From Candidatus Omnitrophota bacterium (GTDB lineage Bacteria > Omnitrophota > Gorgyraeia > Zapsychrales > Zapsychraceae), in NCBI GenBank assembly GCA_035292445.1, contig DATDQB010000013.1, positions 82,132 to 146,131 on the forward strand: a stretch of 64,000 bases of DNA. The letters are read 5' to 3'. This document shows, one piece after another, positions 1-64,000 of this stretch. How positions within the stretch are numbered: the first letter of the stretch is position 1; every line of letters begins with the position of its first letter. Below the pieces are notes generated by a model that had not been told where the DNA came from, searched no databases, and worked only from the letters and a program-made list of their open reading frames with translations. Position numbers and translations under genes: made by a program.

Positions 1-3000
1 AGCATCCACACCTTTGACTTGCCTGTAGCTTCATCATACACAACGGTAAATTCCATATCCTGAACGTCGCGCCTGTTTTCCTCCAAATAAGCACCGATAA
101 GCCGGATATGTTTGGCCACCTCCAATAAACGTTCCATCAACCGATCGAAATTCAGGATTTCTTCCTTCCCTAAACTGCCATCGACAACTGCCTCTCCTTG
201 GGCATTGAAAGCAAAATCGATATTAAACTCTTTTGTCCCATCCCCCATGTCTCTGGTATGGGCAACACCTGTACCGGAATAATCGTTCAGATTTCCCAAA
301 ACCATTGATTGAATAGTAACGGCCGAACGTCCTTGTTCCGCCGTTAAGGGCGGATCCTGATTTGCTCTATAAACAATGGCCCGTTCATTATTGCTTGATC
401 TCATAACGGCCACAACCGCCCCTACCACCTGCTCATCAATATCCTGTGGAAACTCCAAACCTCTATCAGCCAATATCTGCTTAAACGTTCTAATAAGTTC
501 TTTTTGGGCTTCGACAGAAAGTCGGCTCTGATTCGATACCCCTTCTCTTTCAAGCATCCTTTCTTTCACCAACTTAAAATTGACCGGACTATTATCAACT
601 TCTTCTTCGATACCTAAGACCGTTTGACCGTACATTTCAATAGCGCGGGCATAACTTCCCCAGGCGCTTCTCTCATTGGTCGCTTCAACCAAAGCTTCAA
701 CCGTTTCATCGTTAAGACCTAAATTTAAGACCGTTTCCATCATGCCCGGCATGGACTCTGGGGCCCCGGAACGGACAGAAACGAGATGAGGAATGCCTTC
801 TCCCTTTCTAGCCCCCCACACCGTTCCCATGGACTGCGCTTGAACTCGAACAAGTTGTTTAATACGTTCTACAAGTTCGGATGATAATTTTCCTGTCTCA
901 CCCTCCTCAAAATGTAGCGTCTGCTCTGTGGCTACCGTCCCGGCCAGAGGAACGCTAATCGGATATTTACCGGCTAAAACATCTTCTCTTGTAATGCCAA
1001 ATCTTGCTAACCATGCCGGATCATCGGCATGGGCCTTTTGCCACTCTAAAAATGCTCTTGCATCATCATGGGCCATTTCAGCTAAATTGGCGCCCTTTCC
1101 TCCCAATACCATCTTCATTTTCACATTCCCTTTAGGCAGCTGGCGATCGATATCGGCGCCATAGTTGCCAACAAAATAAATCGGCGGATGCTCATCCCCC
1201 TCGAACGCCTCGGTGCCGGCGAGCATAGCGGAATCTTCCGGAACAAAAGCGCTCAAGCTCACCCCAATGGGCAACCCCCGCTTGTTCGGCCAAAGCATGG
1301 GTTCTCTGGTGGTCTTCAAACCGGCAAGAACAACTGCCAAATGATATTCTTCGTAAGGCAATATATACTGACCAGGCCAATGCGTTCCCTGATAGGCCGG
1401 AGCCAGCGTCTGCTCCAGCGCCATGGGTTGATTGATATCATTAGGAACCTCCTCAACCAATTGGTTAGCGCGCGGCTTGTGCAGCTCCAAAAGCCGCATG
1501 TGGTAATTCGGCCTGCCGGGTTCTTTTTCTATCCATCGCCTGAGGAAATTAATGAAATCAGCGGCAACCACATAACCAGGGAGCAAACGTCCCTGCGGTT
1601 CATCATCGCTGTACGAACCCTCAAATTGGGAAATGACCAACTGTGTCAACATCTCTTCATCGGAAGGAATATCATTTTCTTTTATGCCCAACTTTAATAA
1701 CGCTGCCGTTAAACGCGAGCGATCAACGGATTGAACGGCGCGACGAATAATTTCTCTGGCCTGATCTCTATCCTTTATTTTTAAACGTCTTTCATGAGGA
1801 ATAAACTCCTCGGTGTGGACAAAATCATCTTTGTCATAACCGCTAAGACCTATGGCATCCAATCGAGCCTTTAAATCCTCATTAAAATCTTCCGGGTCCG
1901 TAACATCGGCCCACATCACAATAACATGCAGCCCCTCAATGCCATCAAACTCCGCCATGGTGTCACGTTCCCGCCCCAAGGCCGCTTCATTGAAATCGGA
2001 AACCACAACCACCAACGGATGCGTTTTCAGATTCTTTCCGCGATCGGTGTACTTAAGAATATAACGGGTAACATCCCTTGCCAATTGAGCATCTCCGGAT
2101 CCCATATTGAAGAACCCGACAGACTGTTTATTTAAAGGTGTATTGTGATAAAGGTCGCGCACAAAGGTAAGAATACCGTCTTTAGTAATCTCTCCCGTCT
2201 CTTCATCAAATTCTCCCATATACGCATGATGCGCGCCGGAGGAACCCCAGATATCTTTGACCCGCCCGAATCGTCCCATGTGTTCATCGCTGTTTAGATT
2301 CAGCCGATTGGGATCACCGAACAAAAAATCCTCGAGATGAGCATCAATCAATGAATAAGCATCTGTCACGCCGTAAGAAGTGACTTTATCAAAAAAGGCT
2401 CTTCCCTTGTCTGTCAGGCTTACGAGTTGTTTATCAGCTTTAACAAGACCCTGCGCGTGCAGAAGCCGGAAAGCCTCATAAATAAAACCTTTGTTAAACT
2501 GTGCCGGCAGACGATCAAAAAAGAGATACCCGTTTTCATCAAACAACTCAAGAATGGAAGGGCCGATCTTGCTGATGATCCGATTTTCTATATTAAAAAA
2601 AGGCATCCCTAAAGAAACCATGACAGGGCTCATGAGCATTCCAATAAAATAGGAATGGATATGAATCAGGCCGCGCTGCAGGACAGGCATGGGCAACTGC
2701 GAAGAAAGCTTGGGTAAAACGATTTTGACCATTTCTAAATCTTGTTGATCCAACTCACTGGCAAGAATATTAAATATTTCAGAATATTCACTGTAATTTT
2801 TCTTCTTTAAGCGTTCAATAACACGTGTATATCTTTCGACCTTATCAACCAACTCTATAAATTCATCGTACGCCTTATGCACATCATCGCCTTTCCTTAT
2901 TGGCGGCCCCCGGCGAAAATAATCATGATATTCCAAAGCATTGGCTATGGCCCCATCAAAGGTTTCTAAATAACCCACTTTCGCCAGCTCGACCATCAAC

Positions 3001-4793
3001 CATCCCAAGTCCGTCAAGGCGACCTGTGTATCTTCATAGGCTGGTTTCATGCGCACAAGCCCCAAATGGGCCATATTCTCAAAAGCGCCGTAGATGTAAG
3101 CAAGATTTTCCTCACGGCCCTGGACCACTTCTTTGATCGAAACAAATCGGGAAGATCCGGGTTGGCCAAAACGGCTATCAAAGATTCCTTGTTGAGCCAG
3201 CGTATGCACGATGGGAACGCCTTTTTGCCCGTTGATATGCCGGAATAACGGATAAAGAACGTCCCTGGCCTGACTGATATTAACCCTGCCATCCAGGGCA
3301 ATACCCAGGCGGTCATGACGGCGTTGGGCCTCCCGAAGAGACATCAGTATGCCATCGATCTGGCGCTGTAAACGATCCCAATCTTCTCTTTCGCTTTCTT
3401 TATCAACTGTTGAAATGTCTCGTTGTAATCGAGTCAACCGACCACTTAACTCTCGAACCTCTCGTCCCATCCGCTCATGTTCCGCGACTAAAGTTACATA
3501 GGGCGCTGTCCTTAAGTTTTCATCGGCCGTCGCTTGAACCGTCATGGCATTGTCCAATTGAATATAAGGACCCGCCCTCAACGCTTCATACTCAGTCAAG
3601 TCTGGACGTACGCCTAAGAGCCCTACCGTAATACTATGAATGGACCCGTGGGCCAGCTGAGCGGCATCTGCCGGTGTCAGCTCTTCCACGCCAATAGGCG
3701 TGATTTCAGGCACAATCTTTGCCCCACCGGAGAAATACTTTCTGGGAATGATCTCTTGAGTGGCCGGGTCGTAATCTTCTTTGATAAAATCGTACACGCC
3801 TTTTTGGAAGGCCTGGAGATACTGCTCGTAAATTTTCTGCTTGGCCTGCGGGTCATCCGTATCAACGCCTTTGGTCTTGTTCTGATCGACATAAACTTTG
3901 GAAAGAATACTTTCTTTGAGAGTTTCCTTGTACCACGTGGCCAGAATGACGGCGTTATAGATCTGGCGCAAACCGGCGAAGGTCTTGCCCTCATTGATCT
4001 CTTTCTCGATCTCAGGAAGAACAATTTCTCGCATAATTTGAGTCATCAGTCGTCGGTCATCAGTCGTCAGATTTTCATGCGTTGACTGAAGACTGATGTC
4101 TGATGTCTGATGACTGATAGCTAAATAATCCTCTTCCAACATGACCTTCAGATGGCTGGCAACGATATAAGCGCTGCCTTGATGCTCCAAGACAACAGCC
4201 TTGTCCGGCACGATCCACACCTTGTTAAAAGTATTCATCGGGATGTCGGTCGTGCCGAATTTCTCAAAAGCTTTTTTGTGGACGCGTTTCCAGAATTCTT
4301 TGCCTAAATCATCTTCCGGATAGATCAGGGAAGCCGTCAGCTGTTTTAAAAGATAATCCTGACTCAAAAGATCGCGGCCCATTTCGGTGACACCGAAGGA
4401 TTCCGGAACAATACGACCTTTTTCGTAAGGTGAGAGATTAACCCAAAGCTCATCTTCCGGAACCGTTAAGGAGGCCAGAAAATATTTAATCAATCTGCTC
4501 GCTTCAACCCGCAAGGCTTCGCCCTCCAGGTTTTCATCGCCTGTATCAACAATAAAATCGAATTCAAGAGGATTGGTAGGATTCGGCGTGATGCCTTTAA
4601 TCAGAGCGGGCGTAAATCCGGGGCTTAGGGCGACCATGGTTCCGGGTGCTGGCAAGCTGAACATCCCCGGCGCGGGTAGAGATTGCGCAAAGGCCGTTGG
4701 CGGCGGAATAATAGCGCTTAAAAGAAAGCTGGCGCAAATGAAAGCGCAGAAAAGACGGTAAGCTAAAGATTTTTTGTATTGTGGATGAAACAT
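1..4793 (-). CDS. Giant multi-module secreted protein, paralog A. Start codon at 4793; ORF leaves the window at nt 1 (more than 1597 aa here). Signal peptide, conserved N-module, unknown middle module, then a pyruvate,phosphate dikinase-like module (nt ~1245 to 1 and beyond).
   Basis: Hand translation of the minus strand from ATG at 4793 gives MFHPQYKKSLAYRLFCAFICASFLLSAIIPPPTAFAQ-SLPAPGMFSLPAPGTMVAL..., then a block closely matching the N-termini of the 5097..12530, 14589..27587 and 27900..31268 ORFs (TVPEDELWVNLSPYEK, TEMGRDLLSQDYLLKQLTASLIYPE, NTFNKVWIVPDKA, PEIEKEINEGKTFAGLRQIYNAVILATWYK, IPRKYFSGG). I saw no in-frame stop down to nt 1. The ORF track omits it because its stop lies outside the window. 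The downstream module carries PPDK hallmarks: MVLGGKGANLAEM, HLVSVRSGAPESMPGMMETVLNLGLND, AIVYRANQDPPLTAEQ, GTGVAHTRDMGDG, DMEFTVVYDE. A Shine-Dalgarno-like AAGGGCAGGA lies upstream of the ATG. Confidence 0.75.
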   Translation of the reverse strand, partial: MFHPQYKKSLAYRLFCAFICASFLLSAIIPPPTAFAQSLPAPGMFSLPAPGTMVALSPGFTPALIKGITPNPTNPLEFDFIVDTGDENLEGEALRVEASRLIKYFLASLTVPEDELWVNLSPYEKGRIVPESFGVTEMGRDLLSQDYLLKQLTASLIYPEDDLGKEFWKRVHKKAFEKFGTTDIPMNTFNKVWIVPDKAVVLEHQGSAYIVASHLKVMLEEDYLAISHQTSDISLQSTHENLTTDDRRLMTQIMREIVLPEIEKEINEGKTFAGLRQIYNAVILATWYKETLKESILSKVYVDQNKTKGVDTDDPQAKQKIYEQYLQAFQKGVYDFIKEDYDPATQEIIPRKYFSGGAKIVPEITPIGVEELTPADAAQLAHGSIHSITVGLLGVRPDLTEYEALRAGPYIQLDNAMTVQATADENLRTAPYVTLVAEHERMGREVRELSGRLTRLQRDISTVDKESEREDWDRLQRQIDGILMSLREAQRRHDRLGIALDGRVNISQARDVLYPLFRHINGQKGVPIVHTLAQQGIFDSRFGQPGSSRFVSIKEVVQGREENLAYIYGAFENMAHLGLVRMKPAYEDTQVALTDLGWLMVELAKVGYLETFDGAIANALEYHDYFRRGPPIRKGDDVHKAYDEFIELVDKVERYTRVIERLKKKNYSEYSEIFNILASELDQQDLEMVKIVLPKLSSQLPMPVLQRGLIHIHSYFIGMLMSPVMVSLGMPFFNIENRIISKIGPSILELFDENGYLFFDRLPAQFNKGFIYEAFRLLHAQGLVKADKQLVSLTDKGRAFFDKVTSYGVTDAYSLIDAHLEDFLFGDPNRLNLNSDEHMGRFGRVKDIWGSSGAHHAYMGEFDEETGEITKDGILTFVRDLYHNTPLNKQSVGFFNMGSGDAQLARDVTRYILKYTDRGKNLKTHPLVVVVSDFNEAALGRERDTMAEFDGIEGLHVIVMWADVTDPEDFNEDLKARLDAIGLSGYDKDDFVHTEEFIPHERRLKIKDRDQAREIIRRAVQSVDRSRLTAALLKLGIKENDIPSDEEMLTQLVISQFEGSYSDDEPQGRLLPGYVVAADFINFLRRWIEKEPGRPNYHMRLLELHKPRANQLVEEVPNDINQPMALEQTLAPAYQGTHWPGQYILPYEEYHLAVVLAGLKTTREPMLWPNKRGLPIGVSLSAFVPEDSAMLAGTEAFEGDEHPPIYFVGNYGADIDRQLPKGNVKMKMVLGGKGANLAEMAHDDARAFLEWQKAHADDPAWLARFGITREDVLAGKYPISVPLAGTVATEQTLHFEEGETGKLSSELVERIKQLVRVQAQSMGTVWGARKGEGIPHLVSVRSGAPESMPGMMETVLNLGLNDETVEALVEATNERSAWGSYARAIEMYGQTVLGIEEEVDNSPVNFKLVKERMLEREGVSNQSRLSVEAQKELIRTFKQILADRGLEFPQDIDEQVVGAVVAVMRSSNNERAIVYRANQDPPLTAEQGRSAVTIQSMVLGNLNDYSGTGVAHTRDMGDGTKEFNIDFAFNAQGEAVVDGSLGKEEILNFDRLMERLLEVAKHIRLIGAYLEENRRDVQDMEFTVVYDEATGKSKVWM

Positions 4794-4924
4794 AAATCCT
4801 GCCCTTTTGTGAATAGTTAATAGTAAATCGTAAATAGTACAATACACAATTAACTATTGATCATTAACTATAAACGACTATTTCTTTTTGGGATTGAATG
4901 CAGTGCTTCCGGATGGAAATGATT

Positions 4925-4940
4925 ATCCGTTTTACCGTGG
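4925..4940. promoter_or_regulatory. Conserved CCGTGGCAGGAT 12-mer ~135 nt upstream of the gene A start. The same 12-mer lies at 27839..27850 upstream of gene C, and a related CGTGGCAATGAT at ~31327 upstream of gene D.
   Basis: Exact 12-mer shared by two 5' leaders, plus a related 10/12 copy in a third. Function unknown: it could be an operator, a leader-RNA element, or chance. Confidence 0.25.
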
Positions 4941-5096
4941 CAGGATTTTTTGAATAATTATCTATTGATAATTATGACTAAATTATATCACGCGAAAAGG
5001 CAATTGCAAGCCCGGGAAAGGGTTTTCTTTTTATATAACATGTTGATATTAAATAAGTTGTGTGAATGTTGAAAAAAATCAGGATAAATAAAAGAA

Positions 5097-8000
5097 TTAA
5101 TTCAAGAGGCTGACCTTTTCAGGTTCTTTGGCTTGGACGTCAGGATTCAATCCAAATTCGTTTTCCTCTTCTTCCCCGCCCAATCCCAACAATAACGGCA
5201 GGTTCGTGACCGGTGTCACGTTAATGATGATGGGAATAAAGCCTTCGATGTGCATCTGTTGGATGGGCTGCTGGTTCATCGGCAGCGGAATGCCTTTGTC
5301 ATCGCGTTTAATTTGCAAATCTAAAAGTGCGGGGTTCAGATCGATACCACCGACCGGCCCCTGGTCTTGCGCCAACTGGGCGCCATCGGCTGGGCCTATA
5401 GCTCCTTCAACAGCACCTTTTAATTGAACAATAGTAAACGGCTTCGCCAAAATACCCAAATAATCTGAGGAACCCGCTACTTCGGCAGAAGGCGCTCCTT
5501 CATAATAACCGGACATGAGCTGCACCTTGATGCCGGGATGATTCCTGACAACATGGTCTGCCAGACTAAATCCGGTTTCATCCGGCATCACAATATCCGA
5601 TAAGACTAACACAAATTCCTGCTGAGATAATTGCTCTCTTGCTTCGGCGGCACTGGAAACAACCGTTACTTGATAACCAGCTCGCTCCAAAATCCGTCGG
5701 GCTACATTGCCCACAGATGCTTCATCATCCACCACGAGAACCCGCCGTGTTACCATCGCATTATCACCGTGGACGAAATCAGCTTCTATAAACCCACGTA
5801 ACGTTTCGCCGAAGGCTTCATCTTTTGAAATGACCCGCTTGATATCACCGGGCGACGCGGCTTGACGGTACAATTCCTTGGATGCTGTATCCCCAGCCCC
5901 AAAATCTCCAGACATCAAGATGACCGGAATATTGGGGAAATTAACATCCGCGACCCTTAGATCTGCCAGCGCTCTCGTTAATGCTATACCGCTGATCCGC
6001 GGCATGTTCAGATCTGTTAATATACCTGCAAAACGTGTCGGATTAGCTCGAATAATATCTAAGGCTATTTTCCCATCTTGGGCAACAACAACTCGGTAAC
6101 CCAGGCCTTCTAACATCTCTTTAAAATCTTCTCTTAAACCCGCATTGTCCTCGACAAGCAAAATCTCGCCCGTCACCATGGCTTGATCGGCGGATCCGAA
6201 GACTTCAGCGGCCATGGCCGAATCTCCAGAAACACTTCTTTGATTTCCGTCTCGATCAAAATAATAAAAATGCGTTTGTTGCCTCACATCTATTATAAAG
6301 ACAATAGGATAAACAAAAGCCCTGCCGCCAACATGACTGACATAAAATTCCCGCCTCTCGTTCACGGCCCTTAAAACACCCTCGCGTTCAACAAGAATGG
6401 AATCCGGAATCACGGCTTCCTTCAGAGGAAGCTCTTCCCCTAATTGGGCCAATATAACGCCCATTTTCTTGACCATTTCAGAATAAGCTTTAACGATAAA
6501 TCGAATATTGAGTAATTCGACCGGCCTTCTTAAAACAGAAAGATTCGCTTCCGTAACGTTCTGGATATCCATCGACTCTAACTCTCGCGTTGCTTCACTG
6601 ATGGTGGTGAGCAATTCATCGTCCTGAATTTGCGCATCCAGGGCGATATCTGACACTTTAGTGTAAACATTTTCTATCGATGATTTCTGCGCCCCCCTAT
6701 CTCCTCTGGTTTGACCGCGTAAAACTCTATCAGCCGCGATGTATTGTTTCATAATATCCGCGAACCTTAACAATTGTTCTCTTACTTCCGGGACGTCTTG
6801 AACACCGACGCCATAAAATGTAGCGCGAAGCTTCCTCGCCCGCTCAAAATCTTGGTCCCCTATCATCGCCGCGTCAGCCACTTGCGAGTCTGTCGAGACG
6901 TCGCTTGATAAAGCTTCTAATTGTGTTTCGACCATAGGAATATATTTAGTAATATCGGTTGCACTTAATAATAAAACCTGTGCTTGTAAAGCTAACCTTT
7001 CAGCTAATCCAAAATTCTGCGACTTTTGTTCAGCTATCCCTTCTTTCGTGACATTCGATGTGATCTGCGTATAAAATCGGATCGCTTGAGAAGTTCCTGA
7101 AGGGCGGATAGTGATATGATTTCTGCTATTAGTAAACGGGACCCCTGGCTCCAACGCTTCATCATCAAGAAAGAATCTAATGCCTTCATCCGGAAAACCT
7201 TCATAATGCTGAGCGTCATAACGCCCGGATTTGAATTCGACCGCGCCAATAATTCTTTGGCCAGATAAGACCCAAGGATTATCGGTTTGCGCCCGCGCAT
7301 TCGCTTCTTGCATCCATTCTTGAGCCTTCCTTAATAATTTAATTTTCTCCGTAATACCTTCAGCGCCTTCGAACGAGCCCACACGGGGCAAAGGCTTATT
7401 GGCTGTTGCATAATGACCGATCTGCATATAAATATCATCCAATAATTCGAATATCATTGTGCCCCGTTCTTTGGCGTAAGCTGCCACCTCTAACGCCAGG
7501 ATACCCGCAAAAACACCGTCTTTATCATTAACATGCCCGTCATCGGCTAAGATCTCTCCTTCGGCAACTGGCCCCCCCATAATGGAATAACCATTGGACT
7601 CTTCCTGCGATCCCTCATTGGTTAAACCCCGTTCACGCATCCTTTCAGCATACTGAGCTTGATACGTCATTCCCACCCATGCACGACGGCCGCTTAGATA
7701 ATCTCCCCTGTTCTCTTTTCCTGTCACATCCAACATCTCTCCGAGAGCTTGAACCCCGAACAAAGCCGCCACTTCCTCGATAGCATCTGTTGTAACATGG
7801 CTTAAACTAACAAAATGCTGCTGGGGATTCTCTAATAATCCCAGTTCTTTCTTTCTCATAAGCCTATACCATGTTAACAATGTCCAAAGATCATTTGCCG
7901 ACAATAAGCGATATTTGCCGAATAACTGCTGTTGGCTCTCAGGTACTTTGACAATCAGCCCTAAACGATCCGCATCGGGATCCGTTCCGATCAAGACATC

Positions 8001-11000
8001 TAACTGATCGAAAGCTTCCTGGCCATGCTCGGCTATAAATTCTTTTACAGCAATGTCCGCCGAAATCGAATCGCCGGGATCAGGCTGTTCTCCCCAACCA
8101 AAAGCCGGGAACAACCCGTCCAATTCCTGTAATTTTGAAATGACTTTATAATCCGTAAAACCTAACTCGGACAACAATCTGGGAACCGCTTTATTGCCCG
8201 ATCCGTTAAATGCCGAAAAGCCGATTCTTAAATTACCCGCTTGTTTTTGAACAACATCATTATCAATAATAAATTTTTTGACCTGCTCCGCATGCAACGT
8301 ATGCATGTCAATTAAATTGCCCGGCCTGCTGACATCAACTCCTTTATAATCCTTACCGTCAACGGGTGTTGCTCCGCCCAGCCATATTAATCGGCCCTCA
8401 CCAGCTTCTTCTAATGCTTTTAACTTGATATCAGCTACCGTTGTAGCATTGATAGCTTTTAAAACTTCATTCTTCATGCTTTGGGGTAACTGGGCTCCCG
8501 TGTTGTTGGTAATTTTATATCCATTGTACTGGCTTGGATTATGGCTGGCTGAGATAAGAATGCCGATATCCGCCCGAACAGCTTGTGTTGTGACACCAAA
8601 AGATAATTCCGGGAACGGGCTTGCTTCATCAAACAAATAAACAGTAAATGGATAATCCTCGCTAGACTGCCCAATAAAACTTTGTGCGATCATCTCGGCA
8701 AACTGCTCACCGGCGATCCGGCTGTCAAAGCCAATGGCGACTTTATGAAATCCGTTTGCTTTCATGTAATTGATGACACCCGCGGTGTATCGTAAAAGAA
8801 CAATATCATTGATCGTATTCGGCCCCTTCAGGATACCTGCGCCGGGCCCATAGGTTTTAAGCTCACGTAATTCATCCTCCGTTAACGCCGCTAATCCCCG
8901 AATACCAGCGGTTCCGAAGACGATATTTTGCCGAAACACTTCAACTAAATCCTTCCATCGCTCTTCCTGTATCGCTTTCAGTATTGCCACCTGTGTTTGT
9001 GGAGAAATCCTCTCGATATCAGGATTCGTTGCCCAAGCTTGGAGGTTGGGAAATGTTTCAGCAAGGGCTTTATTGAATATTTCATCGGTGATCCTTCCTT
9101 CACTATGTTGTTCTCTTAAGTAGTCCTCAATGCTACCTTTTGCAGAAGCAACCACCGAATTTCGACTCACCAGCATTGCGCGATCGGGTGAAAAGATCTC
9201 AACCTCACCTTGCTGATCAATCTTTAGACTGATATTTCTTAGAATCAATCTCCCATCATCGGTTTTCTCAAAAATACCTGCATATCGAGCATCATTAAGG
9301 TCAACTATTTCTTTAAATTCACTGGCAATCGTGACACTCCCTTCCAAGACCGCTCTTTGTAAATGCACCCGGCCGGCGATGCTTAATTCATCCAAATTCG
9401 TCATATCCGTGCCATCTAAAGCCCGAATGGCATTTTCCACATCCTCATAATACGGATCCATTGCTCCAAACCCCGGAAGATGCGGCGCGGCATTGTTGAC
9501 TAAAACACCGTTTGCGGCATCCACGCTAAAATGACCGGTGTGCGCATAAAGAATATGATCAAACGCGTATTTGGTCGGGGTAAAAAAATTGGTACGGTTT
9601 TGCGGGTCAACATTAACCATATAAAGAAGCCGCTTAAAACCATATTTGTTGTCCTCCAACAAAGCGCGCACCCTCTCGTCATCGGTCGTAGTCACAAAAG
9701 CATTTAAATTTAAAAGAGCCGAACCCATGGCTCCCTCCAACTGTTTAACGCTTCGCCCCTCTTTTATTTTTGAATTACCAATCAAATCAGGCGTAACAAT
9801 CTCATTAAATTTCTCGCGGCCGATAATCTCCAACAAATCTTTTAAGAAAGGCTGAAGCACGCTGTAATTCATAACAGCGACATTGGTATTAAAAAGCTGT
9901 CCGCCAGGCTCTCCTTGCGTTAAACCCATCTCATAAAACAGCTGTTTTTGCTCGTCAGTCACTTGAGCTAATTCAAGGATTTGCGGTGCCGACTTGCCAT
10001 TAGGCAGCACTTGCCGGCCCAATTGTCCTCCCTTTTTATCCAACGGCGTTTTAGTGGTTGTAATCATAACAATAGGGATTTTATTAGTGACCATCCAGCC
10101 AATAATATAATTGTCGGGAACATTGTTGACCCCATCACCGTTATAAACGCTGCGGATTAACGCTTGGCCGTCTGTTGGTAAATCGACCGTTAAAGCGTCC
10201 TGTAAGGCCATTGAACCTAATTGCCCATGCCCGCCCGGTGCCGTAAAATCAGTGGTTAGCTCACCCGTTTCGATATCGATGACGGGTAATGAAGCCTGTT
10301 CAATCATGCGTTGGCCAAGTTCTATGCCCGGCGTTTCCTCAATCACCTGACGATAAGTTCTTCTTTGCGAAGCGGGAATAGATTGGTCGATACGGTCAAA
10401 TAGATAAATCGTTTCACCAAGAAAATGCGTCATTGGGCCGATACTCTCTTCATTAACCAACTCTTGAATAACCAAATTGGCGAATTGACCCTGTTGGGCG
10501 GCTTTAATGGCTCGAATATATTTTAATTCTGTGATGCTGACCAATTCCGTAACTGTTATGGGTTGGCCGCTTTCATCATGTCCTTGCATCTGCACTTCAA
10601 AGAATAAATCCATTGATTTGGCGCCTAACTGAGACCGTCCCGTAAGTCGCAGTAAATAATCTTTGCGTTTAACGCTCGTTCCCAAACCACCATCCATCGG
10701 ATTGGCCAAAACAATTGATTGCGCCGCGGCTTGTGCGTAGGCAGGGTTATCAGCAATTTGCGTCGTATAGCCCATTTCCCCTAATTCTTCTTTTCTTTGA
10801 TCAGAAGTCAATAAAGCAGATGGAAAAAAATTACCGCCAATCTTCAATGATTGCTCTTGTTGTGAAGAGCTTTTCGAGCGGACATATTTAGCGTAAAGAC
10901 CCGCCATATAGGAACGATCGAACCCAGCCAGGCCTAATGGGGCAACAAAGGCTTCAAATTCGGCTAGTGAAAGCATCGCCCGGTCGGTAGGAGCGCTGGC

Positions 11001-12530
11001 CTGCAATCTCTCTCTGGCCCGGCCGAGCCTTAATATATCGTTGGCAAACTGGGTAAGCTTTTCCCTGGCCTGTCTTCTGACCTGGGCATTCCCTTCACGT
11101 GTGTCTCTTTCGGCTAGCAGGGCGGCGGCTTCGATCCTGGCGGTTAATCCATCGATTTCTTCAAGGTTATAACGGTTCTCTCTTAGACCCCGCCGCTCCT
11201 GTTGTGTTAAAGTATTATCTGCCAACATCGACTGGTCGGAACCAATAGTAGCCATAGCTCCCGTTGCCCTTTGTGCCTCGGCAACACCGTTTATTCCGAC
11301 CTCGTTCAAGGCAACCGTTACGCGCTCTGTTTCTCCGTGGTCAACCACGGCGGCAACAAAATCCGTAACTCTGCCGCGCTGCTCTGGCCTTAAAACCTCC
11401 TGGCTTGCTTTAATACTCTCGAAACTCATCATCGCCCGGTCAATAACGTATCCGCCGGAGAAATATTTGCGCGGGATCACCTCTTGGGTGGCGGGGTCGT
11501 AATCTTCCTTGATATATTCATAAACGCCTGTCTTGAACGCTTCCAGATATTGGCTGTAAATCTTCTCTTTAATGGACTTATCCTCAATATCGATGCCGAC
11601 AATTTTGTTCTGGTCGACATACACTTGGCCCAAGAGGGATTCTTTCAGATTCTCCTTGAACCAGATCGCAAGAAGCAACGAATTCGTGATCTGTCTTAAG
11701 GCGGCAAAGGTCTTGCCTTCATTGACTTCCTTTTCAATTTCGGGGATCAAGACCTCGCGAACGACCTGGGAGCTGACCTCATTAATGGCCTCGACATCTT
11801 TGTTGGCCAGCATGTCGGTGCCGAACTTTTCGCTGCCGATATTCTCCTGTAACGCAACGTAATCCTCTTCCAGCATGACGCGCATGTGGCTTTCGATGAC
11901 ATACGCCGTTCCCTGATGTTCATAAATGGTCGCTTTATCCGGCAGGATCCAAACTTTATTGAAGGTGTTAACAGGAATATCTTTTGTCCCGTACAACTCA
12001 AAAGCCTTCTTGTAAACACGATCCCAGAACTCTTTGCCCAAGTCTTTTTCCGGATAGATCAATGAAGCGGTCAATTGTTTCAAGATATAATCTTGGGCCA
12101 AAAGATCGCGGCCCATCTCCGTTTGGCCGAATTTTTCCGAGATGATCCGGTTCTTTTCATAAGGGGAAAGGTTGACCCACAGCTCATCTTCGGGAACCGT
12201 TAAGGAGGCCATGAAATATTTGATGAGCTTGTTGGCCTCCATGCGTAACTCTTCGCCTTCTATCTTGTCATCACCTGTATTGACCAAAAAATCGAATTGC
12301 AAAGGATTTTCGGGATTAAGCGTTAGACCGATGATCATGGCAGGCGTATAACCCGGGCTCACGGAAACCATTGTTCCGGGTGCGGGAAGATTCAAAATGG
12401 TTTGCGGATTGATCTGGGCGAAACTGGCTTGCGGCGGAAGAATGAGGCTTGAAATAAATGAAGCGGAAATAAGAACCGAAAGGAGCTTTCTTAAAAATGA
12501 ATTTTCGCAGGTATGCAGGTACTTAAACAT
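5097..12530 (-). CDS. Giant multi-module secreted protein, paralog B (2477 aa): signal peptide, conserved N-module, UDP-sugar pyrophosphorylase-like module, phosphohexomutase module, unknown module, two CheY-like receiver domains, conserved C-module.
   Basis: A 7.4 kb uninterrupted ORF. The N-terminus MFKYLHTCENSFLRKLLSVLISASFISSLILPPQASFAQ looks like a signal peptide. UDPGP-like motifs: NPMDGGLGTSVKRKDY and ITTTKTPLDKKGGQL. Alpha-D-phosphohexomutase motifs: IVFGTAGIRG and SASHNPSQYNGYK. Two REC domains: EILLVEDNAG...ILTDLNMP...VILMSGD and RRVLVVDDEAS...VLSDIVMPDETG...KVQLMSGY. The C-terminus is VGGIDLNPALLDLQIKRDDKGIPLP...GFIPIIINVTPVTNLPLLLG. Confidence 0.85.
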   Translation of the reverse strand: MFKYLHTCENSFLRKLLSVLISASFISSLILPPQASFAQINPQTILNLPAPGTMVSVSPGYTPAMIIGLTLNPENPLQFDFLVNTGDDKIEGEELRMEANKLIKYFMASLTVPEDELWVNLSPYEKNRIISEKFGQTEMGRDLLAQDYILKQLTASLIYPEKDLGKEFWDRVYKKAFELYGTKDIPVNTFNKVWILPDKATIYEHQGTAYVIESHMRVMLEEDYVALQENIGSEKFGTDMLANKDVEAINEVSSQVVREVLIPEIEKEVNEGKTFAALRQITNSLLLAIWFKENLKESLLGQVYVDQNKIVGIDIEDKSIKEKIYSQYLEAFKTGVYEYIKEDYDPATQEVIPRKYFSGGYVIDRAMMSFESIKASQEVLRPEQRGRVTDFVAAVVDHGETERVTVALNEVGINGVAEAQRATGAMATIGSDQSMLADNTLTQQERRGLRENRYNLEEIDGLTARIEAAALLAERDTREGNAQVRRQAREKLTQFANDILRLGRARERLQASAPTDRAMLSLAEFEAFVAPLGLAGFDRSYMAGLYAKYVRSKSSSQQEQSLKIGGNFFPSALLTSDQRKEELGEMGYTTQIADNPAYAQAAAQSIVLANPMDGGLGTSVKRKDYLLRLTGRSQLGAKSMDLFFEVQMQGHDESGQPITVTELVSITELKYIRAIKAAQQGQFANLVIQELVNEESIGPMTHFLGETIYLFDRIDQSIPASQRRTYRQVIEETPGIELGQRMIEQASLPVIDIETGELTTDFTAPGGHGQLGSMALQDALTVDLPTDGQALIRSVYNGDGVNNVPDNYIIGWMVTNKIPIVMITTTKTPLDKKGGQLGRQVLPNGKSAPQILELAQVTDEQKQLFYEMGLTQGEPGGQLFNTNVAVMNYSVLQPFLKDLLEIIGREKFNEIVTPDLIGNSKIKEGRSVKQLEGAMGSALLNLNAFVTTTDDERVRALLEDNKYGFKRLLYMVNVDPQNRTNFFTPTKYAFDHILYAHTGHFSVDAANGVLVNNAAPHLPGFGAMDPYYEDVENAIRALDGTDMTNLDELSIAGRVHLQRAVLEGSVTIASEFKEIVDLNDARYAGIFEKTDDGRLILRNISLKIDQQGEVEIFSPDRAMLVSRNSVVASAKGSIEDYLREQHSEGRITDEIFNKALAETFPNLQAWATNPDIERISPQTQVAILKAIQEERWKDLVEVFRQNIVFGTAGIRGLAALTEDELRELKTYGPGAGILKGPNTINDIVLLRYTAGVINYMKANGFHKVAIGFDSRIAGEQFAEMIAQSFIGQSSEDYPFTVYLFDEASPFPELSFGVTTQAVRADIGILISASHNPSQYNGYKITNNTGAQLPQSMKNEVLKAINATTVADIKLKALEEAGEGRLIWLGGATPVDGKDYKGVDVSRPGNLIDMHTLHAEQVKKFIIDNDVVQKQAGNLRIGFSAFNGSGNKAVPRLLSELGFTDYKVISKLQELDGLFPAFGWGEQPDPGDSISADIAVKEFIAEHGQEAFDQLDVLIGTDPDADRLGLIVKVPESQQQLFGKYRLLSANDLWTLLTWYRLMRKKELGLLENPQQHFVSLSHVTTDAIEEVAALFGVQALGEMLDVTGKENRGDYLSGRRAWVGMTYQAQYAERMRERGLTNEGSQEESNGYSIMGGPVAEGEILADDGHVNDKDGVFAGILALEVAAYAKERGTMIFELLDDIYMQIGHYATANKPLPRVGSFEGAEGITEKIKLLRKAQEWMQEANARAQTDNPWVLSGQRIIGAVEFKSGRYDAQHYEGFPDEGIRFFLDDEALEPGVPFTNSRNHITIRPSGTSQAIRFYTQITSNVTKEGIAEQKSQNFGLAERLALQAQVLLLSATDITKYIPMVETQLEALSSDVSTDSQVADAAMIGDQDFERARKLRATFYGVGVQDVPEVREQLLRFADIMKQYIAADRVLRGQTRGDRGAQKSSIENVYTKVSDIALDAQIQDDELLTTISEATRELESMDIQNVTEANLSVLRRPVELLNIRFIVKAYSEMVKKMGVILAQLGEELPLKEAVIPDSILVEREGVLRAVNERREFYVSHVGGRAFVYPIVFIIDVRQQTHFYYFDRDGNQRSVSGDSAMAAEVFGSADQAMVTGEILLVEDNAGLREDFKEMLEGLGYRVVVAQDGKIALDIIRANPTRFAGILTDLNMPRISGIALTRALADLRVADVNFPNIPVILMSGDFGAGDTASKELYRQAASPGDIKRVISKDEAFGETLRGFIEADFVHGDNAMVTRRVLVVDDEASVGNVARRILERAGYQVTVVSSAAEAREQLSQQEFVLVLSDIVMPDETGFSLADHVVRNHPGIKVQLMSGYYEGAPSAEVAGSSDYLGILAKPFTIVQLKGAVEGAIGPADGAQLAQDQGPVGGIDLNPALLDLQIKRDDKGIPLPMNQQPIQQMHIEGFIPIIINVTPVTNLPLLLGLGGEEEENEFGLNPDVQAKEPEKVSLLN

Positions 12531-12843
12531 AGATAATCTTTATCTAATATTAATATTAATTAAATTTAGAGGTTAATAAAAGTCTATCATAAGAATATAT
12601 AAAATCAAGCTTGGATAGGCCAATAATTTATTATAAGATATTGATATTAAATGAGTTATGTATTGACTAAAAATTTTTGCCTTAAAAACCTAATTGTCCC
12701 CTGAGCTTGCTTCATGGCACTCCGCTATCATTCAAAGCCGATCTTCGATGCACCTGCAATCCTATGCAAAAAGCAAATCATCCTTTACATCAAAAAAAAT
12801 GTCTGGTAATATGAGTCGCCGTTAAGAAAATTTCGTTAATTAA

Positions 12844-12918
12844 CGTCCCTGTAGCTCAGGTTGGATAGAGCATTTGCCTTCTAAGCAAAGGGTCGCACGT
12901 TCGAATCGTGCCAGGGAC
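12844..12918 (+). tRNA. tRNA-Arg (anticodon TCT)
   Basis: Clean cloverleaf: acceptor GTCCCTG/CAGGGAC, D-arm GCTC-AGGTTGGATA-GAGC, anticodon stem TTTGC/GCAAA with loop CTTCTAA (anticodon TCT), T-arm GCACG-TTCGAAT-CGTGC, discriminator A. CCA is not encoded. Confidence 0.85.
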
Positions 12919-12999
12919 ATTCTTTCTTAGTATATGCTATGCCCTGCCCCGACGCGCTATTACATAGCGGTCGGGGTCCCGACCGAGGTGAAACCGAGC

Positions 13000-13074
13000 G
13001 TCGGGATAGCTCAGGTTGGATAGAGCATTTGCCTTCTAAGCAAAGGGTCGCACGTTCGAATCGTCCCGGGGTCA
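13000..13074 (+). pseudogene. Degenerate tRNA-Arg-like copy. Its 57-nt core (D-arm to T-arm) is identical to the upstream tRNA-Arg, but its acceptor-stem strands (GTCGGGA ... CGGGGTC) cannot pair and its T-stem has one mismatch.
   Basis: The core TAGCTCAGGTTGGATAGAGCATTTGCCTTCTAAGCAAAGGGTCGCACGTTCGAATCGT is repeated exactly. The 5' strand GTCGGGA instead pairs with the upstream TCCCGAC to form a separate hairpin. I could not fold a canonical cloverleaf. Confidence 0.5.
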
Positions 13075-13086
13075 TTTTCTTTAACC

Positions 13087-14058
13087 ATGAAGATAAAACC
13101 CATCTATCGATTCTTTATATGGCTCGCCTTCATCGGCCTCGTTATCCTGGCCTTCCTGGCCTATTACTTCCAGAACCATGAAAAAGACCTCTTCCTTGCC
13201 GCCCTGCGGTCTTCTCTCGACCAAGGCATCAGCGCTTCCGATGTCGATTATGATTTCCCCTTCGGGTTCAGCTTGGATGACTTCCAGATCGAAGGCGTCG
13301 TTCAGGCAAAAAAATTAAGCGCCCAGCTTGACCCGCGTTCTTTCATAGAAAAAAAGATCATCCTTAGCCAGATGACCCTTCACCAGCCTATTATCACCTG
13401 GCGTAAAGAAAAAAAGGCGGCCGCTATCGCGGAAAATCAAAATGTTTCCAACGGGCCTTCGGTTGGCACCCCGAAAACGATCCCCCAGGAGGCATCAAAA
13501 CTTATTATCAAGCAGCTGCGCATAAAAAACGGCCGTTTCCATTTTGCCGATGAATCGGCCATCCCGGCCCTTTCCTTTAAGCTGGATAATCTCCAGATGA
13601 AAATCGAAGACCTTATTTTTCCGCTGTCTCCAACGGCAACCACCTTTCAATTGAAAGCCAATCTGATCAAAGAAAACGCCCCGGTTTCGGGCAGCGTTGT
13701 GCAAAGTAACGGCTGGATCGATCTGGCCAAAAAAGACCTGGATGGAACTCTTCTTATCATTGAATCGGACGGTAAGACCGGCTTAAGCGCCCATGCGATC
13801 TCAAAAAACAACGATTTAAACGTCGAAGGCAAGATCAAGGCGCAAAACTTGTTCAAACAGTCCGGCGAAAATCCATTGGAGACGACTGTGGATAATATCG
13901 TCCTTAACACCTTATCGAATATGGGCATCGAGATCGGTGCAAGTTTTTCCTTTAATACCAAACTCGATGATTTTCGCATCGAACAGATCTCTTTCTCAGG
14001 AAGCGTCTCCACTCATGAGGTTCCCGCAACCGAGCCGATGAATCCTGTTGCGCCGTAG
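13087..14058 (+). CDS. Membrane protein with an AsmA-family-like N-terminal region (323 aa): one N-terminal TM helix, then a periplasmic beta-rich region.
   Basis: The N-terminus MKIKPIYRFFIWLAFIGLVILAFLAYYF is a single TM helix. The architecture resembles the start of the 1033-aa AsmA-like protein at 31606. The gene is on the opposite strand to the giant genes and sits just after the tRNA-Arg pair. Confidence 0.55.
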   Translation: MKIKPIYRFFIWLAFIGLVILAFLAYYFQNHEKDLFLAALRSSLDQGISASDVDYDFPFGFSLDDFQIEGVVQAKKLSAQLDPRSFIEKKIILSQMTLHQPIITWRKEKKAAAIAENQNVSNGPSVGTPKTIPQEASKLIIKQLRIKNGRFHFADESAIPALSFKLDNLQMKIEDLIFPLSPTATTFQLKANLIKENAPVSGSVVQSNGWIDLAKKDLDGTLLIIESDGKTGLSAHAISKNNDLNVEGKIKAQNLFKQSGENPLETTVDNIVLNTLSNMGIEIGASFSFNTKLDDFRIEQISFSGSVSTHEVPATEPMNPVAP

Positions 14059-14172
14059 GGAATTTGTGATAGAATTCTGAACGTTAGTTGGTGGGTGCCC
14101 TGACTTCTCTTTAAAAAAATTATGGTAGTCAGGACTACCACCATTTTCTCTAAAATTTAAATTGTGGTAAAT

Positions 14173-14250
14173 GGTGGGTGTAGCGCAGCTGGTTAGCGCA
14201 CAAGATTGTGGATCTTGTGGTCGCGGGTTCGAATCCCGTCACCCACCCCA
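14173..14250 (+). tRNA. tRNA-His (anticodon GTG) with genomically encoded G-1 and 3' CCA
   Basis: G-1, then acceptor GTGGGTG/CACCCAC, discriminator C, CCA encoded. D-arm GCGC-AGCTGGTTA-GCGC. Anticodon stem CAAGA/TCTTG with loop TTGTGGA (anticodon GTG). T-arm GCGGG-TTCGAAT-CCCGT with one G-U pair. Confidence 0.85.
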
Positions 14251-14386
14251 TATTAAAAATCCCAAGACACAAGATACAAAAAAACCAAACAATATCCAAA
14301 TTTCAATATTCAATTTCCAAACAGTTTGGTCATTTGAATTTGTAATTTTGTATTTGTTTGTATCTTGTTTCTTGTATCTTGGAAAT

Positions 14387-14423
14387 TAAAAAGGCGGTCT
14401 CCTTACGGAAACCGCCTTTTTTG
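14387..14423. terminator. Bidirectional rho-independent terminator serving tRNA-His (plus strand) and giant gene C (minus strand)
   Basis: AAAAAGGCGGTCTCCTTACGGAAACCGCCTTTTTT: a 6-bp GC stem (GGCGGT/ACCGCC) flanked by an A-run upstream and a T-run downstream. Confidence 0.7.
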
Positions 14424-14588
14424 CATTGCTTCTTAACCTACCGTGGCAGAGTTTTAAGGTGCTGCCCCTTGCCACCTTATTACCCACGGAGAATTTAAGA
14501 AGGTGCCCCACATTCGTTTGCGTCCTTCGTCACTCTTCCTTCGTCCATCGTGACACGATTAACGAAGGACGATAGACGAGGGACGAAC

Positions 14589-17500
14589 TTATCCTTTAAA
14601 TATCGCTATCCTATCCAACACATCCCTCAGCGTGAACTTGCGCATCGAAAGCGCTGGCGCTTTCTCTTCCTCATCCTGTGCCTGCTCGATCGGTTCATCC
14701 GGAATAAAATCTGCGATTCCCAACAGCATCGGCATATTATTGATCGGCGCGATGTTAATGATCACGGGAATAAACCCGTCAATATGAATATTTTGCAGCG
14801 GTTGCATCTCAACCGGCAGCGGAATGCCGCGGCCGTCGCGCTTAATTTGCAGGTTAAGAAGCGCCGGGTTCAAATCAATACCGCCGACCGGCGTTGTTTC
14901 TTGAGCTGTTACAGCTCTATCAATGCCGGCCGATGATGAGACGTCCTCTTCCTCTGAAGGAAAGTTGACAATTAATTGACCTTCCAAAAATTCACGGATA
15001 ATCCTTCTAAATTTAATCTCCCGCACCTTAAAATCTCTTGCCGAGTTTATGTGGGTTGCTCTTGTCAGATCTCCTTTTGAATAAAGATCCGGCGCATCTT
15101 CGCTTAGCGGGGTGCTCAATTCTTTACCATCAAGATAATGGATCAACCGGGCGAGGAGCCCGACGCGATCGCCAAATAATTCTTCATCGCCCATTTCTTC
15201 CAGTAAATCCTCGGCGATCTCCCAAGCTTCCGCAGGCGTCAGCATCGCGCCGTCGCCCTGCTCCGTCATGGCGGCATCGATGCTGACAATTGTATGATCG
15301 ACTTCCACCGGGAAGATCTCGGCTTTCAGTTCATTTCCAACGTTATAAATCTTAATCACCACGGATGTTTGGCCGCCTTCCGTTGCCTGCGTTCCAGTTT
15401 GACCAAAAACCCAATCATTGGCTATGACAGTAAAAATACCAACAACATCGCCTTTTACATCTTGTTCCGTAAAAAATTTTTGCCCATTAAGAATTGCTCC
15501 GGCATCACCATAGCTTTCCCGTATAACACGAAGCTCGGATGCCTCAGCTAACTTAAAATTATAGCGTTCGGAAAGGTCAGGCAATTCTTCTCCAGCAGCG
15601 TTTTTATTCATTTTGGCGTTATAAACCCGAACCCCGGCCACAGCGCCGATATATTTTGCGGCACCGGCAATCGCTAAGTTCATAAATCCTTCGGCCGAAC
15701 CGCCAACGGTTATAACTGTTTTGTGGACACCATAAGAACGCCCTGTTGCGGCCTCATAAAGAGCCGGTGTTAACGTCGCCCTTAACCCATGTGCAACAGT
15801 TCCATCCTGAAGCGTCTTTTGAACAACGCTCACACCTTGTATTCCATATTCTTGCTTAACCTCTTCAATGGCTCGTACAAAAGCAGTTTCTCGTTTACGG
15901 TTCATCACGATAATCTCTTCCTGAACTTGCGAGAGTTCTTGTCTACGAATAGCGGCCAAAAACTTAAGGTACGCCAAAATGCCTTCTTTAGGGTGAGCCG
16001 CATATAATTCAGGATCGTAAAGATGGTATTTTTCCCCACCCACTTCAACAGCGGCTGCCCTTAACGCGTCGGCATCTTCACCCACATTCGTAATAAACTG
16101 ATGAACGTATCCATCGGGGACGTTTCCTAAATCGCGCACACCGCGCCCGACAACAATATCGCTATTGGCTCCCGCCTCATTTTCCGGAGCTTCCTCCAAG
16201 GATCTGTTGCCAGAATTGGTGACAAACTGATTAGTCCCTTCGACCACGTCGATAATGGCATCAAGAATCGGATAATACCGGCCATTTTCGCTTAGGTAGA
16301 ATTCATCGCCACGGTCAATGGCCGCTTTAATGGCTTCGACTTCGTGTTGGATCAAGTTAGGCATAATGACTTCATTGGATTTTAAGCTTTCCGCCACTTC
16401 ATCCCGGCCGAAACCTTCGGAAACACGAACCATCATAATGATACCCAGTTCTTTGATAGTCCGTTCAAAAATCCTTTTGGCGAAACCATCGACCACATCT
16501 GTAATGGCCGTTTGCATTCTTTTTAATTCATCTTTGGCAATGGTTCCTTCTTTCCCCAAAACCATTATTGCTACTTCCGCAAATTCGCCCCTTTGCGTCG
16601 TTTGATGAAGTTGAGTAAATAACAATGCGATCTGCGTCCGCTGCTCAGATGTATCAGAGACACTTTTAACAACATCTAAAATTTTTTGATAAGCACCTCG
16701 TAAACCAAGAGCGGTTAATTTGGCGGCCGTGTGTGTTGTCAATATAACAGGCAACTCATCACGAATGGCGCGTAATCTCGTTGCTTCTTCTTTGTTTGGC
16801 TGTGCCGCCATCGCGGCGTCAAAATCCCTAATCATCTGCCCTAACTGTTCATTATCAATGTTGACCTGGACCATCCGGCCATAAACATCAACACGGGCAA
16901 CGAAGGCCTCAACGCCGATGCGCTCAATTAACGCATCGTACTCATCCATGACACCTAAGCTGGCTGCCTGGATCCTGAAGGAGGCGCGGACGAACTCGTT
17001 CTGCGCCGCTTGTTCGTTAACAAAATCCCCATTAAGGACCGTTAAAGCGGTCTCCTTGGAAGCCCTAGAGAAGGAAGCAGCATAGCGCCAAGGCGCTCCC
17101 ACCCGCTTCGCTTCTTTCACAATGGCATTTAAATTGCGGGCCGCCTGATCAGCGGTCTGCCCCCCTGATAAAAAGACAATCGTGCCTAATTCCGGAGGAA
17201 GACTATCCATATGCACGGCAACAGTCGCTCTAGCCACTTCTTCGGGTGTATCTTTAGGCGCTTTATCACCCGAGGTGACCATGCTCACTTTAATCGCGCT
17301 GCCTTTCAAATCAACCCCTAGGCGGCTGGCGGCTTCCGTATAAACCTTAAGAATACGCCTGTTCGCCTCTGCGCTGGCTTCAATATCATGAGAGCCTTTA
17401 ATCAACACCTCTGGCTCAGGCGTTGGGACCCTTCCTAATAACTGAACATCTAAAACATGTTGGGCCAACATCTCCATATTCGCTTCGATATTACGTTGCG

Positions 17501-20500
17501 TCGGAAGACCAGCATCTGTATCAATCGTAAATGTTTGACGGAATTTATCGGCATGAGATGTGGGTATCATATCCATAATCGCACGAAGGTTATCGATCCC
17601 CAAACCTTTTGGTTTAGAGAGCTTCTCGGGATCAAGGCCTTCACGGCTTGGCCGAGGGCTCTGTGTATCATCATCGATACCCCGATCAGTTTTATGGATA
17701 ATGCTTATCCCTCTTCCTTCCACGTGGGTGGCTAAAAGAGGCTTGTCTTCATCATCCACATAGCTGACGGATTCATCCTGGACAATAATGCCGCCAAAGA
17801 CATACTGGATGCCTGGGGCGGTATAGAACATCCTTCTCATTCTTTCGCGAAGAAGATAGTTCGCGCCGTCGACTTTATCAGCATCCGGATAAGCCTTTGC
17901 ATCCACTATCTTAAAACCGTATCTTTTAAGAAGTGCATTGCCTGTTGATGGAGACCCATCCGAAGCAAAGTAGTTACGGCCTCGCCCCGTCAGGCTTTGT
18001 ACTCTTTCACGAAGAAGGGTTTTTTGGACATCCGTCAACATCGCGTGATCTTCGTCTTCCGGGGGGTATTCCGAAATTGGTCTAGGCGGTAACACCTGGG
18101 TAGCGCCTGTGTCTAAATCATCTACTTCTTCCTGTTCTCCATCGACTACGGTGCCTACAGGGTTGGGGTCGCGGTTAATTTCATCCATTACTTGGAGCAA
18201 GCCTAAACCTAAACCTGAATTGACAATCAATGCTATAACGTCATCTTCACTACTCTCTCCCAATGAAAGAAGTCGATCATAGGCATCCTTGACCATGATT
18301 CTTCCAGCTAATAAATCTTCCAGAATTCGGTCAGCCGCCATCATGGCGCTGTCGCCAGAAAGCAATTGCTCACCCTGACCAATAAGACGATTGATTCGAG
18401 CTCTTTTTTCATTAAGCTCGGATGATCCCAATTCATCCGATAATTGGCCTATCTCCAAAAGAATCGCCCTTTGTCCAGCTCTCAATATATAGAGTTCGTT
18501 CTCGATGTCTTGTGCCGGTTCGGGATAAAAGGTTTCAGGTGCAGCGAAGCGCTCCTCAATGTGATCAAGGCTGACATCCTCCAAGGGAAAAGCGACCTCA
18601 TCTGCTCCTTCCAAAGGCCTGATGCGACTGATCGCTCTCTTGAGCAACCCTTCTATCGTATGTCGGTCGGTTGTAAGTTGGGCTATCTGTTGCGCAATTG
18701 AACTTCTTTCCTCTGGTCCATCTTTGAGGCTACGCTCCCTGGTCCTTAATTGTGTAATACGGGTTCTTACGCCTATCAAGGAAATTCGCAATTTGTTGAT
18801 AAGATCCGCCAATTCATTAACAGACAGATCATGTTGTAACGCCGTTTCTTTTTCTGCAATCTGTCTATGTATTTCTCCCATTAAATCATCTTTGGCTTTT
18901 AATCCGGCCCGGTCTTTCATGGTATCGCCTTTACCACCCTCAAATGATATGGCGGCAGTTTCCCCTATAGCAACCGATGTCATGAATTCCAGCCCTCTGT
19001 TGCCGGCAAAAACCTGCGGGTTGATCGACATGCCGCTTTTTTGCTTACGGCCGATCTCTTGCCACTGGGCCAGCCCGTCCATACCGTCCCTTAAATATCC
19101 CCCTTTACCGTCAGTCCCTTGCAAAAACTGCATGGTAGCGGCGTGTAGGAATGTGGATCCGCCGTAGGTGATAAAATTGAACTGGGAATATTTTCCCTGT
19201 TCCGGCAGAAATGCCTTTCTTTCTTCCGGCGTCATTAGACGACTCCCATCCTCGGTTTTGGCAAGCGGCCAATAAAAGGACGGCGACGTGTTATTTGCTT
19301 TTATTCTGGTTGTCGCATCCAGTAAACCCACGGCATCATCATGAGCTAGGTCTAACTCTTGAAGCGCTTTTAAGGCATATGAATAACTGTCCGGATCAAC
19401 TGGCCGGTTATTGTGATATGTTTCGATAATTTTCTCTACCTGAGTTTTAATTCGATCTCGAAAAGCCTGATCAAATCTTTCAAGAATTTCGTCATACCAG
19501 CCTTCGGCAAACAATAAGCGTCTGGCTTCCGCATCCAGGGCGGTTGACCACTGCTTGACTTCGCCAATATGCGGATGGTGCTGCTCAAACCAAGAAATGT
19601 CCGTATATGGCAAGGCTGATTTGGAACGGGCAATGGCCATTTCCATGCCGCTATTGATCATCCAAATGGTACGGCTTCTCTTCTCTACCGAACGGGTGAG
19701 CTGGAAATCCCATAATACGTTGATCGTGCCTGAGAAAGCTTCAGGCGCTTCATCCACCAACTGGATTTGACTGCTGTCGATGAGGCGAATTCCGATCTCT
19801 CTGGCCTTTGCTTTTACCAGATCGAAAAATCTTACGTCTCTTTCATAAGGTATAGCCGCAACAAAAGCTCTCCATTCTTCAACCGTCATACCAATCTTAT
19901 CCTGATTTGCGGCGATAGTTCTTGCCACAATTTCATCGATCGTCAAAAGATTGGCCATGATCTTCCATTGATTATGGACCTTTTGTAATTCGGAAGCCTC
20001 TAGCCCTGATTGATTGGCAGCCGTGATAACATCTTGATAGGTTTGGACCCTACCTTTGCTATCGTGAATCAAAGGTATATACTTCTGCCAGTCAGATCTA
20101 AACCGGGTGATTGTTGCCGCTATCTTTTCAGCCGGCATTTTTTTGGCAACCAGGTCTTTTTCCAATGCTTTGACTGCTTCTTCCAGACGTTCAGCTTCAT
20201 CGGCCTCAGTAACACCAAGAATAAATTTCTGATCACGTCCGTCATCATGGCCCGTGATCCATTCGGCCGATTCGGCATCGGTCCGGGCAACGATCAACGT
20301 ATTAAGACCCATGCGGTCAAACTCAAAACGGGCCTCAAGAAGTGTTTTGATCCAATGATCCGTACTATCGAGGACTTTGCCGCTCATATGCCCGCACATT
20401 TTACATCCGTGAGCTTGATCTTCAATGTGGACTGCGGCGATATGTGTTTCTTCCTCGCCCATTGACAGAACCCTTCGTGCCATCTCCTGGACCTTTAAAT

Positions 20501-23500
20501 GTCCTTCGTCAAAATCAACAAAGATAGGCACGTAGAAATCAACCGGTCTAACAAGAGAACGTTGTTCAGGCGTCATTTGGGCCCTGGCGATCTCCTGATA
20601 AATGGCATGCCATGTATTTAGCTTTGAGATCCTGGCAGCCAGTATACCCAAATAATCATATTGGTCCCGGGCACGGTCTCCTTTGCCTCTGAGCATTTGT
20701 GCATCCCATCCACCCAGATAATAGCCTTCAATATGCTTAAACAAATTCTGTTGCAGAAGAGCGAATATAATGCCGGATCTTTCTTTGAAAGCGTCATCGA
20801 TCCTTTCGTAATATTCCTGCTTTACATTCTCCATCATGGAGAACGAATCCTGAATAACACCCGTTTCAGCATCGATGAAGCCTAATGATGCTAAATGATT
20901 ATACAGGGCATCAACTTCATAATCATAAGCCACATCTAATAATTTTGTCTTTGTGATAGGTTCGGCTTGAAGAATTTCGGATACAGCCATGGCTTCGGCC
21001 ATCAATTCATTGCTAGGGCCGAAGGTATCGATGGATTTTACATCCCTGAAATACCTTCGCAGCTTGCCATTAAATTTCTCGGCCATATGGTTGGCGATCG
21101 ACCATGTTCTTAAAACAGGGCCTTGCGCAGCCGCGACTTTTTCTGCGCTCCAAACACGCTTGATCCAGCGGCCTTCGGCTCTTTGCTGGTTCCATCGCTC
21201 CTGCATGATTTGCGCTCGTTCTTCTAAAGAAGCCACCATCGCCGCATCGCCGCCCATGCGGGCAACCATGCCGCCTTCAGGTCCGGGTATATTCATCTGG
21301 GCAACTAACGCTTCATATCGCGCCAACACTTCAGGGCTAAGCGCCCCTGTGAAACGCTCTTTCCCCACCTCGATCATAGCCCACACGTCTCTTAATCGGC
21401 TTGAAACTGTCCCTTTCACATCTCCAAAGGTCGGCACCTCGTTATAGCGTTCTTCAGGATCTCTGGAACGGGCCCATTCCTCATCATTCTTGTCTTTTAT
21501 TTTTTCCCATCTTTTAATTAATCCCGCCAATTCATCTGGAAGTCTGGCAAGTTGCTCGATAGCCGATTTTCTATCCACACGATTGAGCTTATCGACACTC
21601 ACCTCTTTGCCTAAAAGAGCCGCTAAAAACGCTAATTCTTTCTCAGCCCTATCAAGATCCGCTTCTACTTGCGCTTCATACATCCCGCCTGGAAGCGCTC
21701 TGTCATATTGCGCTTTAAATCCTGCGACGCTCTGTAATAACCAATTAAAATACTCCTCGGCAACGGCCCTAGCATCCACCGCCATCGCCGCGTCACCTTC
21801 TTTGGGAGTTCCCTTCTGATCTCTCTCCCTCAATGACGCTATTATACCTCTCATATGTTTTTCAGAAGCAGCGGGTTCTTCCGGTACTAACTCACCACTT
21901 AAAGGATCTCCCCTGACAAACCTGGGTCCAAGTTCCGGCGCCCTATCTTTATCGCTGGCCGCCATCGCCGCGGCTGAAGTTAGTGAAGTTATCCTTTCCC
22001 GTATCTCTCGAATGGCCAGTTCGGTTTGTTCCTTTTCACCTTCCAGCCCCTCGACAATGACGACCTGATCTTGATATTCCACTAATTCATTTCCAATTTG
22101 TCCTAAACGCTTTTCCAGTTCTGCGATGGCACCTCGAAGCTCATCCGCCGTTCGGTATCCTTCCTCGCTGGTAAGAACGGCTTCTAAAATCCTGACCGCC
22201 CCCATCGCATTATCAATGCTGTCATCCCATTGCGCTCTTGTCCGATCAATTGTTTCCTCAAGCACTCTTTCCTCTTCCAATAAAGACGGTAAATCACCAA
22301 TGTCTCCATCTTCATATTTTGCTTTTTCTATTCTTTCTCTAACTTGAGCAAGTCGATCAATCGCGCGAAACCATTCTTTTTGGGCAGACTCATCCCCCAC
22401 CATCGCCGCGTCGATTGGTTCTTGAGAAGTCCCGCCTCTTTTTCCAAGGTGACCCATTTTTTTACGTTGAGTAAAAAGTATATCCCCTGCCGCGGCGTCA
22501 ACGGCCCGAAACATATTATCAAATGTTTCCCCATAAGCTAATTCGGCGATACGATGAGGATCCATCCGTAATTTATCCAATCTTTCAAATCCAACACTGT
22601 CCAAATTTTGTAGAATACTCGATTCAGGATAGTAGCTTCTTCTTCGCGAGTCATCGAAATCGGCTATTTTACTCAAAATATAACTGTTAGAAGCCTCTTC
22701 ACTTTGTAATCGATCTCTGAATCGGTATAAGACCCTCCTTCGCTCTGGCTCCATTAAACTTAAATAATCTAACGCCCTTGTAACTTTATCTCTTAACTGT
22801 AAATCATCAAACTGGGAAACAAAACGTTTTGCATTCTTCGGAAATTGATTACTAATACGCATAGCCCGAAAGTCTAGGGAAATCATACCTTCAATGACCG
22901 AATAGTCCTCAATCCTATCCAAAAGGATCCGTGTTGAGAAATAATCAGACAGGATCATAGCTTCAAAGATATCGGCATCCCTGTATCTTTCTGTTACCGC
23001 CATCGCCGCGTCGGTTTCCGCCACAGAGACAACCGTCTTTTCAACAAGTCTTTCTAAAGTCTCCGTAACTTCTTTAATTTTGCGTTGCAGGGGTCCTATT
23101 TTATCTTGATCATAAGCGGCAAGGGTTCTGAAGCTCAAAACGTCACCGGAACTGCGAGGTATTAAGATTCGGTAAAAGGTCTGAATCGCTTCTTGGGCTG
23201 TCGTTAAAGGTACATTTTGACCGCCTGAATCTCGAATGGCCCTTTGAAGCGTTTGAATCATCTCCAACAACCCAACCCCTTCTTCTCTGATTCTAGCGTC
23301 TTCAAAAGCTACTACCATTTCTTTAAGTTCTTCCAATTGCGCCGCCACCATCGCCGCGTCACCTTCTTTGGGAGTTCCCTTCTGATCTCTCTCCCTCAAT
23401 GACGCTATCATGTCTGTCATATGTTCTATAGAAGCAGGTTCTTCAGGTACTATCTCACCAGTTAAAGAATCTCTCCTGGCAACCCTGGGCCCCAATTCCG

Positions 23501-26500
23501 GCGCCCTGTCATCTGACTTTCCAGCCGCCATCGCCGTGTCGATATAATTCCCATCACGTAGCGCATTGGCTATTTTTTCAAGCTGCTCTTCAATAATTGA
23601 ATTTGACGCCTCCTCGCCTTGAGGATTAAAAGGAGCATACCCCGCAGCAACCGTTTGTAATCTTTCTTGCAAATTCAAAAGTTCTGCTCTCGTCAACACG
23701 CCGCTTTCCACTCGAATCTCTTCTTCCGGCGTCAACATCGCCGCATCGGCAAGCTGGAACGGAGCAAATAAAATTCGCCGATCATACAGGTTGTCCGCAT
23801 TATCGTGGATAGCAAAAAATCGTTTCAACTTTCTTTTTACATCAATTAATGTTCTGTCATCAAGGGTTGTGTTAAAAACAATGGATTCATGAAGCACCAT
23901 ATTCTTTGAAGTGATAATGCTTTTATTGATTTCTCTGGCAATGGCGATATCTTCATCGCTAAATCCCGATTCCATATATCTGGCCTGGGTATTTCTAGCG
24001 ACTTCATCCATAATTTGGCTTAAATATTCCCATGTAATGATTGTGCCTGTATCTGGGCCTTCCTGCACCTTGGCCCCCGATTTAATCAACGTCCACAGCC
24101 AATATTGGGCTTTCTTGGCCGTAGCTAAATCAAACATGGTTCTTCCGCCATTATGCAAGTTGTCTACGGCAACAGCCGCTCCTTGTTTTCGATAACCTAG
24201 CGTATATGTCAGCAGTTCATATAAGTTCTTATATATTTCAGCTCTCGCTATATTTCCCTCTGGAACATGTAATAAATCGGCATATAACCCTTCATTATAA
24301 ACAGGCGGCGCCACTTCCATTTCTTCAACATCGGCTCGGAAGATTTCGTTTTCTTTGGGAATGGCGATTGGTGTCGCTGCCCAAGCTTGAAGTTTGCCTT
24401 GTTTGCGTTCATCTATTTTGTCACCTATAAATCCTGTGGTAGCTATTTCATCCGCGGCCGGGTCCATCGGCGCTCCATCTGGATATCTGCGTGAGGTCAT
24501 TCCCGTCCACATGCCGCCTTCAGGATGAACACCGCGTTTTTTACTGGCCGATAAATTAAGGCCTGTATAAGGTCTAAACGGTTTGTCTTTCATGCCTATT
24601 TTATCCAATCCCGGCCATACGCGTTTCTTCAAAAACCAAGCGAGTCGTATCGCTGAAGCACCCCAATCCCAACGTCCATCATTCGAAAACTTGATATGAT
24701 GGCGGCCTGCCCAGAACATTAATTCCAGCATTAATGTCGCCTCTTCGACTTCATGCATAAAAATAAGATTGATCTCTTCTTTAAGACCTAAAAACTCCTT
24801 TGTTTCAATGGCCGTCTCCACAAACAATTTTACTTCTTCCCAATGCTCCAATTTCGGCACAACAATATCAATGCCTTGTCTCGGATCGGCTTCTAAAGCC
24901 TCGAAATTAGGTTCAACATAATACGCCAAGTCTCTCATCATCATTGATACCGGCATACCCTTATAGGATTCATGCCGTGACCACAATTGCAATCCGCTTG
25001 GCCTTTTTGTTACTGTCGGCCAATATTTCCTGGGTAATACTCTATAAATTTTATTTTTGTCTCCATGTTTTACGCTCTTGAGTCTTCCGTTAATAATATC
25101 GGCACCGATTTGGTGTTCGGCAAACCTTTTGTCACTATCTATTCCAGCGGCATCTTCATCGTCACCAAAGATTCTTACAGGTCTCATCGCTTCTATATAT
25201 TCAGCTATCGCTGGATTACCCTCAATAATTGCTATGATTTCTTCATCAGTTTTTTCCTTTAAACTTATTCCAAACTTCTTTTCCACTTCATCCAATACAT
25301 TTGACCCAAACGCACTCAAGGCAAAAAATAGATTCCATGGACCTGACAATATGCCGCCTGCTTTTGTTAACCTTTCTGGCGCTTCGTCGACTTTCCAATC
25401 CCCTTCTAATATTTCACGCACGGTCAAAGTATTTCCATACGCATCGCTCACCTTATCATCCATATTAGGAATATAAGAATTTTCTCCGCGCTCAGCCGCG
25501 TTTATTCTTTCCCCGCGTTTCTTTAATAACTCGAGCTGCCGCTCGCCGAACTTCTCCATTAAATGCGCTATTAATGCCTGGCTTCGCGGATTTATGATTT
25601 TTCCACTTCCGACATCTCCTTCAAATTCGCTTAAATCTACGGCCTGTCCTTTTTGATCCAACACCTCTCTAATATCTAAATCCTCTACGCCCGCCACCAT
25701 CGCCGCATCGCTGGTCGTCAGCAGCCGGATGTGATCAGGCTTATCTGAATAGTCATCGAATAGTAATGCCTCATTGCGGATGAACGGAACAATATAGGCG
25801 TGAGACGATTGGAACTGCACTTTCGGTTTAACGAGCATGATCTGGCCTTGATTCGCGGGGACATCTTCCCGGCGGAACACGGGCAGCTTATCAAAGTCAG
25901 GATGGACAACAATTCTTGATGCCAGAGAGCGCGCGACCCTTTCAATGATATCCTGGTATCCTTTTAAACGTTTATAGTCATCCGATATGGTTGGTATCCT
26001 GCCCAGAACAACATCTAATATGCTCCAGTAAATTTGATAATCAATAAGGTCTTGAGCTTCTCTGTAAACGGAATTAAACCTACCATTGACTTGACTGATG
26101 GCAGAGTGAACTCTTCGACGGACTATGGTAATGGTATTTAAATGGCCTTCCGTAATGGGAGTGATCCCGTGGCGTTCCGCCACCTCCAATAACTCCTTTA
26201 GATCATCCGCATTCGGCGGTTCTTCTCGCCATATTTCCGGCCTGCGCGCAAGACGCTGCTGGCGCTCAGCATCCGTTGCGGTGGACGGATCTGTAATGAC
26301 CGCCTGGTCGGCCAACCGGCTGCTAGCCTCATCGACCGCCAATTGGGCGCTGTCACCGGCAATTGTTTCTAATAAATCAACATCCGTATCAAAAAAACGG
26401 CCCGTGGGGGAAGAAGCATTGATAACCTGCTGTTGGACAGCCTCAGGAAATTGGCCTAAATCGCCTTCTATTTCGGCTACCAACATCGCCATGTCCCTGC

Positions 26501-27587
26501 CATCAACGCCCCCTGAGAAATATTTACGCGGGATGATGTCTTTTGTCGCCGGGTCATAGTCTTCCCTAATAAAGTTATAGACGCCTTTCTTGAAGGCATC
26601 GAGGTATTGCTCATAGATCTTATTCTTGGCGTCCTTATCTTCAATATCAATGCCGCGGATCTTGTTTTTGTCCACGTAAACCTGGCCTAAAAGAGAATTT
26701 TTCAGGTTCATCTTGTACCACGTCGCCAAGATCATGGAACTGTAGATCTGGCGTAAACTGGCAAACGTCTTGCCTTCATTGACTTCCTTTTCGATCTCGG
26801 GGATAACAACATCCTTAAGAATCTGGGATTGGATGGAGCTCATTTCAGTCGTCAGTCGTCGGTCGTCAGTCGTCAGTAACTGATGACTGACGTCTGATGT
26901 CTGATGACTTAATGCCAAATAGTCTTCCTCCAGCATGACCTTCAAATGGCTTTCAACGACAAAAGCGGTGCCGTTATTTTCATACACCAGCGCGCGGTCA
27001 GGGACGATCCATACCTTATTAAAGGTATTCATCGGGATGTTGGTCGTGCCGAATTTCTCGTAGGCCTTATCTTTGACGCGTTGCCAGAATTCTTTGCCCA
27101 GCTCCTGATCGGGGTGGATCAAAGACGCCGTCAATTGTTTGAGGATATAATCCTGCGCTAAAAGGTCGCGGCCCATTTCGGTCGTACCAAAAGCTTGGGG
27201 AATGATACGGTCTTTCTCATAAGGGGAAAGATTTACCCAGAGTTCTTTTTCGGGAACGGTCAGGGAAGCCAAGAAGTATTTAACTAATCTATTCGCTTCT
27301 TCGCGAAGCTCTTCGCCCTCGAGGCTCGTATGGCCAGTATCAACAATAAAATTAAAATGTAGGGGATTAACGGGATCGATCGTGATGCCTTTGACCATGG
27401 CCGGCATAAAGCCAGGGCTTGGGGAAACCATCACCCCCGGAGCCGGTAAATTAAGATATGTGGGTACGCCTTGGGCGTAAACGGATGCAGGCGGCGTGAC
27501 AGAGCTAAAGATAAAGGTAAAGGCGATAAAAGCGGATAAACCTTTGTGGAATCGGGTATTTCTTCTTCGCTCGAGAAAGCTTATCAT
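14589..27587 (-). CDS. Giant multi-module secreted protein, paralog C (4332 aa): signal peptide, conserved N-module, unknown modules, malate synthase-like module, repeated linker modules, isocitrate lyase module, unknown and coiled-coil region, class I fructose-bisphosphate aldolase module, possible GlpX-like module, conserved C-module.
   Basis: A 13 kb uninterrupted ORF with AGGGGGA upstream of the ATG at 27587 and signal peptide MISFLERRRNTRFHKGLSAFIAFTFIFSSVTPPASVYAQ. Malate synthase motif: HHIKFSNDGRWDWGASAIRLAW. ICL signature: HIEDQAHGCKMCGHMSGKVL plus LIVARTDAESAEWITG and YYLGGWDAQ. Class I FBA motifs: GRGRNYFASDGSPSTG, LKGSAIKVSMVTSGD (Schiff-base Lys context) and IVFLSGGQTADQAARNLNAIVKEAKRVGAPWRYAASFSRA. 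The C-terminus is VGGIDLNPALLNLQIKRDGRGIPLP...GFIPVIINIAPINNMPMLLGI. Confidence 0.85.
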   Translation of the reverse strand: MISFLERRRNTRFHKGLSAFIAFTFIFSSVTPPASVYAQGVPTYLNLPAPGVMVSPSPGFMPAMVKGITIDPVNPLHFNFIVDTGHTSLEGEELREEANRLVKYFLASLTVPEKELWVNLSPYEKDRIIPQAFGTTEMGRDLLAQDYILKQLTASLIHPDQELGKEFWQRVKDKAYEKFGTTNIPMNTFNKVWIVPDRALVYENNGTAFVVESHLKVMLEEDYLALSHQTSDVSHQLLTTDDRRLTTEMSSIQSQILKDVVIPEIEKEVNEGKTFASLRQIYSSMILATWYKMNLKNSLLGQVYVDKNKIRGIDIEDKDAKNKIYEQYLDAFKKGVYNFIREDYDPATKDIIPRKYFSGGVDGRDMAMLVAEIEGDLGQFPEAVQQQVINASSPTGRFFDTDVDLLETIAGDSAQLAVDEASSRLADQAVITDPSTATDAERQQRLARRPEIWREEPPNADDLKELLEVAERHGITPITEGHLNTITIVRRRVHSAISQVNGRFNSVYREAQDLIDYQIYWSILDVVLGRIPTISDDYKRLKGYQDIIERVARSLASRIVVHPDFDKLPVFRREDVPANQGQIMLVKPKVQFQSSHAYIVPFIRNEALLFDDYSDKPDHIRLLTTSDAAMVAGVEDLDIREVLDQKGQAVDLSEFEGDVGSGKIINPRSQALIAHLMEKFGERQLELLKKRGERINAAERGENSYIPNMDDKVSDAYGNTLTVREILEGDWKVDEAPERLTKAGGILSGPWNLFFALSAFGSNVLDEVEKKFGISLKEKTDEEIIAIIEGNPAIAEYIEAMRPVRIFGDDEDAAGIDSDKRFAEHQIGADIINGRLKSVKHGDKNKIYRVLPRKYWPTVTKRPSGLQLWSRHESYKGMPVSMMMRDLAYYVEPNFEALEADPRQGIDIVVPKLEHWEEVKLFVETAIETKEFLGLKEEINLIFMHEVEEATLMLELMFWAGRHHIKFSNDGRWDWGASAIRLAWFLKKRVWPGLDKIGMKDKPFRPYTGLNLSASKKRGVHPEGGMWTGMTSRRYPDGAPMDPAADEIATTGFIGDKIDERKQGKLQAWAATPIAIPKENEIFRADVEEMEVAPPVYNEGLYADLLHVPEGNIARAEIYKNLYELLTYTLGYRKQGAAVAVDNLHNGGRTMFDLATAKKAQYWLWTLIKSGAKVQEGPDTGTIITWEYLSQIMDEVARNTQARYMESGFSDEDIAIAREINKSIITSKNMVLHESIVFNTTLDDRTLIDVKRKLKRFFAIHDNADNLYDRRILFAPFQLADAAMLTPEEEIRVESGVLTRAELLNLQERLQTVAAGYAPFNPQGEEASNSIIEEQLEKIANALRDGNYIDTAMAAGKSDDRAPELGPRVARRDSLTGEIVPEEPASIEHMTDMIASLRERDQKGTPKEGDAAMVAAQLEELKEMVVAFEDARIREEGVGLLEMIQTLQRAIRDSGGQNVPLTTAQEAIQTFYRILIPRSSGDVLSFRTLAAYDQDKIGPLQRKIKEVTETLERLVEKTVVSVAETDAAMAVTERYRDADIFEAMILSDYFSTRILLDRIEDYSVIEGMISLDFRAMRISNQFPKNAKRFVSQFDDLQLRDKVTRALDYLSLMEPERRRVLYRFRDRLQSEEASNSYILSKIADFDDSRRRSYYPESSILQNLDSVGFERLDKLRMDPHRIAELAYGETFDNMFRAVDAAAGDILFTQRKKMGHLGKRGGTSQEPIDAAMVGDESAQKEWFRAIDRLAQVRERIEKAKYEDGDIGDLPSLLEEERVLEETIDRTRAQWDDSIDNAMGAVRILEAVLTSEEGYRTADELRGAIAELEKRLGQIGNELVEYQDQVVIVEGLEGEKEQTELAIREIRERITSLTSAAAMAASDKDRAPELGPRFVRGDPLSGELVPEEPAASEKHMRGIIASLRERDQKGTPKEGDAAMAVDARAVAEEYFNWLLQSVAGFKAQYDRALPGGMYEAQVEADLDRAEKELAFLAALLGKEVSVDKLNRVDRKSAIEQLARLPDELAGLIKRWEKIKDKNDEEWARSRDPEERYNEVPTFGDVKGTVSSRLRDVWAMIEVGKERFTGALSPEVLARYEALVAQMNIPGPEGGMVARMGGDAAMVASLEERAQIMQERWNQQRAEGRWIKRVWSAEKVAAAQGPVLRTWSIANHMAEKFNGKLRRYFRDVKSIDTFGPSNELMAEAMAVSEILQAEPITKTKLLDVAYDYEVDALYNHLASLGFIDAETGVIQDSFSMMENVKQEYYERIDDAFKERSGIIFALLQQNLFKHIEGYYLGGWDAQMLRGKGDRARDQYDYLGILAARISKLNTWHAIYQEIARAQMTPEQRSLVRPVDFYVPIFVDFDEGHLKVQEMARRVLSMGEEETHIAAVHIEDQAHGCKMCGHMSGKVLDSTDHWIKTLLEARFEFDRMGLNTLIVARTDAESAEWITGHDDGRDQKFILGVTEADEAERLEEAVKALEKDLVAKKMPAEKIAATITRFRSDWQKYIPLIHDSKGRVQTYQDVITAANQSGLEASELQKVHNQWKIMANLLTIDEIVARTIAANQDKIGMTVEEWRAFVAAIPYERDVRFFDLVKAKAREIGIRLIDSSQIQLVDEAPEAFSGTINVLWDFQLTRSVEKRSRTIWMINSGMEMAIARSKSALPYTDISWFEQHHPHIGEVKQWSTALDAEARRLLFAEGWYDEILERFDQAFRDRIKTQVEKIIETYHNNRPVDPDSYSYALKALQELDLAHDDAVGLLDATTRIKANNTSPSFYWPLAKTEDGSRLMTPEERKAFLPEQGKYSQFNFITYGGSTFLHAATMQFLQGTDGKGGYLRDGMDGLAQWQEIGRKQKSGMSINPQVFAGNRGLEFMTSVAIGETAAISFEGGKGDTMKDRAGLKAKDDLMGEIHRQIAEKETALQHDLSVNELADLINKLRISLIGVRTRITQLRTRERSLKDGPEERSSIAQQIAQLTTDRHTIEGLLKRAISRIRPLEGADEVAFPLEDVSLDHIEERFAAPETFYPEPAQDIENELYILRAGQRAILLEIGQLSDELGSSELNEKRARINRLIGQGEQLLSGDSAMMAADRILEDLLAGRIMVKDAYDRLLSLGESSEDDVIALIVNSGLGLGLLQVMDEINRDPNPVGTVVDGEQEEVDDLDTGATQVLPPRPISEYPPEDEDHAMLTDVQKTLLRERVQSLTGRGRNYFASDGSPSTGNALLKRYGFKIVDAKAYPDADKVDGANYLLRERMRRMFYTAPGIQYVFGGIIVQDESVSYVDDEDKPLLATHVEGRGISIIHKTDRGIDDDTQSPRPSREGLDPEKLSKPKGLGIDNLRAIMDMIPTSHADKFRQTFTIDTDAGLPTQRNIEANMEMLAQHVLDVQLLGRVPTPEPEVLIKGSHDIEASAEANRRILKVYTEAASRLGVDLKGSAIKVSMVTSGDKAPKDTPEEVARATVAVHMDSLPPELGTIVFLSGGQTADQAARNLNAIVKEAKRVGAPWRYAASFSRASKETALTVLNGDFVNEQAAQNEFVRASFRIQAASLGVMDEYDALIERIGVEAFVARVDVYGRMVQVNIDNEQLGQMIRDFDAAMAAQPNKEEATRLRAIRDELPVILTTHTAAKLTALGLRGAYQKILDVVKSVSDTSEQRTQIALLFTQLHQTTQRGEFAEVAIMVLGKEGTIAKDELKRMQTAITDVVDGFAKRIFERTIKELGIIMMVRVSEGFGRDEVAESLKSNEVIMPNLIQHEVEAIKAAIDRGDEFYLSENGRYYPILDAIIDVVEGTNQFVTNSGNRSLEEAPENEAGANSDIVVGRGVRDLGNVPDGYVHQFITNVGEDADALRAAAVEVGGEKYHLYDPELYAAHPKEGILAYLKFLAAIRRQELSQVQEEIIVMNRKRETAFVRAIEEVKQEYGIQGVSVVQKTLQDGTVAHGLRATLTPALYEAATGRSYGVHKTVITVGGSAEGFMNLAIAGAAKYIGAVAGVRVYNAKMNKNAAGEELPDLSERYNFKLAEASELRVIRESYGDAGAILNGQKFFTEQDVKGDVVGIFTVIANDWVFGQTGTQATEGGQTSVVIKIYNVGNELKAEIFPVEVDHTIVSIDAAMTEQGDGAMLTPAEAWEIAEDLLEEMGDEELFGDRVGLLARLIHYLDGKELSTPLSEDAPDLYSKGDLTRATHINSARDFKVREIKFRRIIREFLEGQLIVNFPSEEEDVSSSAGIDRAVTAQETTPVGGIDLNPALLNLQIKRDGRGIPLPVEMQPLQNIHIDGFIPVIINIAPINNMPMLLGIADFIPDEPIEQAQDEEEKAPALSMRKFTLRDVLDRIAIFKG
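21780..21985 (-). repeat. Internal ~200-nt direct repeat within giant gene C, copy 1; the other copy is at 23340..23550 (~88% identical). Each encodes a duplicated ~65-aa linker segment.
   Basis: CCATCGCCGCGTCACCTTCTTTGGGAGTTCCCTTCTGATCTCTCTCCCTCAATGACGCTAT... occurs at both loci. The protein copies are AAMAASDKDRAPELGPRFVRGDPLSGELVPEEPAASEKHMRGIIASLRERDQKGTPKEGDAAMAVD and TAMAAGKSDDRAPELGPRVARRDSLTGEIVPEEPASIEHMTDMIASLRERDQKGTPKEGDAAMVAA. Confidence 0.8.
26845..26925 (-). repeat. Hairpin-forming short tandem repeat (TCAGTCGTCAG/CTGATGTCTGATG units) inside the N-module of gene C; a homologous insertion sits at 4050..4125 in gene A.
   Basis: Gene C has CAGTCGTCAGTCGTCGGTCGTCAGTCGTCAGTAACTGATGACTGACGTCTGATGTCTGATGACT. 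Gene A has GTCATCAGTCGTCGGTCATCAGTCGTCAG...CTGAAGACTGATGTCTGATGTCTGATGACTGAT. Both are imperfect inverted repeats built from 8-11-nt units. They encode SDVSHQLLTTDDRRLTTEMSS and SDISLQSTHENLTTDDRRLMTQ, which are absent from paralogs B and D at the same position. Confidence 0.7.
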
Positions 27588-27899
27588 TTTTTATTCCCCC
27601 TAAGATTTAAAAATTGTTCCCGCAATTGTATTTTCATCGTTACCAGTGATTTGAACCATCGAAAGCGTTTTCCCGCATCAGTTTAAAAAATGGCCGCACA
27701 AAATAAAGGACCGTGCAACCAAACAAGCGAAGGCACACGAAAAGCCTCAATGCTCGTCGAGAATTAAAAATAAACTGTGATATTAGGAAAACAACTTTTC
27801 AGGAGGACATTTACATCGGGTCAGATCGACCCCCGTGGCAGGATAAATAAACGTCTCTCAACAACTCTTATTGTTGCCACAAATATAACACAACAAAAT

Positions 27900-30800
27900 T
27901 TACCTGTCAAGCCCTAATTCTTGCTGCATGTTCAGATCGCGTTCCACCCGCGTGATCACCGGCTCAAAGCCACCAAGGTTTAAATTTTCAATGGTGGAGG
28001 CTGCAATCGTCATTTGGACGCCGTTCCCCTCCCGCTGAACGACCAAATTCAACATAGCCATATTCAAATCAATACCACCCCTACTATCCCTGTTACCCGT
28101 ATCAAGCTGGGCCATGCCGCGCCCTATAACCTGAGCCATATTAGAAATTAGCCTCTGCTCTCTGATACGAGCCAATGAATCGGCAGAGATATTCGGTCTT
28201 TGCTGTAATACTGATAACAACCTTTCTTCTCCCCCATCAAAGGCTTGGGGATTATTTCTAGCTAAATCGCCAAAAGCGGTCACGATAGGTTCAAAATCAA
28301 TCGATTGAATACCACTGGCACTCATAACTTGTTCAGCCATGGGTCTAAAGACATCTTGGAAGACTTGGGGATTGGCTATATTTTGCGGCATCAATCTTAA
28401 GAGGGTATCCGACTGCTGCCTCGCGCTGGAAACCTCTCCAAATTGCCGAACCACAAAAGCGTTCGAAGCCTTTTCCGCGGTTTCAGGAGCGGCTCCTACT
28501 TCACGTAGGCCTGCTTGAAATTCGCTTAACGAACGTAGCGCTGCTGGATTTCTTTCGGCTAGTTGCGCAACCTGGCCGGGCAATGCCTGGATTTCCTCAG
28601 ATGTAAATCGAAGACCGAATTGAGACACCTCTGGCGCCCGTAAAGAGTCCCTATAATCATCTTCAAAGGCCTGCCCCATAGCCGCCTCTACAACAACACG
28701 GGCAAGTGTAGGGTTATAGCTCATCCGATCCCCAGCAGAAGAGGATTCAGCAACCGCCTGGTAAATCCGCCCAGACAGCCCTTCGCTATTATCTATAACA
28801 ATACCTGCCATTCTTTGGGCAAGCGGCTCAGCCACGTTCAAACTCCGTAATTCGGTCAAATAAGTGCTTCTTAAGCCATCGCGGTCTCCCAAGAGCTCAG
28901 GCTTGGCAAGGACATTCACTAATGCCTGCGCCGCCGGCTGGGCTTCCGATGGGTTAAGAGGGGTTGTCCGATTAAGCGCCTCGGCTACATTAATAACATT
29001 CGTTCGTTGATCTCCAACCAACGCAAATCGCGTCGAAGAACTGGCCAAATGGCTATCAACACCTTTGAATTCCTCCGCTTGCCCGGCCAAATTATTAATC
29101 CGGTCAATAACTTCTTTGGTAGCGACCCGGCTCGCCAAATTACGGACAGAATCTTCAGGCATCTGCGGCTGCGCGATCCTTAAGCCTTCGGTTATTTTTT
29201 GCTCGAGTTGATCCAATGACCCATATTCGCGTAAATTTTGCATTACAGGTGTAACAGCTGCAATTTCATCTTCATTAAAATTATCCGTCTGCAAAGCGGA
29301 CGTCACAATGCTTTGCATACGCGGCTGATTGACGGCGTAAAGAACAGGCATAACGGATATTTGCATATTGAATTGATAACGGCCCTGGGTTTGGTCGGCC
29401 ACTTCGCGCATGGTATCCAAATCCGAGGCAATTCTTGCGGCAGTAACAGCCGTCGGCCGGTCGATGCCCTCCCTTTCCAAGCCAGCGGTAATGGCCGCTT
29501 CGTATTGAATAGGCGTTGAGAAAGCTTCCGGTGATTGCGTCCTAAGGCGTGTTATGACTTGAGCTGTTGTTGCCGCTACAGATCGGGCTTGGGCAGGTTC
29601 GATTTCTCCTTCTCCTATTAATCTATTCGCTACGCTCGCGCTATACGCATTGCCGGCTAATTGTTGATTGGCAGCAATACCGCTGGCGACATCAACTAAT
29701 ACCGGCTGAGGCGTTGAGCGTTCAAAAACCGTTTGGGCTAAAGATGGCAGGCTCTTTTCGACCGTAGGGAGTGTTTGTTGGGAGATCCCTCGAGAGCTTA
29801 AAACACTCATAATCTCTTGAGTGGTACTTCGCGGCGCCCGGCGTAACGTGTCCCCCACTATACCCACCACTAAACTAATTTCTTCCTGCGGCACTCCTTG
29901 CTGCCCTAAAGAACGCCCAAGCTCGGCATTAAAAGAAGGAGCGTTTGTCCTAAGAACGGCAGCCATATTAGGCAAAGTGATGCCCATGTCTTGTGCGGCG
30001 TTTGGTTCCCGGTTTCCCAAGGCGAAAGAGACTCTTGCAACCCTTTCAGGGTTAGTCGTGGCTCTTTCCAACAGCCTATTGACCGAAGTCATCATAGCCT
30101 CATCAAGGCCGGCTTGGGCCAAGGGTACTTCTGCGGAAACCTGCGTTGTCCCTGCCCGAACGACTTGAGCCGCTCGATCCCCCGCAAAACCTCCCGAATA
30201 ATACCGCTTCGGCACCAAAGAAAATGTCTCCAAATCAAATTCTTTTGTCGTATACTCATAAGCTCCCTGCTGGAATGTCTCCAGATATTTATCAAAAATC
30301 TTTTCTTTAACCGCCCTGTCTTGTGTGTCTACGCCTTCAATTTTATTCTTATCGACATACACTTGGCTTAAAAAACTCTCTTTCAAATTTTGTTTATACC
30401 ACGTTGCCAGAATCATGGCATTGTAAATCTGCCTTAAATTGGCGAAATTCTCCCCTTCATTGACTTCTTTTTCAATTTCCGGAACAATGACTTCCCTGAC
30501 AACATTACTGGCAATAGCATTGATCTTCTTGACGTCATCTTCCTGCATCCGGTCCGTGCCGAATTTCTTATTATCCATATTTTCCTTTAATCCCAAATAA
30601 TCTTCCTCTAGCATCACTTTTAAATGGCTGTCCAAAACAATGGCGTTGTTACCTCTTTCTAAAACAACCGCTTGATCAGGGACAATCCAAATCTTGTTAA
30701 ATGTGTTCATCGGTATGTCAGAAGCGCCGTAGAGCTCGTTGGCTTTGCTTTGGACTTTTTGCCAGAACTCTTTTCCTAACTGATTTTCGGGATACATTAA

Positions 30801-31268
30801 AGATGCGGTGAGCTGCTTGAGAATATAATCCTGGGCTAAAAGGTCGCGCCCCATTTCTGTATACCCGAGATTTCTGGGAATAATCCGATCTTCTTCATAG
30901 GGAGAAAGATTAACCCATAACTCCTCTGAAGGAACGGTAAGAGCTGCCAGAAAATATTTGACAAGCTTATCAGCCTCTTCTTTCAGGGCATCTCCATCAA
31001 TATTCACATCACCCGTATCGATAATAAAATCGAATTTTAATGCATCGTCGGAGTTGACGGTTATCGCCTTAATAAGAGGTGGCGTGAATATTGGACTTTG
31101 GGTAAGCAATGTCCCCGGCGTGGGTAGCTGCAGGGCGCTGGAACCGACGGTTTGAGCGGAACTAAGATAGGGAGTTAAAACAAGGTGGCAGGAGAAACAA
31201 AGCACTGTTAAACAGCTTAAAAATCGAAAGCCTGGTTTGCTTCTTTTTCTTCGGGATAAAACTTCCAT
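27900..31268 (-). CDS. Giant-family paralog D (1122 aa), the minimal member: signal peptide, conserved N-module, ~700-aa low-complexity Ala/Gln/Ser/Thr-rich region, conserved C-module.
   Basis: GAGGA/GGTGGA lies upstream of the ATG at 31268. Signal peptide: MEVLSRRKRSKPGFRFLSCLTVLCFSCHLVLTPYLSSAQ. The N-module shares TVPSEELWVNLSPYEEDRIIP, TEMGRDLLAQDYILKQLTASLMYPE and PEIEKEVNEGENFANLRQIYNAMILATWYK with the other paralogs. The C-terminus is GGIDLNMAMLNLVVQREGNGVQMT...GGFEPVITRVERDL. Confidence 0.8.
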   Translation of the reverse strand: MEVLSRRKRSKPGFRFLSCLTVLCFSCHLVLTPYLSSAQTVGSSALQLPTPGTLLTQSPIFTPPLIKAITVNSDDALKFDFIIDTGDVNIDGDALKEEADKLVKYFLAALTVPSEELWVNLSPYEEDRIIPRNLGYTEMGRDLLAQDYILKQLTASLMYPENQLGKEFWQKVQSKANELYGASDIPMNTFNKIWIVPDQAVVLERGNNAIVLDSHLKVMLEEDYLGLKENMDNKKFGTDRMQEDDVKKINAIASNVVREVIVPEIEKEVNEGENFANLRQIYNAMILATWYKQNLKESFLSQVYVDKNKIEGVDTQDRAVKEKIFDKYLETFQQGAYEYTTKEFDLETFSLVPKRYYSGGFAGDRAAQVVRAGTTQVSAEVPLAQAGLDEAMMTSVNRLLERATTNPERVARVSFALGNREPNAAQDMGITLPNMAAVLRTNAPSFNAELGRSLGQQGVPQEEISLVVGIVGDTLRRAPRSTTQEIMSVLSSRGISQQTLPTVEKSLPSLAQTVFERSTPQPVLVDVASGIAANQQLAGNAYSASVANRLIGEGEIEPAQARSVAATTAQVITRLRTQSPEAFSTPIQYEAAITAGLEREGIDRPTAVTAARIASDLDTMREVADQTQGRYQFNMQISVMPVLYAVNQPRMQSIVTSALQTDNFNEDEIAAVTPVMQNLREYGSLDQLEQKITEGLRIAQPQMPEDSVRNLASRVATKEVIDRINNLAGQAEEFKGVDSHLASSSTRFALVGDQRTNVINVAEALNRTTPLNPSEAQPAAQALVNVLAKPELLGDRDGLRSTYLTELRSLNVAEPLAQRMAGIVIDNSEGLSGRIYQAVAESSSAGDRMSYNPTLARVVVEAAMGQAFEDDYRDSLRAPEVSQFGLRFTSEEIQALPGQVAQLAERNPAALRSLSEFQAGLREVGAAPETAEKASNAFVVRQFGEVSSARQQSDTLLRLMPQNIANPQVFQDVFRPMAEQVMSASGIQSIDFEPIVTAFGDLARNNPQAFDGGEERLLSVLQQRPNISADSLARIREQRLISNMAQVIGRGMAQLDTGNRDSRGGIDLNMAMLNLVVQREGNGVQMTIAASTIENLNLGGFEPVITRVERDLNMQQELGLDR

Positions 31269-31440
31269 TCCACCAGTCCTCGTTTATAGAAAACAATTCT
31301 TTTTTCTGGGAGGATTCACAAGAACCTTATCGTGGCAATGATTTTCTATGGTGTAAATATAACATTATTAATAATTACTGTCAATGAGGCCATCAGAGGC
31401 GGCGCCATAGAAAGATCGAGGACGAATATTATTTAAATGG

Positions 31441-31514
31441 TCGGGGCGGGGGGATTCGAACCCACGACCCCTTGCTCCCAAAGCAAGTGCGCTAGCCAGC
31501 TGCGCTACGCCCCG
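31441..31514 (-). tRNA. tRNA-Pro (anticodon TGG)
   Basis: The reverse complement folds with acceptor CGGGGCG/CGCCCCG, D-arm GCGC-AGCTGGCTA-GCGC, anticodon stem CTTGC/GCAAG with loop TTTGGGA (anticodon TGG) and a T-loop TTCGAAT. The T-stem has one non-Watson-Crick pair. Confidence 0.8.
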
Positions 31515-31605
31515 TTATATTTTTTGAATAGTGGCGCTTAGTATATCATTGGGTTTTGAAATTTGCAATTACTGTAAAATTACCCACTTATGCTATAATA
31601 CCGCC

Positions 31606-34600
31606 ATGCGAAAACGGATTATATTTATCTTATTGTCCCTGTTAATGTTAGGCACCATCGCCTTCTTCTACGTCCAAAACATCCTCATCCCCATTAAAGT
31701 AAAACAGTTTATCGAAGAAAAGGCCCAAGATTACTTAAAAAGAAAGATCGAAATCGCCGACATCCAATTCAAGCCCTTCCAGGGCTTTCGATTCATCAAT
31801 ATAAAGATCTATGAAAAAGACGCCCCTGAGACACTGTTTTTCTTCGCGGATGAAGTGCGTTTTCAGATCCTCTTCGCGGCCTTCTTTCAACATAAGACGT
31901 TGATCGTACCTTCCCTCCAGTTGGTCAAACCCACCCTGCATTTGACGCGCGATGAAACCGGCGCCTGGAACATCGCTGACCTTCTCAATCTTAAACAAGC
32001 CAAAGACGAGCGGATGGAGTACACCTTCTTCGTACGAAAATTCATCCTGGAGAAGGCAACCGCCGACTATGCCGATCACAGCAAGGATACAAAATTCTTT
32101 GAATCGTACGAAAACATTGATCTTGATGCGGCCATTTCTTTCGACCGCTCCATCCATTACGAAATAGCCGTTGACCTTCCCATAAGAAAGGCCCGCCTTA
32201 AATCAACAGGAACCATTGCCGCGGCAACCAAAAAGATATCTGCACAGCTGGCGCTTGATAATTTCCCGCTTTCCGATTACGTCAGTTTATTGACAAACGA
32301 CCAAAACCTCACCATGAAAGACACTTTTGTGACAACGCCCGATCTCACCATGAACTATCAAAACAATAGCCTGGACATCAAAGCAAGCCTTAAATTCCCC
32401 TCCTTCTTCCTTAAATATGCCGACGGACAGATCTCCGGCCCCTTTGATATTACCAACGCAAACTTTAAACATGAAAATAACGTACTGTATCTCTCGGGGA
32501 CCTTCAGCTCAGCGCAAGCTGTCTTCAAAAAATCCAATCTGTTTTTGTCCTCCCCCCTGTCATTAACGCTTAAAGCCTTAAGCTTGAAAAATAAAGAAAT
32601 AAAAATGTTGGCGGATTTGACCCTCAACAACGCCCAATTCTCGTGGTCGGAAAATAAATCCGTGCGCGGCCAGCTGATGATCCAGGACATCCGGCTCGAT
32701 AAAGCGCAAAGCAGCTCTCTCACGTGGCAGAAAGCGGTCTTGGAATCGGCTGAATTGATCTACGAAGACCGGTTAACTTTCAAGGGAAACCTTCTCATGG
32801 ATAAGCTCTCCTTGACCCATCAAAGCGATGACTTATCCATTGACGTACCTTTCCGTATTACAAAAGCGGATTGTGCGGTCGGCGAAGATAAGATCATCCA
32901 TTCCGACGTCTTGGCAAGAAAATTCCAGGGCCGCATCAAAGGCCGAAAATTGTACATCGATACCCTTGTTGACCTGCCCAACATGGAAATCCTCTTTGGC
33001 CAATTCCAGCGATTCCTCGGCAGCCCCAACATCGAGCTTCATACGATATTGGACCTTGGGCAAATAACGCCGCCTCTTTATAAAGGAAGCGTTACACTTA
33101 GCGATGTTTTGTTGGAAGGCATGAAGCCGGTCGGTGACATCACTCGGCTCACGGGAAAAGTATCTTTCGACAATGACGTCTTCTCCAGCGAGCAGCTGAG
33201 TTTCCGCGCCTTGGATAGCGATTTTCATGCTTCGGGCCAATGGTTCAATTCACAAAACCCAACAGCCGATATTCAACTTTCAACCGATAAAATTGATCTG
33301 TCACAACTGGCAAAGGTGTATCCGCCGCTAAAAGAAGATTATCAACTGATTCCTTCCGGGCCCGCTGCCATCGCCGCTAGTTATCAGGGACCTTTGTCTC
33401 CTTTCTCCGCAGGGTATCTTATGTTGGAATCACAATTGACAGGGGCCCATCTGGTATGGCAAAAGGGAAATAAAAAATTTTCCGACGTTTCAGGCCGGTT
33501 AACCCTTGGCAACGACCAGTTGATCTGGAAAAACCTCACCTTTGCCGTCGATGGCCAAACGTATAAAATGGAGGGCTCATTGAGCCGGCTGAAAACGCCT
33601 ATCATAGAAACCACCATTCAAAACGAACAGCTTGATGCCAAAACCATCCTTGCCTACATGGACCAAAGCTTTCGCGTTGATTCACTTAAGGGGCGGTATT
33701 TATCGTCAAGCTTTAATTTGAGCGGGGAATTCGGTTTCAATCGAAACGTCCGTTTGGAAGGAGACGGTGTTTTGAACCTGGAAGACCTGGCGGCATCACC
33801 GGGGCCGCTATCTCAACACATAAAAACGCTCCATCCGTTGGGCAGCCTGATGTGGAAAGGCTCATTCCTGGGCAATGCCGGTGATTGGAAAACCTCCGCA
33901 GTTAATGTGTCCGCTCAAACAAAGGCCATGAGATTATTCCATTACCCGATCGATAACGTAAACATCAATTTCAAACAAAAAAATCAATCCGTGCATGCGC
34001 TTTTAATGACGGCCAGCGTGTATGAGGGGCCGTTGAATATCGAGGCCAATATCGATCTCTCCAAAGACGGCGCGCCTTTCCAATCCACCACCAGCCTGGC
34101 GGACATGAACCTGACCGCTTATCGAAAGGATAAAAAGACAAAAAATGTGCATCTTTCCGGAAAATTGACGTGCGAATTCAATCTAAAAGGTGAACTGCTC
34201 GATCAGCCCAGCTACCAGGGAATAGGTTATTTCGCCATTACGGAAGCTTATCTGGGACAGCTTGTCCCACAGCTGAATGAAGCCATTTACACCGAGGCCA
34301 ACGCGGATTTTGTGATTAAGAACCGAAAAATAATCACCGAAAATGCCATGATCATTAGCAAAACCGTCGATCTTCTTGCCCAGGGATGGGTCGATTTTGA
34401 TAAAAATATCGACCTCGACATCACACCCGCCTTAAAACAAATCCAAAGAATCGATACCGGTTCCATCAAGATCGATCCCGCCACGTTTTTGACGCAGGCC
34501 GTCAGCCTTAAAATGACTGGAACTCTGGATAACCCAATCAAAAAAATCAACACCTCTGCCAGTAAGGTGTTCAAAAACACAACCGGTGTGATAAAGGAAG

Positions 34601-34632
34601 GGATTGGGAGTATTTTGGAGGAAATATTTTAG
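31606..34632 (+). CDS. AsmA-family outer-membrane biogenesis protein (TamB/YhdP-like): N-terminal TM anchor plus a long periplasmic beta-rich domain.
   Basis: The 1033-aa ORF at 31531..34632 likely starts at the internal ATG 31606 (MRKRIIFILLSLLMLGTIAFFYVQNILIPIK), because 31531 abuts tRNA-Pro. It has a single N-terminal TM helix, then the repetitive Ser/Thr/Asn/Gly-rich beta-strand pattern typical of the AsmA family. Confidence 0.6.
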   Translation: MRKRIIFILLSLLMLGTIAFFYVQNILIPIKVKQFIEEKAQDYLKRKIEIADIQFKPFQGFRFINIKIYEKDAPETLFFFADEVRFQILFAAFFQHKTLIVPSLQLVKPTLHLTRDETGAWNIADLLNLKQAKDERMEYTFFVRKFILEKATADYADHSKDTKFFESYENIDLDAAISFDRSIHYEIAVDLPIRKARLKSTGTIAAATKKISAQLALDNFPLSDYVSLLTNDQNLTMKDTFVTTPDLTMNYQNNSLDIKASLKFPSFFLKYADGQISGPFDITNANFKHENNVLYLSGTFSSAQAVFKKSNLFLSSPLSLTLKALSLKNKEIKMLADLTLNNAQFSWSENKSVRGQLMIQDIRLDKAQSSSLTWQKAVLESAELIYEDRLTFKGNLLMDKLSLTHQSDDLSIDVPFRITKADCAVGEDKIIHSDVLARKFQGRIKGRKLYIDTLVDLPNMEILFGQFQRFLGSPNIELHTILDLGQITPPLYKGSVTLSDVLLEGMKPVGDITRLTGKVSFDNDVFSSEQLSFRALDSDFHASGQWFNSQNPTADIQLSTDKIDLSQLAKVYPPLKEDYQLIPSGPAAIAASYQGPLSPFSAGYLMLESQLTGAHLVWQKGNKKFSDVSGRLTLGNDQLIWKNLTFAVDGQTYKMEGSLSRLKTPIIETTIQNEQLDAKTILAYMDQSFRVDSLKGRYLSSSFNLSGEFGFNRNVRLEGDGVLNLEDLAASPGPLSQHIKTLHPLGSLMWKGSFLGNAGDWKTSAVNVSAQTKAMRLFHYPIDNVNINFKQKNQSVHALLMTASVYEGPLNIEANIDLSKDGAPFQSTTSLADMNLTAYRKDKKTKNVHLSGKLTCEFNLKGELLDQPSYQGIGYFAITEAYLGQLVPQLNEAIYTEANADFVIKNRKIITENAMIISKTVDLLAQGWVDFDKNIDLDITPALKQIQRIDTGSIKIDPATFLTQAVSLKMTGTLDNPIKKINTSASKVFKNTTGVIKEGIGSILEEIF

Positions 34633-34668
34633 GGAAATACAAATGTAGGGGCAACCCTTGCGGTTGCC

Positions 34669-35307
34669 CTATAAAGGGCGGGTGCGAGACCCGCCCCTAC
34701 AAAAATATTCATTCAATATTTTTTTAATTTTCCTAAACGCGCGGGCCCGATGGCTTATCTTGGTTTTAATGGAAGGGTCCAACTGGCCGAAAGTCTTGTT
34801 ATATTGGGGAAGGTAAAATAAGGGGTCGTAGCCAAAACCGTTTTTCCCCTTGGAACGAAGATCGATCAATCCGCTACAACTGCCACTGACAACATCAATG
34901 ATCCGGTTCCCGTCCACCAAAGCGGCGAAGCAGCGGTAACGCGCGTTTCTTTTCTTAAGCGGGACTCTTTTAAGGCAGCGAAGAAGCTTCAGGTTATTCT
35001 TCCGGTCGGTCGCATTCTCCCCCGAGAAGCGGGCGGAATAGATGCCTGGTTTGTTGCCGAGGGCCTTGACCTCAAGCCCTGAATCCTCACCGAGGGTTAA
35101 TTTCTTCGTATAAAACGCGATTGTTGCCGCTTTTTTGAGCGCGTTCTGGGCAAATGTTTTTCCGTCTTCATCGACCCTTGGAGCGCTGGGGTAATCGACA
35201 AGAGAGGTGATCTTTATGCCTAAATCGGCAAGCAATTCTTTGATCTCACGCAGCTTCCCCTTGTTTGTCGTCGCCACAACCAGTTCTTGCACGTTAGAAC
35301 TCCACAC
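34669..35307 (-). CDS. rdgB: Non-canonical purine NTP pyrophosphatase (RdgB/Ham1 family)
   Basis: [17 protein letters not shown]...[19 protein letters not shown]...FGYDPLFY are Ham1-family motifs. The gene is 3'-adjacent to rph, which is the usual gene order. Confidence 0.8.
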
Positions 35308-36016
35308 CCTTCAAGTGCTTTTTCTGCAACGTGATAAGCCGCTTGATCCCTTTTTTGGCCAACGCAAGCAGCTGGTCCAATTCTTTCTTGGAAAATGAGC
35401 TCTTTTCCGCTGTTCCCTGGACCTCAATGAAATTGCCCTGCCCCACCATGACGACATTCATATCCATATCGGCTTTGGAGTCTTCCTCATAATTCAGATC
35501 GAGCGCCATTTGGCCCTTAATAATGCCGACGCTGACAGCGGCGACATAATCTTTAAGAGGGATGGTCGCGATCAAACCGTCTTTTTTCATCTTTCTAAAC
35601 GCCAAAGCCAAGGCGATAAACCCTCCCGTGATGGCGGCGGTCCGGGTACCTCCGTCGGCCTGGATAACATCACAGTCAATATTTATCGTGCGCTCCCCCA
35701 ACTGGTCCAAGGCCACCACCCCTCTTAACGAACGGCCAATCAGCCTTTGGATCTCGAACGTCCGCCCCGATTGAAAAATTTTTTCCCGGCGCATACGTGT
35801 ATTGGTCGAGCGCGGGAGCATGCCGTATTCGGCAGTCACCCAGCCTGTGCCCGATCCCTTCAAAAAAGGCGGCACACTTTCTTCCACCGAGGCGGTGCAG
35901 ATCACGCGCGTTTCCCCAAAACTGATCAAACAAGAGCCTTCGGCATGTTTATTATAATCTTTCACAACCGCAATCTTGCGCAACTGCTTATGATTGCGGC
36001 CATCATGTCTTGACAT
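35294..36016 (-). CDS. rph: Ribonuclease PH
   Basis: [41 protein letters not shown]...[11 protein letters not shown]. Length ~240 aa. Confidence 0.85.
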
Positions 36017-36030
36017 TGAAAGCCTTTCTT

Positions 36031-36435
36031 TTATCGTTTCCTTCTTTTATATTCCGCCGTAACGGTTGTCCCTATCCCCCCGCGCGGGTTCATCACCACT
36101 TCGATCTTCGCCCACCGCGGCTGGCACGCCTTGACAAAATCTTCCAGGATCTTATTGGTCAGATGCTCATGAAATATCCCGACGTTTCGGTAAGCCACCA
36201 GGTATAATTTGAACGATTTTAATTCGATGCACAGCTTATGGGGGCCATACGTCAGATTAATGATCGCAAAATCTGGCAGCCCTGTTTTGGGGCAGATGCA
36301 GGTAAACTCGGACGTGTTCAGATGAACGGCATAATCTTTATGCGGATATTTGTTACTGAACACTTCCATGTCGGGAAGTATTAACGAATTAATATTTTCC
36401 TGCAAGCCTTCATAACTCGACTGGTGTTTCGGCAT
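36031..36435 (-). CDS. queF: NADPH-dependent 7-cyano-7-deazaguanine (preQ0) reductase, unimodular type
   Basis: The [19 protein letters not shown]...[10 protein letters not shown] QueF motif (Cys plus E-x-K-S-F-K-L-Y). 134 aa. Confidence 0.8.
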
Positions 36436-36492
36436 TTATTCTCCTTGCTATTTAATATAAAAGTACGGGCGACCCGCCGGGTCGCCCCTACA

Positions 36493-37182
36493 TCATCTTA
36501 ATTTCATAAATTTATGGACCTGTGGCAAAATGCGGACATTATTTAATCGTTTTAAACAAAGATCCTGAAATTCCAAACATTTTTTCATGACGCCGTTTTT
36601 CAACTCATAAGTGTTAGGCTGCAAAATAAAAAGGACATCGGGGTCTATACCGGCAACCAGTTGAACGCAGCGTCCAATATCTTCCTTATCGGTGTCGCTA
36701 CTGATGACTGTTTTGATAAAAACATCTTTTTGGCGGGCCAATTTCAGAAAAGATTCGTGCTCTTTCCAGAAAGGCTGGCATTTGGTTGAGCTCGGCAACT
36801 TTATATCCATGGCGATGGTGTCAATGCCGTCTATGACCATGCCCAGCGCCTGTGGCAAGACGCCGTTGGTTTCTAGGTAGGACTTTAACCCTTCTTTTTT
36901 AAGCGCGGGCAACATACCCTTAATAAACTCCGCCTGAAGAAGCGGCTCACCCCCGGTCAAACTGACCGACTCACAGCCCGCTTTAAGTGCGCGCACACGA
37001 TCCATGATCTCATCCAGCGTCATTTCTTTGAAATTTCTGACGGTATCCCCGATAGAGTTGGGTGTGTCGCACCAAACGCAGTGCATATTGCATTCAAAAA
37101 AACGCACAAACACCTGTTTGATGCCGGCGTATTTGCCTTCACCCTGGATGGACTGGAATATTTCAAGAACCTTGGCTTTCAT
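36493..37182 (-). CDS. queE: 7-carboxy-7-deazaguanine synthase (radical SAM)
   Basis: FFECNMHCVWCDTP radical-SAM cluster motif with the QueE N-terminus (KVLEIFQSIQGEG). Overlaps queC by 4 nt. Confidence 0.8.
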   Translation of the reverse strand: MKAKVLEIFQSIQGEGKYAGIKQVFVRFFECNMHCVWCDTPNSIGDTVRNFKEMTLDEIMDRVRALKAGCESVSLTGGEPLLQAEFIKGMLPALKKEGLKSYLETNGVLPQALGMVIDGIDTIAMDIKLPSSTKCQPFWKEHESFLKLARQKDVFIKTVISSDTDKEDIGRCVQLVAGIDPDVLFILQPNTYELKNGVMKKCLEFQDLCLKRLNNVRILPQVHKFMKLR

Positions 37183-37844
37183 TTTAAGATCGGGTCTTTG
37201 GACCCCGCTTCCTCAAATCCTTTTTGCCTCAACCGGCAGCTTTCACAAACTCCGCACGGAGTTTTGCCACCCTGATAACAGGACCATGTTCTTTCATAAG
37301 GCACTTTCAACCGTTTCCCCAACCGAACGATCTGCGCTTTCGTTTTACGGACCAACGGGGCGATGATCTTGATGGGGCTTCCCTCCACCCCTGATTTCAT
37401 CCCCGAGCGGACAACTTGCTCAAAAGATCTAAAAAATTGCGGCCGGCAATCCGGATAACCCGAGTAATCAATGGCATTGGCCCCGATAAAAACGGCCCTA
37501 GCACCGATCGCCTCCGCGTAGGATACGGCAAAACTCAAAAAAATGATATTGCGCGCCGGCACATAGGTCGACGGGATCTTTTGAGGGTCGATCTTCTTTC
37601 GCGTGGGAAGCCGCATCCTTTTATCCAACAACGATGAACCCCGCCACGGCAGTGAAATGCCAACCAGCCGATAATCACAGCCTGCTTGGGCGGCGATCCG
37701 CTTGGCCGCCTCGATCTCCTTACGGTGGCGCTGGCCGTAATTAAATATCAAACAATGCGGCGTATAACCCGAATGTTTCGCGTAATAAAGGATCGTTGCT
37801 GAATCCAATCCTCCGGAAAGTAATACGACCGCTTTCTTACTCAT
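37179..37844 (-). CDS. queC: 7-cyano-7-deazaguanine synthase
   Basis: KKAVVLLSGGLDSAT PP-loop and a C-terminal Zn-binding Cys cluster, CYQGGKTPCGVCESC. Confidence 0.85.
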   Translation of the reverse strand: MSKKAVVLLSGGLDSATILYYAKHSGYTPHCLIFNYGQRHRKEIEAAKRIAAQAGCDYRLVGISLPWRGSSLLDKRMRLPTRKKIDPQKIPSTYVPARNIIFLSFAVSYAEAIGARAVFIGANAIDYSGYPDCRPQFFRSFEQVVRSGMKSGVEGSPIKIIAPLVRKTKAQIVRLGKRLKVPYERTWSCYQGGKTPCGVCESCRLRQKGFEEAGSKDPILK

Positions 37845-38199
37845 AATACGTCACGCTCGATGTATCGGATTCCCAAACCCTGACCTTACTGATCTTAAGC
37901 GGCACGATTTCTTTGGCAAAATGCTTATAAACGTATTTGGCTATATTTTCCGTCGTGGGGTTATCCCTCTTAAAATACTCCAGGTCATTCAAGCAAACAT
38001 GGTCCAATGGCTTTAAGAATGCCTTTAACTTCTTTTTTATATCTTGAAAATCGATCACCATTCCGATTTTATCCAACGACCCGCTCAAAACCGTTACCTC
38101 GATCTTCCAGGTATGGCCGTGCAGGTTCTTGCACGGGCCCTCATAACCGGGAAGAAAATGGGCAGAGGCGATATGGTCGCAAACGGATAACTCAAACAT
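37837..38199 (-). CDS. queD: 6-carboxy-5,6,7,8-tetrahydropterin synthase (PTPS family)
   Basis: CDHIASAHFLPGYEGPCKNLHGHTWKIEV is the PTPS/QueD motif (Cys and His-x-His). 120 aa. Confidence 0.8.
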   Translation of the reverse strand: MFELSVCDHIASAHFLPGYEGPCKNLHGHTWKIEVTVLSGSLDKIGMVIDFQDIKKKLKAFLKPLDHVCLNDLEYFKRDNPTTENIAKYVYKHFAKEIVPLKISKVRVWESDTSSVTYYE

Positions 38200-38200
38200 C

Positions 38201-39043
38201 TTAGACTCCCTTTATCGTCTGAACATGGTCGATATCAAAGCCGAGAAAAGTACGGGCGATCTTTTTGAATTGCTGGGGCTTATCGCTGATGAGGAACTTA
38301 ACCTTTCCCCTGCTATGTTTGCGGTTCACCAATCCGAGCCGGCTTAAGGTATCTTTGACTTCACTGGCGACCTCTTTGGCCGAATCGATCAACGTGACTT
38401 TCTGCCCCATTGTCTTTCTTAATGTGTTCTTTAAAAGAGGATAATGCGTACAACCCAAAATCAACGTATCCACCTTACGCTTCTTTAACGCCTGCAGATA
38501 ACTGTCGGCGACATCAAGAGCGATTCTTTTGTTGAACCATCCTTCCTCGACCAAAGGGACGAACATGGGGCACGCCTGGGTGAACACCTGGGCGCTTTTT
38601 CTAAAGCGCTTGATGGTTTTAGGGTACTGGCCGCTGGCGATGGTTGCGGAAGTCGCGATAACGCCTACTCTATTATTACGCGTCTGGCTCGTCGCTTTTT
38701 TGGCGCTGGGGACAAGCACGCCGAGAATAGGAAGGGAAAAATTCCTCTTTAAAATGGGCATCGCATAACTCGAGCAGGAATTACAGGCCACCACCACGCA
38801 CTTGACTTTATGCTTTAAAAGGATCCTCGTATTTTCTTTTGAGAAACGGATAATGGTCTCTTTGGATTTGGTCCCGTAAGGCACGCGGGCGGTATCGCCG
38901 AAGTAAACGATATTCTCAAAAGGAAGTTGCCGGCGCAGTTCCTTGACGACCGTTAACCCTCCGAGGCCTGAATCAAAAACGCCGATGGCAAAGTTGCGCT
39001 TATTGGCTGTTGATATAATCAAGGATACCCCTGGCCAAGGCAT
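38201..39043 (-). CDS. murI: Glutamate racemase
   Basis: IGVFDSGLGGLTVVKEL...VVACNSCSS...LGCTHYP. The start codon is uncertain; the ORF overlaps the upstream amidase end. Confidence 0.8.
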   Translation of the reverse strand: MPWPGVSLIISTANKRNFAIGVFDSGLGGLTVVKELRRQLPFENIVYFGDTARVPYGTKSKETIIRFSKENTRILLKHKVKCVVVACNSCSSYAMPILKRNFSLPILGVLVPSAKKATSQTRNNRVGVIATSATIASGQYPKTIKRFRKSAQVFTQACPMFVPLVEEGWFNKRIALDVADSYLQALKKRKVDTLILGCTHYPLLKNTLRKTMGQKVTLIDSAKEVASEVKDTLSRLGLVNRKHSRGKVKFLISDKPQQFKKIARTFLGFDIDHVQTIKGV

Positions 39044-40043
39044 GCGCCAACTTTTGGCGATAGCCTTTATCTTTTAAAAGTTTCTCCTCTTTGGGATTGC
39101 TCAAATAACCCACTTCCACCAGAATGGCTGGGATTAACGTATTGCGCAAAACAAAAAAACGGCTCGTCTTAGCGCCGAGATTCTTTGCCTTTACATAACC
39201 AGCCGCCTGTTGTGATAACTCCTGGGCCAATTGGACTGATTGCCCCTGTTTATATGTATAGAGCATATCCCCGACAATGCTTTTTAAATTTTCATCGCTT
39301 TGATGCATCGATAACTGCCGATACAGCGTTTCTTGGTTTTCCTGCCGCTGGAGATCGTTGAGCTCAAAAAAATCCAAATCCTTCAAAGAATAGACCTCGA
39401 TGCCATTGACGCTTCTTCTGTCGTGAGCATTGGCATGGATACTCACAAAAAGATCGGCCTTCGACTCGCTGGCTAAAACCGTCCGGTCCTTCAAGGAAAT
39501 AAACTCATCCGTACGCCTGGTCATAACCACCTTGATGCCATGGCGCTCCAAGATCTGTTTGAATTTCTGCGCAATGTCCAAAACAACCGTCTTTTCGTAT
39601 AACCGGGAAGCGCCGATCGCACCGGGATCCTTTCCCCCATGGCCCGCATCAACGACCACCTTTCTAATCTTTCTTATGGAAAAATCTTCTTTACGGGAAA
39701 TCTGTTGCAGTAGCCGGTCCGTCACTTTTTCTTTAAAATCCGCCGGAACAATGACGGCACCGCGCTGAAGCTTTAAAGGCGCGCTTAAGACCACCTTTTC
39801 GTCATCGACCAGAACAATATCACTGCCGACCATCGCGTTGGCTGTCCCCGCCCCCCCATAAAGAAAGATCGCCTGAGAAACGGAATCCAGGCTGAAACTA
39901 ATATTATGTCGGTCGCACAGCTCTTTTAAAGACAGCTCTGCGGAAACAGCAGGCACCTTCTTGGAAGGCCGCGCCGTCGCACATCCTGCCAACAGGCACA
40001 CGCACAGAATAACGACGACATGCTTGAACGAATCTTTTCTCAT
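39000..40043 (-). CDS. N-acetylmuramoyl-L-alanine amidase (AmiC-like, Amidase_3) with an N-terminal lipoprotein-type signal and a possible AMIN domain
   Basis: VVVDAGHGGKDPGA...DLFVSIHANA...GIEVYS are Amidase_3 motifs. The N-terminus is VVILCVCLLAGC. Confidence 0.75.
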   Translation of the reverse strand: MRKDSFKHVVVILCVCLLAGCATARPSKKVPAVSAELSLKELCDRHNISFSLDSVSQAIFLYGGAGTANAMVGSDIVLVDDEKVVLSAPLKLQRGAVIVPADFKEKVTDRLLQQISRKEDFSIRKIRKVVVDAGHGGKDPGAIGASRLYEKTVVLDIAQKFKQILERHGIKVVMTRRTDEFISLKDRTVLASESKADLFVSIHANAHDRRSVNGIEVYSLKDLDFFELNDLQRQENQETLYRQLSMHQSDENLKSIVGDMLYTYKQGQSVQLAQELSQQAAGYVKAKNLGAKTSRFFVLRNTLIPAILVEVGYLSNPKEEKLLKDKGYRQKLAHALARGILDYINSQ

Positions 40044-40048
40044 ACCTT

Positions 40049-41608
40049 TTATGGTGAAATCGTATTGACCGTCAGAAACACGATGATTTCCGTATTACGT
40101 AATTGCTCTCCCTCGCTTTGAAACGCAAAGCCCAGTATCGGTAAATCGCCCAATAAGGGAATTTTCCGCAAGGACTTGACAAATACTTCCTTTAGCATAC
40201 TTCCGATAACGATCGTCGCCCCGTTTTCCACCTCCATGATAACCGGTTCCTGGGCTTTTTCCTCGGCCAGGAGCCCTCGCTCTCTTTCCTCGCCATCGCC
40301 AATACCGGGTAAAACACGAGTTGCGCTTTTGATAATATCGGCCCCCATGGCAACGCTTCGTATAAGAATATTTTTTCTCGGTTTCTGCTGGCCATTTTCA
40401 TCGACAACGACATAAACGGAAGGCTGGATTTCAACGGTAATCGCGTTATCCTCCTGCCATTGGGGGCTCAAAACAAATTTAACATCCCCCTCTCTTAATT
40501 CAAATCCTACCTGCGTATGATCCTCTTCTACGCGCGCAATCTCCTGCACGGGAATAAGAAATTGGGCCTTACCGTTACTTTGGGTCATTAATTCATCGAC
40601 AAAAACCGTCTTAATGGCTCCGACGGTTTCCAGTGCCTCCGTTAAAATAACCAGATCTTCGGCCGAGATGGTCCCCATGCTGATTTTGTTCTCTTCCACG
40701 GCCAAGCGAGGGGTATCAAAGACATCGAAAGGCAGGCTTTGATAGGTGGAAACGATCGCTTCCCAATCGACTCCCGTTTCATGCTCGTCGCTTAAGATAA
40801 TCTGAATCACTTTGACATCGATCTGGATTTCTTTGACAGTATCCAAGATCCTGATCAATCGTTCGATCTCCTGGACATTCGAGAGCCTGTCAGTCACCAG
40901 CAAGCTATTTTTTTCCGCATTGACTTCCACCCTGCCGACTTTGGCCGTCAATTTCTCGGTGACCTTCTTGGCCACCTCGGCGGCGTCCGCATTTTGAAGA
41001 GCGATCTCTTTACTTTCCATAGGCACATCCAGCTCTTTAATGACCTTTTCCATCGATGCCAACGTGTCCGGGTGGTCTATCAGAATGAATGAATTGGTTT
41101 CTTCGTTATAGATAATCTTGCCAGAAGGGGTTTTCAGCTGATTTAAAGTGTCCATCAAATCCTGCGCTTTAAGATAGACCAGCGGGATAATACGTGTCTG
41201 GATTTTTTTACCGAATGCCTGACCGTACTGTTGCTCAAAAACGCTTTCAGGCATGACACGGATGCTTTTTTGCTCTTTGCCGTCAATCATCTCTGTTCCC
41301 TCGCTAAAAGCCAGATCGAGCTTCTCTAAGATAATTCTTAAGGCACTGAGCACATCAATATCTGTCAGGAAAATGTCCACCCGGCCCCGGATCTCTCCCT
41401 CAACCTTTATGGGATAAGAGCTCTTTTGGGAAATCTTTTGTAATACCTCGCTGATGTCGGCCCCTTCCGCTTCCAGGATTTCAATATAACCTCCGTCCCT
41501 TAACTCCAGCGTGACGGAAGGATCCTTCAGCTCTTGAGCTTTAAGAGGCCCTGGGCACCAGATAAAAACATTCATCAACAAAAATGTAACTAGATAAATA
41601 TTTCTCAT
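40049..41608 (-). CDS. Secretin-family outer-membrane channel (GspD/PilQ/CpaC-like), 519 aa from the internal Met
   Basis: Two Secretin_N-like repeats (IIPLVYLKAQDLMDTLNQL...NSFILIDHPDTLASMEKVIKELD and IALQNADAAEVAKKV...NSLLVTDRLSNVQEIERLIRILD) and a secretin C-domain ending KIPLLGDLPILGFAFQSEGEQLRNTEIIVFLTVNTI. The start is likely the internal MRNIYLVTFLLMNVF signal peptide. Confidence 0.7.
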   Translation of the reverse strand: MRNIYLVTFLLMNVFIWCPGPLKAQELKDPSVTLELRDGGYIEILEAEGADISEVLQKISQKSSYPIKVEGEIRGRVDIFLTDIDVLSALRIILEKLDLAFSEGTEMIDGKEQKSIRVMPESVFEQQYGQAFGKKIQTRIIPLVYLKAQDLMDTLNQLKTPSGKIIYNEETNSFILIDHPDTLASMEKVIKELDVPMESKEIALQNADAAEVAKKVTEKLTAKVGRVEVNAEKNSLLVTDRLSNVQEIERLIRILDTVKEIQIDVKVIQIILSDEHETGVDWEAIVSTYQSLPFDVFDTPRLAVEENKISMGTISAEDLVILTEALETVGAIKTVFVDELMTQSNGKAQFLIPVQEIARVEEDHTQVGFELREGDVKFVLSPQWQEDNAITVEIQPSVYVVVDENGQQKPRKNILIRSVAMGADIIKSATRVLPGIGDGEERERGLLAEEKAQEPVIMEVENGATIVIGSMLKEVFVKSLRKIPLLGDLPILGFAFQSEGEQLRNTEIIVFLTVNTISP

Positions 41609-41726
41609 AATAGTACTATTCAAATTAATATTTATGGAAAGTAGTGCCCCTATTTTTATACAAGGAAAGAAAACTGTCAAGCTTCATTTAAGAATCCCCC
41701 TTTAAAACGCCTTTAATCCGAGCGGT

Positions 41727-43001
41727 TCATCTGTTTTCTCTATTTTGCAGGAGTTTTTGCCTGATTGGGAGGGCTTCCCGGTAACGGCCTAATTTCTCTA
41801 AGACCGCGGCCTTCGTGTCCAGAAAGATCTTATCGTCCGGAAAATAAGATAGCGCCTCGTTAATGGCTTCCAGCGCGGCATCGATATTCTGGTTTTCCTC
41901 CAAATAAAGATGCGCCAGCTCGTGGTGCGCATCGGCCAAATCCGGCTCTTTTTCGATAGCTTGATGCAATAATTCCACCTTTTGGACGAAGTTTAATTGA
42001 TCAAAATTCGCCTGGTATCGAACATACGCCGGGTTGGAGACCATCATCATAATGGCAGGAATAAAGGTCACGGCGGCGTTATAAACATAATGCATCACGC
42101 AACTGGCGATCGTGGATCGGGTCCACGCCCGCATGAGCGTCAACGTAAACCCGATAAGCGCGATCATCACAAGTGCGAGCCAATCCCCCCAATATTGCCC
42201 CACATGCAAAACAGCGAAAGACAAAGAAATAACGATGATGGTGAATTTGCTTCCCTTTAGCTGCCGCAACACATGGAAAAGATATCCGCGGAAAATGATC
42301 TCCTCGACCAGCGGGGCCACGCCAACGGCCATCAAGAGAAAGACCAAAAGAATGTACGAAGACTGCGTTTCACTGATGATCTCGCCAAGAGGCGTTGAGG
42401 GCGTTATTTCCCGGGCAAAAACGATAAAAACGGATAAAACGGCGAACCCCAACCCCGCCAAAGACGGCAAAACAAATAATTTTAAGAAACCGTTGGGCCC
42501 TCTGATGAAACCCACATTATAAAAGAATCCCTTGTCAGAAAATCTGCGACTGGCCTCATAAACCAATACCAAAAGAAGGATCGAAGAGCCGACCGCGGAA
42601 AATATCATCTCGCCTAACAACGAGTCGAAATCAAGGACGGATTCGAAATAAACCCCCACCAACGTGGATATGATCCCACCGCCGAGAATCCACATCAAAA
42701 CCACGCCGAAAGCGTCAGCCGCCAGATGAAACCGCTGTTGTCTTTGGCCCAGGGCTGCCACAAACTTGAATCGCTTGATAAGATAATACGGCAAGAAAAC
42801 AAAGAAAACCACGATAGCCAACGCCTGCGCTTTTTCTTGGGCCAAAATCAATACAAGGACAATAAAAAACGCCAGCAAGGCAAGATAAGCATTTCTCAAA
42901 TAAAAATTCTCTGTGAATAAACGCTCATCTTCTTTTTTTAAAAAACGCGCATCAAAGAAAACGACCAAAAGAAGCAGGCTTAAGGCTAAGATAAGCATCA
43001 T
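41727..43001 (-). CDS. CPBP-family intramembrane metalloprotease (CAAX protease/Abi-like) with a C-terminal TPR-like tail
   Basis: A multi-TM protein with the EEIIFRGYLF motif and downstream His. The start at 43001 gives an ATGA overlap with the upstream rsm gene's stop. The C-terminal ~70 aa (LHQAIEKEPDLADAHHELAHLYLEEN...) look TPR-like. Confidence 0.65.
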   Translation of the reverse strand: MMLILALSLLLLVVFFDARFLKKEDERLFTENFYLRNAYLALLAFFIVLVLILAQEKAQALAIVVFFVFLPYYLIKRFKFVAALGQRQQRFHLAADAFGVVLMWILGGGIISTLVGVYFESVLDFDSLLGEMIFSAVGSSILLLVLVYEASRRFSDKGFFYNVGFIRGPNGFLKLFVLPSLAGLGFAVLSVFIVFAREITPSTPLGEIISETQSSYILLVFLLMAVGVAPLVEEIIFRGYLFHVLRQLKGSKFTIIVISLSFAVLHVGQYWGDWLALVMIALIGFTLTLMRAWTRSTIASCVMHYVYNAAVTFIPAIMMMVSNPAYVRYQANFDQLNFVQKVELLHQAIEKEPDLADAHHELAHLYLEENQNIDAALEAINEALSYFPDDKIFLDTKAAVLEKLGRYREALPIRQKLLQNRENR

Positions 43002-43933
43002 AACCTCTGTAGTTTGGCGATAAAAAACGCGTCCCAAAGCCTGTCGGGCCGGATACGGGCACAGGCGCTCACCAAGGAGTTATATTTTTTATTTTTCCAC
43101 TCCTTAAGGGCGGGATAAACCGGTGCGCCGGTAATTTGAATATGTTCCGGATGGACAGCGCCGTCCATTTTACGCAGGACCCAATCGATGACCCCTTCGT
43201 TTTCCTCCGGAGCAAAGGTACACGTGGAATAAACCAACGTCCCGCCCGGCTTCAACAATTGACACCCGCGCAATAAAAGGCCTTTTTGCTTCTTCTGCAT
43301 TTCCTTTATCTTTCGCAGGCTCCAATAAGCGAATGTTTCGGGATCATTGGTATCGAAACGGCCCTCGCTGCTGCAGGGGGCGTCCACGAGCACCTTGTCA
43401 AATAGCAAGTCCTTGGGCCGATAGCGCCTGCCGTCGAAACGCTTGCACTCAACGTTTATAACCCCTAAAATCCCTAGAACTGACTTTAATTTGTAAAAAC
43501 GCGATGGGACGGGCTCGATAGCAACGATGCGGCCCTGACTGTTCATCATCGCCGCTATCAGGCTCGTCTTGCTTCCCGGCGCCGCGCACAGATCCAAAAC
43601 AGCCTCCCCCGGCTTAGGGTCCAGGATCTTCACGGCCGCTATGCTGGATAAATTCTGAAAATATACCTTCCCCTCTTTGATCAAATCCGATTGAAGAAGC
43701 CTTTGCCGTTCTTGAGCGGAAACCGTCAAGACCTCATCAAAAACAGGATGTTCCTGAAAAGGAATTTGATTCTTTCTTAAAATATCCAAAACGGTTGATT
43801 TGGCTGCCTTTAACAGATTGATACGAACGGACCATTGTTCCTTTGGGGAAAGGCTGGCCAACACATCCTTTCCATCTTCGGCAGGAATAATAGCGTCTAA
43901 GCGTTGCAAAAACTGTTCGGGGAATAAAGACAT
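42998..43933 (-). CDS. NOL1/NOP2/Sun-family RNA cytosine-C5 methyltransferase (RsmB/RsmF-like)
   Basis: LDLCAAPGSKTSLIAAMM (SAM-binding), DKVLVDAPCSSEG and TLVYSTCT (catalytic Cys motifs). Confidence 0.75.
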   Translation of the reverse strand: MSLFPEQFLQRLDAIIPAEDGKDVLASLSPKEQWSVRINLLKAAKSTVLDILRKNQIPFQEHPVFDEVLTVSAQERQRLLQSDLIKEGKVYFQNLSSIAAVKILDPKPGEAVLDLCAAPGSKTSLIAAMMNSQGRIVAIEPVPSRFYKLKSVLGILGVINVECKRFDGRRYRPKDLLFDKVLVDAPCSSEGRFDTNDPETFAYWSLRKIKEMQKKQKGLLLRGCQLLKPGGTLVYSTCTFAPEENEGVIDWVLRKMDGAVHPEHIQITGAPVYPALKEWKNKKYNSLVSACARIRPDRLWDAFFIAKLQRL

Positions 43934-44015
43934 TTTTAAAAATCGAGAATATTAATAGTTCTAGATTGAATGTCCATTATATATAGATTATACTTAATTC
44001 ACCAGAGGGATTTTC

Positions 44016-45263
44016 ATGCCCAACCCACTCCAAAAGATGACAAACCGCCGTGGCCAGCACGTCATGGAATATTCGATTGTTCTTATTATCACCATGGTGG
44101 CCATGATGATCGCCCTTCCTCATGTCATGCGAGGCTGGAACGCCAACATGAAAGGATGGGAAGACTCCGCCATTGATTCTCTCGAAGACCCCCTCTTGGA
44201 AGCGCCTGTTGTCACCTCATTGCCCGGTTGCGCCTGCAACTGGTCTATGCCCCTTGGTTGCGGCAATGGCTCTTGTTCTCGACAACAAATGGCTAGTCAA
44301 TGTATTTGTAATCCTCCTGGTTGCGGCTCAACAAATCTTACACTAAATTGCACGGAAGGAACTTATCAATGCCCTTGCGATTCGACATGCTGCGAACCTT
44401 GGCAGCCGACGGGCCTTTGCGGTGCCGCTGCCAATCCTCCTTGCCTGACCGGAGAGATGCGAAAAACACGCCTTTGTGGTTGCAACCCCACACCCCAATC
44501 GCAATGCCTGCCCGATCCGGCATGTACATTCGCCTGCCAAGGCATTAACGGAAATCCTCCCGGGATAGACCAGCCACTGAATTCGCAAGAATGCCCAAAC
44601 TATGAGAGTTGTCTGAGCCAAAATAGGAGGAATGTTTTGGTGGACGCTTGTAGCGGAGGGTGCGACCATTGCGAATATATTTGTACTGCTCCCTTTTTTG
44701 CCAATAATAACCAGTGCACAACCTGCCCCATCGGTAAAGTTTTTCAAGGGGTTTGTACTACCGGCCAATGCCAATACACGACAGCCTGTTCCGGAGGGAC
44801 GTGTCAAACAGTCGGCGCTCCGCCGCCGCTACCGCCACCTACATGCGGCACAAATGGCTTACCCTGTTGTACAGGTAACGTTTGCAATGCCGGTCTACTT
44901 TGCAGCAATGGGACTTGTATACCATGCGGCAATCCGAGTGAAGCCTGTTGTACTGGGAGCGTTTGTTTTTCTAGCACATGCATTAATGGTACCTGTGTAT
45001 GCGGCGATCCCGGCCAGTCGTGTTGTGCGGGCGGCGTTTGCAATAGCGGCTTAAGTTGTAATAGCAGTTATCTTTGTTCATGCGGCGACATTGATGAAGA
45101 TTGTTGTAGCGGTGGTACTTGTAACGGAGCTCTTCAATGTAACGGCGTTGGTAAATGCTGCCCCATCACTTATACCGGTTACTGCAGTATAAGCAGAAAT
45201 TGTTGCGAGGTCGATCTCGACTGCCCTCCATCCGAATCCTGCGTATATATCCCCCTTCCATAA
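44016..45263 (+). CDS. Secreted Cys-rich repeat protein with an Flp-type (class III) prepilin-like leader
   Basis: AGAGGGA lies 8 nt upstream of the ATG. The N-terminus RRGQHVMEYSIVLIITMVAMMIAL fits the Flp G/XXXXEY motif plus a hydrophobic helix. The remainder is ~15% Cys, with ~25-aa repeats (CCTGNVCNAGLLCSNGTCIPCG, CCTGSVCFSSTCINGTCVCG, CCAGGVCNSGLSCNSSYLCSCG, CCSGGTCNGALQCNGVGKCC) and a PPPLPPP linker. Confidence 0.7.
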   Translation: MPNPLQKMTNRRGQHVMEYSIVLIITMVAMMIALPHVMRGWNANMKGWEDSAIDSLEDPLLEAPVVTSLPGCACNWSMPLGCGNGSCSRQQMASQCICNPPGCGSTNLTLNCTEGTYQCPCDSTCCEPWQPTGLCGAAANPPCLTGEMRKTRLCGCNPTPQSQCLPDPACTFACQGINGNPPGIDQPLNSQECPNYESCLSQNRRNVLVDACSGGCDHCEYICTAPFFANNNQCTTCPIGKVFQGVCTTGQCQYTTACSGGTCQTVGAPPPLPPPTCGTNGLPCCTGNVCNAGLLCSNGTCIPCGNPSEACCTGSVCFSSTCINGTCVCGDPGQSCCAGGVCNSGLSCNSSYLCSCGDIDEDCCSGGTCNGALQCNGVGKCCPITYTGYCSISRNCCEVDLDCPPSESCVYIPLP

Positions 45264-45360
45264 CTCTAATTAAATATTCCTGATAAGAACGCCTGTCTTT
45301 TAAGGTAAAAAATTATAGCTGGCGGGGCGGTGTTCTGGATAGAAAACAGTTTAATGTTAA

Positions 45361-45810
45361 TTATTGTGCCGGCCAAGCGCCGACCGTATACCAATATTCA
45401 TAACCCCATGGGTCGTCGCCATTCGTGTCACGAAAACACACTTCAACCTGAAACACTACCCTTCTGGAGGAGGAATCCATACCTGCGGAACCCATAATCC
45501 TTATACTTCCAAGGTCATAATGGTGGTCACCGTTATTAAACCTGAAATGCCACGCCCGTAATGCGACAATAGGTTCGCCAACCAAGGCTTGATTAAAATC
45601 CACTATCTCGGGCTGAGTAATACACGGCGTGTTGGACCCAACATTGGTCCAGGGACGATGCAGCTCTTTTACTACGGGCGCATAAGGGATGCAAACCGGT
45701 TGTTGGGCGCATGTTTCGCGGGGAATTAAATAATCTCCTATGGAGCACAAAATGGAGATGATCAAACAGGAAAGGATAATATAATAAACATTTTTATTCA
45801 ACTTCTTCAT
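45361..45810 (-). CDS. Small secreted protein, paralog 1 of a 3-gene tandem family
   Basis: Starts at the internal MKKLNKNVYYIILSCLIISILC signal. Shares C-x-x-A-Q-x-C after the signal, a central DHHYDLGSIRIMGSAG-type block and a C-terminal W-x-A-Q with the two neighbouring ORFs. Confidence 0.55.
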   Translation of the reverse strand: MKKLNKNVYYIILSCLIISILCSIGDYLIPRETCAQQPVCIPYAPVVKELHRPWTNVGSNTPCITQPEIVDFNQALVGEPIVALRAWHFRFNNGDHHYDLGSIRIMGSAGMDSSSRRVVFQVEVCFRDTNGDDPWGYEYWYTVGAWPAQ

Positions 45811-45817
45811 ATCCACT

Positions 45818-46243
45818 TTATTGCCACCTTGCGATAACATAATGGGAACTAAACGCCATATTATCGTCATCATTACCGTCGTTAAGGCAACCTTGGGAAG
45901 TAAAATATACCTGAGATTGGTTAGAACCGGGAGCGGACATAAAGACTCTCATCTCATCTAGGTGATGGTCATTGCTCGTCGAATACCTTACTTCAAATCC
46001 CGCAGATGCCAACCACACATCAAGGCCGATACCTCCGCCTGCGGACACATAGGTCGGATTTGGATTTGGGGAGGCACAGCCCCCACCACTGCTCCCGCCC
46101 ACTACGCCATATGTGGCCGTAGGTCGAATCGTTGTGCAAGATTGGGCTTGTACACAATCAGGGACCTGAAGCTCATAGGCAAGGCTTATGGCAAAGATTA
46201 AAAATAATGATAAGAGTAATATACCCAATTTACGAATTTTCAT
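45818..46243 (-). CDS. Small secreted protein, paralog 2
   Basis: MKIRKLGILLLSLFLIFAISLA signal; CVQAQSC; DHHLDEMRVFMSAPGS; C-terminal ARWQ. Confidence 0.55.
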   Translation of the reverse strand: MKIRKLGILLLSLFLIFAISLAYELQVPDCVQAQSCTTIRPTATYGVVGGSSGGGCASPNPNPTYVSAGGGIGLDVWLASAGFEVRYSTSNDHHLDEMRVFMSAPGSNQSQVYFTSQGCLNDGNDDDNMAFSSHYVIARWQ

Positions 46244-46288
46244 TCTTTATCGATCCTTCTTTACCTAAAAAAATACTTACCATTCATG

Positions 46289-46750
46289 TTATTGCCAAGC
46301 ATAAAGAACAAAATAGACCTGATATTCGTGCGCATTATCGACGTTATCGTCATGTAAACAAACGTCAATATTAAACATGATGGTGCTCCCAGACGCCCGC
46401 AAAGTGCTATAATCTATCATCGTCCTTGCCCTTTTTAAATGTTCATCACCGGAAGCGGTATAATGCAAATACCAGCCTGTTAATGCCAAAACATAATTTC
46501 TCGGATTATCGGTAAACGTGAATCCGGGCCAACTTTTGTTGACCGACGCAACGACGCAGGCCTGAGAAGAGTTCCAGGACGTCCGGCCCGTCCACCAGTA
46601 TTCCACATAAGGATACACGTTATAACACGTTTGGGCATTGACACAGCGCGGGGTTTTAAAATCATAGAAAAAATAGACGGCAGCGATGACAAGAATCGAC
46701 AAAACAAAAAAAAGAAAGGATTGCTTTTTTTGTTTTTTATTTATATCCAT
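46289..46750 (-). CDS. Small secreted protein, paralog 3
   Basis: N-terminal TM/signal (FLFFVLSILVIAAVYFF); CVNAQTC; DEHLKRARTMIDYSTLRASGS; C-terminal YAWQ. Confidence 0.55.
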   Translation of the reverse strand: MDINKKQKKQSFLFFVLSILVIAAVYFFYDFKTPRCVNAQTCYNVYPYVEYWWTGRTSWNSSQACVVASVNKSWPGFTFTDNPRNYVLALTGWYLHYTASGDEHLKRARTMIDYSTLRASGSTIMFNIDVCLHDDNVDNAHEYQVYFVLYAWQ

Positions 46751-46819
46751 ATGATTATAATAGTCTTTGTATAAGTATAAATCATCTCTTTATATAATAC
46801 AATAACATCAACCCCTCAC

Positions 46820-47987
46820 ATGAAAAAGCATAACTTCAATTATTTAAACCAGTTGCAAGAAATTCTATTTCGACCCGTTGATCCTTCTTCCTTATCTCTT
46901 TTCAGGCTTTTTTTCGGTCTTATATTAGGCTGGTACGCTTTTCACCATATTGGGGCAAACTTGATCCACATCAAATATATCGATACCCATTTCCACTTTT
47001 CTTTATGGGGGCGGAGCATTTTGTGTCCCTGGATTGCCTGCGCAACCCCCAGCTGCGCCTTAAACCGATCCCTTTCTGGAACATCCTGATTCTCAGGGCC
47101 CAAATTGTCATTGTTTATTTCTTTGCCGGGATAGCCAAAATAAGCAAGGATTATTTGGACGGGCGCCAACTGCGCAGCCTTCTAATCAGCGATGATAGAT
47201 TGCCATTTCTGCAGTCCTTTGTATCGACAGAGTGGGGCATAACCTTATTTGTTTATAGCGGATTATTCATCGACTTACTCATCGGTTTTTTCTTGTGCTA
47301 CAAACCCACAAGGCCTTTAGCATTTTTTGTTGCCGTTATTTTTCATATAACCAACAAGTTGTTTTTCGACATCGATATTTTCCATCATTTCATGATCGCC
47401 ACCCTCATTCTTTTTGTCAAACCCGATGAACCCAGAAGGCTTTTGTATAAAATATTAAACTTTTTTAAAAAAACGGCTTGAAACCGCCCGTGTTTGAGGC
47501 CGGCTCGAAGAGCCCCCACAGATTATCCCGCCCTTTAATCAGCGCCTTCTTATTTTTATACCTGATGATCCAAGTCCTTCTGCCGTGGCGACATTTGCTC
47601 TATAAAGGCGATGTGAACTGGACGCGGGAGGGGCATCGCTTTGCATGGCGTTTAAAATCCAACGTTGTCGGCGGCGTCATGAGCATTATCGCCGTAGATC
47701 CTTCGACCGGTCAAATCACTCCCATTATTCCGTTCGATGACATCAGCCCGGAACAATACGTCCTCATGATTTATACCCCAGATATGTTATTGCAATATGT
47801 GCATTATCTTAAGGAAAAATTGGAAAAGCAGGGCATGAAAAATCCCATTATTAAAGTCGACGGCAAAATATCGGTCAACCGCAGGCCTTTCCATCCCTAC
47901 ATTGATAGAAATGTGAATCTTGCGGAAGAAAAATACAGGCTTTTTTCTTCCGCCGACTGGATCCTCCCCCCGCCGCCTGATCTTTAA
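46820..47987 (+). pseudogene. HTTM-domain (vitamin K-dependent gamma-carboxylase-like) membrane protein, split over three reading frames by two frameshifts at homopolymer runs
   Basis: The pieces 46820..47089, 47005..47481 and 47478..47987 lie in three different frames. Together they carry HTTM hallmarks: FRLFFGLILGWYAFHHI and NWTREGHRFAWRLKS. The frame changes coincide with GGGGG (~47018) and TTTTTTAAAAAAA (~47461-47473). Confidence 0.5.
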
Positions 47988-47989
47988 AT

Positions 47990-48024
47990 AAAAAAGGCAA
48001 CCTTTTTGGGGTTGCCTTTTTTAC
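47990..48024. terminator. Bidirectional rho-independent terminator between the convergent HTTM gene and the inositol-lipid operon
   Basis: AAAAAAGGCAACCTTTTTGGGGTTGCCTTTTTT: a GGCAACC/GGTTGCC stem with an A-run and a T-run. Confidence 0.65.
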
Positions 48025-48043
48025 TGTTAATATCACAAACGCT

Positions 48044-48268
48044 TTACGTCTGTTCGCTTTTCAAGACGCCTCTCAATTTTGTCGCAATCTTCGCATAGCC
48101 ATAACCCATAATAAAAATGAGCAAACCGATGAGGACCTGTGTGAAATCCTGATTAACCACATGAATGAATAACACCAGTACCCCTAAGAAAATGATAAAG
48201 ACACCGCTGCGGTAACAGGTACGACTTAAATTATCCAGCGCTTTGGCATTTTGCTCTTTCATAAACAT
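48044..48268 (-). CDS. Small membrane protein (74 aa, 2 predicted TM helices), last gene of the MIPS operon
   Basis: The ORF has hydrophobic helices FIIFLGVLVLFIHVV and LIGLLIFIMGYGYA. Confidence 0.35.
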   Translation of the reverse strand: MFMKEQNAKALDNLSRTCYRSGVFIIFLGVLVLFIHVVNQDFTQVLIGLLIFIMGYGYAKIATKLRGVLKSEQT

Positions 48269-48306
48269 CCTCCCTTGTTAATAACATTCAGTATAACATC
48301 AATCAC

Positions 48307-48516
48307 TTATTTCTTCCTCATATATTTAAAAAAACTCCACAGGCAAATAAGCTGGGACGCAACAATGACGATGGCCACATATCCATGGAACCAAGAAACG
48401 AACGTTATAGTGGAGGCCATATGAACGACGAACAAAAAGGAAAAGAAAGCAAAGCACAAACCCCACAGCTCGGCTCGGGTGACAGGGTTGGGTGAGGGGT
48501 CCTGCGGTTTAGTCAT
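48307..48516 (-). CDS. Small membrane protein (69 aa, 2 TM helices)
   Basis: The ORF overlaps the MIPS stop by 8 nt. Helices: LWGLCFAFFSFLFVV and VAIVIVASQLICLWSFF. Confidence 0.35.
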   Translation of the reverse strand: MTKPQDPSPNPVTRAELWGLCFAFFSFLFVVHMASTITFVSWFHGYVAIVIVASQLICLWSFFKYMRKK

Positions 48517-49825
48517 AATACTCCATGCCTAAATGGGTAATGAGGTCTTCCCCCCGTAAATAACGCAGGGTGTTTTTAAGTTTCATCAGCTGAATGAAAA
48601 GGTCATGCTCCGGATAAAGCTGCGGTGCTGTCATAGGGCTTTTGAAATAAAACGACAGCCATTCCTGGATACCGCGCATACGAGCGCGCTGGGCCAAGTC
48701 CATAAAAAGGACCAAATCCAAAACAATGGGAGCCGCCAAAATACTGTCGCGGCAAAGAAAATTCATTTTTATCTGCATCGGATAACCGAGCCAGCCGCGG
48801 ATATCGATATTATCCCAGCTTTCTTTGTTATCCCCACGCGGCGGATAATAATTGATGCGCACTTTATGGTAATAGTCTTTGTAAAGCTGCGGATAAAGCT
48901 TGGGCTGCAGGATATAATCCAACACGGAAAGCTTGCTCTCCTCCTTGGTCTTAAATGACATCGGGTCATCAAGGACCTCTCCGTCTCGATTGCCGAGGAT
49001 ATTGGAGGAATACCAGCCGTCCAAGCCTAACATCCTTGCCTTAAGCATGGGAGCAATGGCTGTCTTGAGCATCGTTTGCCCGCTTTTAAAATCTTTACCA
49101 GAGACCGGAACATTCTTTTTTCTGGCCAAATCAACAAGCGCGGGAATATCAACGGTCAGATTCGGTGCGCCGTTGGCAAAAGGAACGCCACACTTAATAG
49201 CGGCATACGCATAAATCATGCTGGGGGCGATGGCTTCGTGATTGTTCTCCATTGCTTTTTCAAAGGCCTTGAGCGTTTCATGCACCGGCTGACGCTCCAG
49301 GTAGATTTCCGTCGAACCGCACCAAACCATGACCATCCGTTCCAGCTTGTTCTGCTTTTTGAATTTCTCGATATCATCAATCAGGGCTTCGGCCTGTTCA
49401 CGCTTGCTCTTTTCTTTCTTGACATGCGTTCCATGGATACGGCTGACATACTTTTGACTGAAAACCGCCTTCCAGGGCTTGATCGCCTCCAGCTGAGGGC
49501 GCAGTTTATCGATCAGGCCGATCTCCAACACACCGGCCTTGACCGCGGAAATATACGCATCGTCGGGGATCGGATCCCAAGAACCGAAGACCATATCCGA
49601 CAAATCAGCTAACGGAACAAATTCTTTGATGGGAACAACGCGGTTGTCCGTACGTTTTCCTAGCCGGACGGTACTTAATTGGGTCAAGGAACCTATCGGC
49701 AGGGCCAACCCTCTTTTGATAGCTTCAACTCCGGCGATAAAAGTCGTTGAAACCGCCCCTAACCCGGGAAGCAAAACGCCCAGCTTGCCTTTAGGCTCAA
49801 GGATCTTAATCTTCGTCTCTTTCAC
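48509..49825 (-). CDS. myo-Inositol-1-phosphate synthase (MIPS/Ino1 family)
   Basis: GKDFKSGQTMLKTAIAPMLKARMLGLDGWYSSNILGNRDGEVL matches the conserved MIPS core (SGQTK...SYNHLGNNDG region). NGAPNLTVDIPALVDLA. 438 aa. Confidence 0.75.
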   Translation of the reverse strand: MKETKIKILEPKGKLGVLLPGLGAVSTTFIAGVEAIKRGLALPIGSLTQLSTVRLGKRTDNRVVPIKEFVPLADLSDMVFGSWDPIPDDAYISAVKAGVLEIGLIDKLRPQLEAIKPWKAVFSQKYVSRIHGTHVKKEKSKREQAEALIDDIEKFKKQNKLERMVMVWCGSTEIYLERQPVHETLKAFEKAMENNHEAIAPSMIYAYAAIKCGVPFANGAPNLTVDIPALVDLARKKNVPVSGKDFKSGQTMLKTAIAPMLKARMLGLDGWYSSNILGNRDGEVLDDPMSFKTKEESKLSVLDYILQPKLYPQLYKDYYHKVRINYYPPRGDNKESWDNIDIRGWLGYPMQIKMNFLCRDSILAAPIVLDLVLFMDLAQRARMRGIQEWLSFYFKSPMTAPQLYPEHDLFIQLMKLKNTLRYLRGEDLITHLGMEYYD

Positions 49826-50420
49826 TTAAGTTTCCTTCCGTTCGTTTCCATGTGTAGTAAATTCGGTCCAATGCCGTGAAGTGTGTGGCGAAAGCGAGGA
49901 TCCACAGCGCCGGGACAATTGCTCCAAACAATCCGCCGATGCAAATTATGAGAATCCTCTCCGGCCGCTCGATCATGCCGACATCACAATGCCTGATGAG
50001 GCTCTCGGCCCGGGCCTTGGTATAACTGGTCAAAAAAGAACCGGCAATCACCGCCAGTGTCAGTAGGACATAATCGGCCTGATTGGCCTTGGCGAAATGG
50101 ACCGTCAGGCCACCAAAGATCAGAAAATCGGAATAACGGTCGATCACCGAATCAATAAAAGCGCCGAATTTGGAAGTTTTATTGGAGCTTCTGGCCAGGG
50201 AGCCGTCCAGCATATCGAAAATCCCGGCAAACAAAATGACCAAAGAACCGCTGGAGAAGTGGCCATGGGCGTACAAGATACAGCCTAAAATATTCACCAA
50301 AAACCCCGTCATGGTCAACTGATGGGGGGTCACGTTATAGCGGTCCAAGCCTACCCCAATTTCGTTGACAACCGCTTTGACGGGCTGATAAATAAGATCC
50401 CTTAGCCTTGCCTTTGTCAT
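49806..50420 (-). CDS. CDP-alcohol phosphatidyltransferase family protein; from context a phosphatidylinositol-phosphate or archaetidylinositol-phosphate synthase-like enzyme
   Basis: DMLDGSLARSSNKTSKFGAFIDSVIDRYSD fits the CDP-OH_P_transf motif D-G-x2-A-R-x8-G-x3-D-x3-D. A multi-TM protein that overlaps the MIPS start. Confidence 0.7.
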   Translation of the reverse strand: MTKARLRDLIYQPVKAVVNEIGVGLDRYNVTPHQLTMTGFLVNILGCILYAHGHFSSGSLVILFAGIFDMLDGSLARSSNKTSKFGAFIDSVIDRYSDFLIFGGLTVHFAKANQADYVLLTLAVIAGSFLTSYTKARAESLIRHCDVGMIERPERILIICIGGLFGAIVPALWILAFATHFTALDRIYYTWKRTEGNLSERDED

Positions 50421-50544
50421 AACCTCTTAACCTTTAAAGAATAATGAAGCATTTTAGTATGAGTTACCGCAAAAAACAAGCAAATAAAAAGGCCTGCCCG
50501 AGATAAATCGGACAAGCCTTTTGAGCCATGAGAAAAGGCAGATT

Positions 50545-50808
50545 TTATTTTTTGGCTTTTGAGGTTTCTTCTTGTTGTTGGACTAATTCTTCAGCATGGC
50601 GTAAATACTCCTTGCTGGGTTCATAGCCTTTTTCCTCAGCCTCTTCTTTGCTAATACGCTCCACTCCTTCCACTTGAGAAAAACGGCTATTTTCCGGATG
50701 GTACTTCTTGCCGTTTTTCGTGACGTAGACCCATTCAGCAAAACACACGCTCGTAAGCATGGCCGAGGTGATAAGCCCCAAAAACAGAACTTTCAACGCT
50801 CTTTTCAT
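50545..50808 (-). CDS. Small secreted protein (87 aa), unknown function
   Basis: Signal peptide MKRALKVLFLGLITSAMLTSVCFA, then a charged Lys/Glu-rich tail. Confidence 0.4.
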   Translation of the reverse strand: MKRALKVLFLGLITSAMLTSVCFAEWVYVTKNGKKYHPENSRFSQVEGVERISKEEAEEKGYEPSKEYLRHAEELVQQQEETSKAKK

Positions 50809-50922
50809 ACGATCGCCTCCTTTCTATTCAACGCACTATTTTTGGGGAAATAACGGCTATTCGGGGGGATGATACAGTATAGACAAGGTACCACATATTT
50901 GATTTTTTGTCAAATATTTTGA

Positions 50923-51921
50923 TTATTGTGAAATAAGCGCTTTGGTCGCTTCTTTGGCAAAATAAGTGAAGATGATCCCTGCCCCGGCTCTTTTAATAGC
51001 AACCAACACCTCAAGCATGGCCGCCTTTTCATCCACCCATTTCATCTTGGCAGCCGCCTTGATCATGGCGTATTCGCCGCTGACATTGTAGGCGGCAACG
51101 GGTACATGGACTGCTTCACGGACGGCACGGATCACATCCAAATATGGCAATGCAGGTTTCACCATCACGATATCCGCCCCTTCTTCGACATCCAGCTTAG
51201 CTTCGCGGATGGCCTCCTGGATATTGGCAGGGTCCATTTGGTAAGTTTTTTTATCACCGGCTTTAGGTGCCGAATTGAGCGCATCGCGAAAAGGGCCATA
51301 AAAGGCTGAGCAATATTTTGCCGCGTAAGAAAGGATTCCCACATCTTCAAATCCATTTTGATCAAGTGCTTGACGGATAAATCCTACGCGCCCGTCCATC
51401 ATATCCGATGGAGCGACAATATCGGCCCCGGCTTTGGCCTGGGCGAGTGCCATGTCGGCCAAAATGGGAAGCGTTTCATCGTTAAGTATTTTGCCGTCTT
51501 TGACCAACCCATCGTGCCCATCGCTGGAATAAGGGTCCATCGCCACATCCGTGATGACCAACAACTCCGGCAATTTATCCTTCAACGCTTTTATAGCCTG
51601 CTGCAGCAACCCATTAGGATTTTTACTTTCGGTTGCCCTTTTGTCCTTTAATTTCTCATCAATGGCCGGGAATAACGCGACCGCAGGGATCCCTAAAGAA
51701 AACGCCTCTTTGGCCTCTTTCACAAGTTGATCAATACTAAGCCGGTAATACTCCGGCATCGAAGAAATGGCGATCCTTTTATCCTTTCCATCGACAACAA
51801 ACAACGGATAAACAAAATTATCCGGTGCAAGAACCGTTTCACGGACAAGCCGGCGCATTGATTCGCTTTTACGGTTTCTTCTGGGCCGCTGGGGTAATGT
51901 CACGTTATTTTTTGAAGCCAT
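50923..51921 (-). CDS. hemB: Porphobilinogen synthase (delta-aminolevulinate dehydratase)
   Basis: RPRRNRKSESMRRLVRE...YPLFV...VMVKPALPYLDVIRAVRE...SGEYAM. 332 aa. Confidence 0.85.
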   Translation of the reverse strand: MASKNNVTLPQRPRRNRKSESMRRLVRETVLAPDNFVYPLFVVDGKDKRIAISSMPEYYRLSIDQLVKEAKEAFSLGIPAVALFPAIDEKLKDKRATESKNPNGLLQQAIKALKDKLPELLVITDVAMDPYSSDGHDGLVKDGKILNDETLPILADMALAQAKAGADIVAPSDMMDGRVGFIRQALDQNGFEDVGILSYAAKYCSAFYGPFRDALNSAPKAGDKKTYQMDPANIQEAIREAKLDVEEGADIVMVKPALPYLDVIRAVREAVHVPVAAYNVSGEYAMIKAAAKMKWVDEKAAMLEVLVAIKRAGAGIIFTYFAKEATKALISQ

Positions 51922-52372
51922 GGCTTAATGCTTTCATCCGTTCATTAAAATCCGTGTTGAGTTTCCGGCATTCTTCGTCCAAGACACCGAAGCGCACATG
52001 AACTCCGGCTTGTTTGAGGATCTCAATGCCGCGGCCTTGATGCTGCGGATTCGGGTCAATGGTACCGACGATCACTTCCTTGATCCCGGAGGTGATGATG
52101 GCCTTGGTGCAAGGGCCTGTTTTTCCCACGCTCGAGCAAGGCTCAAGGGTGACATAAAGCCGCGCCCCTTCTTTGGGGATGCGGCCTAAATGGCTAAGGG
52201 CATTCACTTCCGCATGCGCAGCGCCCGCCTTTTCATGAAAACCTTTGGCGACGATTCCTTCGCCTTCAACGATGACGCAGCCGACGATAGGATTGGGGAA
52301 CGTTTTTCCCTCACCCTTTATCGCCTCTTCGATGGCAAGGCGCATCCATTGCGCGTCGTTTGTTTGAGGCAT
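51905..52372 (-). CDS. CMP/dCMP-type zinc deaminase; matches the RibD deaminase domain but lacks the reductase domain
   Basis: NPIVGCVIVEGEGIVAKGFH...AHAEVNAL...TLEPCSSVGKTGPC. Only 155 aa. Confidence 0.65.
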   Translation of the reverse strand: MPQTNDAQWMRLAIEEAIKGEGKTFPNPIVGCVIVEGEGIVAKGFHEKAGAAHAEVNALSHLGRIPKEGARLYVTLEPCSSVGKTGPCTKAIITSGIKEVIVGTIDPNPQHQGRGIEILKQAGVHVRFGVLDEECRKLNTDFNERMKALSHGFKK

Positions 52373-52374
52373 GG

Positions 52375-52995
52375 TTAGAAAAGTACGTCTTGGTTAGCTT
52401 CGGCGATCTTAAAGTTCGGCTTCGTCACACCGAACTCTTTAAAAATATCTTGAGGAGTGGTGAATCCCTGCTTAATAGCCAAATCCAACAAACGAGTGAT
52501 GACCGTCACCGTTAATTTGACATCCGCGAGCGCGCGGTGCGTTTCCTGGACATTAGCGCCAAAGTATTGGGCCAGATTCTGCAGCCGATACGTGCTTAAT
52601 TGAGGCAAGAGCCGTTTGGCCATCTTGATCGTATCAATGGCGGGGGTCGTGTCTTTTAATTTACGCCCTATCAAAGAAAGCTCGTAGCATAAAAAATCCA
52701 GATCGAATTTGATATTATGGCCGGCCAAAGGGGTCCCACCGATAAAATCGATCATTTTAGGAAGGAATTCCTGGGCCGTCGGAGCATCGATGAGCATGTC
52801 ATCGCTTATGTGATTGATGCGCTGCGCCTCAAGCGGGATGGACCGTTGAGGATTGATCAAAGACTCGATGGTGGCAACGACCTTCCCTTCTTTGACCTTG
52901 ATGGCAGCGATTTCGATGACCCTATCGCCCTCCAGCGGTGAGAGGCCCGTTGTTTCCACGTCAAAAACAACGCATTCGATCTGATCGACTCTCAT
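52375..52995 (-). CDS. DnaQ-like 3'-5' exonuclease (DEDDh family)
   Basis: CVVFDVETTGL (Exo I), LAGHNIKFDLDFL (Exo II), HRALADV (Exo III). The start was moved to the internal ATG at 52995, directly after the metE stop. Confidence 0.7.
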   Translation of the reverse strand: MRVDQIECVVFDVETTGLSPLEGDRVIEIAAIKVKEGKVVATIESLINPQRSIPLEAQRINHISDDMLIDAPTAQEFLPKMIDFIGGTPLAGHNIKFDLDFLCYELSLIGRKLKDTTPAIDTIKMAKRLLPQLSTYRLQNLAQYFGANVQETHRALADVKLTVTVITRLLDLAIKQGFTTPQDIFKEFGVTKPNFKIAEANQDVLF

Positions 52996-55316
52996 CTGGT
53001 TGCGCCTACTTTTTCCCTCATGGTCTTGGCGGATTCCACCATGTTCTTGAGCGATGGGATAACCTCGTCCCACTGGCGTGTCTTTAGCCCGCAGTCAGGG
53101 TTGACCCAAATATTCTCGACCGGCAAGACCTCCTCGGCCTTATCGAGCAATTCATCGATCTCTTTCTTGGTAGGGACGCGCGGTGAATGGATGTCATAAA
53201 CACCGGGGCCGATCTCGTTGGGGTATTTGAAATTGACGAAAGCATCCAGCAATTCCATTTTGGAACGCGAGGTTTCAATGGAGATAACATCCGCGTCCAT
53301 AGCTGCGATGGATTTAATGATGTCGTTGAACTCCGAGTAACACATATGGGTGTGTATTTGCGTTTCATCCTTAACGCCGCTGGAACTTAACCGGAAAGAA
53401 TCCACCGCCCATTTCAAATAATCGTTCCAGTCGGAACGCCGCAATGGTAACCCCTCTCGGATGGCTGGCTCATCGATTTGAATAGCGGCGATACCCGCCC
53501 TTTCCAGATCGACCACTTCATCGCGGATGGCTAAGGCGATCTGTTTGACGGTTGCCTCCCGCGGTTGGTCATCGCGCACAAAACTCCATTGGGAGATCGT
53601 CACAGGGCCGGTCAACATGCCCTTCATCGGTTTTTTCGTCAATGACTGGGCGAATTTCGACCAGCGCACCGTCATCGGTTGGGGCCGTGAAACATCGCCG
53701 TATATAAAAGGCGGTTTCACATATCGCGAGCCGTAGCTTTGGACCCAGCCGTTTTGCGTGAAGGCAAAACCGTCCAGTTGTTCCCCGAAATATTCCACCA
53801 TGTCATTGCGTTCAAATTCGCCATGGACGTACATATCAATGTCAATCTCATCCTGGACCTTGATGGCGTTTTTGATCTCGTCTTCCATGTATTTTTCATA
53901 CTGCTTTTGGGTGATGTCGCCTTTTTTCAGCTTGGCCCTCATGGCGCGTACCTCAACCGTCTGAGGGAACGAACCGATCGTTGTCGTCGGAAAAAGAGGC
54001 AGGTTAAGTTTTTCGTGCTGGACCCTCTTGCGCTTGACGAAAGATGATTTTCGCTGCAGGTCTTTTGTCTTAACGGCGCTCAGGCGCTTTTTGACCGCCT
54101 GATTATGGATGCGTTTGCTTTCCCGCCTGGATTGCAGGGCCTTTTTGTTCTTTTCCAAAACCGATTTGTCGGCTTTACCGGCCAGAATGTCGGCCAGATC
54201 TTTGATCTCTCTAAGTTTTTCTTCGGCAAAGCTGAGCCAGCTCTTCAATTCTTCATCCAATTCATTCTCATTCCTTAAAGTGTTCGGCGAATGGATCAAG
54301 GAACAGGAGCTCGCCACGATCAATAAAGCATTGCCCAACTTTTCCTGGGCTCTCTTTAGAAACTTCAATGACTTCTCATGATCATTCTTCCAAATGTTCC
54401 TTCCATCAACGACACCCAACGAAAGCGCCTTTCCTTTGGGGAATTTGGAGAGGACCCCTTCCAGATCGTTGCCCGCGCGCACGCAATCGATGTGGAACCC
54501 TTCGACCGGAAGGCTTAAGAACGTTTCCAGATTATCTCTTAGATCCCCGAAATACGTCGTGATGATGACCTTTAAGGACGGAACGCTTTCTTTGATCTTC
54601 GCGTAAGATTTCTTTAAAGCCTGCTTTTGTTCGTCGGTCAGATCCAACGCAAAAATAGGCTCATCGATCTGCGCCCATTCAGCGCCCAAGGAAGCCAGCT
54701 TTTTAAGGACCTCGATATAAACGGGAAGGACCTTATCCAATAACGTAAAGCGGTTAAAATCAGGATTCTTTTCATCATGCACCTTACCGAGGGTCAGGTA
54801 TGTCACCGGCCCGATGAGAATCGGCCGCGTCTTAATGCCCGACTCCAGCGCTTCTTTGAATTCATCAAAAACCTTTGCGGCCGAAAGTTTGAATTTCGTC
54901 TGGGAAGTGAACTCGGGGACAATGTAATGGTAGTTGGTGTCGAACCATTTGGTCATCTCGCAGGCGGTCGCGTCAACCTTATCCGCCCCGCTTTCGCGCG
55001 GGCCGCGAGCCATCAAAAATAAAGTCTCAAGGTTAATATCGGCGCCGTCCCATTTGAACCGTGCGGGGACATTGCCCAGTAAACAGCTCATGTCCAATAC
55101 TTGATCGTAGAGGCTGAAATCATTTGATGGGATGATATCAATGCCGAGGCTTTTTTGTAAATTCCAATTCTTCTTGCGTATGTCCCGGCCCGTTGCCAGA
55201 AGGTCGTTCTTGGAGATCTCGCCTTTCCAAAAACTCTCCGTGGCTTTTTTAAGCTCTCTTTTTTCGCCTATGCGCGGGTATCCTAAAACGGCTGTCTTTA
55301 TCGTGTTGGTTGCCAT
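52992..55316 (-). CDS. metE: Cobalamin-independent methionine synthase
   Basis: LGYPRIGEKRELKKATESFW at the N-terminus, then UroD-like N- and C-terminal halves with TTIGSFPQT and HTHMCYSEFN. The start is likely MATNTIKT (55316), which has a GGGAGA SD; an upstream ATG at 55343 is also possible. Confidence 0.85.
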   Translation of the reverse strand: MATNTIKTAVLGYPRIGEKRELKKATESFWKGEISKNDLLATGRDIRKKNWNLQKSLGIDIIPSNDFSLYDQVLDMSCLLGNVPARFKWDGADINLETLFLMARGPRESGADKVDATACEMTKWFDTNYHYIVPEFTSQTKFKLSAAKVFDEFKEALESGIKTRPILIGPVTYLTLGKVHDEKNPDFNRFTLLDKVLPVYIEVLKKLASLGAEWAQIDEPIFALDLTDEQKQALKKSYAKIKESVPSLKVIITTYFGDLRDNLETFLSLPVEGFHIDCVRAGNDLEGVLSKFPKGKALSLGVVDGRNIWKNDHEKSLKFLKRAQEKLGNALLIVASSCSLIHSPNTLRNENELDEELKSWLSFAEEKLREIKDLADILAGKADKSVLEKNKKALQSRRESKRIHNQAVKKRLSAVKTKDLQRKSSFVKRKRVQHEKLNLPLFPTTTIGSFPQTVEVRAMRAKLKKGDITQKQYEKYMEDEIKNAIKVQDEIDIDMYVHGEFERNDMVEYFGEQLDGFAFTQNGWVQSYGSRYVKPPFIYGDVSRPQPMTVRWSKFAQSLTKKPMKGMLTGPVTISQWSFVRDDQPREATVKQIALAIRDEVVDLERAGIAAIQIDEPAIREGLPLRRSDWNDYLKWAVDSFRLSSSGVKDETQIHTHMCYSEFNDIIKSIAAMDADVISIETSRSKMELLDAFVNFKYPNEIGPGVYDIHSPRVPTKKEIDELLDKAEEVLPVENIWVNPDCGLKTRQWDEVIPSLKNMVESAKTMREKVGATR

Positions 55317-55469
55317 CTTGTTTCTCCCGTTCATTTTCTTCATTTTCTCTCAAGGAGAAAATGAACGAGGCTCGCCCGCCTTAGGCGGGCGGCCTTACAC
55401 TATTATTAAAATTTATTATAAAAGTCTATCAGGTTATATCAATAAATCAAGTCCCTTTTCTATAGGAAA

Positions 55470-56930
55470 TTATCCTTTTTTGACCTGCCAGCTTGACCCA
55501 CCTAACGCATCCTGGATCTCGATCCCCAGCTCGGCCAATTCTTGACGCAGCTGATCGGCTTTGGAAAAATCTTTCCCGGCACGGGCCTGGTTGCGCTCAT
55601 TGAATTTTTTCTCGATCTCCTTCACATCAAGCCCCTTTTGCTTGAGCAACATGCCATCCAGTTTCCTTAAAAATTCCTGAAATGATTCTTGAAACAATGA
55701 CATCATGGCCCCATAGGGAAGGATCCAGTCCTTAAAGGCTTTTGCGACGGCTTTCATGGACGGGTTTGGTTTGGGGTTCTTCAGCAAAAGTGCATTAAAA
55801 GCGCGCACCACATCGAATATCTTGGCGAAAACGGCCGGCGTGTTAAAATCATCATCCATCGCCTCTTCCAGTTGTTGAGTTGATTCCTTAAGAGCTTTGA
55901 CGAACGAGCTGTCGAGGCTCCCCTCTTTGACATCCGCTCCGATCAAGCTTTCAGCGGCAGCTAACGCCGAATAGATCCTTGCCAACGCAGCGACAGCCTG
56001 CTGGATCTGCGCATCCGCCAGGCTCAAGGGTGAGCGATAATGGACACTCAACATCATATACTTGAAAATCTCAGCGTTATATTTATTCAAAAATTCGCGC
56101 GCCGTCACGACGTTACCCAACGACTTGGACATCTTGGTATCACCGAAATTAACAAAGTTATTATGCATCCAATAGCGTACAAACGGCTTATCCGTTGCCC
56201 CTTCGCTTTGGGCAACCTCATTTTCATGATGAGGGAAAATAAGATCGATCCCGCCGCCATGAATATCGATCGTGTCGCCTAAAAGCGTTTTGGCCATAAC
56301 GGAACATTCGATGTGCCATCCCGGACGGCCGCGCCCCCAAGGTGAATCCCACGAAGGCTCATTCTCTTTGGAAGGCTTCCATAACACGAAATCCAATGGA
56401 TTCTTCTTGCGCGGGTCCACTTCGACGCGCTGACCGATCTGCAGTTCATCCAGATTTTTATGGCTTAACTTGCCGTATTCTTTAAAACTGTCCACCGAAT
56501 AGAAAACCTCCCCGCCTATCACATACGCTTTCTTCTTATCAATTAACGTCTTGATAACCTCGATCATTTGCTGGATATAGTCGGTCGCCCGGGGGTTGTG
56601 ATCATGCGCTCTCAGCTTTAACGCCTTAAAGTCCCTCTCATATTCCCTGATATACATCGCACTGATTTCCTGGGCGCTTTTGCCTTCCTGATTGGCGCGG
56701 TTGATGATCTTATCATCAATATCGGTATAGTTATAAGCGAAATTGGCCTTGTAGCCACCGTGCTCCAGCCAGTTGCGCACCAGATTGAAGAAAACGGCCC
56801 CGCGGAAATTGCCGACATGAAGGACGTCATAAACGGTGGGCCCGCAGACGTACATCGTCACTTTGCCCGCCTTCAAAGGTTTAAATTCCTCTTCTTTGCG
56901 TTTTAAGGTATTGTAGATCTTAAGGGCCAT
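55470..56930 (-). CDS. cysS: Cysteinyl-tRNA synthetase
   Basis: MYVCGPTVYDVLHVGNFRG (HIGH region), KMSKSLGN, and the Zn-binding CxxC...H context. Confidence 0.85.
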   Translation of the reverse strand: MALKIYNTLKRKEEEFKPLKAGKVTMYVCGPTVYDVLHVGNFRGAVFFNLVRNWLEHGGYKANFAYNYTDIDDKIINRANQEGKSAQEISAMYIREYERDFKALKLRAHDHNPRATDYIQQMIEVIKTLIDKKKAYVIGGEVFYSVDSFKEYGKLSHKNLDELQIGQRVEVDPRKKNPLDFVLWKPSKENEPSWDSPWGRGRPGWHIECSVMAKTLLGDTIDIHGGGIDLIFPHHENEVAQSEGATDKPFVRYWMHNNFVNFGDTKMSKSLGNVVTAREFLNKYNAEIFKYMMLSVHYRSPLSLADAQIQQAVAALARIYSALAAAESLIGADVKEGSLDSSFVKALKESTQQLEEAMDDDFNTPAVFAKIFDVVRAFNALLLKNPKPNPSMKAVAKAFKDWILPYGAMMSLFQESFQEFLRKLDGMLLKQKGLDVKEIEKKFNERNQARAGKDFSKADQLRQELAELGIEIQDALGGSSWQVKKG

Positions 56931-57771
56931 TTTTTACTTTCGCTTGATTCTTCGTTGTTATAAAAAATCCTATGCCGAAAACGATCATCACAAGGCACAA
57001 CAATTGCCCCAGGCTCAAAGCTTGGATGACAAAACCGATATGCTCATCCGGCTGGCGGAAGAATTCGATGGCAAACCGTACGATGCCGTAACCCATGATG
57101 TAAATGCTGAACATCGCCCCATCGAACAGCTTTTTCTTACGAAGCGGCCAGAGGATCAAGAACAGAACAATGCCTTCGAAAAAAGCTTCATAAAGCTGCG
57201 AGGGGTGCCTTAATTCATAGCTGGGGGCGTACGGAAAATACATGCCCCACCACTTCTGGGTCAGCCGCCCGTACAATTCGCCGTTCAAGAAATTACCGAG
57301 CCGCCCGAAGGTGTATCCCAACGGGAACGCCGGAACTATAAATTCGATCAACTTCATACCGTTCAACCCGTGGCGACGGCAAAAAAGCATTGTCGCGGCA
57401 ACGCCGCCGATCAACCCGCCGTGATACGACATGCCGCTGATGCCGAAATAAGCCTGGCCATCGATCGTCTGAACCGGCCAGAAGACCTCCAAAGGATGAA
57501 TCATGAAATAAGCGGCATTATAAAAGAACGCGTAGCCTAAACGCGCGCCCAGCAAGACGCCGATGATCGCCCACGTCGTGTAATCATCAATGATCTTCTT
57601 TGTGAACGGCCCTTCCTGATTTTTGAGGCGATAAAGAATGAGCGCGTAGACGGCCAGGAAGGAAAATAAATACATGAGCCCGTAATAACGGATCTGCACG
57701 ACCCCCAACTGTAAAAAAACCGGATCGATATCTTCCGGTAAATGCTGCCACCAATTAATGAATTGTTCCAT
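56920..57771 (-). CDS. lgt: Prolipoprotein diacylglyceryl transferase
   Basis: YGLMYLFSFLAVYALI...HGGLIGG...GRLGNFLNGELYGR. Confidence 0.85.
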   Translation of the reverse strand: MEQFINWWQHLPEDIDPVFLQLGVVQIRYYGLMYLFSFLAVYALILYRLKNQEGPFTKKIIDDYTTWAIIGVLLGARLGYAFFYNAAYFMIHPLEVFWPVQTIDGQAYFGISGMSYHGGLIGGVAATMLFCRRHGLNGMKLIEFIVPAFPLGYTFGRLGNFLNGELYGRLTQKWWGMYFPYAPSYELRHPSQLYEAFFEGIVLFLILWPLRKKKLFDGAMFSIYIMGYGIVRFAIEFFRQPDEHIGFVIQALSLGQLLCLVMIVFGIGFFITTKNQAKVKNGP

Positions 57772-57780
57772 ATGAATTGA

Positions 57781-58014
57781 TTATTTCTTTTGTTCCGGAA
57801 CAGGGTCAAATCCGTAACTGCCCCACGGGTGGCACCGGCCGATCCTTTTAACAGACATCCAACCGCCATTGATGATGCCGTGAGCGTCAATGGCTTCTTT
57901 CGCGTATTGAGAGCATGATGGGATATGCCGGCAGTTCATGGGGAATAAAGGGGAAATCAACCTTTGATAGATCCCGATAATACAAAAAATAAAAGATTTA
58001 AGAACTTTTCTCAT
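57781..58014 (-). CDS. yidD: Membrane protein insertion efficiency factor YidD
   Basis: YQRLISPLFPMNCRHIPSCSQYAKEAIDAHGIINGGWMSVKRIGRCHPW. Confidence 0.8.
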   Translation of the reverse strand: MRKVLKSFIFCIIGIYQRLISPLFPMNCRHIPSCSQYAKEAIDAHGIINGGWMSVKRIGRCHPWGSYGFDPVPEQKK

Positions 58015-58261
58015 TTAGCAAGATCAATTCATCGATTAATAAAATCGGGATGTTGTCCCGGATAGGATAAAGGCAGCTGCGGTCGCCTTTGCGGAACAAT
58101 CCTCCATCGATATTCTTGGAAACGCGCTCCTTGGCCCTGTTGAGCAACTTTCCTTGCCGGATCAGATCGTTCACCTGAGCGACCGTTTGCTTATCGGCCA
58201 ACTCCAAATCCTTTTTTGTCTCGGGACAAGCAAGAATGCTTAATAACGTTTTATCGATCAT
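57998..58261 (-). CDS. Trm112-like small protein (UPF0434/YcaR family)
   Basis: LLSILACPETKKDL...ELILLNE. 87 aa. Confidence 0.6.
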   Translation of the reverse strand: MIDKTLLSILACPETKKDLELADKQTVAQVNDLIRQGKLLNRAKERVSKNIDGGLFRKGDRSCLYPIRDNIPILLIDELILLNEKSS

Positions 58262-58270
58262 ATCAAGCTC

Positions 58271-58621
58271 CTAGGGTTCCAATGGGATCAATTTTACGCC
58301 TGTTTCCGGGTCATATTCCAGATCGCCGCTATAACGCTTTCCTGTTGCCGGCGAATATTTGATGTTGATGTTTTTCCCTTCCAGCGACTCGCTGATGGCT
58401 TCAACGGCCGTCTGCGCTTCCTCATCCGATTGAAGCTTCTTGGCGACCTCTCTCATCTTTTCCTCATCCATATCCTGCTGGGAAATGGACCCGGCCACCG
58501 CCCCCAACGCGCTTACCGCTTCCTGGGGCGTTTCTTTTTCCGATATTTTTATTGAAGCGCATCCAGCCAGTAACGCCAACACTAATATTACACCGCTAAA
58601 GTTTTGTCGGGTTAGGCGCAT
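58271..58621 (-). CDS. Lipoprotein, unknown function
   Basis: Lipobox [11 protein letters not shown] after the [12 protein letters not shown] signal. The start was moved to the internal Met. Confidence 0.5.
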
Positions 58622-59069
58622 CGCCGTAGACTTTCTTCGGATCGAAAACTTTCTCGGTCTCTTCAAACTTTAATTTGACGGCTCCCTTATCTTTCTTGAC
58701 GCTGCGATAAAAACAAGAACGGTAACCCACATGGCAACTGGCGCCGCCTTGAACGTCCACTCTTAACCAGACACAATCCTGGTCGTCGTCAATCCTTAAT
58801 TCCTTGACCTTCTGCACCAAACCGCTGGTCGCCCCCTTGTGCCAGAGGGTCTTGCGGCTGCGGCTGTAATAGACCGCTTCATTCAATTCAATGGTTTTCG
58901 CTAAAGCCTCCGCGTTCATATACGCGTGCATGAGAAGCTCGCCCGACTTATAATCCGTCGTGACGACCGGGATCAATCCGTCTTTATCGAACTTGGGGGC
59001 AAGCTCATTGCCCTCTTCGACCTGCTCCACCGTTTTTCGCTGCGCAAAAATATCTTCAGGTTTCGTCAT
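58596..59069 (-). CDS. hisI: Phosphoribosyl-AMP cyclohydrolase
   Basis: [26 protein letters not shown]...[17 protein letters not shown]...[24 protein letters not shown]. Confidence 0.8.
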
Positions 59070-59082
59070 GACAATCTCCCAT

Positions 59083-59634
59083 CTATTTTTTTCTGGCTTC
59101 TACCGCCGTCTTTTCCTCTTCAAAATCTTTGTAAAGCAAGCTCGGTTGTACGCCTTTGTTATTCTGATACTTGCTGCTTTTATATTCGACATAATCGCCT
59201 TCGATCGTGTGATAAAAGATCTGGCAGATCTCAACGCCCGGATAGATCCGGATAGGTTTGACGCAGAACATCTCAAGCGTCCAATAACCGCAAAACCCGA
59301 CGTCCCCGAATCCGGCGGTCACGTGCACGAACAAGCCCAACCGTCCGATCGAGGAACGGCCTTCCAGCATGGGAACGGTCGTATGCGTGCGCGTGTATTC
59401 CACGGTGCGGCCAAGGTACAATTTACCGGTCTCAAGCAATAACCCCTCATCGGGGATGGTGATCATATGCGCCCTGTTGGGCTTTTTCATATCCAGCACG
59501 TCCTCATCGTAAATAAGGACCTCGTTATGCAAACGCAAGTTATAACTGTTGGTATTAAGCTGTTTTTCATTAAAGGGATCAATATATATTTCTTTGTTAA
59601 GCCTTTTTTTGATTTCCATTCCAGAGAGGATCAT
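59083..59634 (-). CDS. dcd: dCTP deaminase
   Basis: [12 protein letters not shown]...NTNSYNLRL...[14 protein letters not shown]. 183 aa. Confidence 0.75.
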
Positions 59635-59649
59635 GCGTTTAATCCTTTG

Positions 59650-60165
59650 TTAACGAGTTAATTCCCAGGCCAAATGCTGCAATTCCGGCTCGATCAATTT
59701 CTTCCAGGCCAGCTCGACCGCTTGCGGCGAGCCCGGGATTAAGATGACCACTTTATCTTTATAAATACCCGCGGCCGCGCGCGAAAGCATCGCCGCCGCC
59801 CCGACCTGTTCGAAGCTCAACATCCGAAAGATCTCGCCGAAGCCGGGAAGGACTTTCTCAAACCTTTTATGAAGAACATCAAAAGTGCGGTCACGCCGGC
59901 TGATACCCGTCCCGCCGTTAAAAATAATGATCCTTGCCGGCGTCTTGGCAAATTCCTCAAGAACACCTTCGACTTGGGAAGCTTCATCCTTGACGATACG
60001 GTAGGCCACCACTTCATGGCGGGCTTTTTGGATCTGGCGCTTGAGGTATTGCCCGTTTTCATCCGTCTCTTCGCGGCGGGAATCGCTCACCGTCACCAGC
60101 GCGATGGGGATCGTGCCCAGCTGAAGCGCTTTCTTTCTGTGTTCTTCGGAGGAGATTTTAACCAT
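59650..60165 (-). CDS. Molybdenum cofactor biosynthesis protein (MoaB/MogA family)
   Basis: [18 protein letters not shown]...[15 protein letters not shown]. Confidence 0.75.
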
Positions 60166-60179
60166 GAAGACTTATTTAG

Positions 60180-61121
60180 TTATGATAGTCCGCCGGGAAT
60201 GCCTTTACGGATGACCGCAACCGCATTATGGCTGTGCAGGGACTCCCAATGCTCTACCGAAACCACCCAATCCAAAACGCGTTTATCGGCGTTTAAAACC
60301 CTGCTCAAGCGCCGGGTGGCGTGCTCGACGAACATGGGGTTTTGGGCGTTCAAGACCGCAAAGGCCTGCTCATCGACGCGTTTGGCAAAACTTTGCGTCT
60401 CGGTAGGGATCGCTTTTCGGATCAACTCCACCAGATCTTCAACAAAAAATTCCGTGCCGAAGGGAATTTCGACCGTGACCTTCGCTTGCGAACGCTGGCT
60501 GTGCGGTACCGCCATGCCGTTACCTTCACTCGTTAAATTAAGCGCATGTTCCGTTTCATATTGTTTGGACATGCTTAAACTGCATGGGCAGGTGGACGAA
60601 TATTCGTAGTGAGTCGTCAAAAACATGCGGATCTTTCCCTGGCTGTCTTTACGCCCTTCCATTTCGCAGACATAATATTGCCAGCCCTCTTTTGGGCTTT
60701 TAAGAGCCGGTTGCTTAAGGGCATAATTGAACTTAAATTTCAAATAAGCGGCCTTAAAAAGGGATTCATCGTCATTGTCGCGCATATCCCGGCGATAACG
60801 GGTCAGTATCTTCTTAAACAACTGATGACTGACAAACGATTGGTCCGCTTCTTCCTGCAGGATCTCATAAAGGCGGCTCATGTTGATGCCGGCTTTCCCT
60901 TTCGGGAAATGGATATACATGCTGGCGATGCCGTCATGGTTCATGACAGTGCCGTCTTTGTGGCGGAATTTAAGCGGGATGCGGAAACGGTTGATGCCGA
61001 CTTTATCGATATCAAAGCCATAGATATCCGGCATCTTGTGAAAGTCGCTTAATCCACTTCCATCTTTTTCCACTTCTTCTACATCAAACATTCGATCTTC
61101 TGGTGTCATAATGGGCCCCAT
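60180..61121 (-). CDS. folE2: GTP cyclohydrolase I type 2 (FolE2/MptA family)
   Basis: KGKAGINMSRLYEIL and CPCSLSMS...GMAVPHSQRSQAKVTVEIP fit the FolE2 family pattern. Confidence 0.6.
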   Translation of the reverse strand: MGPIMTPEDRMFDVEEVEKDGSGLSDFHKMPDIYGFDIDKVGINRFRIPLKFRHKDGTVMNHDGIASMYIHFPKGKAGINMSRLYEILQEEADQSFVSHQLFKKILTRYRRDMRDNDDESLFKAAYLKFKFNYALKQPALKSPKEGWQYYVCEMEGRKDSQGKIRMFLTTHYEYSSTCPCSLSMSKQYETEHALNLTSEGNGMAVPHSQRSQAKVTVEIPFGTEFFVEDLVELIRKAIPTETQSFAKRVDEQAFAVLNAQNPMFVEHATRRLSRVLNADKRVLDWVVSVEHWESLHSHNAVAVIRKGIPGGLS

Positions 61122-61157
61122 TCGACCTCCCTAAAGACGGCCCGTAAACACGACGCG

Positions 61158-61619
61158 TTATGGATAAAACGTAACACGGTGATCTACAAGCCGTTTATTT
61201 TTGTACACAAACTTGGCTGAGAAAAACTTATCGACTTTCAGCCATTGAAGGAAAAACTTATCGCCTTCCCACAAATTCAAATCCAGCAACTTACCGTCCT
61301 CGACCCACTCAAGATGACCCTCGCTCGATTCGATGAGCGTTCCCGCAAATTTATTCACCGTAAACAAAAATACCAGCCAATCCTCGTTATCCTTAAAAGC
61401 CGGGAACATCATCACCCCACGCAGCCTGGGGTTCCTGATCTTAAGCCCCGATTCCTCTTCGACCTCACGAACGACACATTCTTCAGGCGTTTCCCCCGTC
61501 AGCAACTTTCCGCCCAAACCGTTATACTTTCCCTCATGGACATCGTCTTTTTTCTTGACGCGATGAAGCATCAGCGTTTTTTCGTCGCGCTGGATATAGC
61601 AGAGTGTCGATACATGCAT
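61158..61619 (-). CDS. NUDIX hydrolase (MutT-like)
   Basis: Nudix box GLGGKLLTGETPEECVVREVEEESGL. Confidence 0.75.
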   Translation of the reverse strand: MHVSTLCYIQRDEKTLMLHRVKKKDDVHEGKYNGLGGKLLTGETPEECVVREVEEESGLKIRNPRLRGVMMFPAFKDNEDWLVFLFTVNKFAGTLIESSEGHLEWVEDGKLLDLNLWEGDKFFLQWLKVDKFFSAKFVYKNKRLVDHRVTFYP

Positions 61620-61621
61620 GA

Positions 61622-62797
61622 CTACGAGCGTGCTCGCTTGAGGACAGCGGCAATCGCTTCCTTCGTAAAATAAGGGGCTTGTCTTTTAACCCTGATCATG
61701 TCGTTGATGATAAAGAGCAGCTTGCCCGCGGCATTCTCCAAGCCGGGGATAAAATGTTTCTTTAAGGTGCTTTGTGCAACAGAGGCGTTTTCTTCTTCAA
61801 CCAAAAATGAACGCCCGAATCCAACTTCTTTGAAACCATCCATATCGTTCCCGTTTGGGTGCCCGTCATTTCCGATATAAATCATATCCAGCTGCCGCTT
61901 TTTGTTCGCCGCGCGAGCCAACCGTAACGCATTCAACCGATAATCTTCGATCTCAATTAATTGGCCGTTTTTTCCGAAGACCGCCATGCTTGCCCCGCCG
62001 TTACCGACCAAAATAAAACGATTTTTCAACAGATCTTCAATGCCTTCTTTAACCCTCACGACCGTGCGCTCAAGATTATTGCCCGAGATGAGCATAAACA
62101 CGCCACCCATCCGTAAATATTTATTAAGAGGCTCTTTCGTTGGGCTTTCCTGAAGGGTCGGCATGGTTGTCAATGTCGGGCCGCCATACATCGTGCTGTC
62201 GCCATCCGCCGCAATGATCGTCTTCGATCGAGCCGCATCTATTAAACTACCAGACGTATACCCCATCACTTTCAGCACATGGGCCAGATTCTTCTCAAGA
62301 TATTTGAACGGAAGCGCTTTGTTCACGCCGGCCACATTAAATTCTATGCTGGATCTTCCGGCAAACTTGATGGTAAGCTCGCTTTTCCTGAACCCTTTTT
62401 TAGCCCTTAACCGTTTCAAAGCAGCCATGCGGAAATCTCCCTCAATACCTTTAGAAACTACCTGAGCAGCCCCACCAATTGCTGGAGTACGCCTTATTTC
62501 AATGCGCACAAAATTTTTGATGGCCTCCTCTACACCCTCTCCCATTTCAACCATCCGCTGATCGCTAAAAAAGGAAGGATTCTGCCGAAAATTTTCGGCG
62601 CATTGGCGCATATCGGCGCTTAAATGAGCTAAAACGGCTTTGACGTTTTTCAAAGAACTGTACGGAGATTTCTTCTTGGGGTACCCTAAAAAATCCAAAA
62701 ATAAGCGAATTTCCTCACCAGATGCTTGAATAATCCGTTCAACAGCTTCATCGCTCAAGTAAGTGGAATGGGTTCCCATCTCAGTGCCTCGTTTCAA
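61622..62797 (-). CDS. Hypothetical protein (391 aa), possibly a HAD-like phosphatase fold; function unknown
   Basis: Long intact ORF. IIAADGDSTMYGG and IYIGNDGHPNGNDMDGF weakly resemble HAD motifs I and III. No confident family call. Confidence 0.4.
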   Translation of the reverse strand: MKRGTEMGTHSTYLSDEAVERIIQASGEEIRLFLDFLGYPKKKSPYSSLKNVKAVLAHLSADMRQCAENFRQNPSFFSDQRMVEMGEGVEEAIKNFVRIEIRRTPAIGGAAQVVSKGIEGDFRMAALKRLRAKKGFRKSELTIKFAGRSSIEFNVAGVNKALPFKYLEKNLAHVLKVMGYTSGSLIDAARSKTIIAADGDSTMYGGPTLTTMPTLQESPTKEPLNKYLRMGGVFMLISGNNLERTVVRVKEGIEDLLKNRFILVGNGGASMAVFGKNGQLIEIEDYRLNALRLARAANKKRQLDMIYIGNDGHPNGNDMDGFKEVGFGRSFLVEEENASVAQSTLKKHFIPGLENAAGKLLFIINDMIRVKRQAPYFTKEAIAAVLKRARS

Positions 62798-63055
62798 AAA
62801 TTCATAGAATCTGTCTTTAGAAATAGAGAAGGTTTAAGCGAGAAACTCGGCACTGTTATACCGAGTCCCATTCTTAAAAAAATTTTGGAACGAGGTATCA
62901 GTAAGTACAAAATAGTATCAGTTTCGTTTGGGGTTGTCAATACAATTCACGGGGCGGGCCGAATAGAACAAATCTACTTGAAAACAAAGAGGTTATATCA
63001 ATTTTATAAAATAGACCCTCATCAATTTAAGGGCCTATAAGTAATAATAATTAGA

Positions 63056-63604
63056 TTATTGTAGCGGTATCTCTAAAGAAAGGTCGGCTTTGGCATGGCT
63101 TTCGATTTCCACTTTGACGGTTTCGATCGGCCTTTCTTCATATAACTTTTTGATGAGTTTCGCGTATTTTTCGTTGGGCAACGCTTCTAAAGGACGTCCG
63201 TAACCGGCCTTGACAACGGTCGTATTAAGAAGCACAAAGAAGTCCCCTTCGCCTTCTGAATCAACAACATAATGGACGTCAAAATCATTTGGGAAAATAA
63301 CCTGGTCATTACTGTAACGCGGCTCGAACTTAAACCATACATAGGCAAGGATATTGCCATCGGCATCTGTCTTTTCGACATCATACTCTAAAGCGACCAC
63401 GCTGCCGCTGACCAAAGAGCGTACAAACTCGGCTGCCTCGGCGGCCTTTTCAGGGGGTACGTCAATACCGATCAAACGCACATATTCCCCGTTTAAAGTC
63501 TTTAGCGTCTGCCCATCAACGACCTTTTGGATAAACTGGCCTTCCGCCCAGACAAACGGCGTCAACAAAAAAAATACCCCTATAACCATCAATAATCGCT
63601 TCAT
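63056..63604 (-). CDS. Secreted staphylococcal-nuclease-like (thermonuclease/SNase) protein
   Basis: Signal peptide MKRLLMVIGVFFLLTPFVWA, then VVDGQTLKTLNGEYVRLIGIDVPPE (SNase-like). Confidence 0.55.
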   Translation of the reverse strand: MKRLLMVIGVFFLLTPFVWAEGQFIQKVVDGQTLKTLNGEYVRLIGIDVPPEKAAEAAEFVRSLVSGSVVALEYDVEKTDADGNILAYVWFKFEPRYSNDQVIFPNDFDVHYVVDSEGEGDFFVLLNTTVVKAGYGRPLEALPNEKYAKLIKKLYEERPIETVKVEIESHAKADLSLEIPLQ

Positions 63605-63776
63605 TTTAACCTCTTTTAAGCTCTCTATTTGATACAGAGTAAGTATAAAATAAATACGGGGGTAAAACGGGGATTGGCACCCTCAAAAGGAAAGCGTTTT
63701 CTTCAGATTGGTTACTTAAGGGTGGCTTGCTGAAAGGCTGCCGGAAGGATTGATGTTAAGATGAATGCTTCTATTA

Positions 63777-64000
63777 TTAAATCCATCGTTTGCGCTTAAA
63801 ATAAATGAGCATGGAGGTCCCCATAATCGCCATCAGGCCTAAAATCGAAAAATATCCCCACTCCCACTCCAACTCCGGCATATTCTTAAAATTCATCCCA
63901 TAAATGCCGACGACAAAATTAAGGGGAATAAAGACCGATGTAAAAATGGTAAGAAATTTCATGACCTCGTTCATATGATGGCTGAGGCTCGATAAATAAA
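63777..64000 (-). CDS. corA: Magnesium/cobalt transporter CorA, C-terminal part (the gene continues past the window end)
   Basis: FIPLNFVVGIYGMNFKNMPELEW contains the CorA GMN motif with its two C-terminal TM helices. The reading frame stays open to nt 64000 (…YLSSLSHHMNEVMKF). Confidence 0.8.
   Translation of the reverse strand, partial: YLSSLSHHMNEVMKFLTIFTSVFIPLNFVVGIYGMNFKNMPELEWEWGYFSILGLMAIMGTSMLIYFKRKRWI

What the first reader, a model, noticed from the sequence alone, without database searches (positions are those of the whole stretch)
14589..14760. Shared ~55-aa C-terminal module (GGIDLN...GFIP.IIN..P) on three of the giant proteins
Genes B (5097..~5330), C (14589..~14760) and D (27900..~28090) end with GGIDLN(P/M)A(L/M)L(N/D)L.(I/V).R.G.G(I/V)..., then a hydrophobic GF(I/E)P(V/I)I(I/T).. 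stretch near the C-terminus. A conserved extreme C-terminal cap on secreted proteins with variable cargo recalls C-terminal sorting signals (T9SS CTD, PEP-CTERM, GlyGly-CTERM), but it matches none that I know. It could be a new sorting or anchoring tag, or an oligomerisation module.
Basis: seen in the sequence. Interest (0 to 1): 0.75.

Follow-up and report, generated by a model that had tools for sequence, protein, structure and literature searches.

The report
Conserved end-cap of Omnitrophota giant enzyme proteins
The shared tail is a real, undescribed 57-residue domain that ends thousands of exported, multi-enzyme giant proteins of the uncultured phylum Omnitrophota, and it always comes paired with an equally undescribed N-terminal domain.

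Summary
Genes B, C and D, all on the minus strand, end with an ungapped 57-aa module: GGIDLN..L.L....R.G.G...GF.P.I...LG. A variable, mostly acidic tail follows it. The fourth tandem gene, A, runs off the window, and its database full length (4030 aa) carries the module too.

- **Spread:** a profile of the module finds 5422 cluster representatives (2595 at E<=1e-10). The module is C-terminal in all 150 listed. Every named source is Omnitrophota or a probable mis-binning.
- **No known match:** Pfam, NCBIfam and PDB sequences give nothing.
- **Not a portable tag:** essentially every intact carrier also starts with a Sec-type signal peptide and a conserved ~320-aa N-terminal domain. That domain has no fold relative in the PDB.
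- **Cargo:** between the two ends lie variable modules. Here they are PPDK, malate synthase, isocitrate lyase, aldolase, UDP-glucose pyrophosphorylase, phosphoglucomutase and receiver domains. Short lineage-specific separators (DxAM here, ASSPV elsewhere) divide them.
- **Not sortase-type:** there is no sortase-like tripartite signal and no conserved neighbouring sortase or transporter.

AlphaFold places the first half of the module confidently only beside a well-modelled N-domain. My best reading is a terminal docking or clasp domain. The mechanism remains inferred.

The parts
14715..14885 (-). C-terminal module of gene C (aa 4235-4291): GGIDLNPALLNLQIKRDGRGIPLPVEMQPLQNIHIDGFIPVIINIAPINNMPMLLGI
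   Evidence: (E 5e-35)
14592..14714 (-). Variable acidic tail of gene C (41 aa) after the module. It lacks the terminal ..S.LN motif.
5181..5351 (-). C-terminal module of gene B (aa 2394-2450)
   Evidence: (E 5e-36)
5100..5180 (-). Acidic tail of gene B. It ends in KEPEKVSLLN, the extreme C-terminal mini-motif shared by about 24% of family tails.
27909..28079 (-). Divergent C-terminal module of gene D (aa 1064-1120), followed by only 2 residues
   Evidence: (E 8e-22)
14589..27587 (-). Gene C (4332 aa, HLF18321.1): signal peptide + N-domain, then malate synthase, isocitrate lyase, class I FBP aldolase and unassigned modules, then the C-module. Contains 15 DxAM separators.
5097..12530 (-). Gene B (2477 aa, HLF18319.1): signal peptide + N-domain, then UDP-glucose pyrophosphorylase, phosphoglucomutase and two receiver domains, then the C-module. 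Contains 8 DxAM separators.
27900..31268 (-). Gene D (1122 aa, HLF18322.1): signal peptide + N-domain, about 650 aa of helical non-enzymatic cargo, then a divergent C-module
3..4793 (-). Gene A, first 1597 aa of HLF18318.1 (4030 aa): signal peptide + N-domain, AprA-like methyltransferase, PPDK. Its C-module lies outside the window.
26508..27587 (-). Signal peptide (aa 1-38, ..VYA|Q) and conserved N-terminal domain (aa 39-360) of gene C. Equivalent regions: B 11451..12530, D 30189..31268, A 3723..4793.
13087..14058 (+). DUF748/AsmA-like gene between B and C. A homologue lies next to family genes in 5 of 60 other loci, which is a weak association.
31531..34632 (+). AsmA/DUF748/YhdP-like gene (1033 aa) upstream of D. 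A homologue lies next to a family gene in one other locus (L030).

Best explanation
The module is the C-terminal end-cap domain of an Omnitrophota-specific family of Sec-exported, modular giant proteins.

Every member is built the same way: signal peptide, a ~320-aa N-terminal domain of unknown fold, one to many cargo modules (often ordinary metabolic enzymes) divided by short lineage-specific separator motifs, the 57-aa C-module, and a variable acidic tail.

I propose that the C-module works as a docking or clasp element. Its first half (GGIDLN..LLxLQIKRD) would add beta-strands to the family's own N-terminal domain. This could happen within one molecule, closing the cargo into a loop. It could also happen between molecules, joining family members head to tail into an assembly at the cell envelope. 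On this reading it marks and fixes the end of the polyprotein and is not a sortase-type sorting signal.

**Shown:** the domain exists, its position, its conservation, its spread, its strict coupling to the N-domain, and the absence of known-family matches.
**Inferred:** the docking itself, cis versus trans, and the cellular location.
For: **Module identity**
- Ungapped 57 aa in B, C and D and present in A's full length.
- About 25 positions are >90% conserved across 171 tails, although the cargo is unrelated.
- 5422 representatives at E<=1e-3 and 2595 at E<=1e-10. The module is C-terminal in all 150 listed, in proteins of up to 5808 aa.

**Taxonomy**
- All 59 genomic loci are Omnitrophota MAGs or MAGs provisionally labelled Planctomycetales.
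- The window itself is an Omnitrophota MAG.

**Coupling to the N-domain**
- 48 of 52 long representatives carry both.
- In nearly every locus ORF that carries the module and has an intact 5' end, the N-domain is present (L058 is unresolved). Tandem arrays of 2-4 genes are common.

**Export signal**
- Rule-based check on 127 N-termini: n-region net charge +3.3, hydrophobic h-region, and [AVSG]-x-A|Q with A at -1 in 120/126.

**Structure prediction**
- A 642-aa natural member was modelled with a 149-row alignment.
- The N-domain has pLDDT 85-97 and the cargo <50.
- Module residues 581-590 reach pLDDT 93, with strands at 579-581 and 588-593. Residues 621-630 reach 78.
- The module is flanked by disorder, so this is the pattern expected for a segment packed against the folded N-domain.

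**Separators**
- They delimit the N-domain, the cargo modules and, in other family members, the C-module: in the window, gene C has DxAM about 120 aa upstream of GGIDLN and gene B has none directly upstream. This fits a family of discrete modules with dedicated end modules.
Against: - I could not see model coordinates or PAE, so contact between the module and the N-domain is inferred from pLDDT alone.
- Mutual information between N-domain and C-module columns over 106 members was not above the within-domain background.
- A profile-profile comparison found no relationship between the two ends.
- Some N-domain proteins on long contigs appear to lack the module (P0211, P0246, P0237), so the N-domain can exist without it.
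- The second half of the module (GFxPVIINVTPVxNLPLLLG) is hydrophobic, about 1.6 mean Kyte-Doolittle over 21 residues by my hand calculation. It could instead contact a membrane.
Confidence: 0.4

Rival explanations
1. It is a true secretion or sorting signal, working like the T9SS C-terminal domain. A dedicated machinery encoded elsewhere in the genome would recognise it, take the periplasmic intermediate across or onto the outer membrane, and possibly cleave the module off.
For: - Extreme C-terminal position in all 150 listed carriers.
- All carriers have Sec signal peptides.
- Cargo is highly variable.
- Very high conservation suggests one common recognition partner.
- A further conserved terminal mini-motif..KAREPE.IS.LN-COOH, in about 24% of tails suggests that a free C-terminus is read.
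- Secretin genes lie within 10 kb in the window and in 2-3 other loci.
Against: - No HMM match to Por_Secre_tail, PEP-CTERM, GlyGly-CTERM, LPXTG or any NCBIfam sorting domain.
- No conserved neighbour gene in more than 6 of 60 loci.
- A general sorting tag should occur on proteins without the N-domain, and it practically never does.
Confidence: 0.25
2. It is a membrane anchor or translocator. Its four or five amphipathic, proline-punctuated beta-strands would oligomerise into, or insert beside, an outer-membrane beta-structure, as the short C-terminal anchor of trimeric autotransporters does. Alternatively the hydrophobic GFxPVIINVTPVxNLPLLLG stretch spans a membrane. Either way the cargo would be displayed as a surface coat.
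For: - Alternating hydrophobic and polar pattern in LDLQIKR, VPLPL and MxIxGF, plus a 21-residue hydrophobic stretch (sequence).
- AsmA/DUF748-like genes, whose family includes TamB of the autotransporter assembly module (my own knowledge), flank the genes in the window and in 5 other loci.
- Omnitrophota giant proteins have been proposed to form a cell coat (PMC10066038).
Against: - No match to YadA_anchor or any autotransporter model.
- The chain does not end in an aromatic beta-signal. Asn is the commonest last residue and the tail is acidic.
- Gene D's module replaces the hydrophobic stretch with the charged PVITRVERD.
- The AsmA association is weak, 5 of 60 loci.
- In the model only two short strands form.
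Confidence: 0.15
3. It takes part in polyprotein processing. It could be the recognition or activating element for the protease that cuts at the DxAM or ASSPV separators, or a plug that keeps the enzymes inactive until cleavage.
For: - Separators are 8- to 16-fold enriched over shuffles (8, 15 and 1 observed versus 0.5, 1.2 and 0.3 expected).
- They are the top repeated 4-mers in many members, differ between lineages, and usually precede the module by 10-25 residues.
- Post-translational cleavage of Omnitrophota giant proteins has already been proposed (bioRxiv 10.1101/2023.11.21.568195).
Against: - No protease domain was detected in the frame or in conserved neighbours.
- Cleavage at the separators is itself unproven.
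- Nothing links the module specifically to proteolysis.
Confidence: 0.1
4. It has no function of its own. It is simply the inherited tail of one much-duplicated ancestral gene.
For: - All carriers belong to one family, as defined by the shared N-domain.
- The four window genes are tandem paralogues.
Against: - The cargo between the ends has been replaced many times, yet the module keeps about 25 positions at >90% identity across a phylum and never shifts from the C-terminus.
- That is strong purifying selection on the module itself.
Confidence: 0.05

Closest known systems
Multi-enzyme giant proteins of Omnitrophota (West-Roberts et al. 2023 preprint, 10.1101/2023.11.21.568195; 2026 preprint 10.64898/2026.06.07.730766)
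   Same: - Same phylum.
- Long ORFs tiled with metabolic and regulatory Pfam domains (PGM, receiver, PPDK, methyltransferase).
- Mostly with signal peptides, and post-translational cleavage has been suspected.
   Different: - Those studies treat proteins of >=10-30 kaa.
- In the text I could search, they do not describe a shared N-terminal domain, a shared C-terminal module or separator motifs. 'Linker' and 'polyprotein' occur 0 times, and 'C-terminal' only in other contexts.
- The proteins here are 0.5-5.8 kaa.
T9SS C-terminal sorting domain (Por_Secre_tail, PF18962 / TIGR04183)
   Same: - A conserved, beta-rich C-terminal domain of tens of residues.
- Found on Sec-signal-bearing proteins with diverse cargo.
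   Different: - No HMM match.
- Different phylum.
- T9SS substrates share no N-terminal domain.
- Here an acidic tail follows the module.
- One family member (probably P0143) carries a Por_Secre_tail match; a CTD-like stretch lies in the middle of P0143, not at its end.
Sortase-type tripartite signals (LPXTG, PEP-CTERM, GlyGly-CTERM, PGF-CTERM)
   Same: - C-terminal position on secreted proteins.
- A Gly-Gly at the start, as in GlyGly-CTERM.
   Different: - 57 conserved residues instead of a 3-6 residue motif.
- No plain TM helix and an acidic rather than basic tail.
- No NCBIfam hit.
- No sortase, exosortase or rhombosortase neighbour.
MARTX toxins (my own knowledge)
   Same: - Giant exported proteins.
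- Conserved N- and C-terminal regions frame a variable, recombining array of effector modules, which are released by cleavage at inter-module linkers.
   Different: - MARTX proteins use T1SS and have no Sec signal peptide.
- Their ends are glycine-rich repeats and they carry their own cysteine protease domain.
- There is no sequence similarity.
- The cargo here is central-metabolism enzymes.
Dockerin modules of cellulosomal enzymes (PF00404)
   Same: - A short conserved C-terminal module that attaches many different enzymes to a common partner.
- Dockerin-bearing giants exist in Omnitrophota.
   Different: - No HMM match.
- No duplicated Ca-binding loop-helix.
- The likely partner is the protein family's own N-domain, not a cohesin scaffold.

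Membership tests
T9SS C-terminal domain | Match to Por_Secre_tail (PF18962) / TIGR04183-type models at the C-terminus | tested here: not met
   Pfam at E<=10 on the isolated tails and NCBIfam on the full proteins gave no hit.
T9SS C-terminal domain | Genome encodes T9SS core components (PorK/L/M/N, SprA, PorU/V) | not testable with these tools
   Only 64 kb of the genome is available, and none of these genes is in the window.
Sortase-type tripartite sorting signals (LPXTG, PEP-CTERM, GlyGly-CTERM and the like) | Short signature motif, then a hydrophobic TM helix, then a basic cluster at the very end | tested here: not met
   The conserved region is 57 aa. The hydrophobic stretch holds 3 conserved Pro and 2 Asn. 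The tail has net charge about -0.10 per residue.
Sortase-type tripartite sorting signals (LPXTG, PEP-CTERM, GlyGly-CTERM and the like) | NCBIfam/TIGRFAM sorting-domain model match and a cognate sortase gene | tested here: not met
   No NCBIfam hit. No conserved neighbour within 10 kb in 60 loci. A gene elsewhere in the genome could not be tested.
T1SS / RTX substrates | No N-terminal signal peptide, GGxGxD nonapeptide repeats, ABC/MFP genes nearby | tested here: not met
   A Sec-type signal peptide is present in 127 N-termini. No RTX Pfam hit. No ABC/HlyD genes in the window.
Trimeric autotransporter anchor (YadA_anchor) | PF03895 match and a C-terminal aromatic beta-signal | tested here: not met
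   No Pfam hit. The commonest last residue is Asn (65/234), and an acidic tail follows the module.
Dockerin | PF00404 match (duplicated Ca-binding segment) | tested here: not met
   No hit at E<=10.
Omnitrophota multi-enzyme long proteins (as described in the 2023 and 2026 preprints) | Omnitrophota origin, and several unrelated enzyme or regulatory Pfam domains in one ORF | tested here: met
   NCBI names and loci give the taxonomy. Pfam finds UDPGP + PGM + 2 receivers in B, MS + ICL + FBA in C, and methyltransferase + PPDK in A.
Omnitrophota multi-enzyme long proteins (as described in the 2023 and 2026 preprints) | Signal peptide and/or TM segments | tested here: met
   Rule-based signal-peptide features. 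No SignalP or DeepTMHMM was available.
Omnitrophota multi-enzyme long proteins (as described in the 2023 and 2026 preprints) | Length >=10,000 aa (the catalogue threshold of the 2026 preprint) | tested here: not met
   The window genes are 1122-4332 aa, and the largest family member seen is 5808 aa.

The most novel reading that the evidence does not exclude
Omnitrophota export whole blocks of central metabolism as framed polyproteins. In this window these are pyruvate phosphate dikinase, the glyoxylate shunt, gluconeogenesis and UDP-glucose synthesis. The undescribed N-domain and the C-module would together form a delivery or assembly device, and the separators would be cleavage sites. The enzymes would then work outside the producer's cytoplasm, either inside a prey or host cell (a MARTX-like logic with metabolic 'effectors') or in an extracytoplasmic metabolic compartment.
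Probability: 0.12. Interest if true: 0.9.

Novelty: new variant of a known kind. Interest (0 to 1): 0.68.

Why it matters
Omnitrophota are abundant, uncultured and probably host-dependent nanobacteria. Their giant genes are a recognised puzzle.

This finding shows that a large share of their long proteins (thousands of clusters) belong to one frame with two undescribed terminal domains and recurring separator motifs. That gives three practical gains:
- It provides handles for cutting these proteins informatically into modules.
- It allows a search of existing metaproteomes for processing sites.
- It opens an experimental question: why do enzymes that need cytoplasmic cofactors (acetyl-CoA, ATP, UTP) carry Sec signal peptides?

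Two new domain families could be defined at once, the N-domain (no fold relative in the PDB) and the C-module.

Tried and rejected
- **Plus-strand reading** of the given coordinates gave nonsense; the genes are on the minus strand.
- **Motif literature searches** (GGIDL, WVNLSPYE, QIKRDG and others) gave only irrelevant papers.
- **Sequence libraries** (Pfam, NCBIfam, PDB sequences) gave nothing for either end, even at E<=10.
- **First homologue search** with the tails returned only 58-113-aa proteins. These are fragments of frameshifted or fragmented giant genes, not stand-alone genes (L001 has a 4-bp overlap after a 2176-aa ORF; L002 is a 2x nanopore assembly).
- **Internal translation starts at DxAM:** the nucleotide context shows no consistent Shine-Dalgarno sequence, and other lineages use ASSPV, which has no Met. 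Rejected.
- **The C-module as a copy of the N-domain's first strand** (GFIPIII versus GYTPAMI): hhalign probability 0.1%. Rejected as evidence.
- **Covariation** between the two ends was inconclusive.
- **Conserved-neighbour search:** the top clusters are antisense shadow ORFs of the conserved ends, and no real neighbour occurs in more than 6 of 60 loci.
- **Fold searches:**
  - The gene D model was too poor to use (mean pLDDT 52).
  - Several ClyA-family pore-forming toxins appear among the non-significant Foldseek hits (TM about 0.1). I treat this as a lead only.
  - The afdb50 library was unavailable.
Full report
**1. The observation**

The three genes lie on the minus strand: B at 5097..12530, C at 14589..27587 and D at 27900..31268. 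The minus strand shows the reported motif.

In each gene the module is an ungapped 57 residues from GGIDLN to LLG[LI]:
- B: aa 2394-2450 = 5181..5351
- C: aa 4235-4291 = 14715..14885
- D: aa 1064-1120 = 27909..28079

Tails of 27, 41 and 2 residues follow.

In the 65-aa stretches aligned, C is 63% and D 33% identical to B, with 18 invariant positions. A profile built from database copies hits only these three ORFs in the six-frame translation of the window (E 5e-36, 5e-35, 8e-22; next best 0.2).

**2.

All three proteins also share a signal peptide and a ~320-aa N-terminal domain, 48-56% identical over the first 450 aa aligned.

A fourth minus-strand ORF, 3..4853, runs off the left edge and has the same N-domain. 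From its start codon at 4793 it is 100% identical over 1597 aa to HLF18318.1/P0101. That protein is 4030 aa long and ends with ...VGGIDLNPALLDLQIKRDSYGVPLPLNQQPIMEMQIEGFLPVIINVTPIHNLPLLLGL...KLSYLN. So four tandem paralogues (D, C, B, A in the direction of transcription) all have both ends.

NCBI records assign the source to a Candidatus Omnitrophota MAG.

The cargo between the ends is as follows:

| Gene | Cargo |
|---|---|
| A | AprA-like methyltransferase, pyruvate phosphate dikinase |
| B | UDP-glucose pyrophosphorylase, phosphoglucomutase, two receiver domains |
| C | malate synthase, isocitrate lyase (KMCGH active-site motif present in the sequence), class I fructose-bisphosphate aldolase |
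| D | about 650 aa of helical, non-enzymatic sequence |

**3. Spread of the module**

An exhaustive HMMER search was run with a 50-sequence profile against 1.84 billion cluster representatives.
- It found 5422 proteins at E<=1e-3 and 2595 at E<=1e-10.
- In all 150 listed, the match ends a few to about 100 residues before the C-terminus (mostly under 30).
- Carriers range up to 5808 aa.

Across 171 tails the consensus is GGIDLNPALLDLQIKRDGNGVPLPLxQQPIxxMxIxGFxPVIINITPVxNLPLLLG.
- About 25 positions exceed 90% conservation.
- A net-acidic tail follows, with a median of 33 residues.
- About 24% of unique tails end in a second mini-motif..KAREPE.(I/V)S.LN-COOH. Asn is the last residue in 65 of 234. 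Genes A and B have this motif.
- A divergent subtype also exists: GGIDFNANNxNLKEQGxK...G(I/L)xPVIINITP.

A scan of one genome per species found 59 loci. All are MAGs labelled Candidatus Omnitrophota/Omnitrophica, Ca. Aceula, unclassified 'bacterium', or the provisional 'uncultured Planctomycetales'. Several genomes hold many copies.

**4. It is one end of a frame, not a portable tag**

- Of 52 representatives of >=1000 aa that carry the module, 48 have the N-domain at their N-terminus. At least one of the other four (P0093) does not start with Met and so is cut at a contig edge; the rest begin inside cargo sequence and may be fragments.
- In the genomic loci, nearly every module-bearing ORF with an intact 5' end also has the N-domain (L058, below, is unresolved). 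Tandem arrays of 2-4 genes are common.
- The short 'proteins' from the first search are pieces of frameshifted or fragmented giant genes.
- Two odd cases remain. L040 has an orphan fragment with no start codon. L058 has a 959-aa ORF at a contig start.
- The reverse coupling is weaker. A search with the N-domain found 1435 proteins at E<=1e-10, and a few on long contigs seem to lack the module.
- Short complete members of 549-650 aa, with little cargo, also exist.

**5. Signal peptide**

Across 127 N-termini I found the following:
- a positively charged n-region (mean +3.3, positive in 97%)
- a hydrophobic h-region (mean Kyte-Doolittle 2.26 over 15 residues)
- a c-region of [A/V/S/G]-x-A|Q, with Ala at -1 in 120 of 126 and Gln at +1 in 109

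This fits the -3/-1 rule for signal peptidase I. That rule is established knowledge; no SignalP run was possible. Export of enzymes that need acetyl-CoA, ATP or UTP is therefore predicted, and it remains unexplained.

**6. Separators**

- D-x-[AS]-M occurs 8, 15 and 1 times in B, C and D. Shuffles predict 0.5, 1.2 and 0.3.
- The motif sits just after the N-domain and between cargo modules; in other family members a separator also lies 10-25 residues before the C-module, whereas here gene C's last DxAM is about 120 aa upstream of GGIDLN and gene B has none directly upstream.
- In an unbiased 4-mer count it is the top repeated word in many members. DAAM occurs 11 times in P0119. Other lineages use ASSP/SSPV (7-8 times in P0085) or D[AS]A[AVS].
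- This is the pattern expected of processing sites that co-evolve with a protease. Cleavage is not shown.

**7. Comparison with known families**

- No Pfam, NCBIfam or PDB-sequence match exists for either end.
- The module lacks the motif/TM-helix/basic-tail layout of sortase-type signals.
- It does not end in an aromatic beta-signal.
- It sits on proteins with Sec signal peptides, unlike T1SS substrates.
- No neighbouring gene is conserved in more than 6 of 60 loci. A small DUF748/AsmA-like gene recurs in 5.
- The rest of the window holds housekeeping genes, a secretin, an amidase and an Rce1-like CPBP protease with TPR repeats.
- Two preprints describe multi-enzyme giant proteins in Omnitrophota and suspect cleavage. 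In the text I could search, neither mentions a shared terminal frame or separators.

**8. Structure**

- **Gene D** (26-row alignment) gave a poor model. Mean pLDDT was 52, the N-domain was at 60-80 and the module below 45. It had no fold matches.
- **P0291**, a natural 642-aa member modelled with a 149-row alignment, gave mean pLDDT 71 and pTM 0.64.
  - The N-domain (residues about 41-400) is at pLDDT 85-97. It is an alpha/beta domain with long helices and three beta-hairpins.
  - The cargo is below 50.
  - Module residues 581-590 (DLNSAMLALQ) reach 93, with strands at 579-581 and 588-593.
  - Residues 621-630 reach 78.
- A short segment modelled this confidently between disordered stretches is most simply explained by packing onto the folded N-domain. 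I could not inspect coordinates or PAE, so this is an inference.
- Foldseek gave no E<=0.001. ClyA-type toxins recur among the non-significant hits.
- The N-domain therefore has no detectable relative among solved structures.

**9. Verdict**

The module is a real, phylum-wide, undescribed C-terminal domain. It is best described as the end-cap of a two-ended frame that carries exchangeable cargo.

My preferred mechanism is docking to the N-domain, either in cis as a clasp or in trans as head-to-tail assembly (confidence about 0.4). The rivals are:
- a secretion signal read by machinery encoded elsewhere (0.25)
- a membrane anchor (0.15)
- a role in processing (0.1)
- a functionless inherited tail (0.05)

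The module is new and terminal, but it is not a portable sorting tag, and no sortase-like partner was found.

Noticed in passing
window 5097..27587 (-), e.g. gene C aa 365, 627, 1281, 1410, 1526, 1726, 1932, 2114, 3079, 3590, 4104: Short separator motif D-x-[AS]-M between all modules: 8, 15 and 1 copies in B, C and D versus 0.5, 1.2 and 0.3 expected. Other lineages of the family use ASSP(V/I) or D[AS]A[AVS] instead. These look like polyprotein processing sites.
   Followed up: partly
window 5100..5138 (-) and the C-terminus of P0101 (= gene A, outside the window): Extreme C-terminal mini-motif ..(K/R)E(P/V)E.(V/L)S.LN-COOH, about 25-35 aa after the module. It is present in about 24% of family tails, and Asn is the last residue in 65 of 234.
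   Followed up: partly
[not shown]
   Followed up: partly
window genes A-C taken together: The cargo enzymes form a coherent route: PPDK, malate synthase and isocitrate lyase (glyoxylate shunt), class I FBP aldolase, phosphoglucomutase, UDP-glucose pyrophosphorylase. This runs from C2/C3 compounds to UDP-glucose, and all enzymes sit behind Sec-type signal peptides.
   Followed up: no
window 12845..12919 (+), 14174..14250 (+), 31438..31514 (-): tRNA-Arg(TCT), tRNA-His(GTG) and tRNA-Pro(TGG) lie between the giant genes. The tRNA-Arg region is 96% identical to a stretch in locus L027 that lies between a family gene and a DUF748 gene.
   Followed up: partly
window 13087..14058 (+) and 31531..34632 (+): Two AsmA/DUF748-like genes are interleaved with the giant genes on the opposite strand. 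The small one recurs beside family genes in 5 other loci.
   Followed up: partly
window 41727..43037 (-) and 40049..41680 (-): An Rce1-like CPBP intramembrane protease fused to TPR repeats, next to a secretin gene, lies about 9-14 kb from gene D. The protease is a candidate processing enzyme, but it is not conserved next to family genes.
   Followed up: no
window 47005..47987 (+): A vitamin-K-dependent gamma-carboxylase-like protein (HTTM plus lumenal domain) is split into two overlapping ORFs. This may be a frameshift or a split gene.
   Followed up: no
P0143 (family member, 1502 aa), internal: One of the 26 members scanned carries a Por_Secre_tail (T9SS CTD) match (the scan did not say which). 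P0143 has a CTD-like stretch in mid-protein followed by a DHAM separator, as if a whole secreted protein had been captured as a module.
   Followed up: no
L040:9989-10297 and L001/L012:6678-6920: An orphan module fragment with no start codon lies downstream of trp and DAHP-synthase genes (L040). An 80-aa module ORF overlaps the end of a 2176-aa FBPase+PGM ORF by 4 bp (L001). These are likely a relic and a frameshift, respectively.
   Followed up: partly
window 27900..31268 (-) and L014, L032, L049, L053: Proteins of about 1050-1130 aa with a weaker (divergent) C-module match recur inside tandem arrays in other genomes. By size they resemble gene D; their cargo was not examined, so orthology is a guess. 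Gene D could be a conserved structural member of the system.
   Followed up: no

Follow-up and report, generated by a model that had tools for sequence, protein, structure and literature searches.

A D-x-A-M peptide at module junctions of giant multi-enzyme proteins of Omnitrophota, a candidate processing or recognition signal

Four adjoining giant genes and their family

The window, i.e., the whole stretch of 64,000 nucleotides of DNA that was analysed, comes from an uncultured Omnitrophota bacterium and contains four adjoining giant genes (A to D), all on the minus strand, in which whole metabolic enzymes are joined in series.

Gene A, 3..4793, minus strand: 5' part only, the ORF leaving the window at its start, at least 1,597 aa; signal peptide, N-domain, AprA-like methyltransferase module, pyruvate phosphate dikinase module
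Gene B, 5097..12530, minus strand: 2,477 aa; signal peptide, N-domain, UDP-glucose pyrophosphorylase, phosphoglucomutase-like module, two receiver domains, C-domain
Gene C, 14589..27587, minus strand: 4,332 aa; signal peptide and N-domain, followed by malate synthase, about eight small unannotated modules, isocitrate lyase, class I aldolase, an unannotated module of 510 aa and the C-domain
Gene D, 27900..31268, minus strand: 1,122 aa; signal peptide, N-domain, about 670 aa with no family match, C-domain

The 4,332-aa ORF of gene C is called in two independent ENA assemblies, and its locus is also found on a JGI contig, where the ORF leaves the contig end. Domain matches (Pfam or NCBIfam) identify the receiver, aldolase, malate synthase, isocitrate lyase, UDPGP and dikinase modules; the substrates of the cargo enzymes of the four proteins are cytoplasmic. 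The genes that adjoin the four giants in the window are housekeeping genes, and no immunity genes were seen there. A gene for an Rce1-like protease is located 10 kb away within the window; nothing ties this protease to the family.

The four proteins are members of an Omnitrophota-specific family that has no description in the literature searched and includes at least 8,387 protein clusters. The family layout consists of a signal peptide (of the Sec type, by inspection of the N-termini), a novel N-domain, a cargo array made up of whole proteins and, at the C-terminus, a conserved domain of ~70 aa; the architectures of relatives are shuffled. The terminal domains of the window proteins are as follows.

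N-domain of C, 26496..27470, minus strand: residues ~40-364, ending in ...PRKYFSGG; family-defining
N-domain of B, 11442-12413, minus strand
N-domain of A, 3723-4661, minus strand
N-domain of D, 30189-31151, minus strand
C-domain of C, 14700..14885, minus strand: GGIDLNP..LQIKRD..GIPLP..GFIPVIINIAP..LLLG
C-domain of B, 5166-5351, minus strand
C-domain of D, 27903-28079, minus strand

A search for a known fold or a sequence match of the N-domain found none, and the C-terminal 70-90 aa match no NCBIfam or Pfam model, including the sorting-domain models of the Por_Secre_tail type.

The D-x-A-M motif and its placement

The four proteins contain 25 strict D-x-A-M words (A 2, B 7, C 15, D 1), compared with ~1.5 expected from residue shuffles, so that the enrichment over shuffled controls proposed in the sequence-only reading is borne out, and more strongly than originally stated; in the remaining 22 ORFs of the window that are 200 aa or longer, there are two such words in 8,298 aa. 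Among 90 relatives, D.AM is the top gapped word (125 vs 12.8, z=31), and in an independent set of 140 it ranked fourth (207 vs 20.9, z=41). The six-residue form is seen 110 times vs 1.2. The density of the motif is 1.07 per 1,000 aa in family proteins vs 0.06 in other ORFs of the same loci; strict D.AM is absent from about half of the family members. The consensus is D-x-A-M-[LIVMT]-[ATSVG], and family-wide the only tolerated changes are N.AM (15x), D.SM (11x), D.AV (5.8x) and D.AQ (5.4x), with S.AM and T.AM barely enriched and E.AM (1-2x), D.GM (0.9x) and D.AL (1x) not or barely enriched. The flanks carry no information content, and a position-weight matrix built from the strict sites gave no gain over the regular expression. 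A preceding Gly, earlier described as frequent, does not hold family-wide (8% at position -1). The strict sites and their variants are listed below, with the residue number in brackets.

A DNAM, 3543..3554, minus strand: separates the N-domain region from the AprA-like module
A DSAM, 1224..1235, minus strand: 41 aa ahead of GGKG of the dikinase module (median 29 aa in free-standing dikinases)
B DRAM (364), 11430..11441, minus strand: 3 aa past the N-domain
B DRAM (516), 10974..10985, minus strand: ahead of the UDPGP module
B DRAM (1116), 9174..9185, minus strand: start of the phosphoglucomutase-like module; helix 1 begins here
B DAAM (1886), 6864..6875, minus strand: end of the phosphoglucomutase-like module; disordered segment, pLDDT <50
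B DSAM (2103), 6213..6224, minus strand
B DQAM (2115), 6177..6188, minus strand: 4 aa, then strand 1 of receiver domain 1
B DNAM (2256), 5754..5765, minus strand: 4 aa, then strand 1 of receiver domain 2
C DMAM (365), 26484..26495, minus strand: 4 aa past the N-domain
C DAAM (627), 25698..25709, minus strand: ahead of the malate synthase module
C DAAM (1281), 23736..23747, minus strand: behind the malate synthase module
C DTAM (1350), 23529..23540, minus strand: start of the first 56-aa mini-module
C DAAM (1410), 23349..23360, minus strand: end of the first mini-module
C DAAM (1526), 23001..23012, minus strand
C DAAM (1726), 22401..22412, minus strand
C DNAM (1792), 22203..22214, minus strand
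C AAAM (1872-1875), 21963..21974, minus strand: variant with no Asp; start of the second mini-module
C DAAM (1932), 21783..21794, minus strand: end of the second mini-module
C DAAM (2114), 21237..21248, minus strand: ahead of the isocitrate lyase module
C DSAM (3079), 18342..18353, minus strand: behind the isocitrate lyase module and its coiled-coil tail
C DHAM (3180), 18039..18050, minus strand: ahead of the class I aldolase; DLAILS in orthologue L018
C DAAM (3590), 16809..16820, minus strand: behind the aldolase; DAAMLS in L018
C DAAM (4104), 15267..15278, minus strand: first of a tandem pair
C DGAM (4112), 15243..15254, minus strand: second of the tandem pair
D DEAM (389), 30093..30104, minus strand: 28 aa past the N-domain
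B DQSMLA (432), 11220..11237, minus strand: Ala-to-Ser variant
B DGAQLA (2382), 5370..5387, minus strand: Met-to-Gln variant, 6 aa ahead of the C-domain
C DRAVTA (4223), 14904..14921, minus strand: Met-to-Val variant, 6 aa ahead of the C-domain; DQAMKA in L018
C DSAQLA (412), 26337..26354, minus strand: variant
C DQAVIT (427), 26292..26309, minus strand: variant
A DAAQLA, 3651..3668, minus strand: variant, 18 aa past the N-domain

The coordinates of the sites first read from the sequence were mostly right, although six strict sites had been missed (B 364, 516, 1116 and 2115; C 365 and 1281) and two words that had been counted, SAAAM (21963-21974) and VEAAM in gene D, have no Asp. The site placed near 11250 in gene B is DQSM, the Ala-to-Ser variant, rather than strict D-x-A-M.

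The proposal that the motif falls between domains and not within them is upheld: none of the 25 strict sites is inside a mapped domain core. Cores were taken to be the envelopes of Pfam and NCBIfam matches, the N- and C-domains and, for the phosphoglucomutase-like module, its core in the AlphaFold model. The mapped cores make up ~45% of the 9,528 residues, and the chance of 0/25 inside is 0.55^25, or ~4e-7 by hand arithmetic. In three independent proteins, the motif is likewise outside every mapped domain. Nearly every module in the four proteins has the motif ahead of it, and the 56-aa mini-modules of C are bracketed by it; it also comes in tandem pairs 8-12 aa apart. The motif also parts the cargo from the conserved N-terminal and C-terminal domains, being located 8-25 aa ahead of the C-domain in many family members and no more than 30 aa past the N-domain in 23 of 96. 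Its positions are kept between orthologues at 29-50% identity in which the flanks have diverged. An alignment of C to the L018 module begins exactly at C DAAM (3590). At the position aligned with B DRAM (516), orthologue L057 has DNATLG, and in L001 the counterpart is SSSPV, ~3 residues downstream in a loose alignment.

Comparison with free-standing proteins indicates that at least some modules are complete. The phosphoglucomutase-like module (775 aa) matches free-standing proteins from other phyla, 740-750 aa in size, over their full length, and the Met of B DRAM (1116) is at the position of the start Met of these homologues: the FGTxGxRG anchor lies 86 residues from the motif Met, compared with a median of 87 (mode 85-86) from the start Met in 68 free-standing homologues. 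In the receiver modules, the motif Met similarly sits where free-standing homologues begin. Not every module begins at its native Met, however, because comparison with family models suggests N-terminal extensions of ~20-90 aa for the aldolase, malate synthase, isocitrate lyase and UDPGP modules.

BLAST alignment endpoints were rejected as a test of module boundaries. The strong signal that they gave came mostly from C-terminal-domain alignments, and once these were removed, leaving 104 alignments, the enrichment of starts near the motif was gone for internal modules.

In the AlphaFold model, the phosphoglucomutase-like module is a single globular unit (pLDDT 92.5) preceded by a linker with pLDDT <50; helix 1 begins at the D of DRAM, and the downstream DAAM is in a segment with pLDDT <50. 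A helix begins at the motif D in two AlphaFold models, and the 30 aa upstream of the sites are more hydrophilic than average. The motif is thus predicted to sit at a linker-to-helix transition within an exposed linker. A typical junction would run from the end of the upstream module through a hydrophilic, poorly ordered linker of ~25-40 aa to D-x-A and then to a Met that is probably the first residue of the native downstream protein or close to it. The motif would be a short linear peptide signal at the N-terminal edge of every cargo module.

The same models raise the question of whether the motif is simply a passive structural feature, a helix N-cap or 'domain start' that ends the linker and nucleates the first helix with no dedicated reader. 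Asp, Asn and Ser are good N-cap residues, and Pro is favored in the first turn; D-x-A-M and the alternative junction word S-S-P-V described below both open with residues that favor the N-cap, at a predicted helix start, and D-to-N is the best tolerated change. However, capping leaves unexplained the near-invariant Ala and Met (compare D.GM and D.AL above) as well as the poor showing of S.AM and T.AM, and it does not account for the use of one junction word in unrelated modules of a genome and another in orthologous modules elsewhere. Furthermore, helices start everywhere, yet the other ORFs of the same loci are near background. We therefore consider this explanation improbable.

Selection on the peptide and genome-specific dialects

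The sequence-only reading had also described the motif as a repeated word at the DNA level. The sequence CATCGCCGC is indeed present in 13 copies vs 0.72 expected, with 10 of the 13 in genes B and C; this enrichment is a by-product of D-A-A-M being written in preferred codons. Across the family, the Ala of the motif is encoded by any of its four codons and the Asp by either of its two, and no nucleotide conservation was found outside the motif codons. An invariant DNA signal is thus not sustained, synonymous codons varying and nothing being conserved beyond the motif codons, and the same two observations rule out a dispersed DNA repeat or recombination site as the signal. Within the motif, the x, A and +1 codons show an excess of G at the third position (z=5 to 7), the variable x codon among them, and nucleotide selection specific to the motif was rejected as well, the excess of wobble G being equalled or exceeded at invariant words of the N- and C-domains.

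These data bear on the possibility that the motif is a scar of module assembly, i.e., of exchange at a short conserved sequence, with gene conversion keeping the junctions uniform, as might be envisaged by comparison with the VENN and DPxGL words of polymorphic toxins. Such a history is compatible with the uniformity of the junction word at the genome level, the 10 copies of GCGGCGATG in genes B and C, the G excess at the motif codons and the shuffled architectures of relatives. It is disfavored, and in our view quite improbable, because the constrained stretch is only 12-18 nt, with nothing outside the codons, a length insufficient for homologous exchange; the Asp is written with both of its codons and the Ala with all four; the synonymous bias is as strong or stronger at invariant residues of the N- and C-domains and hence is not junction-specific; the constraint tracks amino-acid classes (D/N, A/S, M/V/Q/I) and not nucleotides; and a scar would be expected to decay, yet the motif positions survive the divergence of orthologues.

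Another explanation at the level of expression is that the motif Met codons are internal translation starts, by which the modules are also made as separate cytoplasmic enzymes devoid of the signal peptide. The Met is nearly invariant in this genome, it coincides with the beginning of free-standing homologues in the phosphoglucomutase-like and receiver modules, and the substrates of the cargo enzymes are cytoplasmic. Nevertheless, words similar to the Shine-Dalgarno sequence precede 8% of motif Met codons vs 11% of other internal Met codons, with no upstream nucleotide signal; the motif lies in a G/C-rich context, unlike the genuine starts of the window, whose leaders are A/T-rich; selection on D-x-A acts on the amino acids; at orthologous or equivalent sites, Met is replaced by Q, I, T, L or V; the Val of D.AV shows no preference for GTG (0.21 vs 0.24); and the SSP[VIL] form found in other genomes includes no start codon. 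As a general mechanism, internal starts were rejected on account of the missing ribosome-binding signal and the non-start residues at equivalent sites, and we regard them as a very remote prospect. The varied D and A codons, the lack of a Shine-Dalgarno sequence and the orthologues with Q, I, T or V for Met all indicate selection on the peptide. The motif is a selected junction signal at the peptide level, neither a start codon nor a DNA repeat.

Other genomes have SSP[VIL] or D-x-A-Q at the same junctions in place of D-x-A-M. Ahead of the same module, the distance from the fourth residue to the same anchor is 47 aa for DRAM, 47 aa for SSPV, 49 aa for DGAQ and 49 aa for DRAQ. These dialects exclude each other (Fisher odds ratio 0.39, p=0.001; Spearman -0.32, p=9e-7), with one dialect per genome that is uniform across unrelated modules; some genomes (CAZCLW) show none of the three. 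The use of a single variant per genome implies that something reads the motif, and the N-domain does not co-vary with the dialect. Together, the genome-level dialects and the lack of such co-variation point to a trans-acting reader, probably encoded elsewhere in the genome, the specificity of which would differ by lineage, recognizing D-x-A-M here and S-S-P-[V/I/L] or D-x-A-Q elsewhere.

Possible action of a putative reader and comparison with known systems

The best explanation of these observations, which we hold tentatively and at a little less than an even chance, is that D-x-A-M is a junction signal read in trans, most likely by an endoprotease that cleaves the chain. Cleavage is a best guess as to the action of the reader, and the position of the scissile bond is likewise guessed: the cut might fall at or beside the fourth residue (A|M or M|L). 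The N-domain, the C-domain and every enzyme would then be freed individually, making the product a bacterial polyprotein. Self-cleavage is less likely than cutting in trans, since an autoproteolytic fold cannot be built from six residues whose flanks are uninformative. Searches against Pfam and NCBIfam found no protease domain in the four proteins, and clustering of 541 neighboring ORFs from 78 loci revealed no conserved protease neighbor, the clustered neighbors of family genes being further family members and housekeeping or signaling genes. Thus, of the suggestion that the motif is a processing signal or a docking element, the selected junction signal in exposed linkers ahead of modules stands, whereas cleavage at it is putative and these searches found no protease.

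Under the docking alternative, the hexapeptide would bind a chaperone, a machine for module-wise export or translocation, or a scaffold, and the protein would stay whole and uncleaved. The strictness of D, A and M, the exposure of the linkers, the genome-level dialects and the N-domain that does not follow them are all accommodated, as is the failure to find a protease in the four proteins or among conserved neighbors; the literature, moreover, treats very long multi-enzyme Omnitrophota proteins as single membrane-associated polypeptides. A docking element would, however, have no need to coincide with the native first Met of a module, to bracket 56-aa mini-modules or to recur in closely spaced tandem pairs, and is not obviously required directly ahead of the C-terminal domain and past the N-domain. 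Docking is accordingly unlikely in our estimate, though a real contender.

Two features of polyproteins are found here, namely several complete proteins in one ORF, judging by the domain matches and the full-length phosphoglucomutase-like module, and a conserved short peptide at the junctions. In viral polyproteins, with their 3C and 3C-like sites, one ORF yields several proteins and the junction peptide varies by lineage with the specificity of the protease. The Omnitrophota family resembles them in joining several complete proteins in one ORF, with a short conserved peptide at each junction and a lineage-specific sequence of that peptide; unlike them, it is cellular, chromosomal and multi-copy, has no protease in the ORF, carries a signal peptide, and its junction Met mimics a native start.

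In polymorphic toxins, a short peptide, VENN in CdiA or DPxGL in Rhs, marks the boundary between constant carrier and variable cargo, and the Rhs motif is associated with cleavage. The likeness lies in this short conserved peptide at the carrier/cargo boundary. However, polymorphic toxins carry one C-terminal toxin behind one junction and come with an immunity gene and with long stretches of conserved DNA upstream, whereas the present family has up to 17 junctions per protein (2-15 in the window), no immunity genes seen, a conserved domain instead of a variable toxin at the C-terminus, and no DNA conserved beyond the motif.

Cargo of the type IX system (e.g., gingipain polyproteins) combines a Sec signal peptide with multidomain cargo and a small C-terminal domain that is removed after export. 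The family shares this order of signal peptide, multidomain cargo and small conserved C-terminal domain, but its C-domain has no sorting-domain match, the phylum is different and the junction motif is unrelated.

MARTX toxins of Vibrio and relatives are, likewise, very large secreted proteins in which conserved N- and C-terminal regions surround a shuffled array of modules; the effector modules are parted by unstructured linkers with a processing site of the consensus small-Leu-small (PMC2900308). The array of the present family is also flanked by conserved terminal domains, with the motif in low-confidence linkers. In contrast to MARTX, no C80 domain (peptidase C80), RTX repeats or type I secretion signal was detected, a Sec-type signal peptide being present instead; the termini are the novel N-domain and the GGIDL C-domain rather than glycine-rich repeats of the RTX type; the motif spans six residues and is far more specific, and cleavage at it is putative; and the cargo consists of central-metabolism enzymes and regulators, not toxins.

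The closest counterparts within the phylum are the published 'multi-enzyme metabolic' giant proteins of Omnitrophota (Archaeovorins), most of which are predicted to have signal peptides or transmembrane helices and which carry the same cargo, namely dikinase, phosphoglucomutase, aldolase, receiver and GNAT domains. These published proteins, however, are at least 10,000 or 30,000 aa long, and the respective papers do not mention the N-domain family, the C-domain or the junction motif; no cleavage points are known from the published work on giant Omnitrophota proteins. Our search for giants of at least 10,000 aa via the dikinase module returned ordinary dikinases only. In the literature searched, which did not include the proteome paper of Kizina et al. 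2022, there is no prior description of the motif, of polyproteins or of cleavage in Omnitrophota.

Whether very large multi-enzyme Omnitrophota proteins act as a single chain or as cut pieces is an explicitly open question, and D-x-A-M, SSP[VIL] and D-x-A-Q are the first concrete candidate sites of cutting or recognition, in a family of thousands of protein clusters. The genome-specific dialects offer a handle for finding the reader via co-variation, and even if the proteins are not cleaved, the motif divides unannotated giant ORFs into modules for structure prediction. It is conceivable, albeit doubtful at present, that these proteins represent a phylum-wide polyprotein system in which thousands of Sec-targeted carriers would deliver complete enzymes and regulators of the cytoplasmic type, joined in series, and would be cut at a hexapeptide code by a dedicated trans protease with specificity drifting by lineage (D-x-A-M, S-S-P-V, D-x-A-Q), and that the same code may punctuate proteins of 10,000 to 147,000 aa. 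Such a system would amount to co-evolution of protease and site as in viruses, but within a bacterium, and its extension to the largest proteins would account for how such giants function. If cleavage does occur, the family would be a cellular counterpart of viral polyprotein processing, with metabolic enzymes placed behind a secretion signal, and would bear on how these bacteria, which are ultra-small and depend on a host, put metabolism to use within prey or beyond their own cytoplasm.

Architecture and cargo of the giant proteins

The neighboring genes A, B, C and D are arranged in tandem on the minus strand (window 3-31268). Each of the four proteins appears, by eye, to start with a Sec-type signal peptide (a basic stretch and a hydrophobic core, then ...A|Q), followed by a conserved domain of ~325 aa that ends in ...PRKYFSGG (N-domain). 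The opposite end of B, C and D is a conserved C-domain of ~70 aa with the pattern GGI[DN]LNP..LQIKRD..G.PLP..GF.PVIINI.P..LLLG, and the modules between the two ends, denoted cargo here, are cytoplasmic-type enzymes (Pfam and NCBIfam matches):

Gene A, minus strand, truncated at the window start, 1,597 aa or more: AprA-like methyltransferase and pyruvate phosphate dikinase
Gene B, minus strand, 2,477 aa, C-domain at 5166-5351: UDP-glucose pyrophosphorylase, phosphoglucomutase-like protein and two receiver domains
Gene C, minus strand, 4,332 aa, C-domain at 14700-14885: malate synthase, isocitrate lyase and class I fructose-bisphosphate aldolase
Gene D, minus strand, 1,122 aa, C-domain at 27903-28079: cargo with no match in Pfam or NCBIfam

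Two independent ENA assemblies each call the 4,332-aa ORF, and its locus is also present on a JGI contig, where the ORF leaves the contig end, so that it is not an assembly artefact. A search with the N-domain identifies more than 1,300 proteins, nearly all named ones from Candidatus Omnitrophica or Omnitrophota, and a profile search against 1.84 billion representatives yields 8,387 clusters; among the best 150 of these, the N-domain occupies residues 1 to ~370 in nearly all, and protein lengths range from 420 to 5,312 aa. A set of 78 related loci was collected from Omnitrophota genome bins. The C-domain, found in 108 of 145 independent family members, fits no family model and may serve for sorting or anchoring.

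The cargo of A, B and C might make up a single pathway that leads from C2 units to UDP-glucose (window 3-27587), with malate synthase, isocitrate lyase, pyruvate phosphate dikinase, class I aldolase, the phosphoglucomutase-like protein and UDP-glucose pyrophosphorylase; all these enzymes use cytoplasmic cofactors, yet each is located behind a Sec-type signal peptide. The cargo of three relatives (P0375, L014:3-9131 and P0348) includes the RNA polymerase alpha C-terminal domain, HTH_3 DNA-binding domains, a dCMP/MafB19-type deaminase and GNAT acetyltransferases, a repertoire that is odd for exported proteins and recalls effector arrays. The gaps between or beside the family genes contain tRNA-Arg(TCT) (12845-12919), a weak tRNA-like match (13007-13066), tRNA-His(GTG) (14174-14250) and tRNA-Pro(TGG) (31438-31514). 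Two AsmA/DUF748/YhdP-like genes of an envelope lipid-transport family are encoded on the plus strand, one between B and C (13087-14058) and one adjoining D (31531-34632), and a secretin gene of the type II/III secretion family lies ~10 kb from D (40049-41680, minus).

The D-x-A-M motif and its placement

The strict motif D-x-A-M occurs 25 times in the four proteins (2 in A, 7 in B, 15 in C and 1 in D), compared with ~1.5 expected from residue shuffles, and only twice in the 8,298 aa of the other 22 window ORFs. The enrichment proposed in the sequence-only reading is thereby borne out; most of the positions listed there are right as well, but six strict sites were missed and two of those counted lack the Asp. 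When gapped words of 3 and 4 letters are scanned without bias in 117.6 thousand aa of cargo from 90 relatives, D-x-A-M comes first (125 observed vs 12.8 expected, z=31), above the C-domain words; among 140 proteins of an independent set, it is fourth (207 vs 20.9, z=41), with at least one copy in 69, at least three in 28 and a maximum of 15. The density is 1.07 per 1,000 aa in the family vs 0.06 in other ORFs of the same loci, and the strict form is absent from about half of the family. The logo of 190 sites is D-x-A-M-[L 44%, I, V, T, M]-[A, T, S, V, G], all other positions being uninformative, and the six-residue form is found 110 times vs 1.2 expected. Substitution tolerance is narrow: N-x-A-M (15-fold), D-x-S-M (11-fold), D-x-A-V (5.8-fold) and D-x-A-Q (5.4-fold) are enriched, whereas E-x-A-M (1-2-fold), D-x-G-M (0.9-fold) and D-x-A-L (1-fold) stay close to expectation.

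The signal resides in the peptide. The DNA word CATCGCCGC that had been noticed as a repeat is indeed enriched (13 vs 0.72 expected), but a DNA repeat is rejected as the signal, and so is internal initiation at the motif Met, which appears extremely improbable: the Asp codons follow background usage, Ala is written with all four codons, no nucleotide information was found outside the motif codons, Shine-Dalgarno-like words precede 8% of the motifs vs 11% of other internal Met codons, the D-x-A-V sites show no GTG preference for Val, and the Met is replaced by I, T, L, V or Q at orthologous sites. The motif has an excess of third-position G in its x, A and +1 codons (z=5 to 7; window and L001-L078). 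Synonymous biases as strong or stronger are seen where the N- and C-domains are invariant, and we read the G excess as preferred codons at critical residues. Selection for accuracy does not account for the G bias at the variable x codon.

As the sequence-only reading suggested, the motif lies between domains: none of the 25 sites falls in a mapped domain core, although these cores cover ~45% of residues (chance ~4e-7 by our own arithmetic), and in three independent proteins rich in the motif, with RNA polymerase alpha C-terminal, dCMP deaminase, HTH and GNAT domains, all copies likewise lie outside the Pfam envelopes. A motif is located 3-28 aa past the N-domain in B, C and D and within 30 aa in 23 of 96 relatives; in many members, the motif or a Q/V/I/L variant also precedes the C-domain by 8-25 aa (DGAQLA in B; DRAVTA in C, with DQAMKA in the orthologue). 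The spacing between motifs is domain-sized (median 255 aa, interquartile range 140-513), and tandem pairs 8-12 aa apart are present as well. The modules of C that are bounded by the motif on both sides include:

23361-23528, minus strand, C residues 1354-1409: 56-aa mini-module
21795-21962, minus strand, C residues 1876-1931: paralogous 56-aa mini-module
15279-16808, minus strand, C residues 3594-4103: unannotated 510-aa module with no Pfam match

BLAST matched the mini-modules (..DRAPELGPR..SLRERDQKGTPKEG) to none of the other family proteins examined; the 510-aa module is 48% identical to another Omnitrophota protein, the gene C orthologue L018, where it is likewise motif-bounded at both ends. 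A BLAST endpoint test of internal modules was underpowered.

Motif-bounded modules as whole proteins

Free-standing proteins of 740-750 aa, found in many other phyla, match the 775-aa segment of B that lies between DRAM(1116) and DAAM(1886); identity is ~40%, and 92-94% of the query is covered. In 68 such homologues, the FGTxGxRG anchor lies at a median distance of 87 from the start Met (mode 85-86), and in B it lies 86 from the motif Met; the homologues end 51 aa past RxSGTS and the next motif in B begins 77 aa past it, which leaves a linker of ~26 aa. Both receiver modules open as native response regulators do, with Met, four residues and (I/V)L(L/V)V(E/D)D. For the dikinase, the distance from Met to GGKG is 41 aa vs a median of 29 in free-standing enzymes, and other modules show apparent extensions of ~20-90 aa when Pfam/NCBIfam model coordinates are compared.

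An AlphaFold model of the phosphoglucomutase-like module of B with its flanks (89-sequence alignment; pLDDT 92.5, pTM 0.91) places the upstream linker (residues 1-19) below 50, and helix 1 begins with the D of DRAM (residue 20-21); the DAAM on the downstream side lies in another segment below 50 (model residues 790-797), right before the next helix. The motif might thus be a passive helix-start element, an improbable reading. The 30 aa upstream of motif sites are more hydrophilic than the family average.

Dialects of the motif and a possible processing role

A second word, [A/S/V]-S-S-P-[V/I/L], is 41-fold enriched (e.g., in L005, L006, L001, P0121 and P0371) and takes the same junction positions in other genomes, as does a third variant, D-x-A-Q; in the window, SSP occurs only at C residues ~396-399 (INASSPTG). 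Across 231 proteins, SSP and D-x-A-M are anticorrelated (Fisher odds ratio 0.39, p=0.001; Spearman -0.32, p=9e-7). Ahead of the phosphoglucomutase-like module, four proteins carry DRAM, SSPV, DGAQ and DRAQ; measured to one shared Trp anchor, the fourth residue is 47, 47, 49 and 49 aa away. The dialect is a genome-level property: five genomes have D-x-A-M/SSP counts of 18/0, 24/1, 25/0, 27/1 and 14/0, two others have 1/9 and 0/4, proteins at L005 and L006 (loci of two further genomes) have 0/9 and 0/10, and three genomes use D-x-A-[VILQ]. The N-domain does not co-vary with dialect (best column discrimination 0.38; identity 58-63% within dialect groups vs 60% between).

Given that unrelated modules share a dialect within a genome and orthologous modules differ between genomes, the simplest reading is a trans-acting reader with drifted specificity. 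Junctions of a module-shuffling mechanism kept uniform through concerted evolution are a highly improbable source of this pattern, and a docking element that acts without cleavage is unlikely. We tentatively favor endoproteolytic processing, because the motif brackets complete proteins and mimics a native N-terminus, isolates both carrier domains from the cargo, sits in exposed linkers, and has a strictness like that of a protease site: in every dialect, the third residue is small and the fourth long and hydrophobic. The protease would be encoded elsewhere in the genome and would cut the family proteins at the motif; none for this motif was found in the four proteins, the N-domain, the window neighbors or the genes near family loci. 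An Rce1-like CPBP intramembrane protease fused to TPR repeats (41727-43037, minus, ~10 kb from D) is the sole peptidase among 14 window ORFs scanned, with nothing to tie it to the motif.

In its logic, the nearest known system is that of the MARTX toxins, in which conserved terminal regions flank an effector array and an internal C80 protease cuts small-Leu-small sites in unstructured linkers (PMC2900308); viral polyproteins are the other close analogue. The components that define either system are absent here. Published studies of Omnitrophota that describe multi-enzyme giant proteins leave open whether these are cleaved, with no cleavage points known, and mention neither the N-domain family nor any junction motif; searching the literature text for the motif turned up nothing relevant. 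If the motif is cleaved, the 56-aa mini-modules of gene C would be freed as small peptides.

What the first reader, a model, noticed from the sequence alone, without database searches (positions are those of the whole stretch)
15290..18040. Class I fructose-bisphosphate aldolase module and possible GlpX-like bisphosphatase module in gene C
Between D-x-A-M boundaries at ~18045 and ~16810 lies a module with class I aldolase motifs: GRGRNYFASDGSPSTG, AIKVSMVTSGD with the Schiff-base Lys, and IVFLSGGQTADQAARNLNAIV...PWRYAASFSRA. The next module (~16790 to 15290) contains TVGGSAEGFMNLAIAGAAKYIGAVAGVRVYNAKMNKNAAG and GIFTVIANDWVFG. This loosely resembles class II FBPase (GlpX) GIGGAPEGV blocks; that call is tentative. 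Aldolase plus FBPase after the ICL and malate synthase modules would be a gluconeogenic sequence within one polypeptide.
Basis: partly seen in the sequence, partly recalled or inferred. Interest (0 to 1): 0.7.

Follow-up and report, generated by a model that had tools for sequence, protein, structure and literature searches.

The report
Fused sugar enzymes in giant protein
An uncultured Omnitrophota bacterium encodes a 4,332-residue protein with an export signal in which a real but divergent class I fructose-bisphosphate aldolase sits next to a divergent GlpX-type fructose-bisphosphatase-like domain; multi-enzyme proteins of this kind are already reported in this phylum, but why they would be exported is not understood.

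Summary
Window 15279-18050 (minus strand) lies inside one 4,332-aa ORF (14589-27587).

- **Aldolase module (aa 3180-3589).** It is a class I FBP aldolase (PF00274, 132.7 bits). The Schiff-base Lys and 12 other active-site residues are kept. It is only 33-38% identical to any free-standing aldolase.
- **Second module (aa 3590-4103).** It gives no direct Pfam or PDB sequence hit. Its free-standing relatives pass the PF03320 threshold. Its AlphaFold model (pLDDT 91) matches only GlpX class II FBPases (E 6e-15 to 1e-10). Nine of ten GlpX catalytic residues are kept, and the class motif DGD is DGT.
- **Context.** In 24 other carriers, this module recurs with class II aldolase, TIM, PGK, PEPCK, ICL and malate synthase.
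- **Family.** Four adjacent genes share a signal peptide, an uncharacterised N-domain, D-x-A-M delimiters and an uncharacterised C-terminal domain. Their mature parts have no cysteine except in the ICL catalytic loop.

My best reading is that these are exported, probably active and possibly proteolytically processed enzyme modules of an Omnitrophota multi-enzyme protein. Two preprints already report such domains in Omnitrophota giant proteins. I rate this a new variant of a known kind, interest about 0.6.

The parts
14589..27587 (-). Gene C: one 4,332-aa ORF holding all the modules
   Evidence: The identical product is on 3 contigs of 2 ENA assemblies. Pfam finds MS_TIM-barrel, ICL and Glycolytic.
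27474..27587 (-). Signal-peptide-like N-terminus (aa 1-38, ...ASVYA|QG)
   Evidence: Read directly from the sequence: a basic n-region (RRRNTRFHK), a hydrophobic core, and A-x-A followed by Q. A38 and Q39 are nearly invariant in 96 homologues. No signal-peptide predictor was available.
26496..27473 (-). Conserved N-terminal domain (aa 39-364, ends PRKYFSGG)
   Evidence: 1,465 homologues, and nearly all of those that a source names are labelled Omnitrophota or Omnitrophica. AlphaFold pLDDT 83. No solved relative. No Pfam or NCBIfam family.
24321..25007 (-). Malate synthase TIM-barrel match (aa 861-1089)
   Evidence: PF01274, E=1.4e-22.
20169..20744 (-). Isocitrate lyase match (aa 2282-2473). 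The catalytic loop GCKMCGH at nt 20382-20414 holds the only two cysteines of the protein.
   Evidence: PF00463, E=8e-37. Cysteine positions 2395 and 2398.
18039..18050 (-). D-H-A-M delimiter at the start of the aldolase module
   Evidence: The relative in L013 has D-L-A-I-L at the equivalent position.
16821..18050 (-). Class I fructose-bisphosphate aldolase module (aa 3180-3589; Pfam core nt 16947-17849)
   Evidence: PF00274 132.7 bits. Best solved match 6rng, E=4.8e-29. Kept residues: D3210, S3212, K3299, D3301, K3348, R3350, E3391, E3393, K3433, S3474, G3475, S3505, R3508.
17289..17291 (-). Codon of the Schiff-base lysine (K3433 = Lys229 of aldolase A)
   Evidence: Alignment A4, in which the column is invariant. 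The aldolase A reference sequence was checked against PDB 6xmh.
16809..16820 (-). D-A-A-M delimiter between the aldolase and GlpX-like modules
   Evidence: L013 also has DAAM at the start of its GlpX-like module.
15279..16820 (-). GlpX-like (class II FBPase fold) module, aa 3590-4103, with a helical N-terminal extension of about 125 residues
   Evidence: Homologues P0003-P0005 pass PF03320. AlphaFold pLDDT 91, pTM 0.92. The top 17 Foldseek PDB hits are all GlpX or F/SBPase, E 6e-15 to 1e-10.
16233..16250 (-). D-V-V-E-G-T (aa 3780-3785), equivalent to GlpX D85-P-I-E88-G-T90 (metal site and catalytic Thr)
   Evidence: Alignment A2 with E. coli GlpX. D, E and T are invariant in all 14 clade members, G in the seven-sequence alignment with GlpX.
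15798..15806 (-). D-G-T (aa 3928-3930) where class II FBPases have D-G-D (E. coli D186-G-D188)
   Evidence: The IxDGD motif is described as conserved across the class and as binding the furanose hydroxyls (PMC10289334).
15243..15278 (-). Double delimiter D-A-A-M ... D-G-A-M at the end of the GlpX-like module
14700..14885 (-). Conserved C-terminal domain GGIDLNPALLNLQIKRDG..GFIPVIINI..LLG (aa 4235-4296), followed by an acidic tail
   Evidence: Shared by genes B and D, by P0001 and P0002, and by many hits. Alignment A7. No Pfam, NCBIfam or PDB relative.
5097..12530 (-). Gene B, same family: UTP-glucose-1-P uridylyltransferase, phosphoglucomutase and two receiver domains; 7 D-x-A-M sites
1..4793 (-). 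Gene A, same family (first 1,597 of 4,030 aa): AprA-like methyltransferase and pyruvate phosphate dikinase domains
27900..31268 (-). Gene D, same family (N-domain and C-domain, no recognisable cargo)

Best explanation
Window 15279-18050 encodes two adjacent enzyme modules inside an exported multi-enzyme protein of an Omnitrophota bacterium. The first is a divergent class I fructose-bisphosphate aldolase. The second is a member of a divergent clade of the GlpX (class II FBPase) fold.

**Shown:**
- the homology of both modules;
- the fold of the second module;
- retention of nearly all catalytic residues in both;
- the recurrent association of the GlpX-like module with aldolases and other gluconeogenic enzymes in related proteins;
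- the family architecture: signal peptide, N-domain, cargo modules separated by D-x-A-M, and a C-domain.

**Inferred:**
- Both modules are catalytically active.
- They act one after the other: triose phosphates to fructose-1,6-bisphosphate, then to fructose-6-phosphate or a closely related sugar phosphate.
- The protein crosses the cytoplasmic membrane by the Sec route.
- The D-x-A-M sites are processing or linker sites at which a lineage-specific protease may free the modules, so that they can form their usual oligomers.

Where the substrates would come from is unknown. Possibilities are a prey cell, prey lysate or an envelope compartment.
For: **Aldolase.**
- PF00274 scores 132.7 bits, and solved aldolases match at E down to 4.8e-29.
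- Thirteen active-site residues, including the Schiff-base Lys, are kept although overall identity is only 29-38%.

**GlpX-like module.**
- Relatives pass PF03320.
- The model has pLDDT 91.
- Only GlpX structures match. The next hit has E=0.1.
- D33, E57, D85, E88, T90, Y119, R166 and E213 are kept, and K164 is replaced by Arg, as in the M. tuberculosis enzyme (residue list from PMC5892879).

**Association in related proteins.**
- Of 24 other carriers of this module, 8 also have a class II aldolase, 4 PGK, 3 TIM, 2 PEPCK, 2 ICL and 2 malate synthase.
- The aldolase is the adjacent module in P0134, P0135, P0140, P0142 and P0129.
- A relative in another MAG has TIM, class I aldolase, ICL and the GlpX-like module.

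**Export.**
- The signal peptide looks canonical, with a conserved A|Q site.
- All cysteines of genes A, B and D lie in the signal peptide.
- Gene C keeps only the two cysteines of the ICL catalytic loop, as does the L013 relative.

**Delimiters.**
- D-x-A-M occurs 15 times against 0.79 expected.
- It falls at module boundaries and at conserved positions in L013.
- Other lineages use other short motifs at the same places.

**Literature.** FBPase, aldolase, TPI, GPI, PGM and PPDK domains have been reported in predicted extracellular parts of Omnitrophota giant proteins (bioRxiv 10.1101/2023.11.21.568195). A 'multi-enzyme metabolic' class has been described (bioRxiv 10.64898/2026.06.07.730766).
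Against: - There is no biochemical, proteomic or localisation data.
- Sugar phosphates, acetyl-CoA, ATP and UTP are not expected outside the cytoplasm.
- The aldolase fails the NCBIfam equivalog cut-off (156.7 against 250). It has Gly for Glu34 and two insertions.
- The GlpX-like module gets no direct PF03320 hit.
- In the GlpX-like module the class-wide DGD motif is DGT, and this copy has Thr for Lys29.
- Both parent enzymes normally work as tetramers. That is hard to reconcile with an uncleaved chain.
- No protease for D-x-A-M has been identified.
- Single-cargo proteins (N-domain, GlpX-like module, C-domain) exist, so the pairing with an aldolase is not obligatory.
- No signal-peptide predictor was run.
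Confidence: 0.55

Rival explanations
1. The enzymes face the cytoplasm. The N-terminal hydrophobic segment would be only a membrane anchor, and the chain would be the organism's own membrane-tethered gluconeogenic or glycolytic machinery.
For: - The substrates and cofactors of all modules are cytoplasmic metabolites.
- West-Roberts et al. warn that an overlooked transmembrane helix could give the wrong localisation.
- Hexose-entry steps are patchy in complete Omnitrophota genomes, and glyoxylate-shunt KOs score 0/176. Embedded modules could therefore be the only copies.
Against: - Basic residues precede the hydrophobic core, and an A-x-A|Q site follows it. This is the orientation and form of a cleaved Sec signal.
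- There is no convincing internal transmembrane segment that would return the chain to the cytoplasm.
- The mature parts lack cysteine, whereas cytoplasmic enzymes in the same window have 0.3-0.8%.
- The conserved C-terminal domain looks like a sorting or anchoring element.
Confidence: 0.15
2. The modules are no longer enzymes. They would be exapted folds used as binding, adhesion or scaffold domains on the cell surface, like 'moonlighting' surface aldolases in pathogens.
For: - Divergence is strong: identity to any aldolase is at most 38%.
- The aldolase fails the NCBIfam equivalog cut-off.
- PF03320 does not hit the second module.
- Both modules carry insertions, and the second has a helical extension of about 125 residues.
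- Giant Omnitrophota proteins are generally discussed as attachment factors.
Against: - Catalytic and metal-binding residues are almost fully kept in both modules and across the clade.
- The only cysteines kept in 4,332 residues are those of the ICL catalytic loop, here and in L013. This indicates selection for catalysis.
- Co-occurring modules form a coherent pathway set rather than a random set of folds.
Confidence: 0.12
3. The second module is an active phosphatase of the GlpX fold but not an FBPase. It would act on another sugar bisphosphate or phosphate, so the pair would not be aldolase followed by FBPase.
For: - The class-wide IxDGD motif, which binds the furanose hydroxyls, is DGT in the whole clade.
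- Lys29 is Thr in this copy.
- Some GlpX relatives are dual F/SBPases, and these are among the top structural hits.
- The module also occurs alone between the N- and C-domains, or next to PEPCK.
Against: - The 6-phosphate triad Tyr119, Lys/Arg164 and Arg166 is kept, together with the metal and Thr90 sites.
- The most frequent partner is an FBP aldolase, of either class.
Confidence: 0.2

Closest known systems
Class I fructose-1,6-bisphosphate aldolase (PF00274; e.g. human or rabbit aldolase A, bacterial FBA-I)
   Same: - The match covers about 300 residues.
- Lys229, Glu187, Glu189, Asp33, Lys107, Asp109, Lys146, Arg148, Ser271, Ser300 and Arg303 are all kept.
   Different: - Identity is only 29-38%.
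- It scores below the NCBIfam equivalog cut-off.
- Glu34 is Gly.
- There are two insertions of about 13-15 residues.
- It has no cysteines.
- It is embedded in a 4,332-aa chain that carries a signal peptide, rather than being a free cytosolic tetramer.
Class II FBPase GlpX (PF03320; E. coli GlpX, M. tuberculosis and F. tularensis FBPaseII, cyanobacterial F/SBPase)
   Same: - The fold is the same: TM-score 0.65-0.72 normalised to the target, E down to 6e-15.
- The D-x-x-E-G-T metal and threonine motif is kept, as are Asp33, Glu57, Tyr119, Arg166 and Glu213.
   Different: - There is no direct Pfam hit.
- Structure-based identity is about 14-16%.
- DGD is replaced by DGT.
- It has an N-terminal helical extension of about 125 residues and several insertions.
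- The clade is found mostly as modules of 1,000-5,700-aa proteins.
Omnitrophota giant multi-enzyme proteins ('Archaeovorins', West-Roberts et al. 2023 preprint; 'multi-enzyme metabolic clusters', Nielsen & Lui 2026 preprint)
   Same: - Same phylum.
- Signal peptide.
- Many unrelated metabolic enzyme domains tile one chain.
- FBA, FBPase, PGM and PPDK domains, and receiver domains, are explicitly reported in those proteins.
   Different: - The protein has 4.3 thousand residues. This is below the 10,000-aa length cut-off of Nielsen & Lui's catalogue and the 30,000-aa scale of the proteins West-Roberts et al. discuss.
- It has no array of transmembrane helices and no HEAT, glycosyltransferase or dockerin content.
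- It is defined by N- and C-terminal 'bookend' domains and short delimiters. I did not find these features described in the papers I could read.
Bifunctional fructose-1,6-bisphosphate aldolase/phosphatase of archaea and deep-branching bacteria (class V FBPase; cited from my own knowledge, not tested here)
   Same: The two consecutive gluconeogenic steps are physically coupled in one polypeptide. This would pull triose phosphates towards hexose phosphate.
   Different: That enzyme uses one domain and one remodelling active site. Here two unrelated domains, a TIM-barrel aldolase and a GlpX fold, are joined. There is no sequence relationship.
Polyproteins with short conserved cleavage sites (e.g. 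viral polyproteins; analogy only)
   Same: A short motif (D-x-A-M; D-x-A-L-L or S-S-P-[IVL] in other lineages) recurs exactly at module boundaries and varies by lineage.
   Different: Cleavage has not been shown and no protease is known. The motif could instead be a linker or a docking element.

Membership tests
Class I FBP aldolase (PF00274) | Pfam PF00274 score above the gathering threshold | tested here: met
   132.7 bits against a cut-off of 22.2, E=1.8e-38, profile positions 42-329 of 349.
Class I FBP aldolase (PF00274) | Schiff-base lysine (Lys229 of aldolase A) | tested here: met
   K3433, within AIKVSMVT. The column is invariant in alignment A4.
Class I FBP aldolase (PF00274) | Other catalytic and substrate-binding residues: Asp33, Lys107, Lys146, Arg148, Glu187, Glu189, Ser271, Arg303 | tested here: met
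   All are kept: D3210, K3299, K3348, R3350, E3391, E3393, S3474, R3508. Glu34 is Gly, where bacterial homologues have Gln or Glu.
Class I FBP aldolase (PF00274) | NCBIfam equivalog NF033379 (functional equivalence by NCBI's cut-off) | tested here: not met
   156.7 bits against a cut-off of 250.
Class I FBP aldolase (PF00274) | Aldol cleavage or condensation of FBP; homotetramer | not testable with these tools
   Requires an enzyme assay and a measurement of oligomeric state.
Class II FBPase GlpX (PF03320) | Pfam PF03320 score above the gathering threshold | tested here: not met
   The module gives no hit at E<=10. P0001 scores 16.8 bits, below 27. The free-standing relatives P0003, P0004 and P0005 score 43-50 bits and pass. 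Fifteen of 24 carriers hit at E<1e-5.
Class II FBPase GlpX (PF03320) | GlpX fold (two alpha/beta domains forming a five-layer sandwich) | tested here: met
   The AlphaFold model has pLDDT 91 and pTM 0.92. The 17 best PDB matches are all GlpX or F/SBPase, with probability 1.00 and E 6e-15 to 1e-10. The next hit has E=0.1.
Class II FBPase GlpX (PF03320) | Catalytic set Asp33, Glu57, Asp85, Glu88, Thr90, Tyr119, Lys/Arg164, Arg166, Glu213 (PMC5892879) | tested here: met
   D3700, E3724, D3780, E3783, T3785, Y3827, R3897, R3899, E3966. Asp61 is probably D3729 under an alternative gap placement. That is my reading of the alignment, not a tool result.
Class II FBPase GlpX (PF03320) | IxDGD motif (Asp188), which binds the furanose hydroxyls | tested here: not met
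   The module has LQDGT. Thr replaces Asp188 in the module and in all five clade members aligned with E. coli GlpX. The motif is described in PMC10289334.
Class II FBPase GlpX (PF03320) | Mn2+/Mg2+-dependent, Li+-sensitive hydrolysis of FBP | not testable with these tools
   Requires an enzyme assay.
Omnitrophota multi-enzyme giant proteins | Encoded by Omnitrophota | tested here: met
   Sources label the N-domain homologues Candidatus Omnitrophota or Omnitrophica. Most related genome loci are Omnitrophota MAGs.
Omnitrophota multi-enzyme giant proteins | Several unrelated metabolic enzyme domains in one chain that has a signal peptide | tested here: met
   Malate synthase, ICL, FBA-I and the GlpX-like module. 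The signal peptide was judged by eye and by family conservation only.
Omnitrophota multi-enzyme giant proteins | Length of 10,000 aa or more, with many transmembrane helices and HEAT or glycosyltransferase content (as catalogued in the two preprints) | tested here: not met
   The protein has 4,332 aa. One borderline hydrophobic window lies at aa 3116-3134. There are no HEAT or glycosyltransferase Pfam hits.

The most novel reading that the evidence does not exclude
Genes A to D would encode exported pro-proteins that are cut at D-x-A-M sites into free, active enzymes. Together these would form an extracytoplasmic or prey-delivered gluconeogenic route. It would run from C2/C3 units (isocitrate lyase, malate synthase, pyruvate phosphate dikinase), through aldolase and the GlpX-like FBPase, to hexose phosphates and UDP-glucose (phosphoglucomutase, UGPase). 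In this way an epibiotic or predatory Omnitrophota cell would rewire or harvest its prey's carbon.
Probability: 0.12. Interest if true: 0.9.

Novelty: new variant of a known kind. Interest (0 to 1): 0.6.

Why it matters
If these modules are active outside the producer's cytoplasm, central carbon enzymes are being used as secreted or delivered tools. That would bear on how ultra-small epibiotic or predatory Omnitrophota feed on their hosts.

The family gives concrete handles for experiments:
- defined module boundaries (D-x-A-M);
- mature sequences without cysteine;
- two uncharacterised 'bookend' domains with more than 1,400 homologues;
- a distinct GlpX clade (DGT instead of DGD) whose substrate can be tested.

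There is also a caution for annotation. Pathway surveys that use strict thresholds will miss these embedded, divergent enzymes. Glyoxylate-shunt KOs were scored 0/176 in complete Omnitrophota genomes, yet ICL and malate synthase modules exist here.

Tried and rejected
- **Direct searches with the second module.** Pfam, NCBIfam and PDB sequence searches found nothing. A six-sequence profile gave only weak GlpX hits, E 0.008-0.06. The question was settled through homologues and structure.
- **Internal translation starts at the D-x-A-M methionines.** I rejected this. True gene starts are preceded by A/T-rich, sometimes Shine-Dalgarno-like sequence. The internal ATGs are preceded by GC-rich GAC-GCG-GCG with no consistent ribosome-binding site.
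- **C-terminal domain profile against the PDB.** Nothing was found.
- **Close relatives of the aldolase module in other giant proteins.** The word-based search returned only free-standing aldolases. One related module (29% identity) was found later in L013.
- **The search for related loci with the 14-sequence alignment.** It failed for lack of a conserved stretch. It worked with the 6-sequence alignment.
- **Kizina et al. 2022 (PMC9004380).** This paper on the cultured relative is not held.
- **Assembly artefact or chimera.** I rejected this.

Full report
**What is there.** The finding lies inside a single uninterrupted ORF, 14589..27587 on the minus strand, of 4,332 aa. The identical protein is found on three contigs from two ENA metagenome assemblies. 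The longest is 149 kb, so this is not an assembly artefact.

- The D-x-A-M boundaries are DHAM at nt 18039-18050, DAAM at 16809-16820 and DAAM at 15267-15278.
- The motif occurs 15 times in the protein, against 0.79 expected from residue shuffling.
- It occurs twice in 9,703 aa of the unrelated proteins in the window.

Pfam on the whole protein finds malate synthase (aa 861-1089), isocitrate lyase (aa 2282-2473) and class I aldolase (aa 3247-3546).

**Aldolase module (aa 3180-3589, nt 16821-18050).**
- On its own it scores 132.7 bits on PF00274, against a cut-off of 22.2.
- It matches 44 solved aldolases, the best being Arabidopsis FBA6 at E=4.8e-29.
- In that alignment, which also includes five bacterial class I aldolases, these residues are all kept: Asp33, Ser35, Lys107, Asp109, Lys146, Arg148, Glu187, Glu189, the Schiff-base Lys229 (K3433), Ser271, Gly272, Ser300 and Arg303. 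Glu34 is Gly.
- The module is nevertheless very divergent. Its nearest relatives among 5.8 billion proteins are ordinary aldolases of about 335 aa, at 33-38% identity.
- It carries two insertions.
- It fails NCBI's equivalog cut-off, 156.7 against 250 bits.

**Second module (aa 3590-4103, nt 15279-16820).** Direct Pfam, NCBIfam and PDB sequence searches find nothing.
- A homologue search gave two multi-module relatives at 46-48% identity and three further relatives at 36-38% identity, two of them free-standing proteins of about 440 aa. All three of the latter pass the PF03320 (FBPase_glpX) gathering score with 43-50 bits.
- An exhaustive profile search found 71 cluster representatives at E<1e-30. 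Most are proteins of 1,000-5,700 aa.
- An AlphaFold model built on 14 sequences is confident, with pLDDT 91 and pTM 0.92.
- Its 17 best matches in the PDB are all class II FBPases or F/SBPases, at E 6e-15 to 1e-10. The next hit is at E=0.1.
- I aligned it to E. coli GlpX, taken from NC_000913. Against the catalytic list of PMC5892879, the module keeps Asp33, Glu57, Asp85, Glu88, Thr90, Tyr119, Arg166 and Glu213. It has Arg for Lys164, as M. tuberculosis does.
- Asp188 is Thr in the whole clade, and Lys29 is Thr in this copy.
- Asp188 belongs to the IxDGD motif. That motif is described as conserved in the whole class and as binding the furanose hydroxyls (PMC10289334).

The module is therefore a GlpX-fold phosphatase that looks competent for catalysis. 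Its sugar specificity may differ from canonical FBPase.

**Comparative context.** Among 24 other carriers of the GlpX-like module, the co-resident Pfam families are:
- class II FBP aldolase (8), PGK (4), TIM (3);
- ICL, PEPCK, malate synthase and PGM (2 each);
- GAPDH, PPDK, DeoC, GPI, adenylate kinase and UGPase (1 each).

In P0134, P0135, P0140, P0142 and P0129 the class II aldolase is the neighbouring module. In P0132 and P0133 the neighbour is PEPCK. A relative in MAG contig JAUIER010000029.1 (L013; its GlpX-like module is 56% identical) carries TIM, class I aldolase, ICL, the GlpX-like module and the same C-terminal domain. It has D-x-A-M at the same module boundaries. The phosphatase module thus recurs beside aldolases of two unrelated classes. 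This is the best available argument that the pair works as aldolase followed by bisphosphatase. The pairing is not obligatory, because proteins with only the N-domain, the GlpX-like module and the C-domain also exist (L004, L005, L006, L014).

**The family and the organism.** Residues 1-364 have 1,465 homologues, and nearly all of those that a source names are labelled Omnitrophota or Omnitrophica. Four consecutive minus-strand genes in the window share the following features:
- a signal-peptide-like start with a conserved A|Q site;
- this N-domain, ending in PRKYFSGG;
- variable cargo;
- a C-terminal domain of about 60 residues, GGIDLNP..IKRDG..GF.PVIIN..LLG.

| Gene | Coordinates | Length (aa) | Cargo |
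|---|---|---|---|
| A | 1-4793, runs off the window | 4,030 | AprA-like methyltransferase, PPDK |
| B | 5097-12530 | 2,477 | UGPase, PGM, two receiver domains |
| C | 14589-27587 | 4,332 | malate synthase, ICL, FBA-I, GlpX-like |
| D | 27900-31268 | 1,122 | none recognisable |

Neither bookend domain has a Pfam or NCBIfam family or a solved relative.

In genes A, B and D, every cysteine lies in the signal peptide. Gene C has only Cys2395 and Cys2398, both in the ICL catalytic loop GCKMCGH. The L013 relative likewise has only the two cysteines of GCKKCGH. Cytoplasmic enzymes in the same window have 0.3-0.8% cysteine. I read this as a signature of export combined with selection to keep catalysis.

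**How it most likely works.**

Shown:
- two homologous enzyme folds with intact active-site residues;
- a recurrent gluconeogenic module set;
- the architecture of export signal, bookend domains and delimiters.

Inferred:
- The chain is exported by the Sec route.
- The modules are active.
- Aldolase and the GlpX-like phosphatase act in sequence.
- The D-x-A-M sites, with conserved positions -3 and -1 and a variable -2, are processing sites for a lineage-specific protease. Other lineages have D-x-A-L-L or S-S-P-[IVL] at the same places.

Internal translation starts are unlikely. The main difficulty is where phosphorylated substrates and cofactors would come from outside the cytoplasm. Prey cytoplasm or prey lysate is possible, because the one cultured Omnitrophota, Velamenicoccus archaeovorus, is described as a predatory epibiont (abstract listed). 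Nothing here tests that idea.

**Rival readings:**
- a cytoplasm-facing, membrane-tethered version of the cell's own metabolism;
- non-catalytic scaffold or adhesin domains;
- a GlpX-fold phosphatase with a substrate other than FBP.

**Comparison with what is known.** West-Roberts et al. (bioRxiv 10.1101/2023.11.21.568195) already list FBPase, FBP aldolase, TPI, GPI, PGM and PPDK-like domains in predicted extracellular regions of Omnitrophota 'Archaeovorin' giant proteins. They also raise the question of cleavage. Nielsen and Lui (bioRxiv 10.64898/2026.06.07.730766) define a 'multi-enzyme metabolic' class among proteins of 10,000 aa or more, and report 94% with a signal peptide or transmembrane helices. 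The general phenomenon is therefore known.

I did not find the following described in the papers I could read:
- this mid-size family, defined by the N- and C-terminal domains;
- the D-x-A-M delimiters;
- the cysteine pattern;
- the DGT clade of GlpX;
- the ICL and malate synthase modules, although the same preprint scores the glyoxylate shunt as absent in 176 complete genomes.

**Verdict.** I rate the novelty as a new variant of a known kind, and the interest at about 0.6.

Noticed in passing
window 44016-45263 (+): A 415-aa ORF with 61 cysteines (14.7%) and no Pfam hit. It lies next to an RsmB-like methyltransferase gene.
   Followed up: no
window 20382-20414 (-); also genes A, B and D: The only two cysteines in the 4,332-aa gene C product are in the isocitrate lyase catalytic loop GCKMCGH. 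In genes A, B and D, every cysteine lies in the signal peptide. The relative in L013 shows the same pattern.
   Followed up: partly
window 23361-23534 and 21795-21968 (-): An internal repeat of about 57 aa in gene C (aa 1352-1409 and 1874-1931, 73% identical). Each copy ends ...RERDQKGTPKEG, directly before a DAAM delimiter.
   Followed up: partly
window 41727-43037 (-) and 40049-41680 (-): An Rce1-like (CAAX/CPBP) intramembrane protease with TPR repeats sits beside a secretin gene. D-A-A-M resembles a C-a-a-X box with Asp in place of Cys. This is an untested lead for the delimiter protease.
   Followed up: no
D-x-A-M codons throughout 14589-27587 (-): The alanine before the Met is encoded by GCG in 13 of 15 sites, against 31% GCG overall. 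Asp is encoded by GAC in 9 of 15 sites, against 27% overall. The delimiter may therefore be constrained or homogenised at the nucleotide level. This is unexplained.
   Followed up: partly
window 12845-12919, 14174-14250, 31438-31514: tRNA-Arg(tct), tRNA-His(gtg) and tRNA-Pro(tgg) genes lie between the four family genes. Two DUF748/AsmA-like envelope proteins are also there (13087-14058 and 31531-34632).
   Followed up: no
window 1-4793 (-) and 5097-12530 (-): The neighbouring family genes carry PPDK with an AprA-like methyltransferase (gene A), and UGPase, phosphoglucomutase and two response-regulator receiver domains (gene B). Together with gene C, this looks like a route from C2/C3 units to UDP-glucose.
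   Followed up: partly
L013 46-8340 (+) (JAUIER010000029.1): The related protein has TIM, class I aldolase (234.8 bits), ICL, the GlpX-like module and the C-domain. Its first residues look like the end of yet another aldolase, so the ORF is probably broken by a sequencing error in this low-coverage MAG.
   Followed up: partly
L004, L005 (4603-7767), L006, L014: Minimal family members consist only of the N-domain, the GlpX-like module and the C-domain, about 1,050 aa in total.
   Followed up: partly
P0006-P0125 (N-domain homologues): Other lineages have different short motifs after the N-domain and between modules, for example S-S-P-[IVL] and D-x-A-L-L. Precomputed cargo Pfams include ribosomal protein S9, PGK, PGM and ankyrin repeats.
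   Followed up: no
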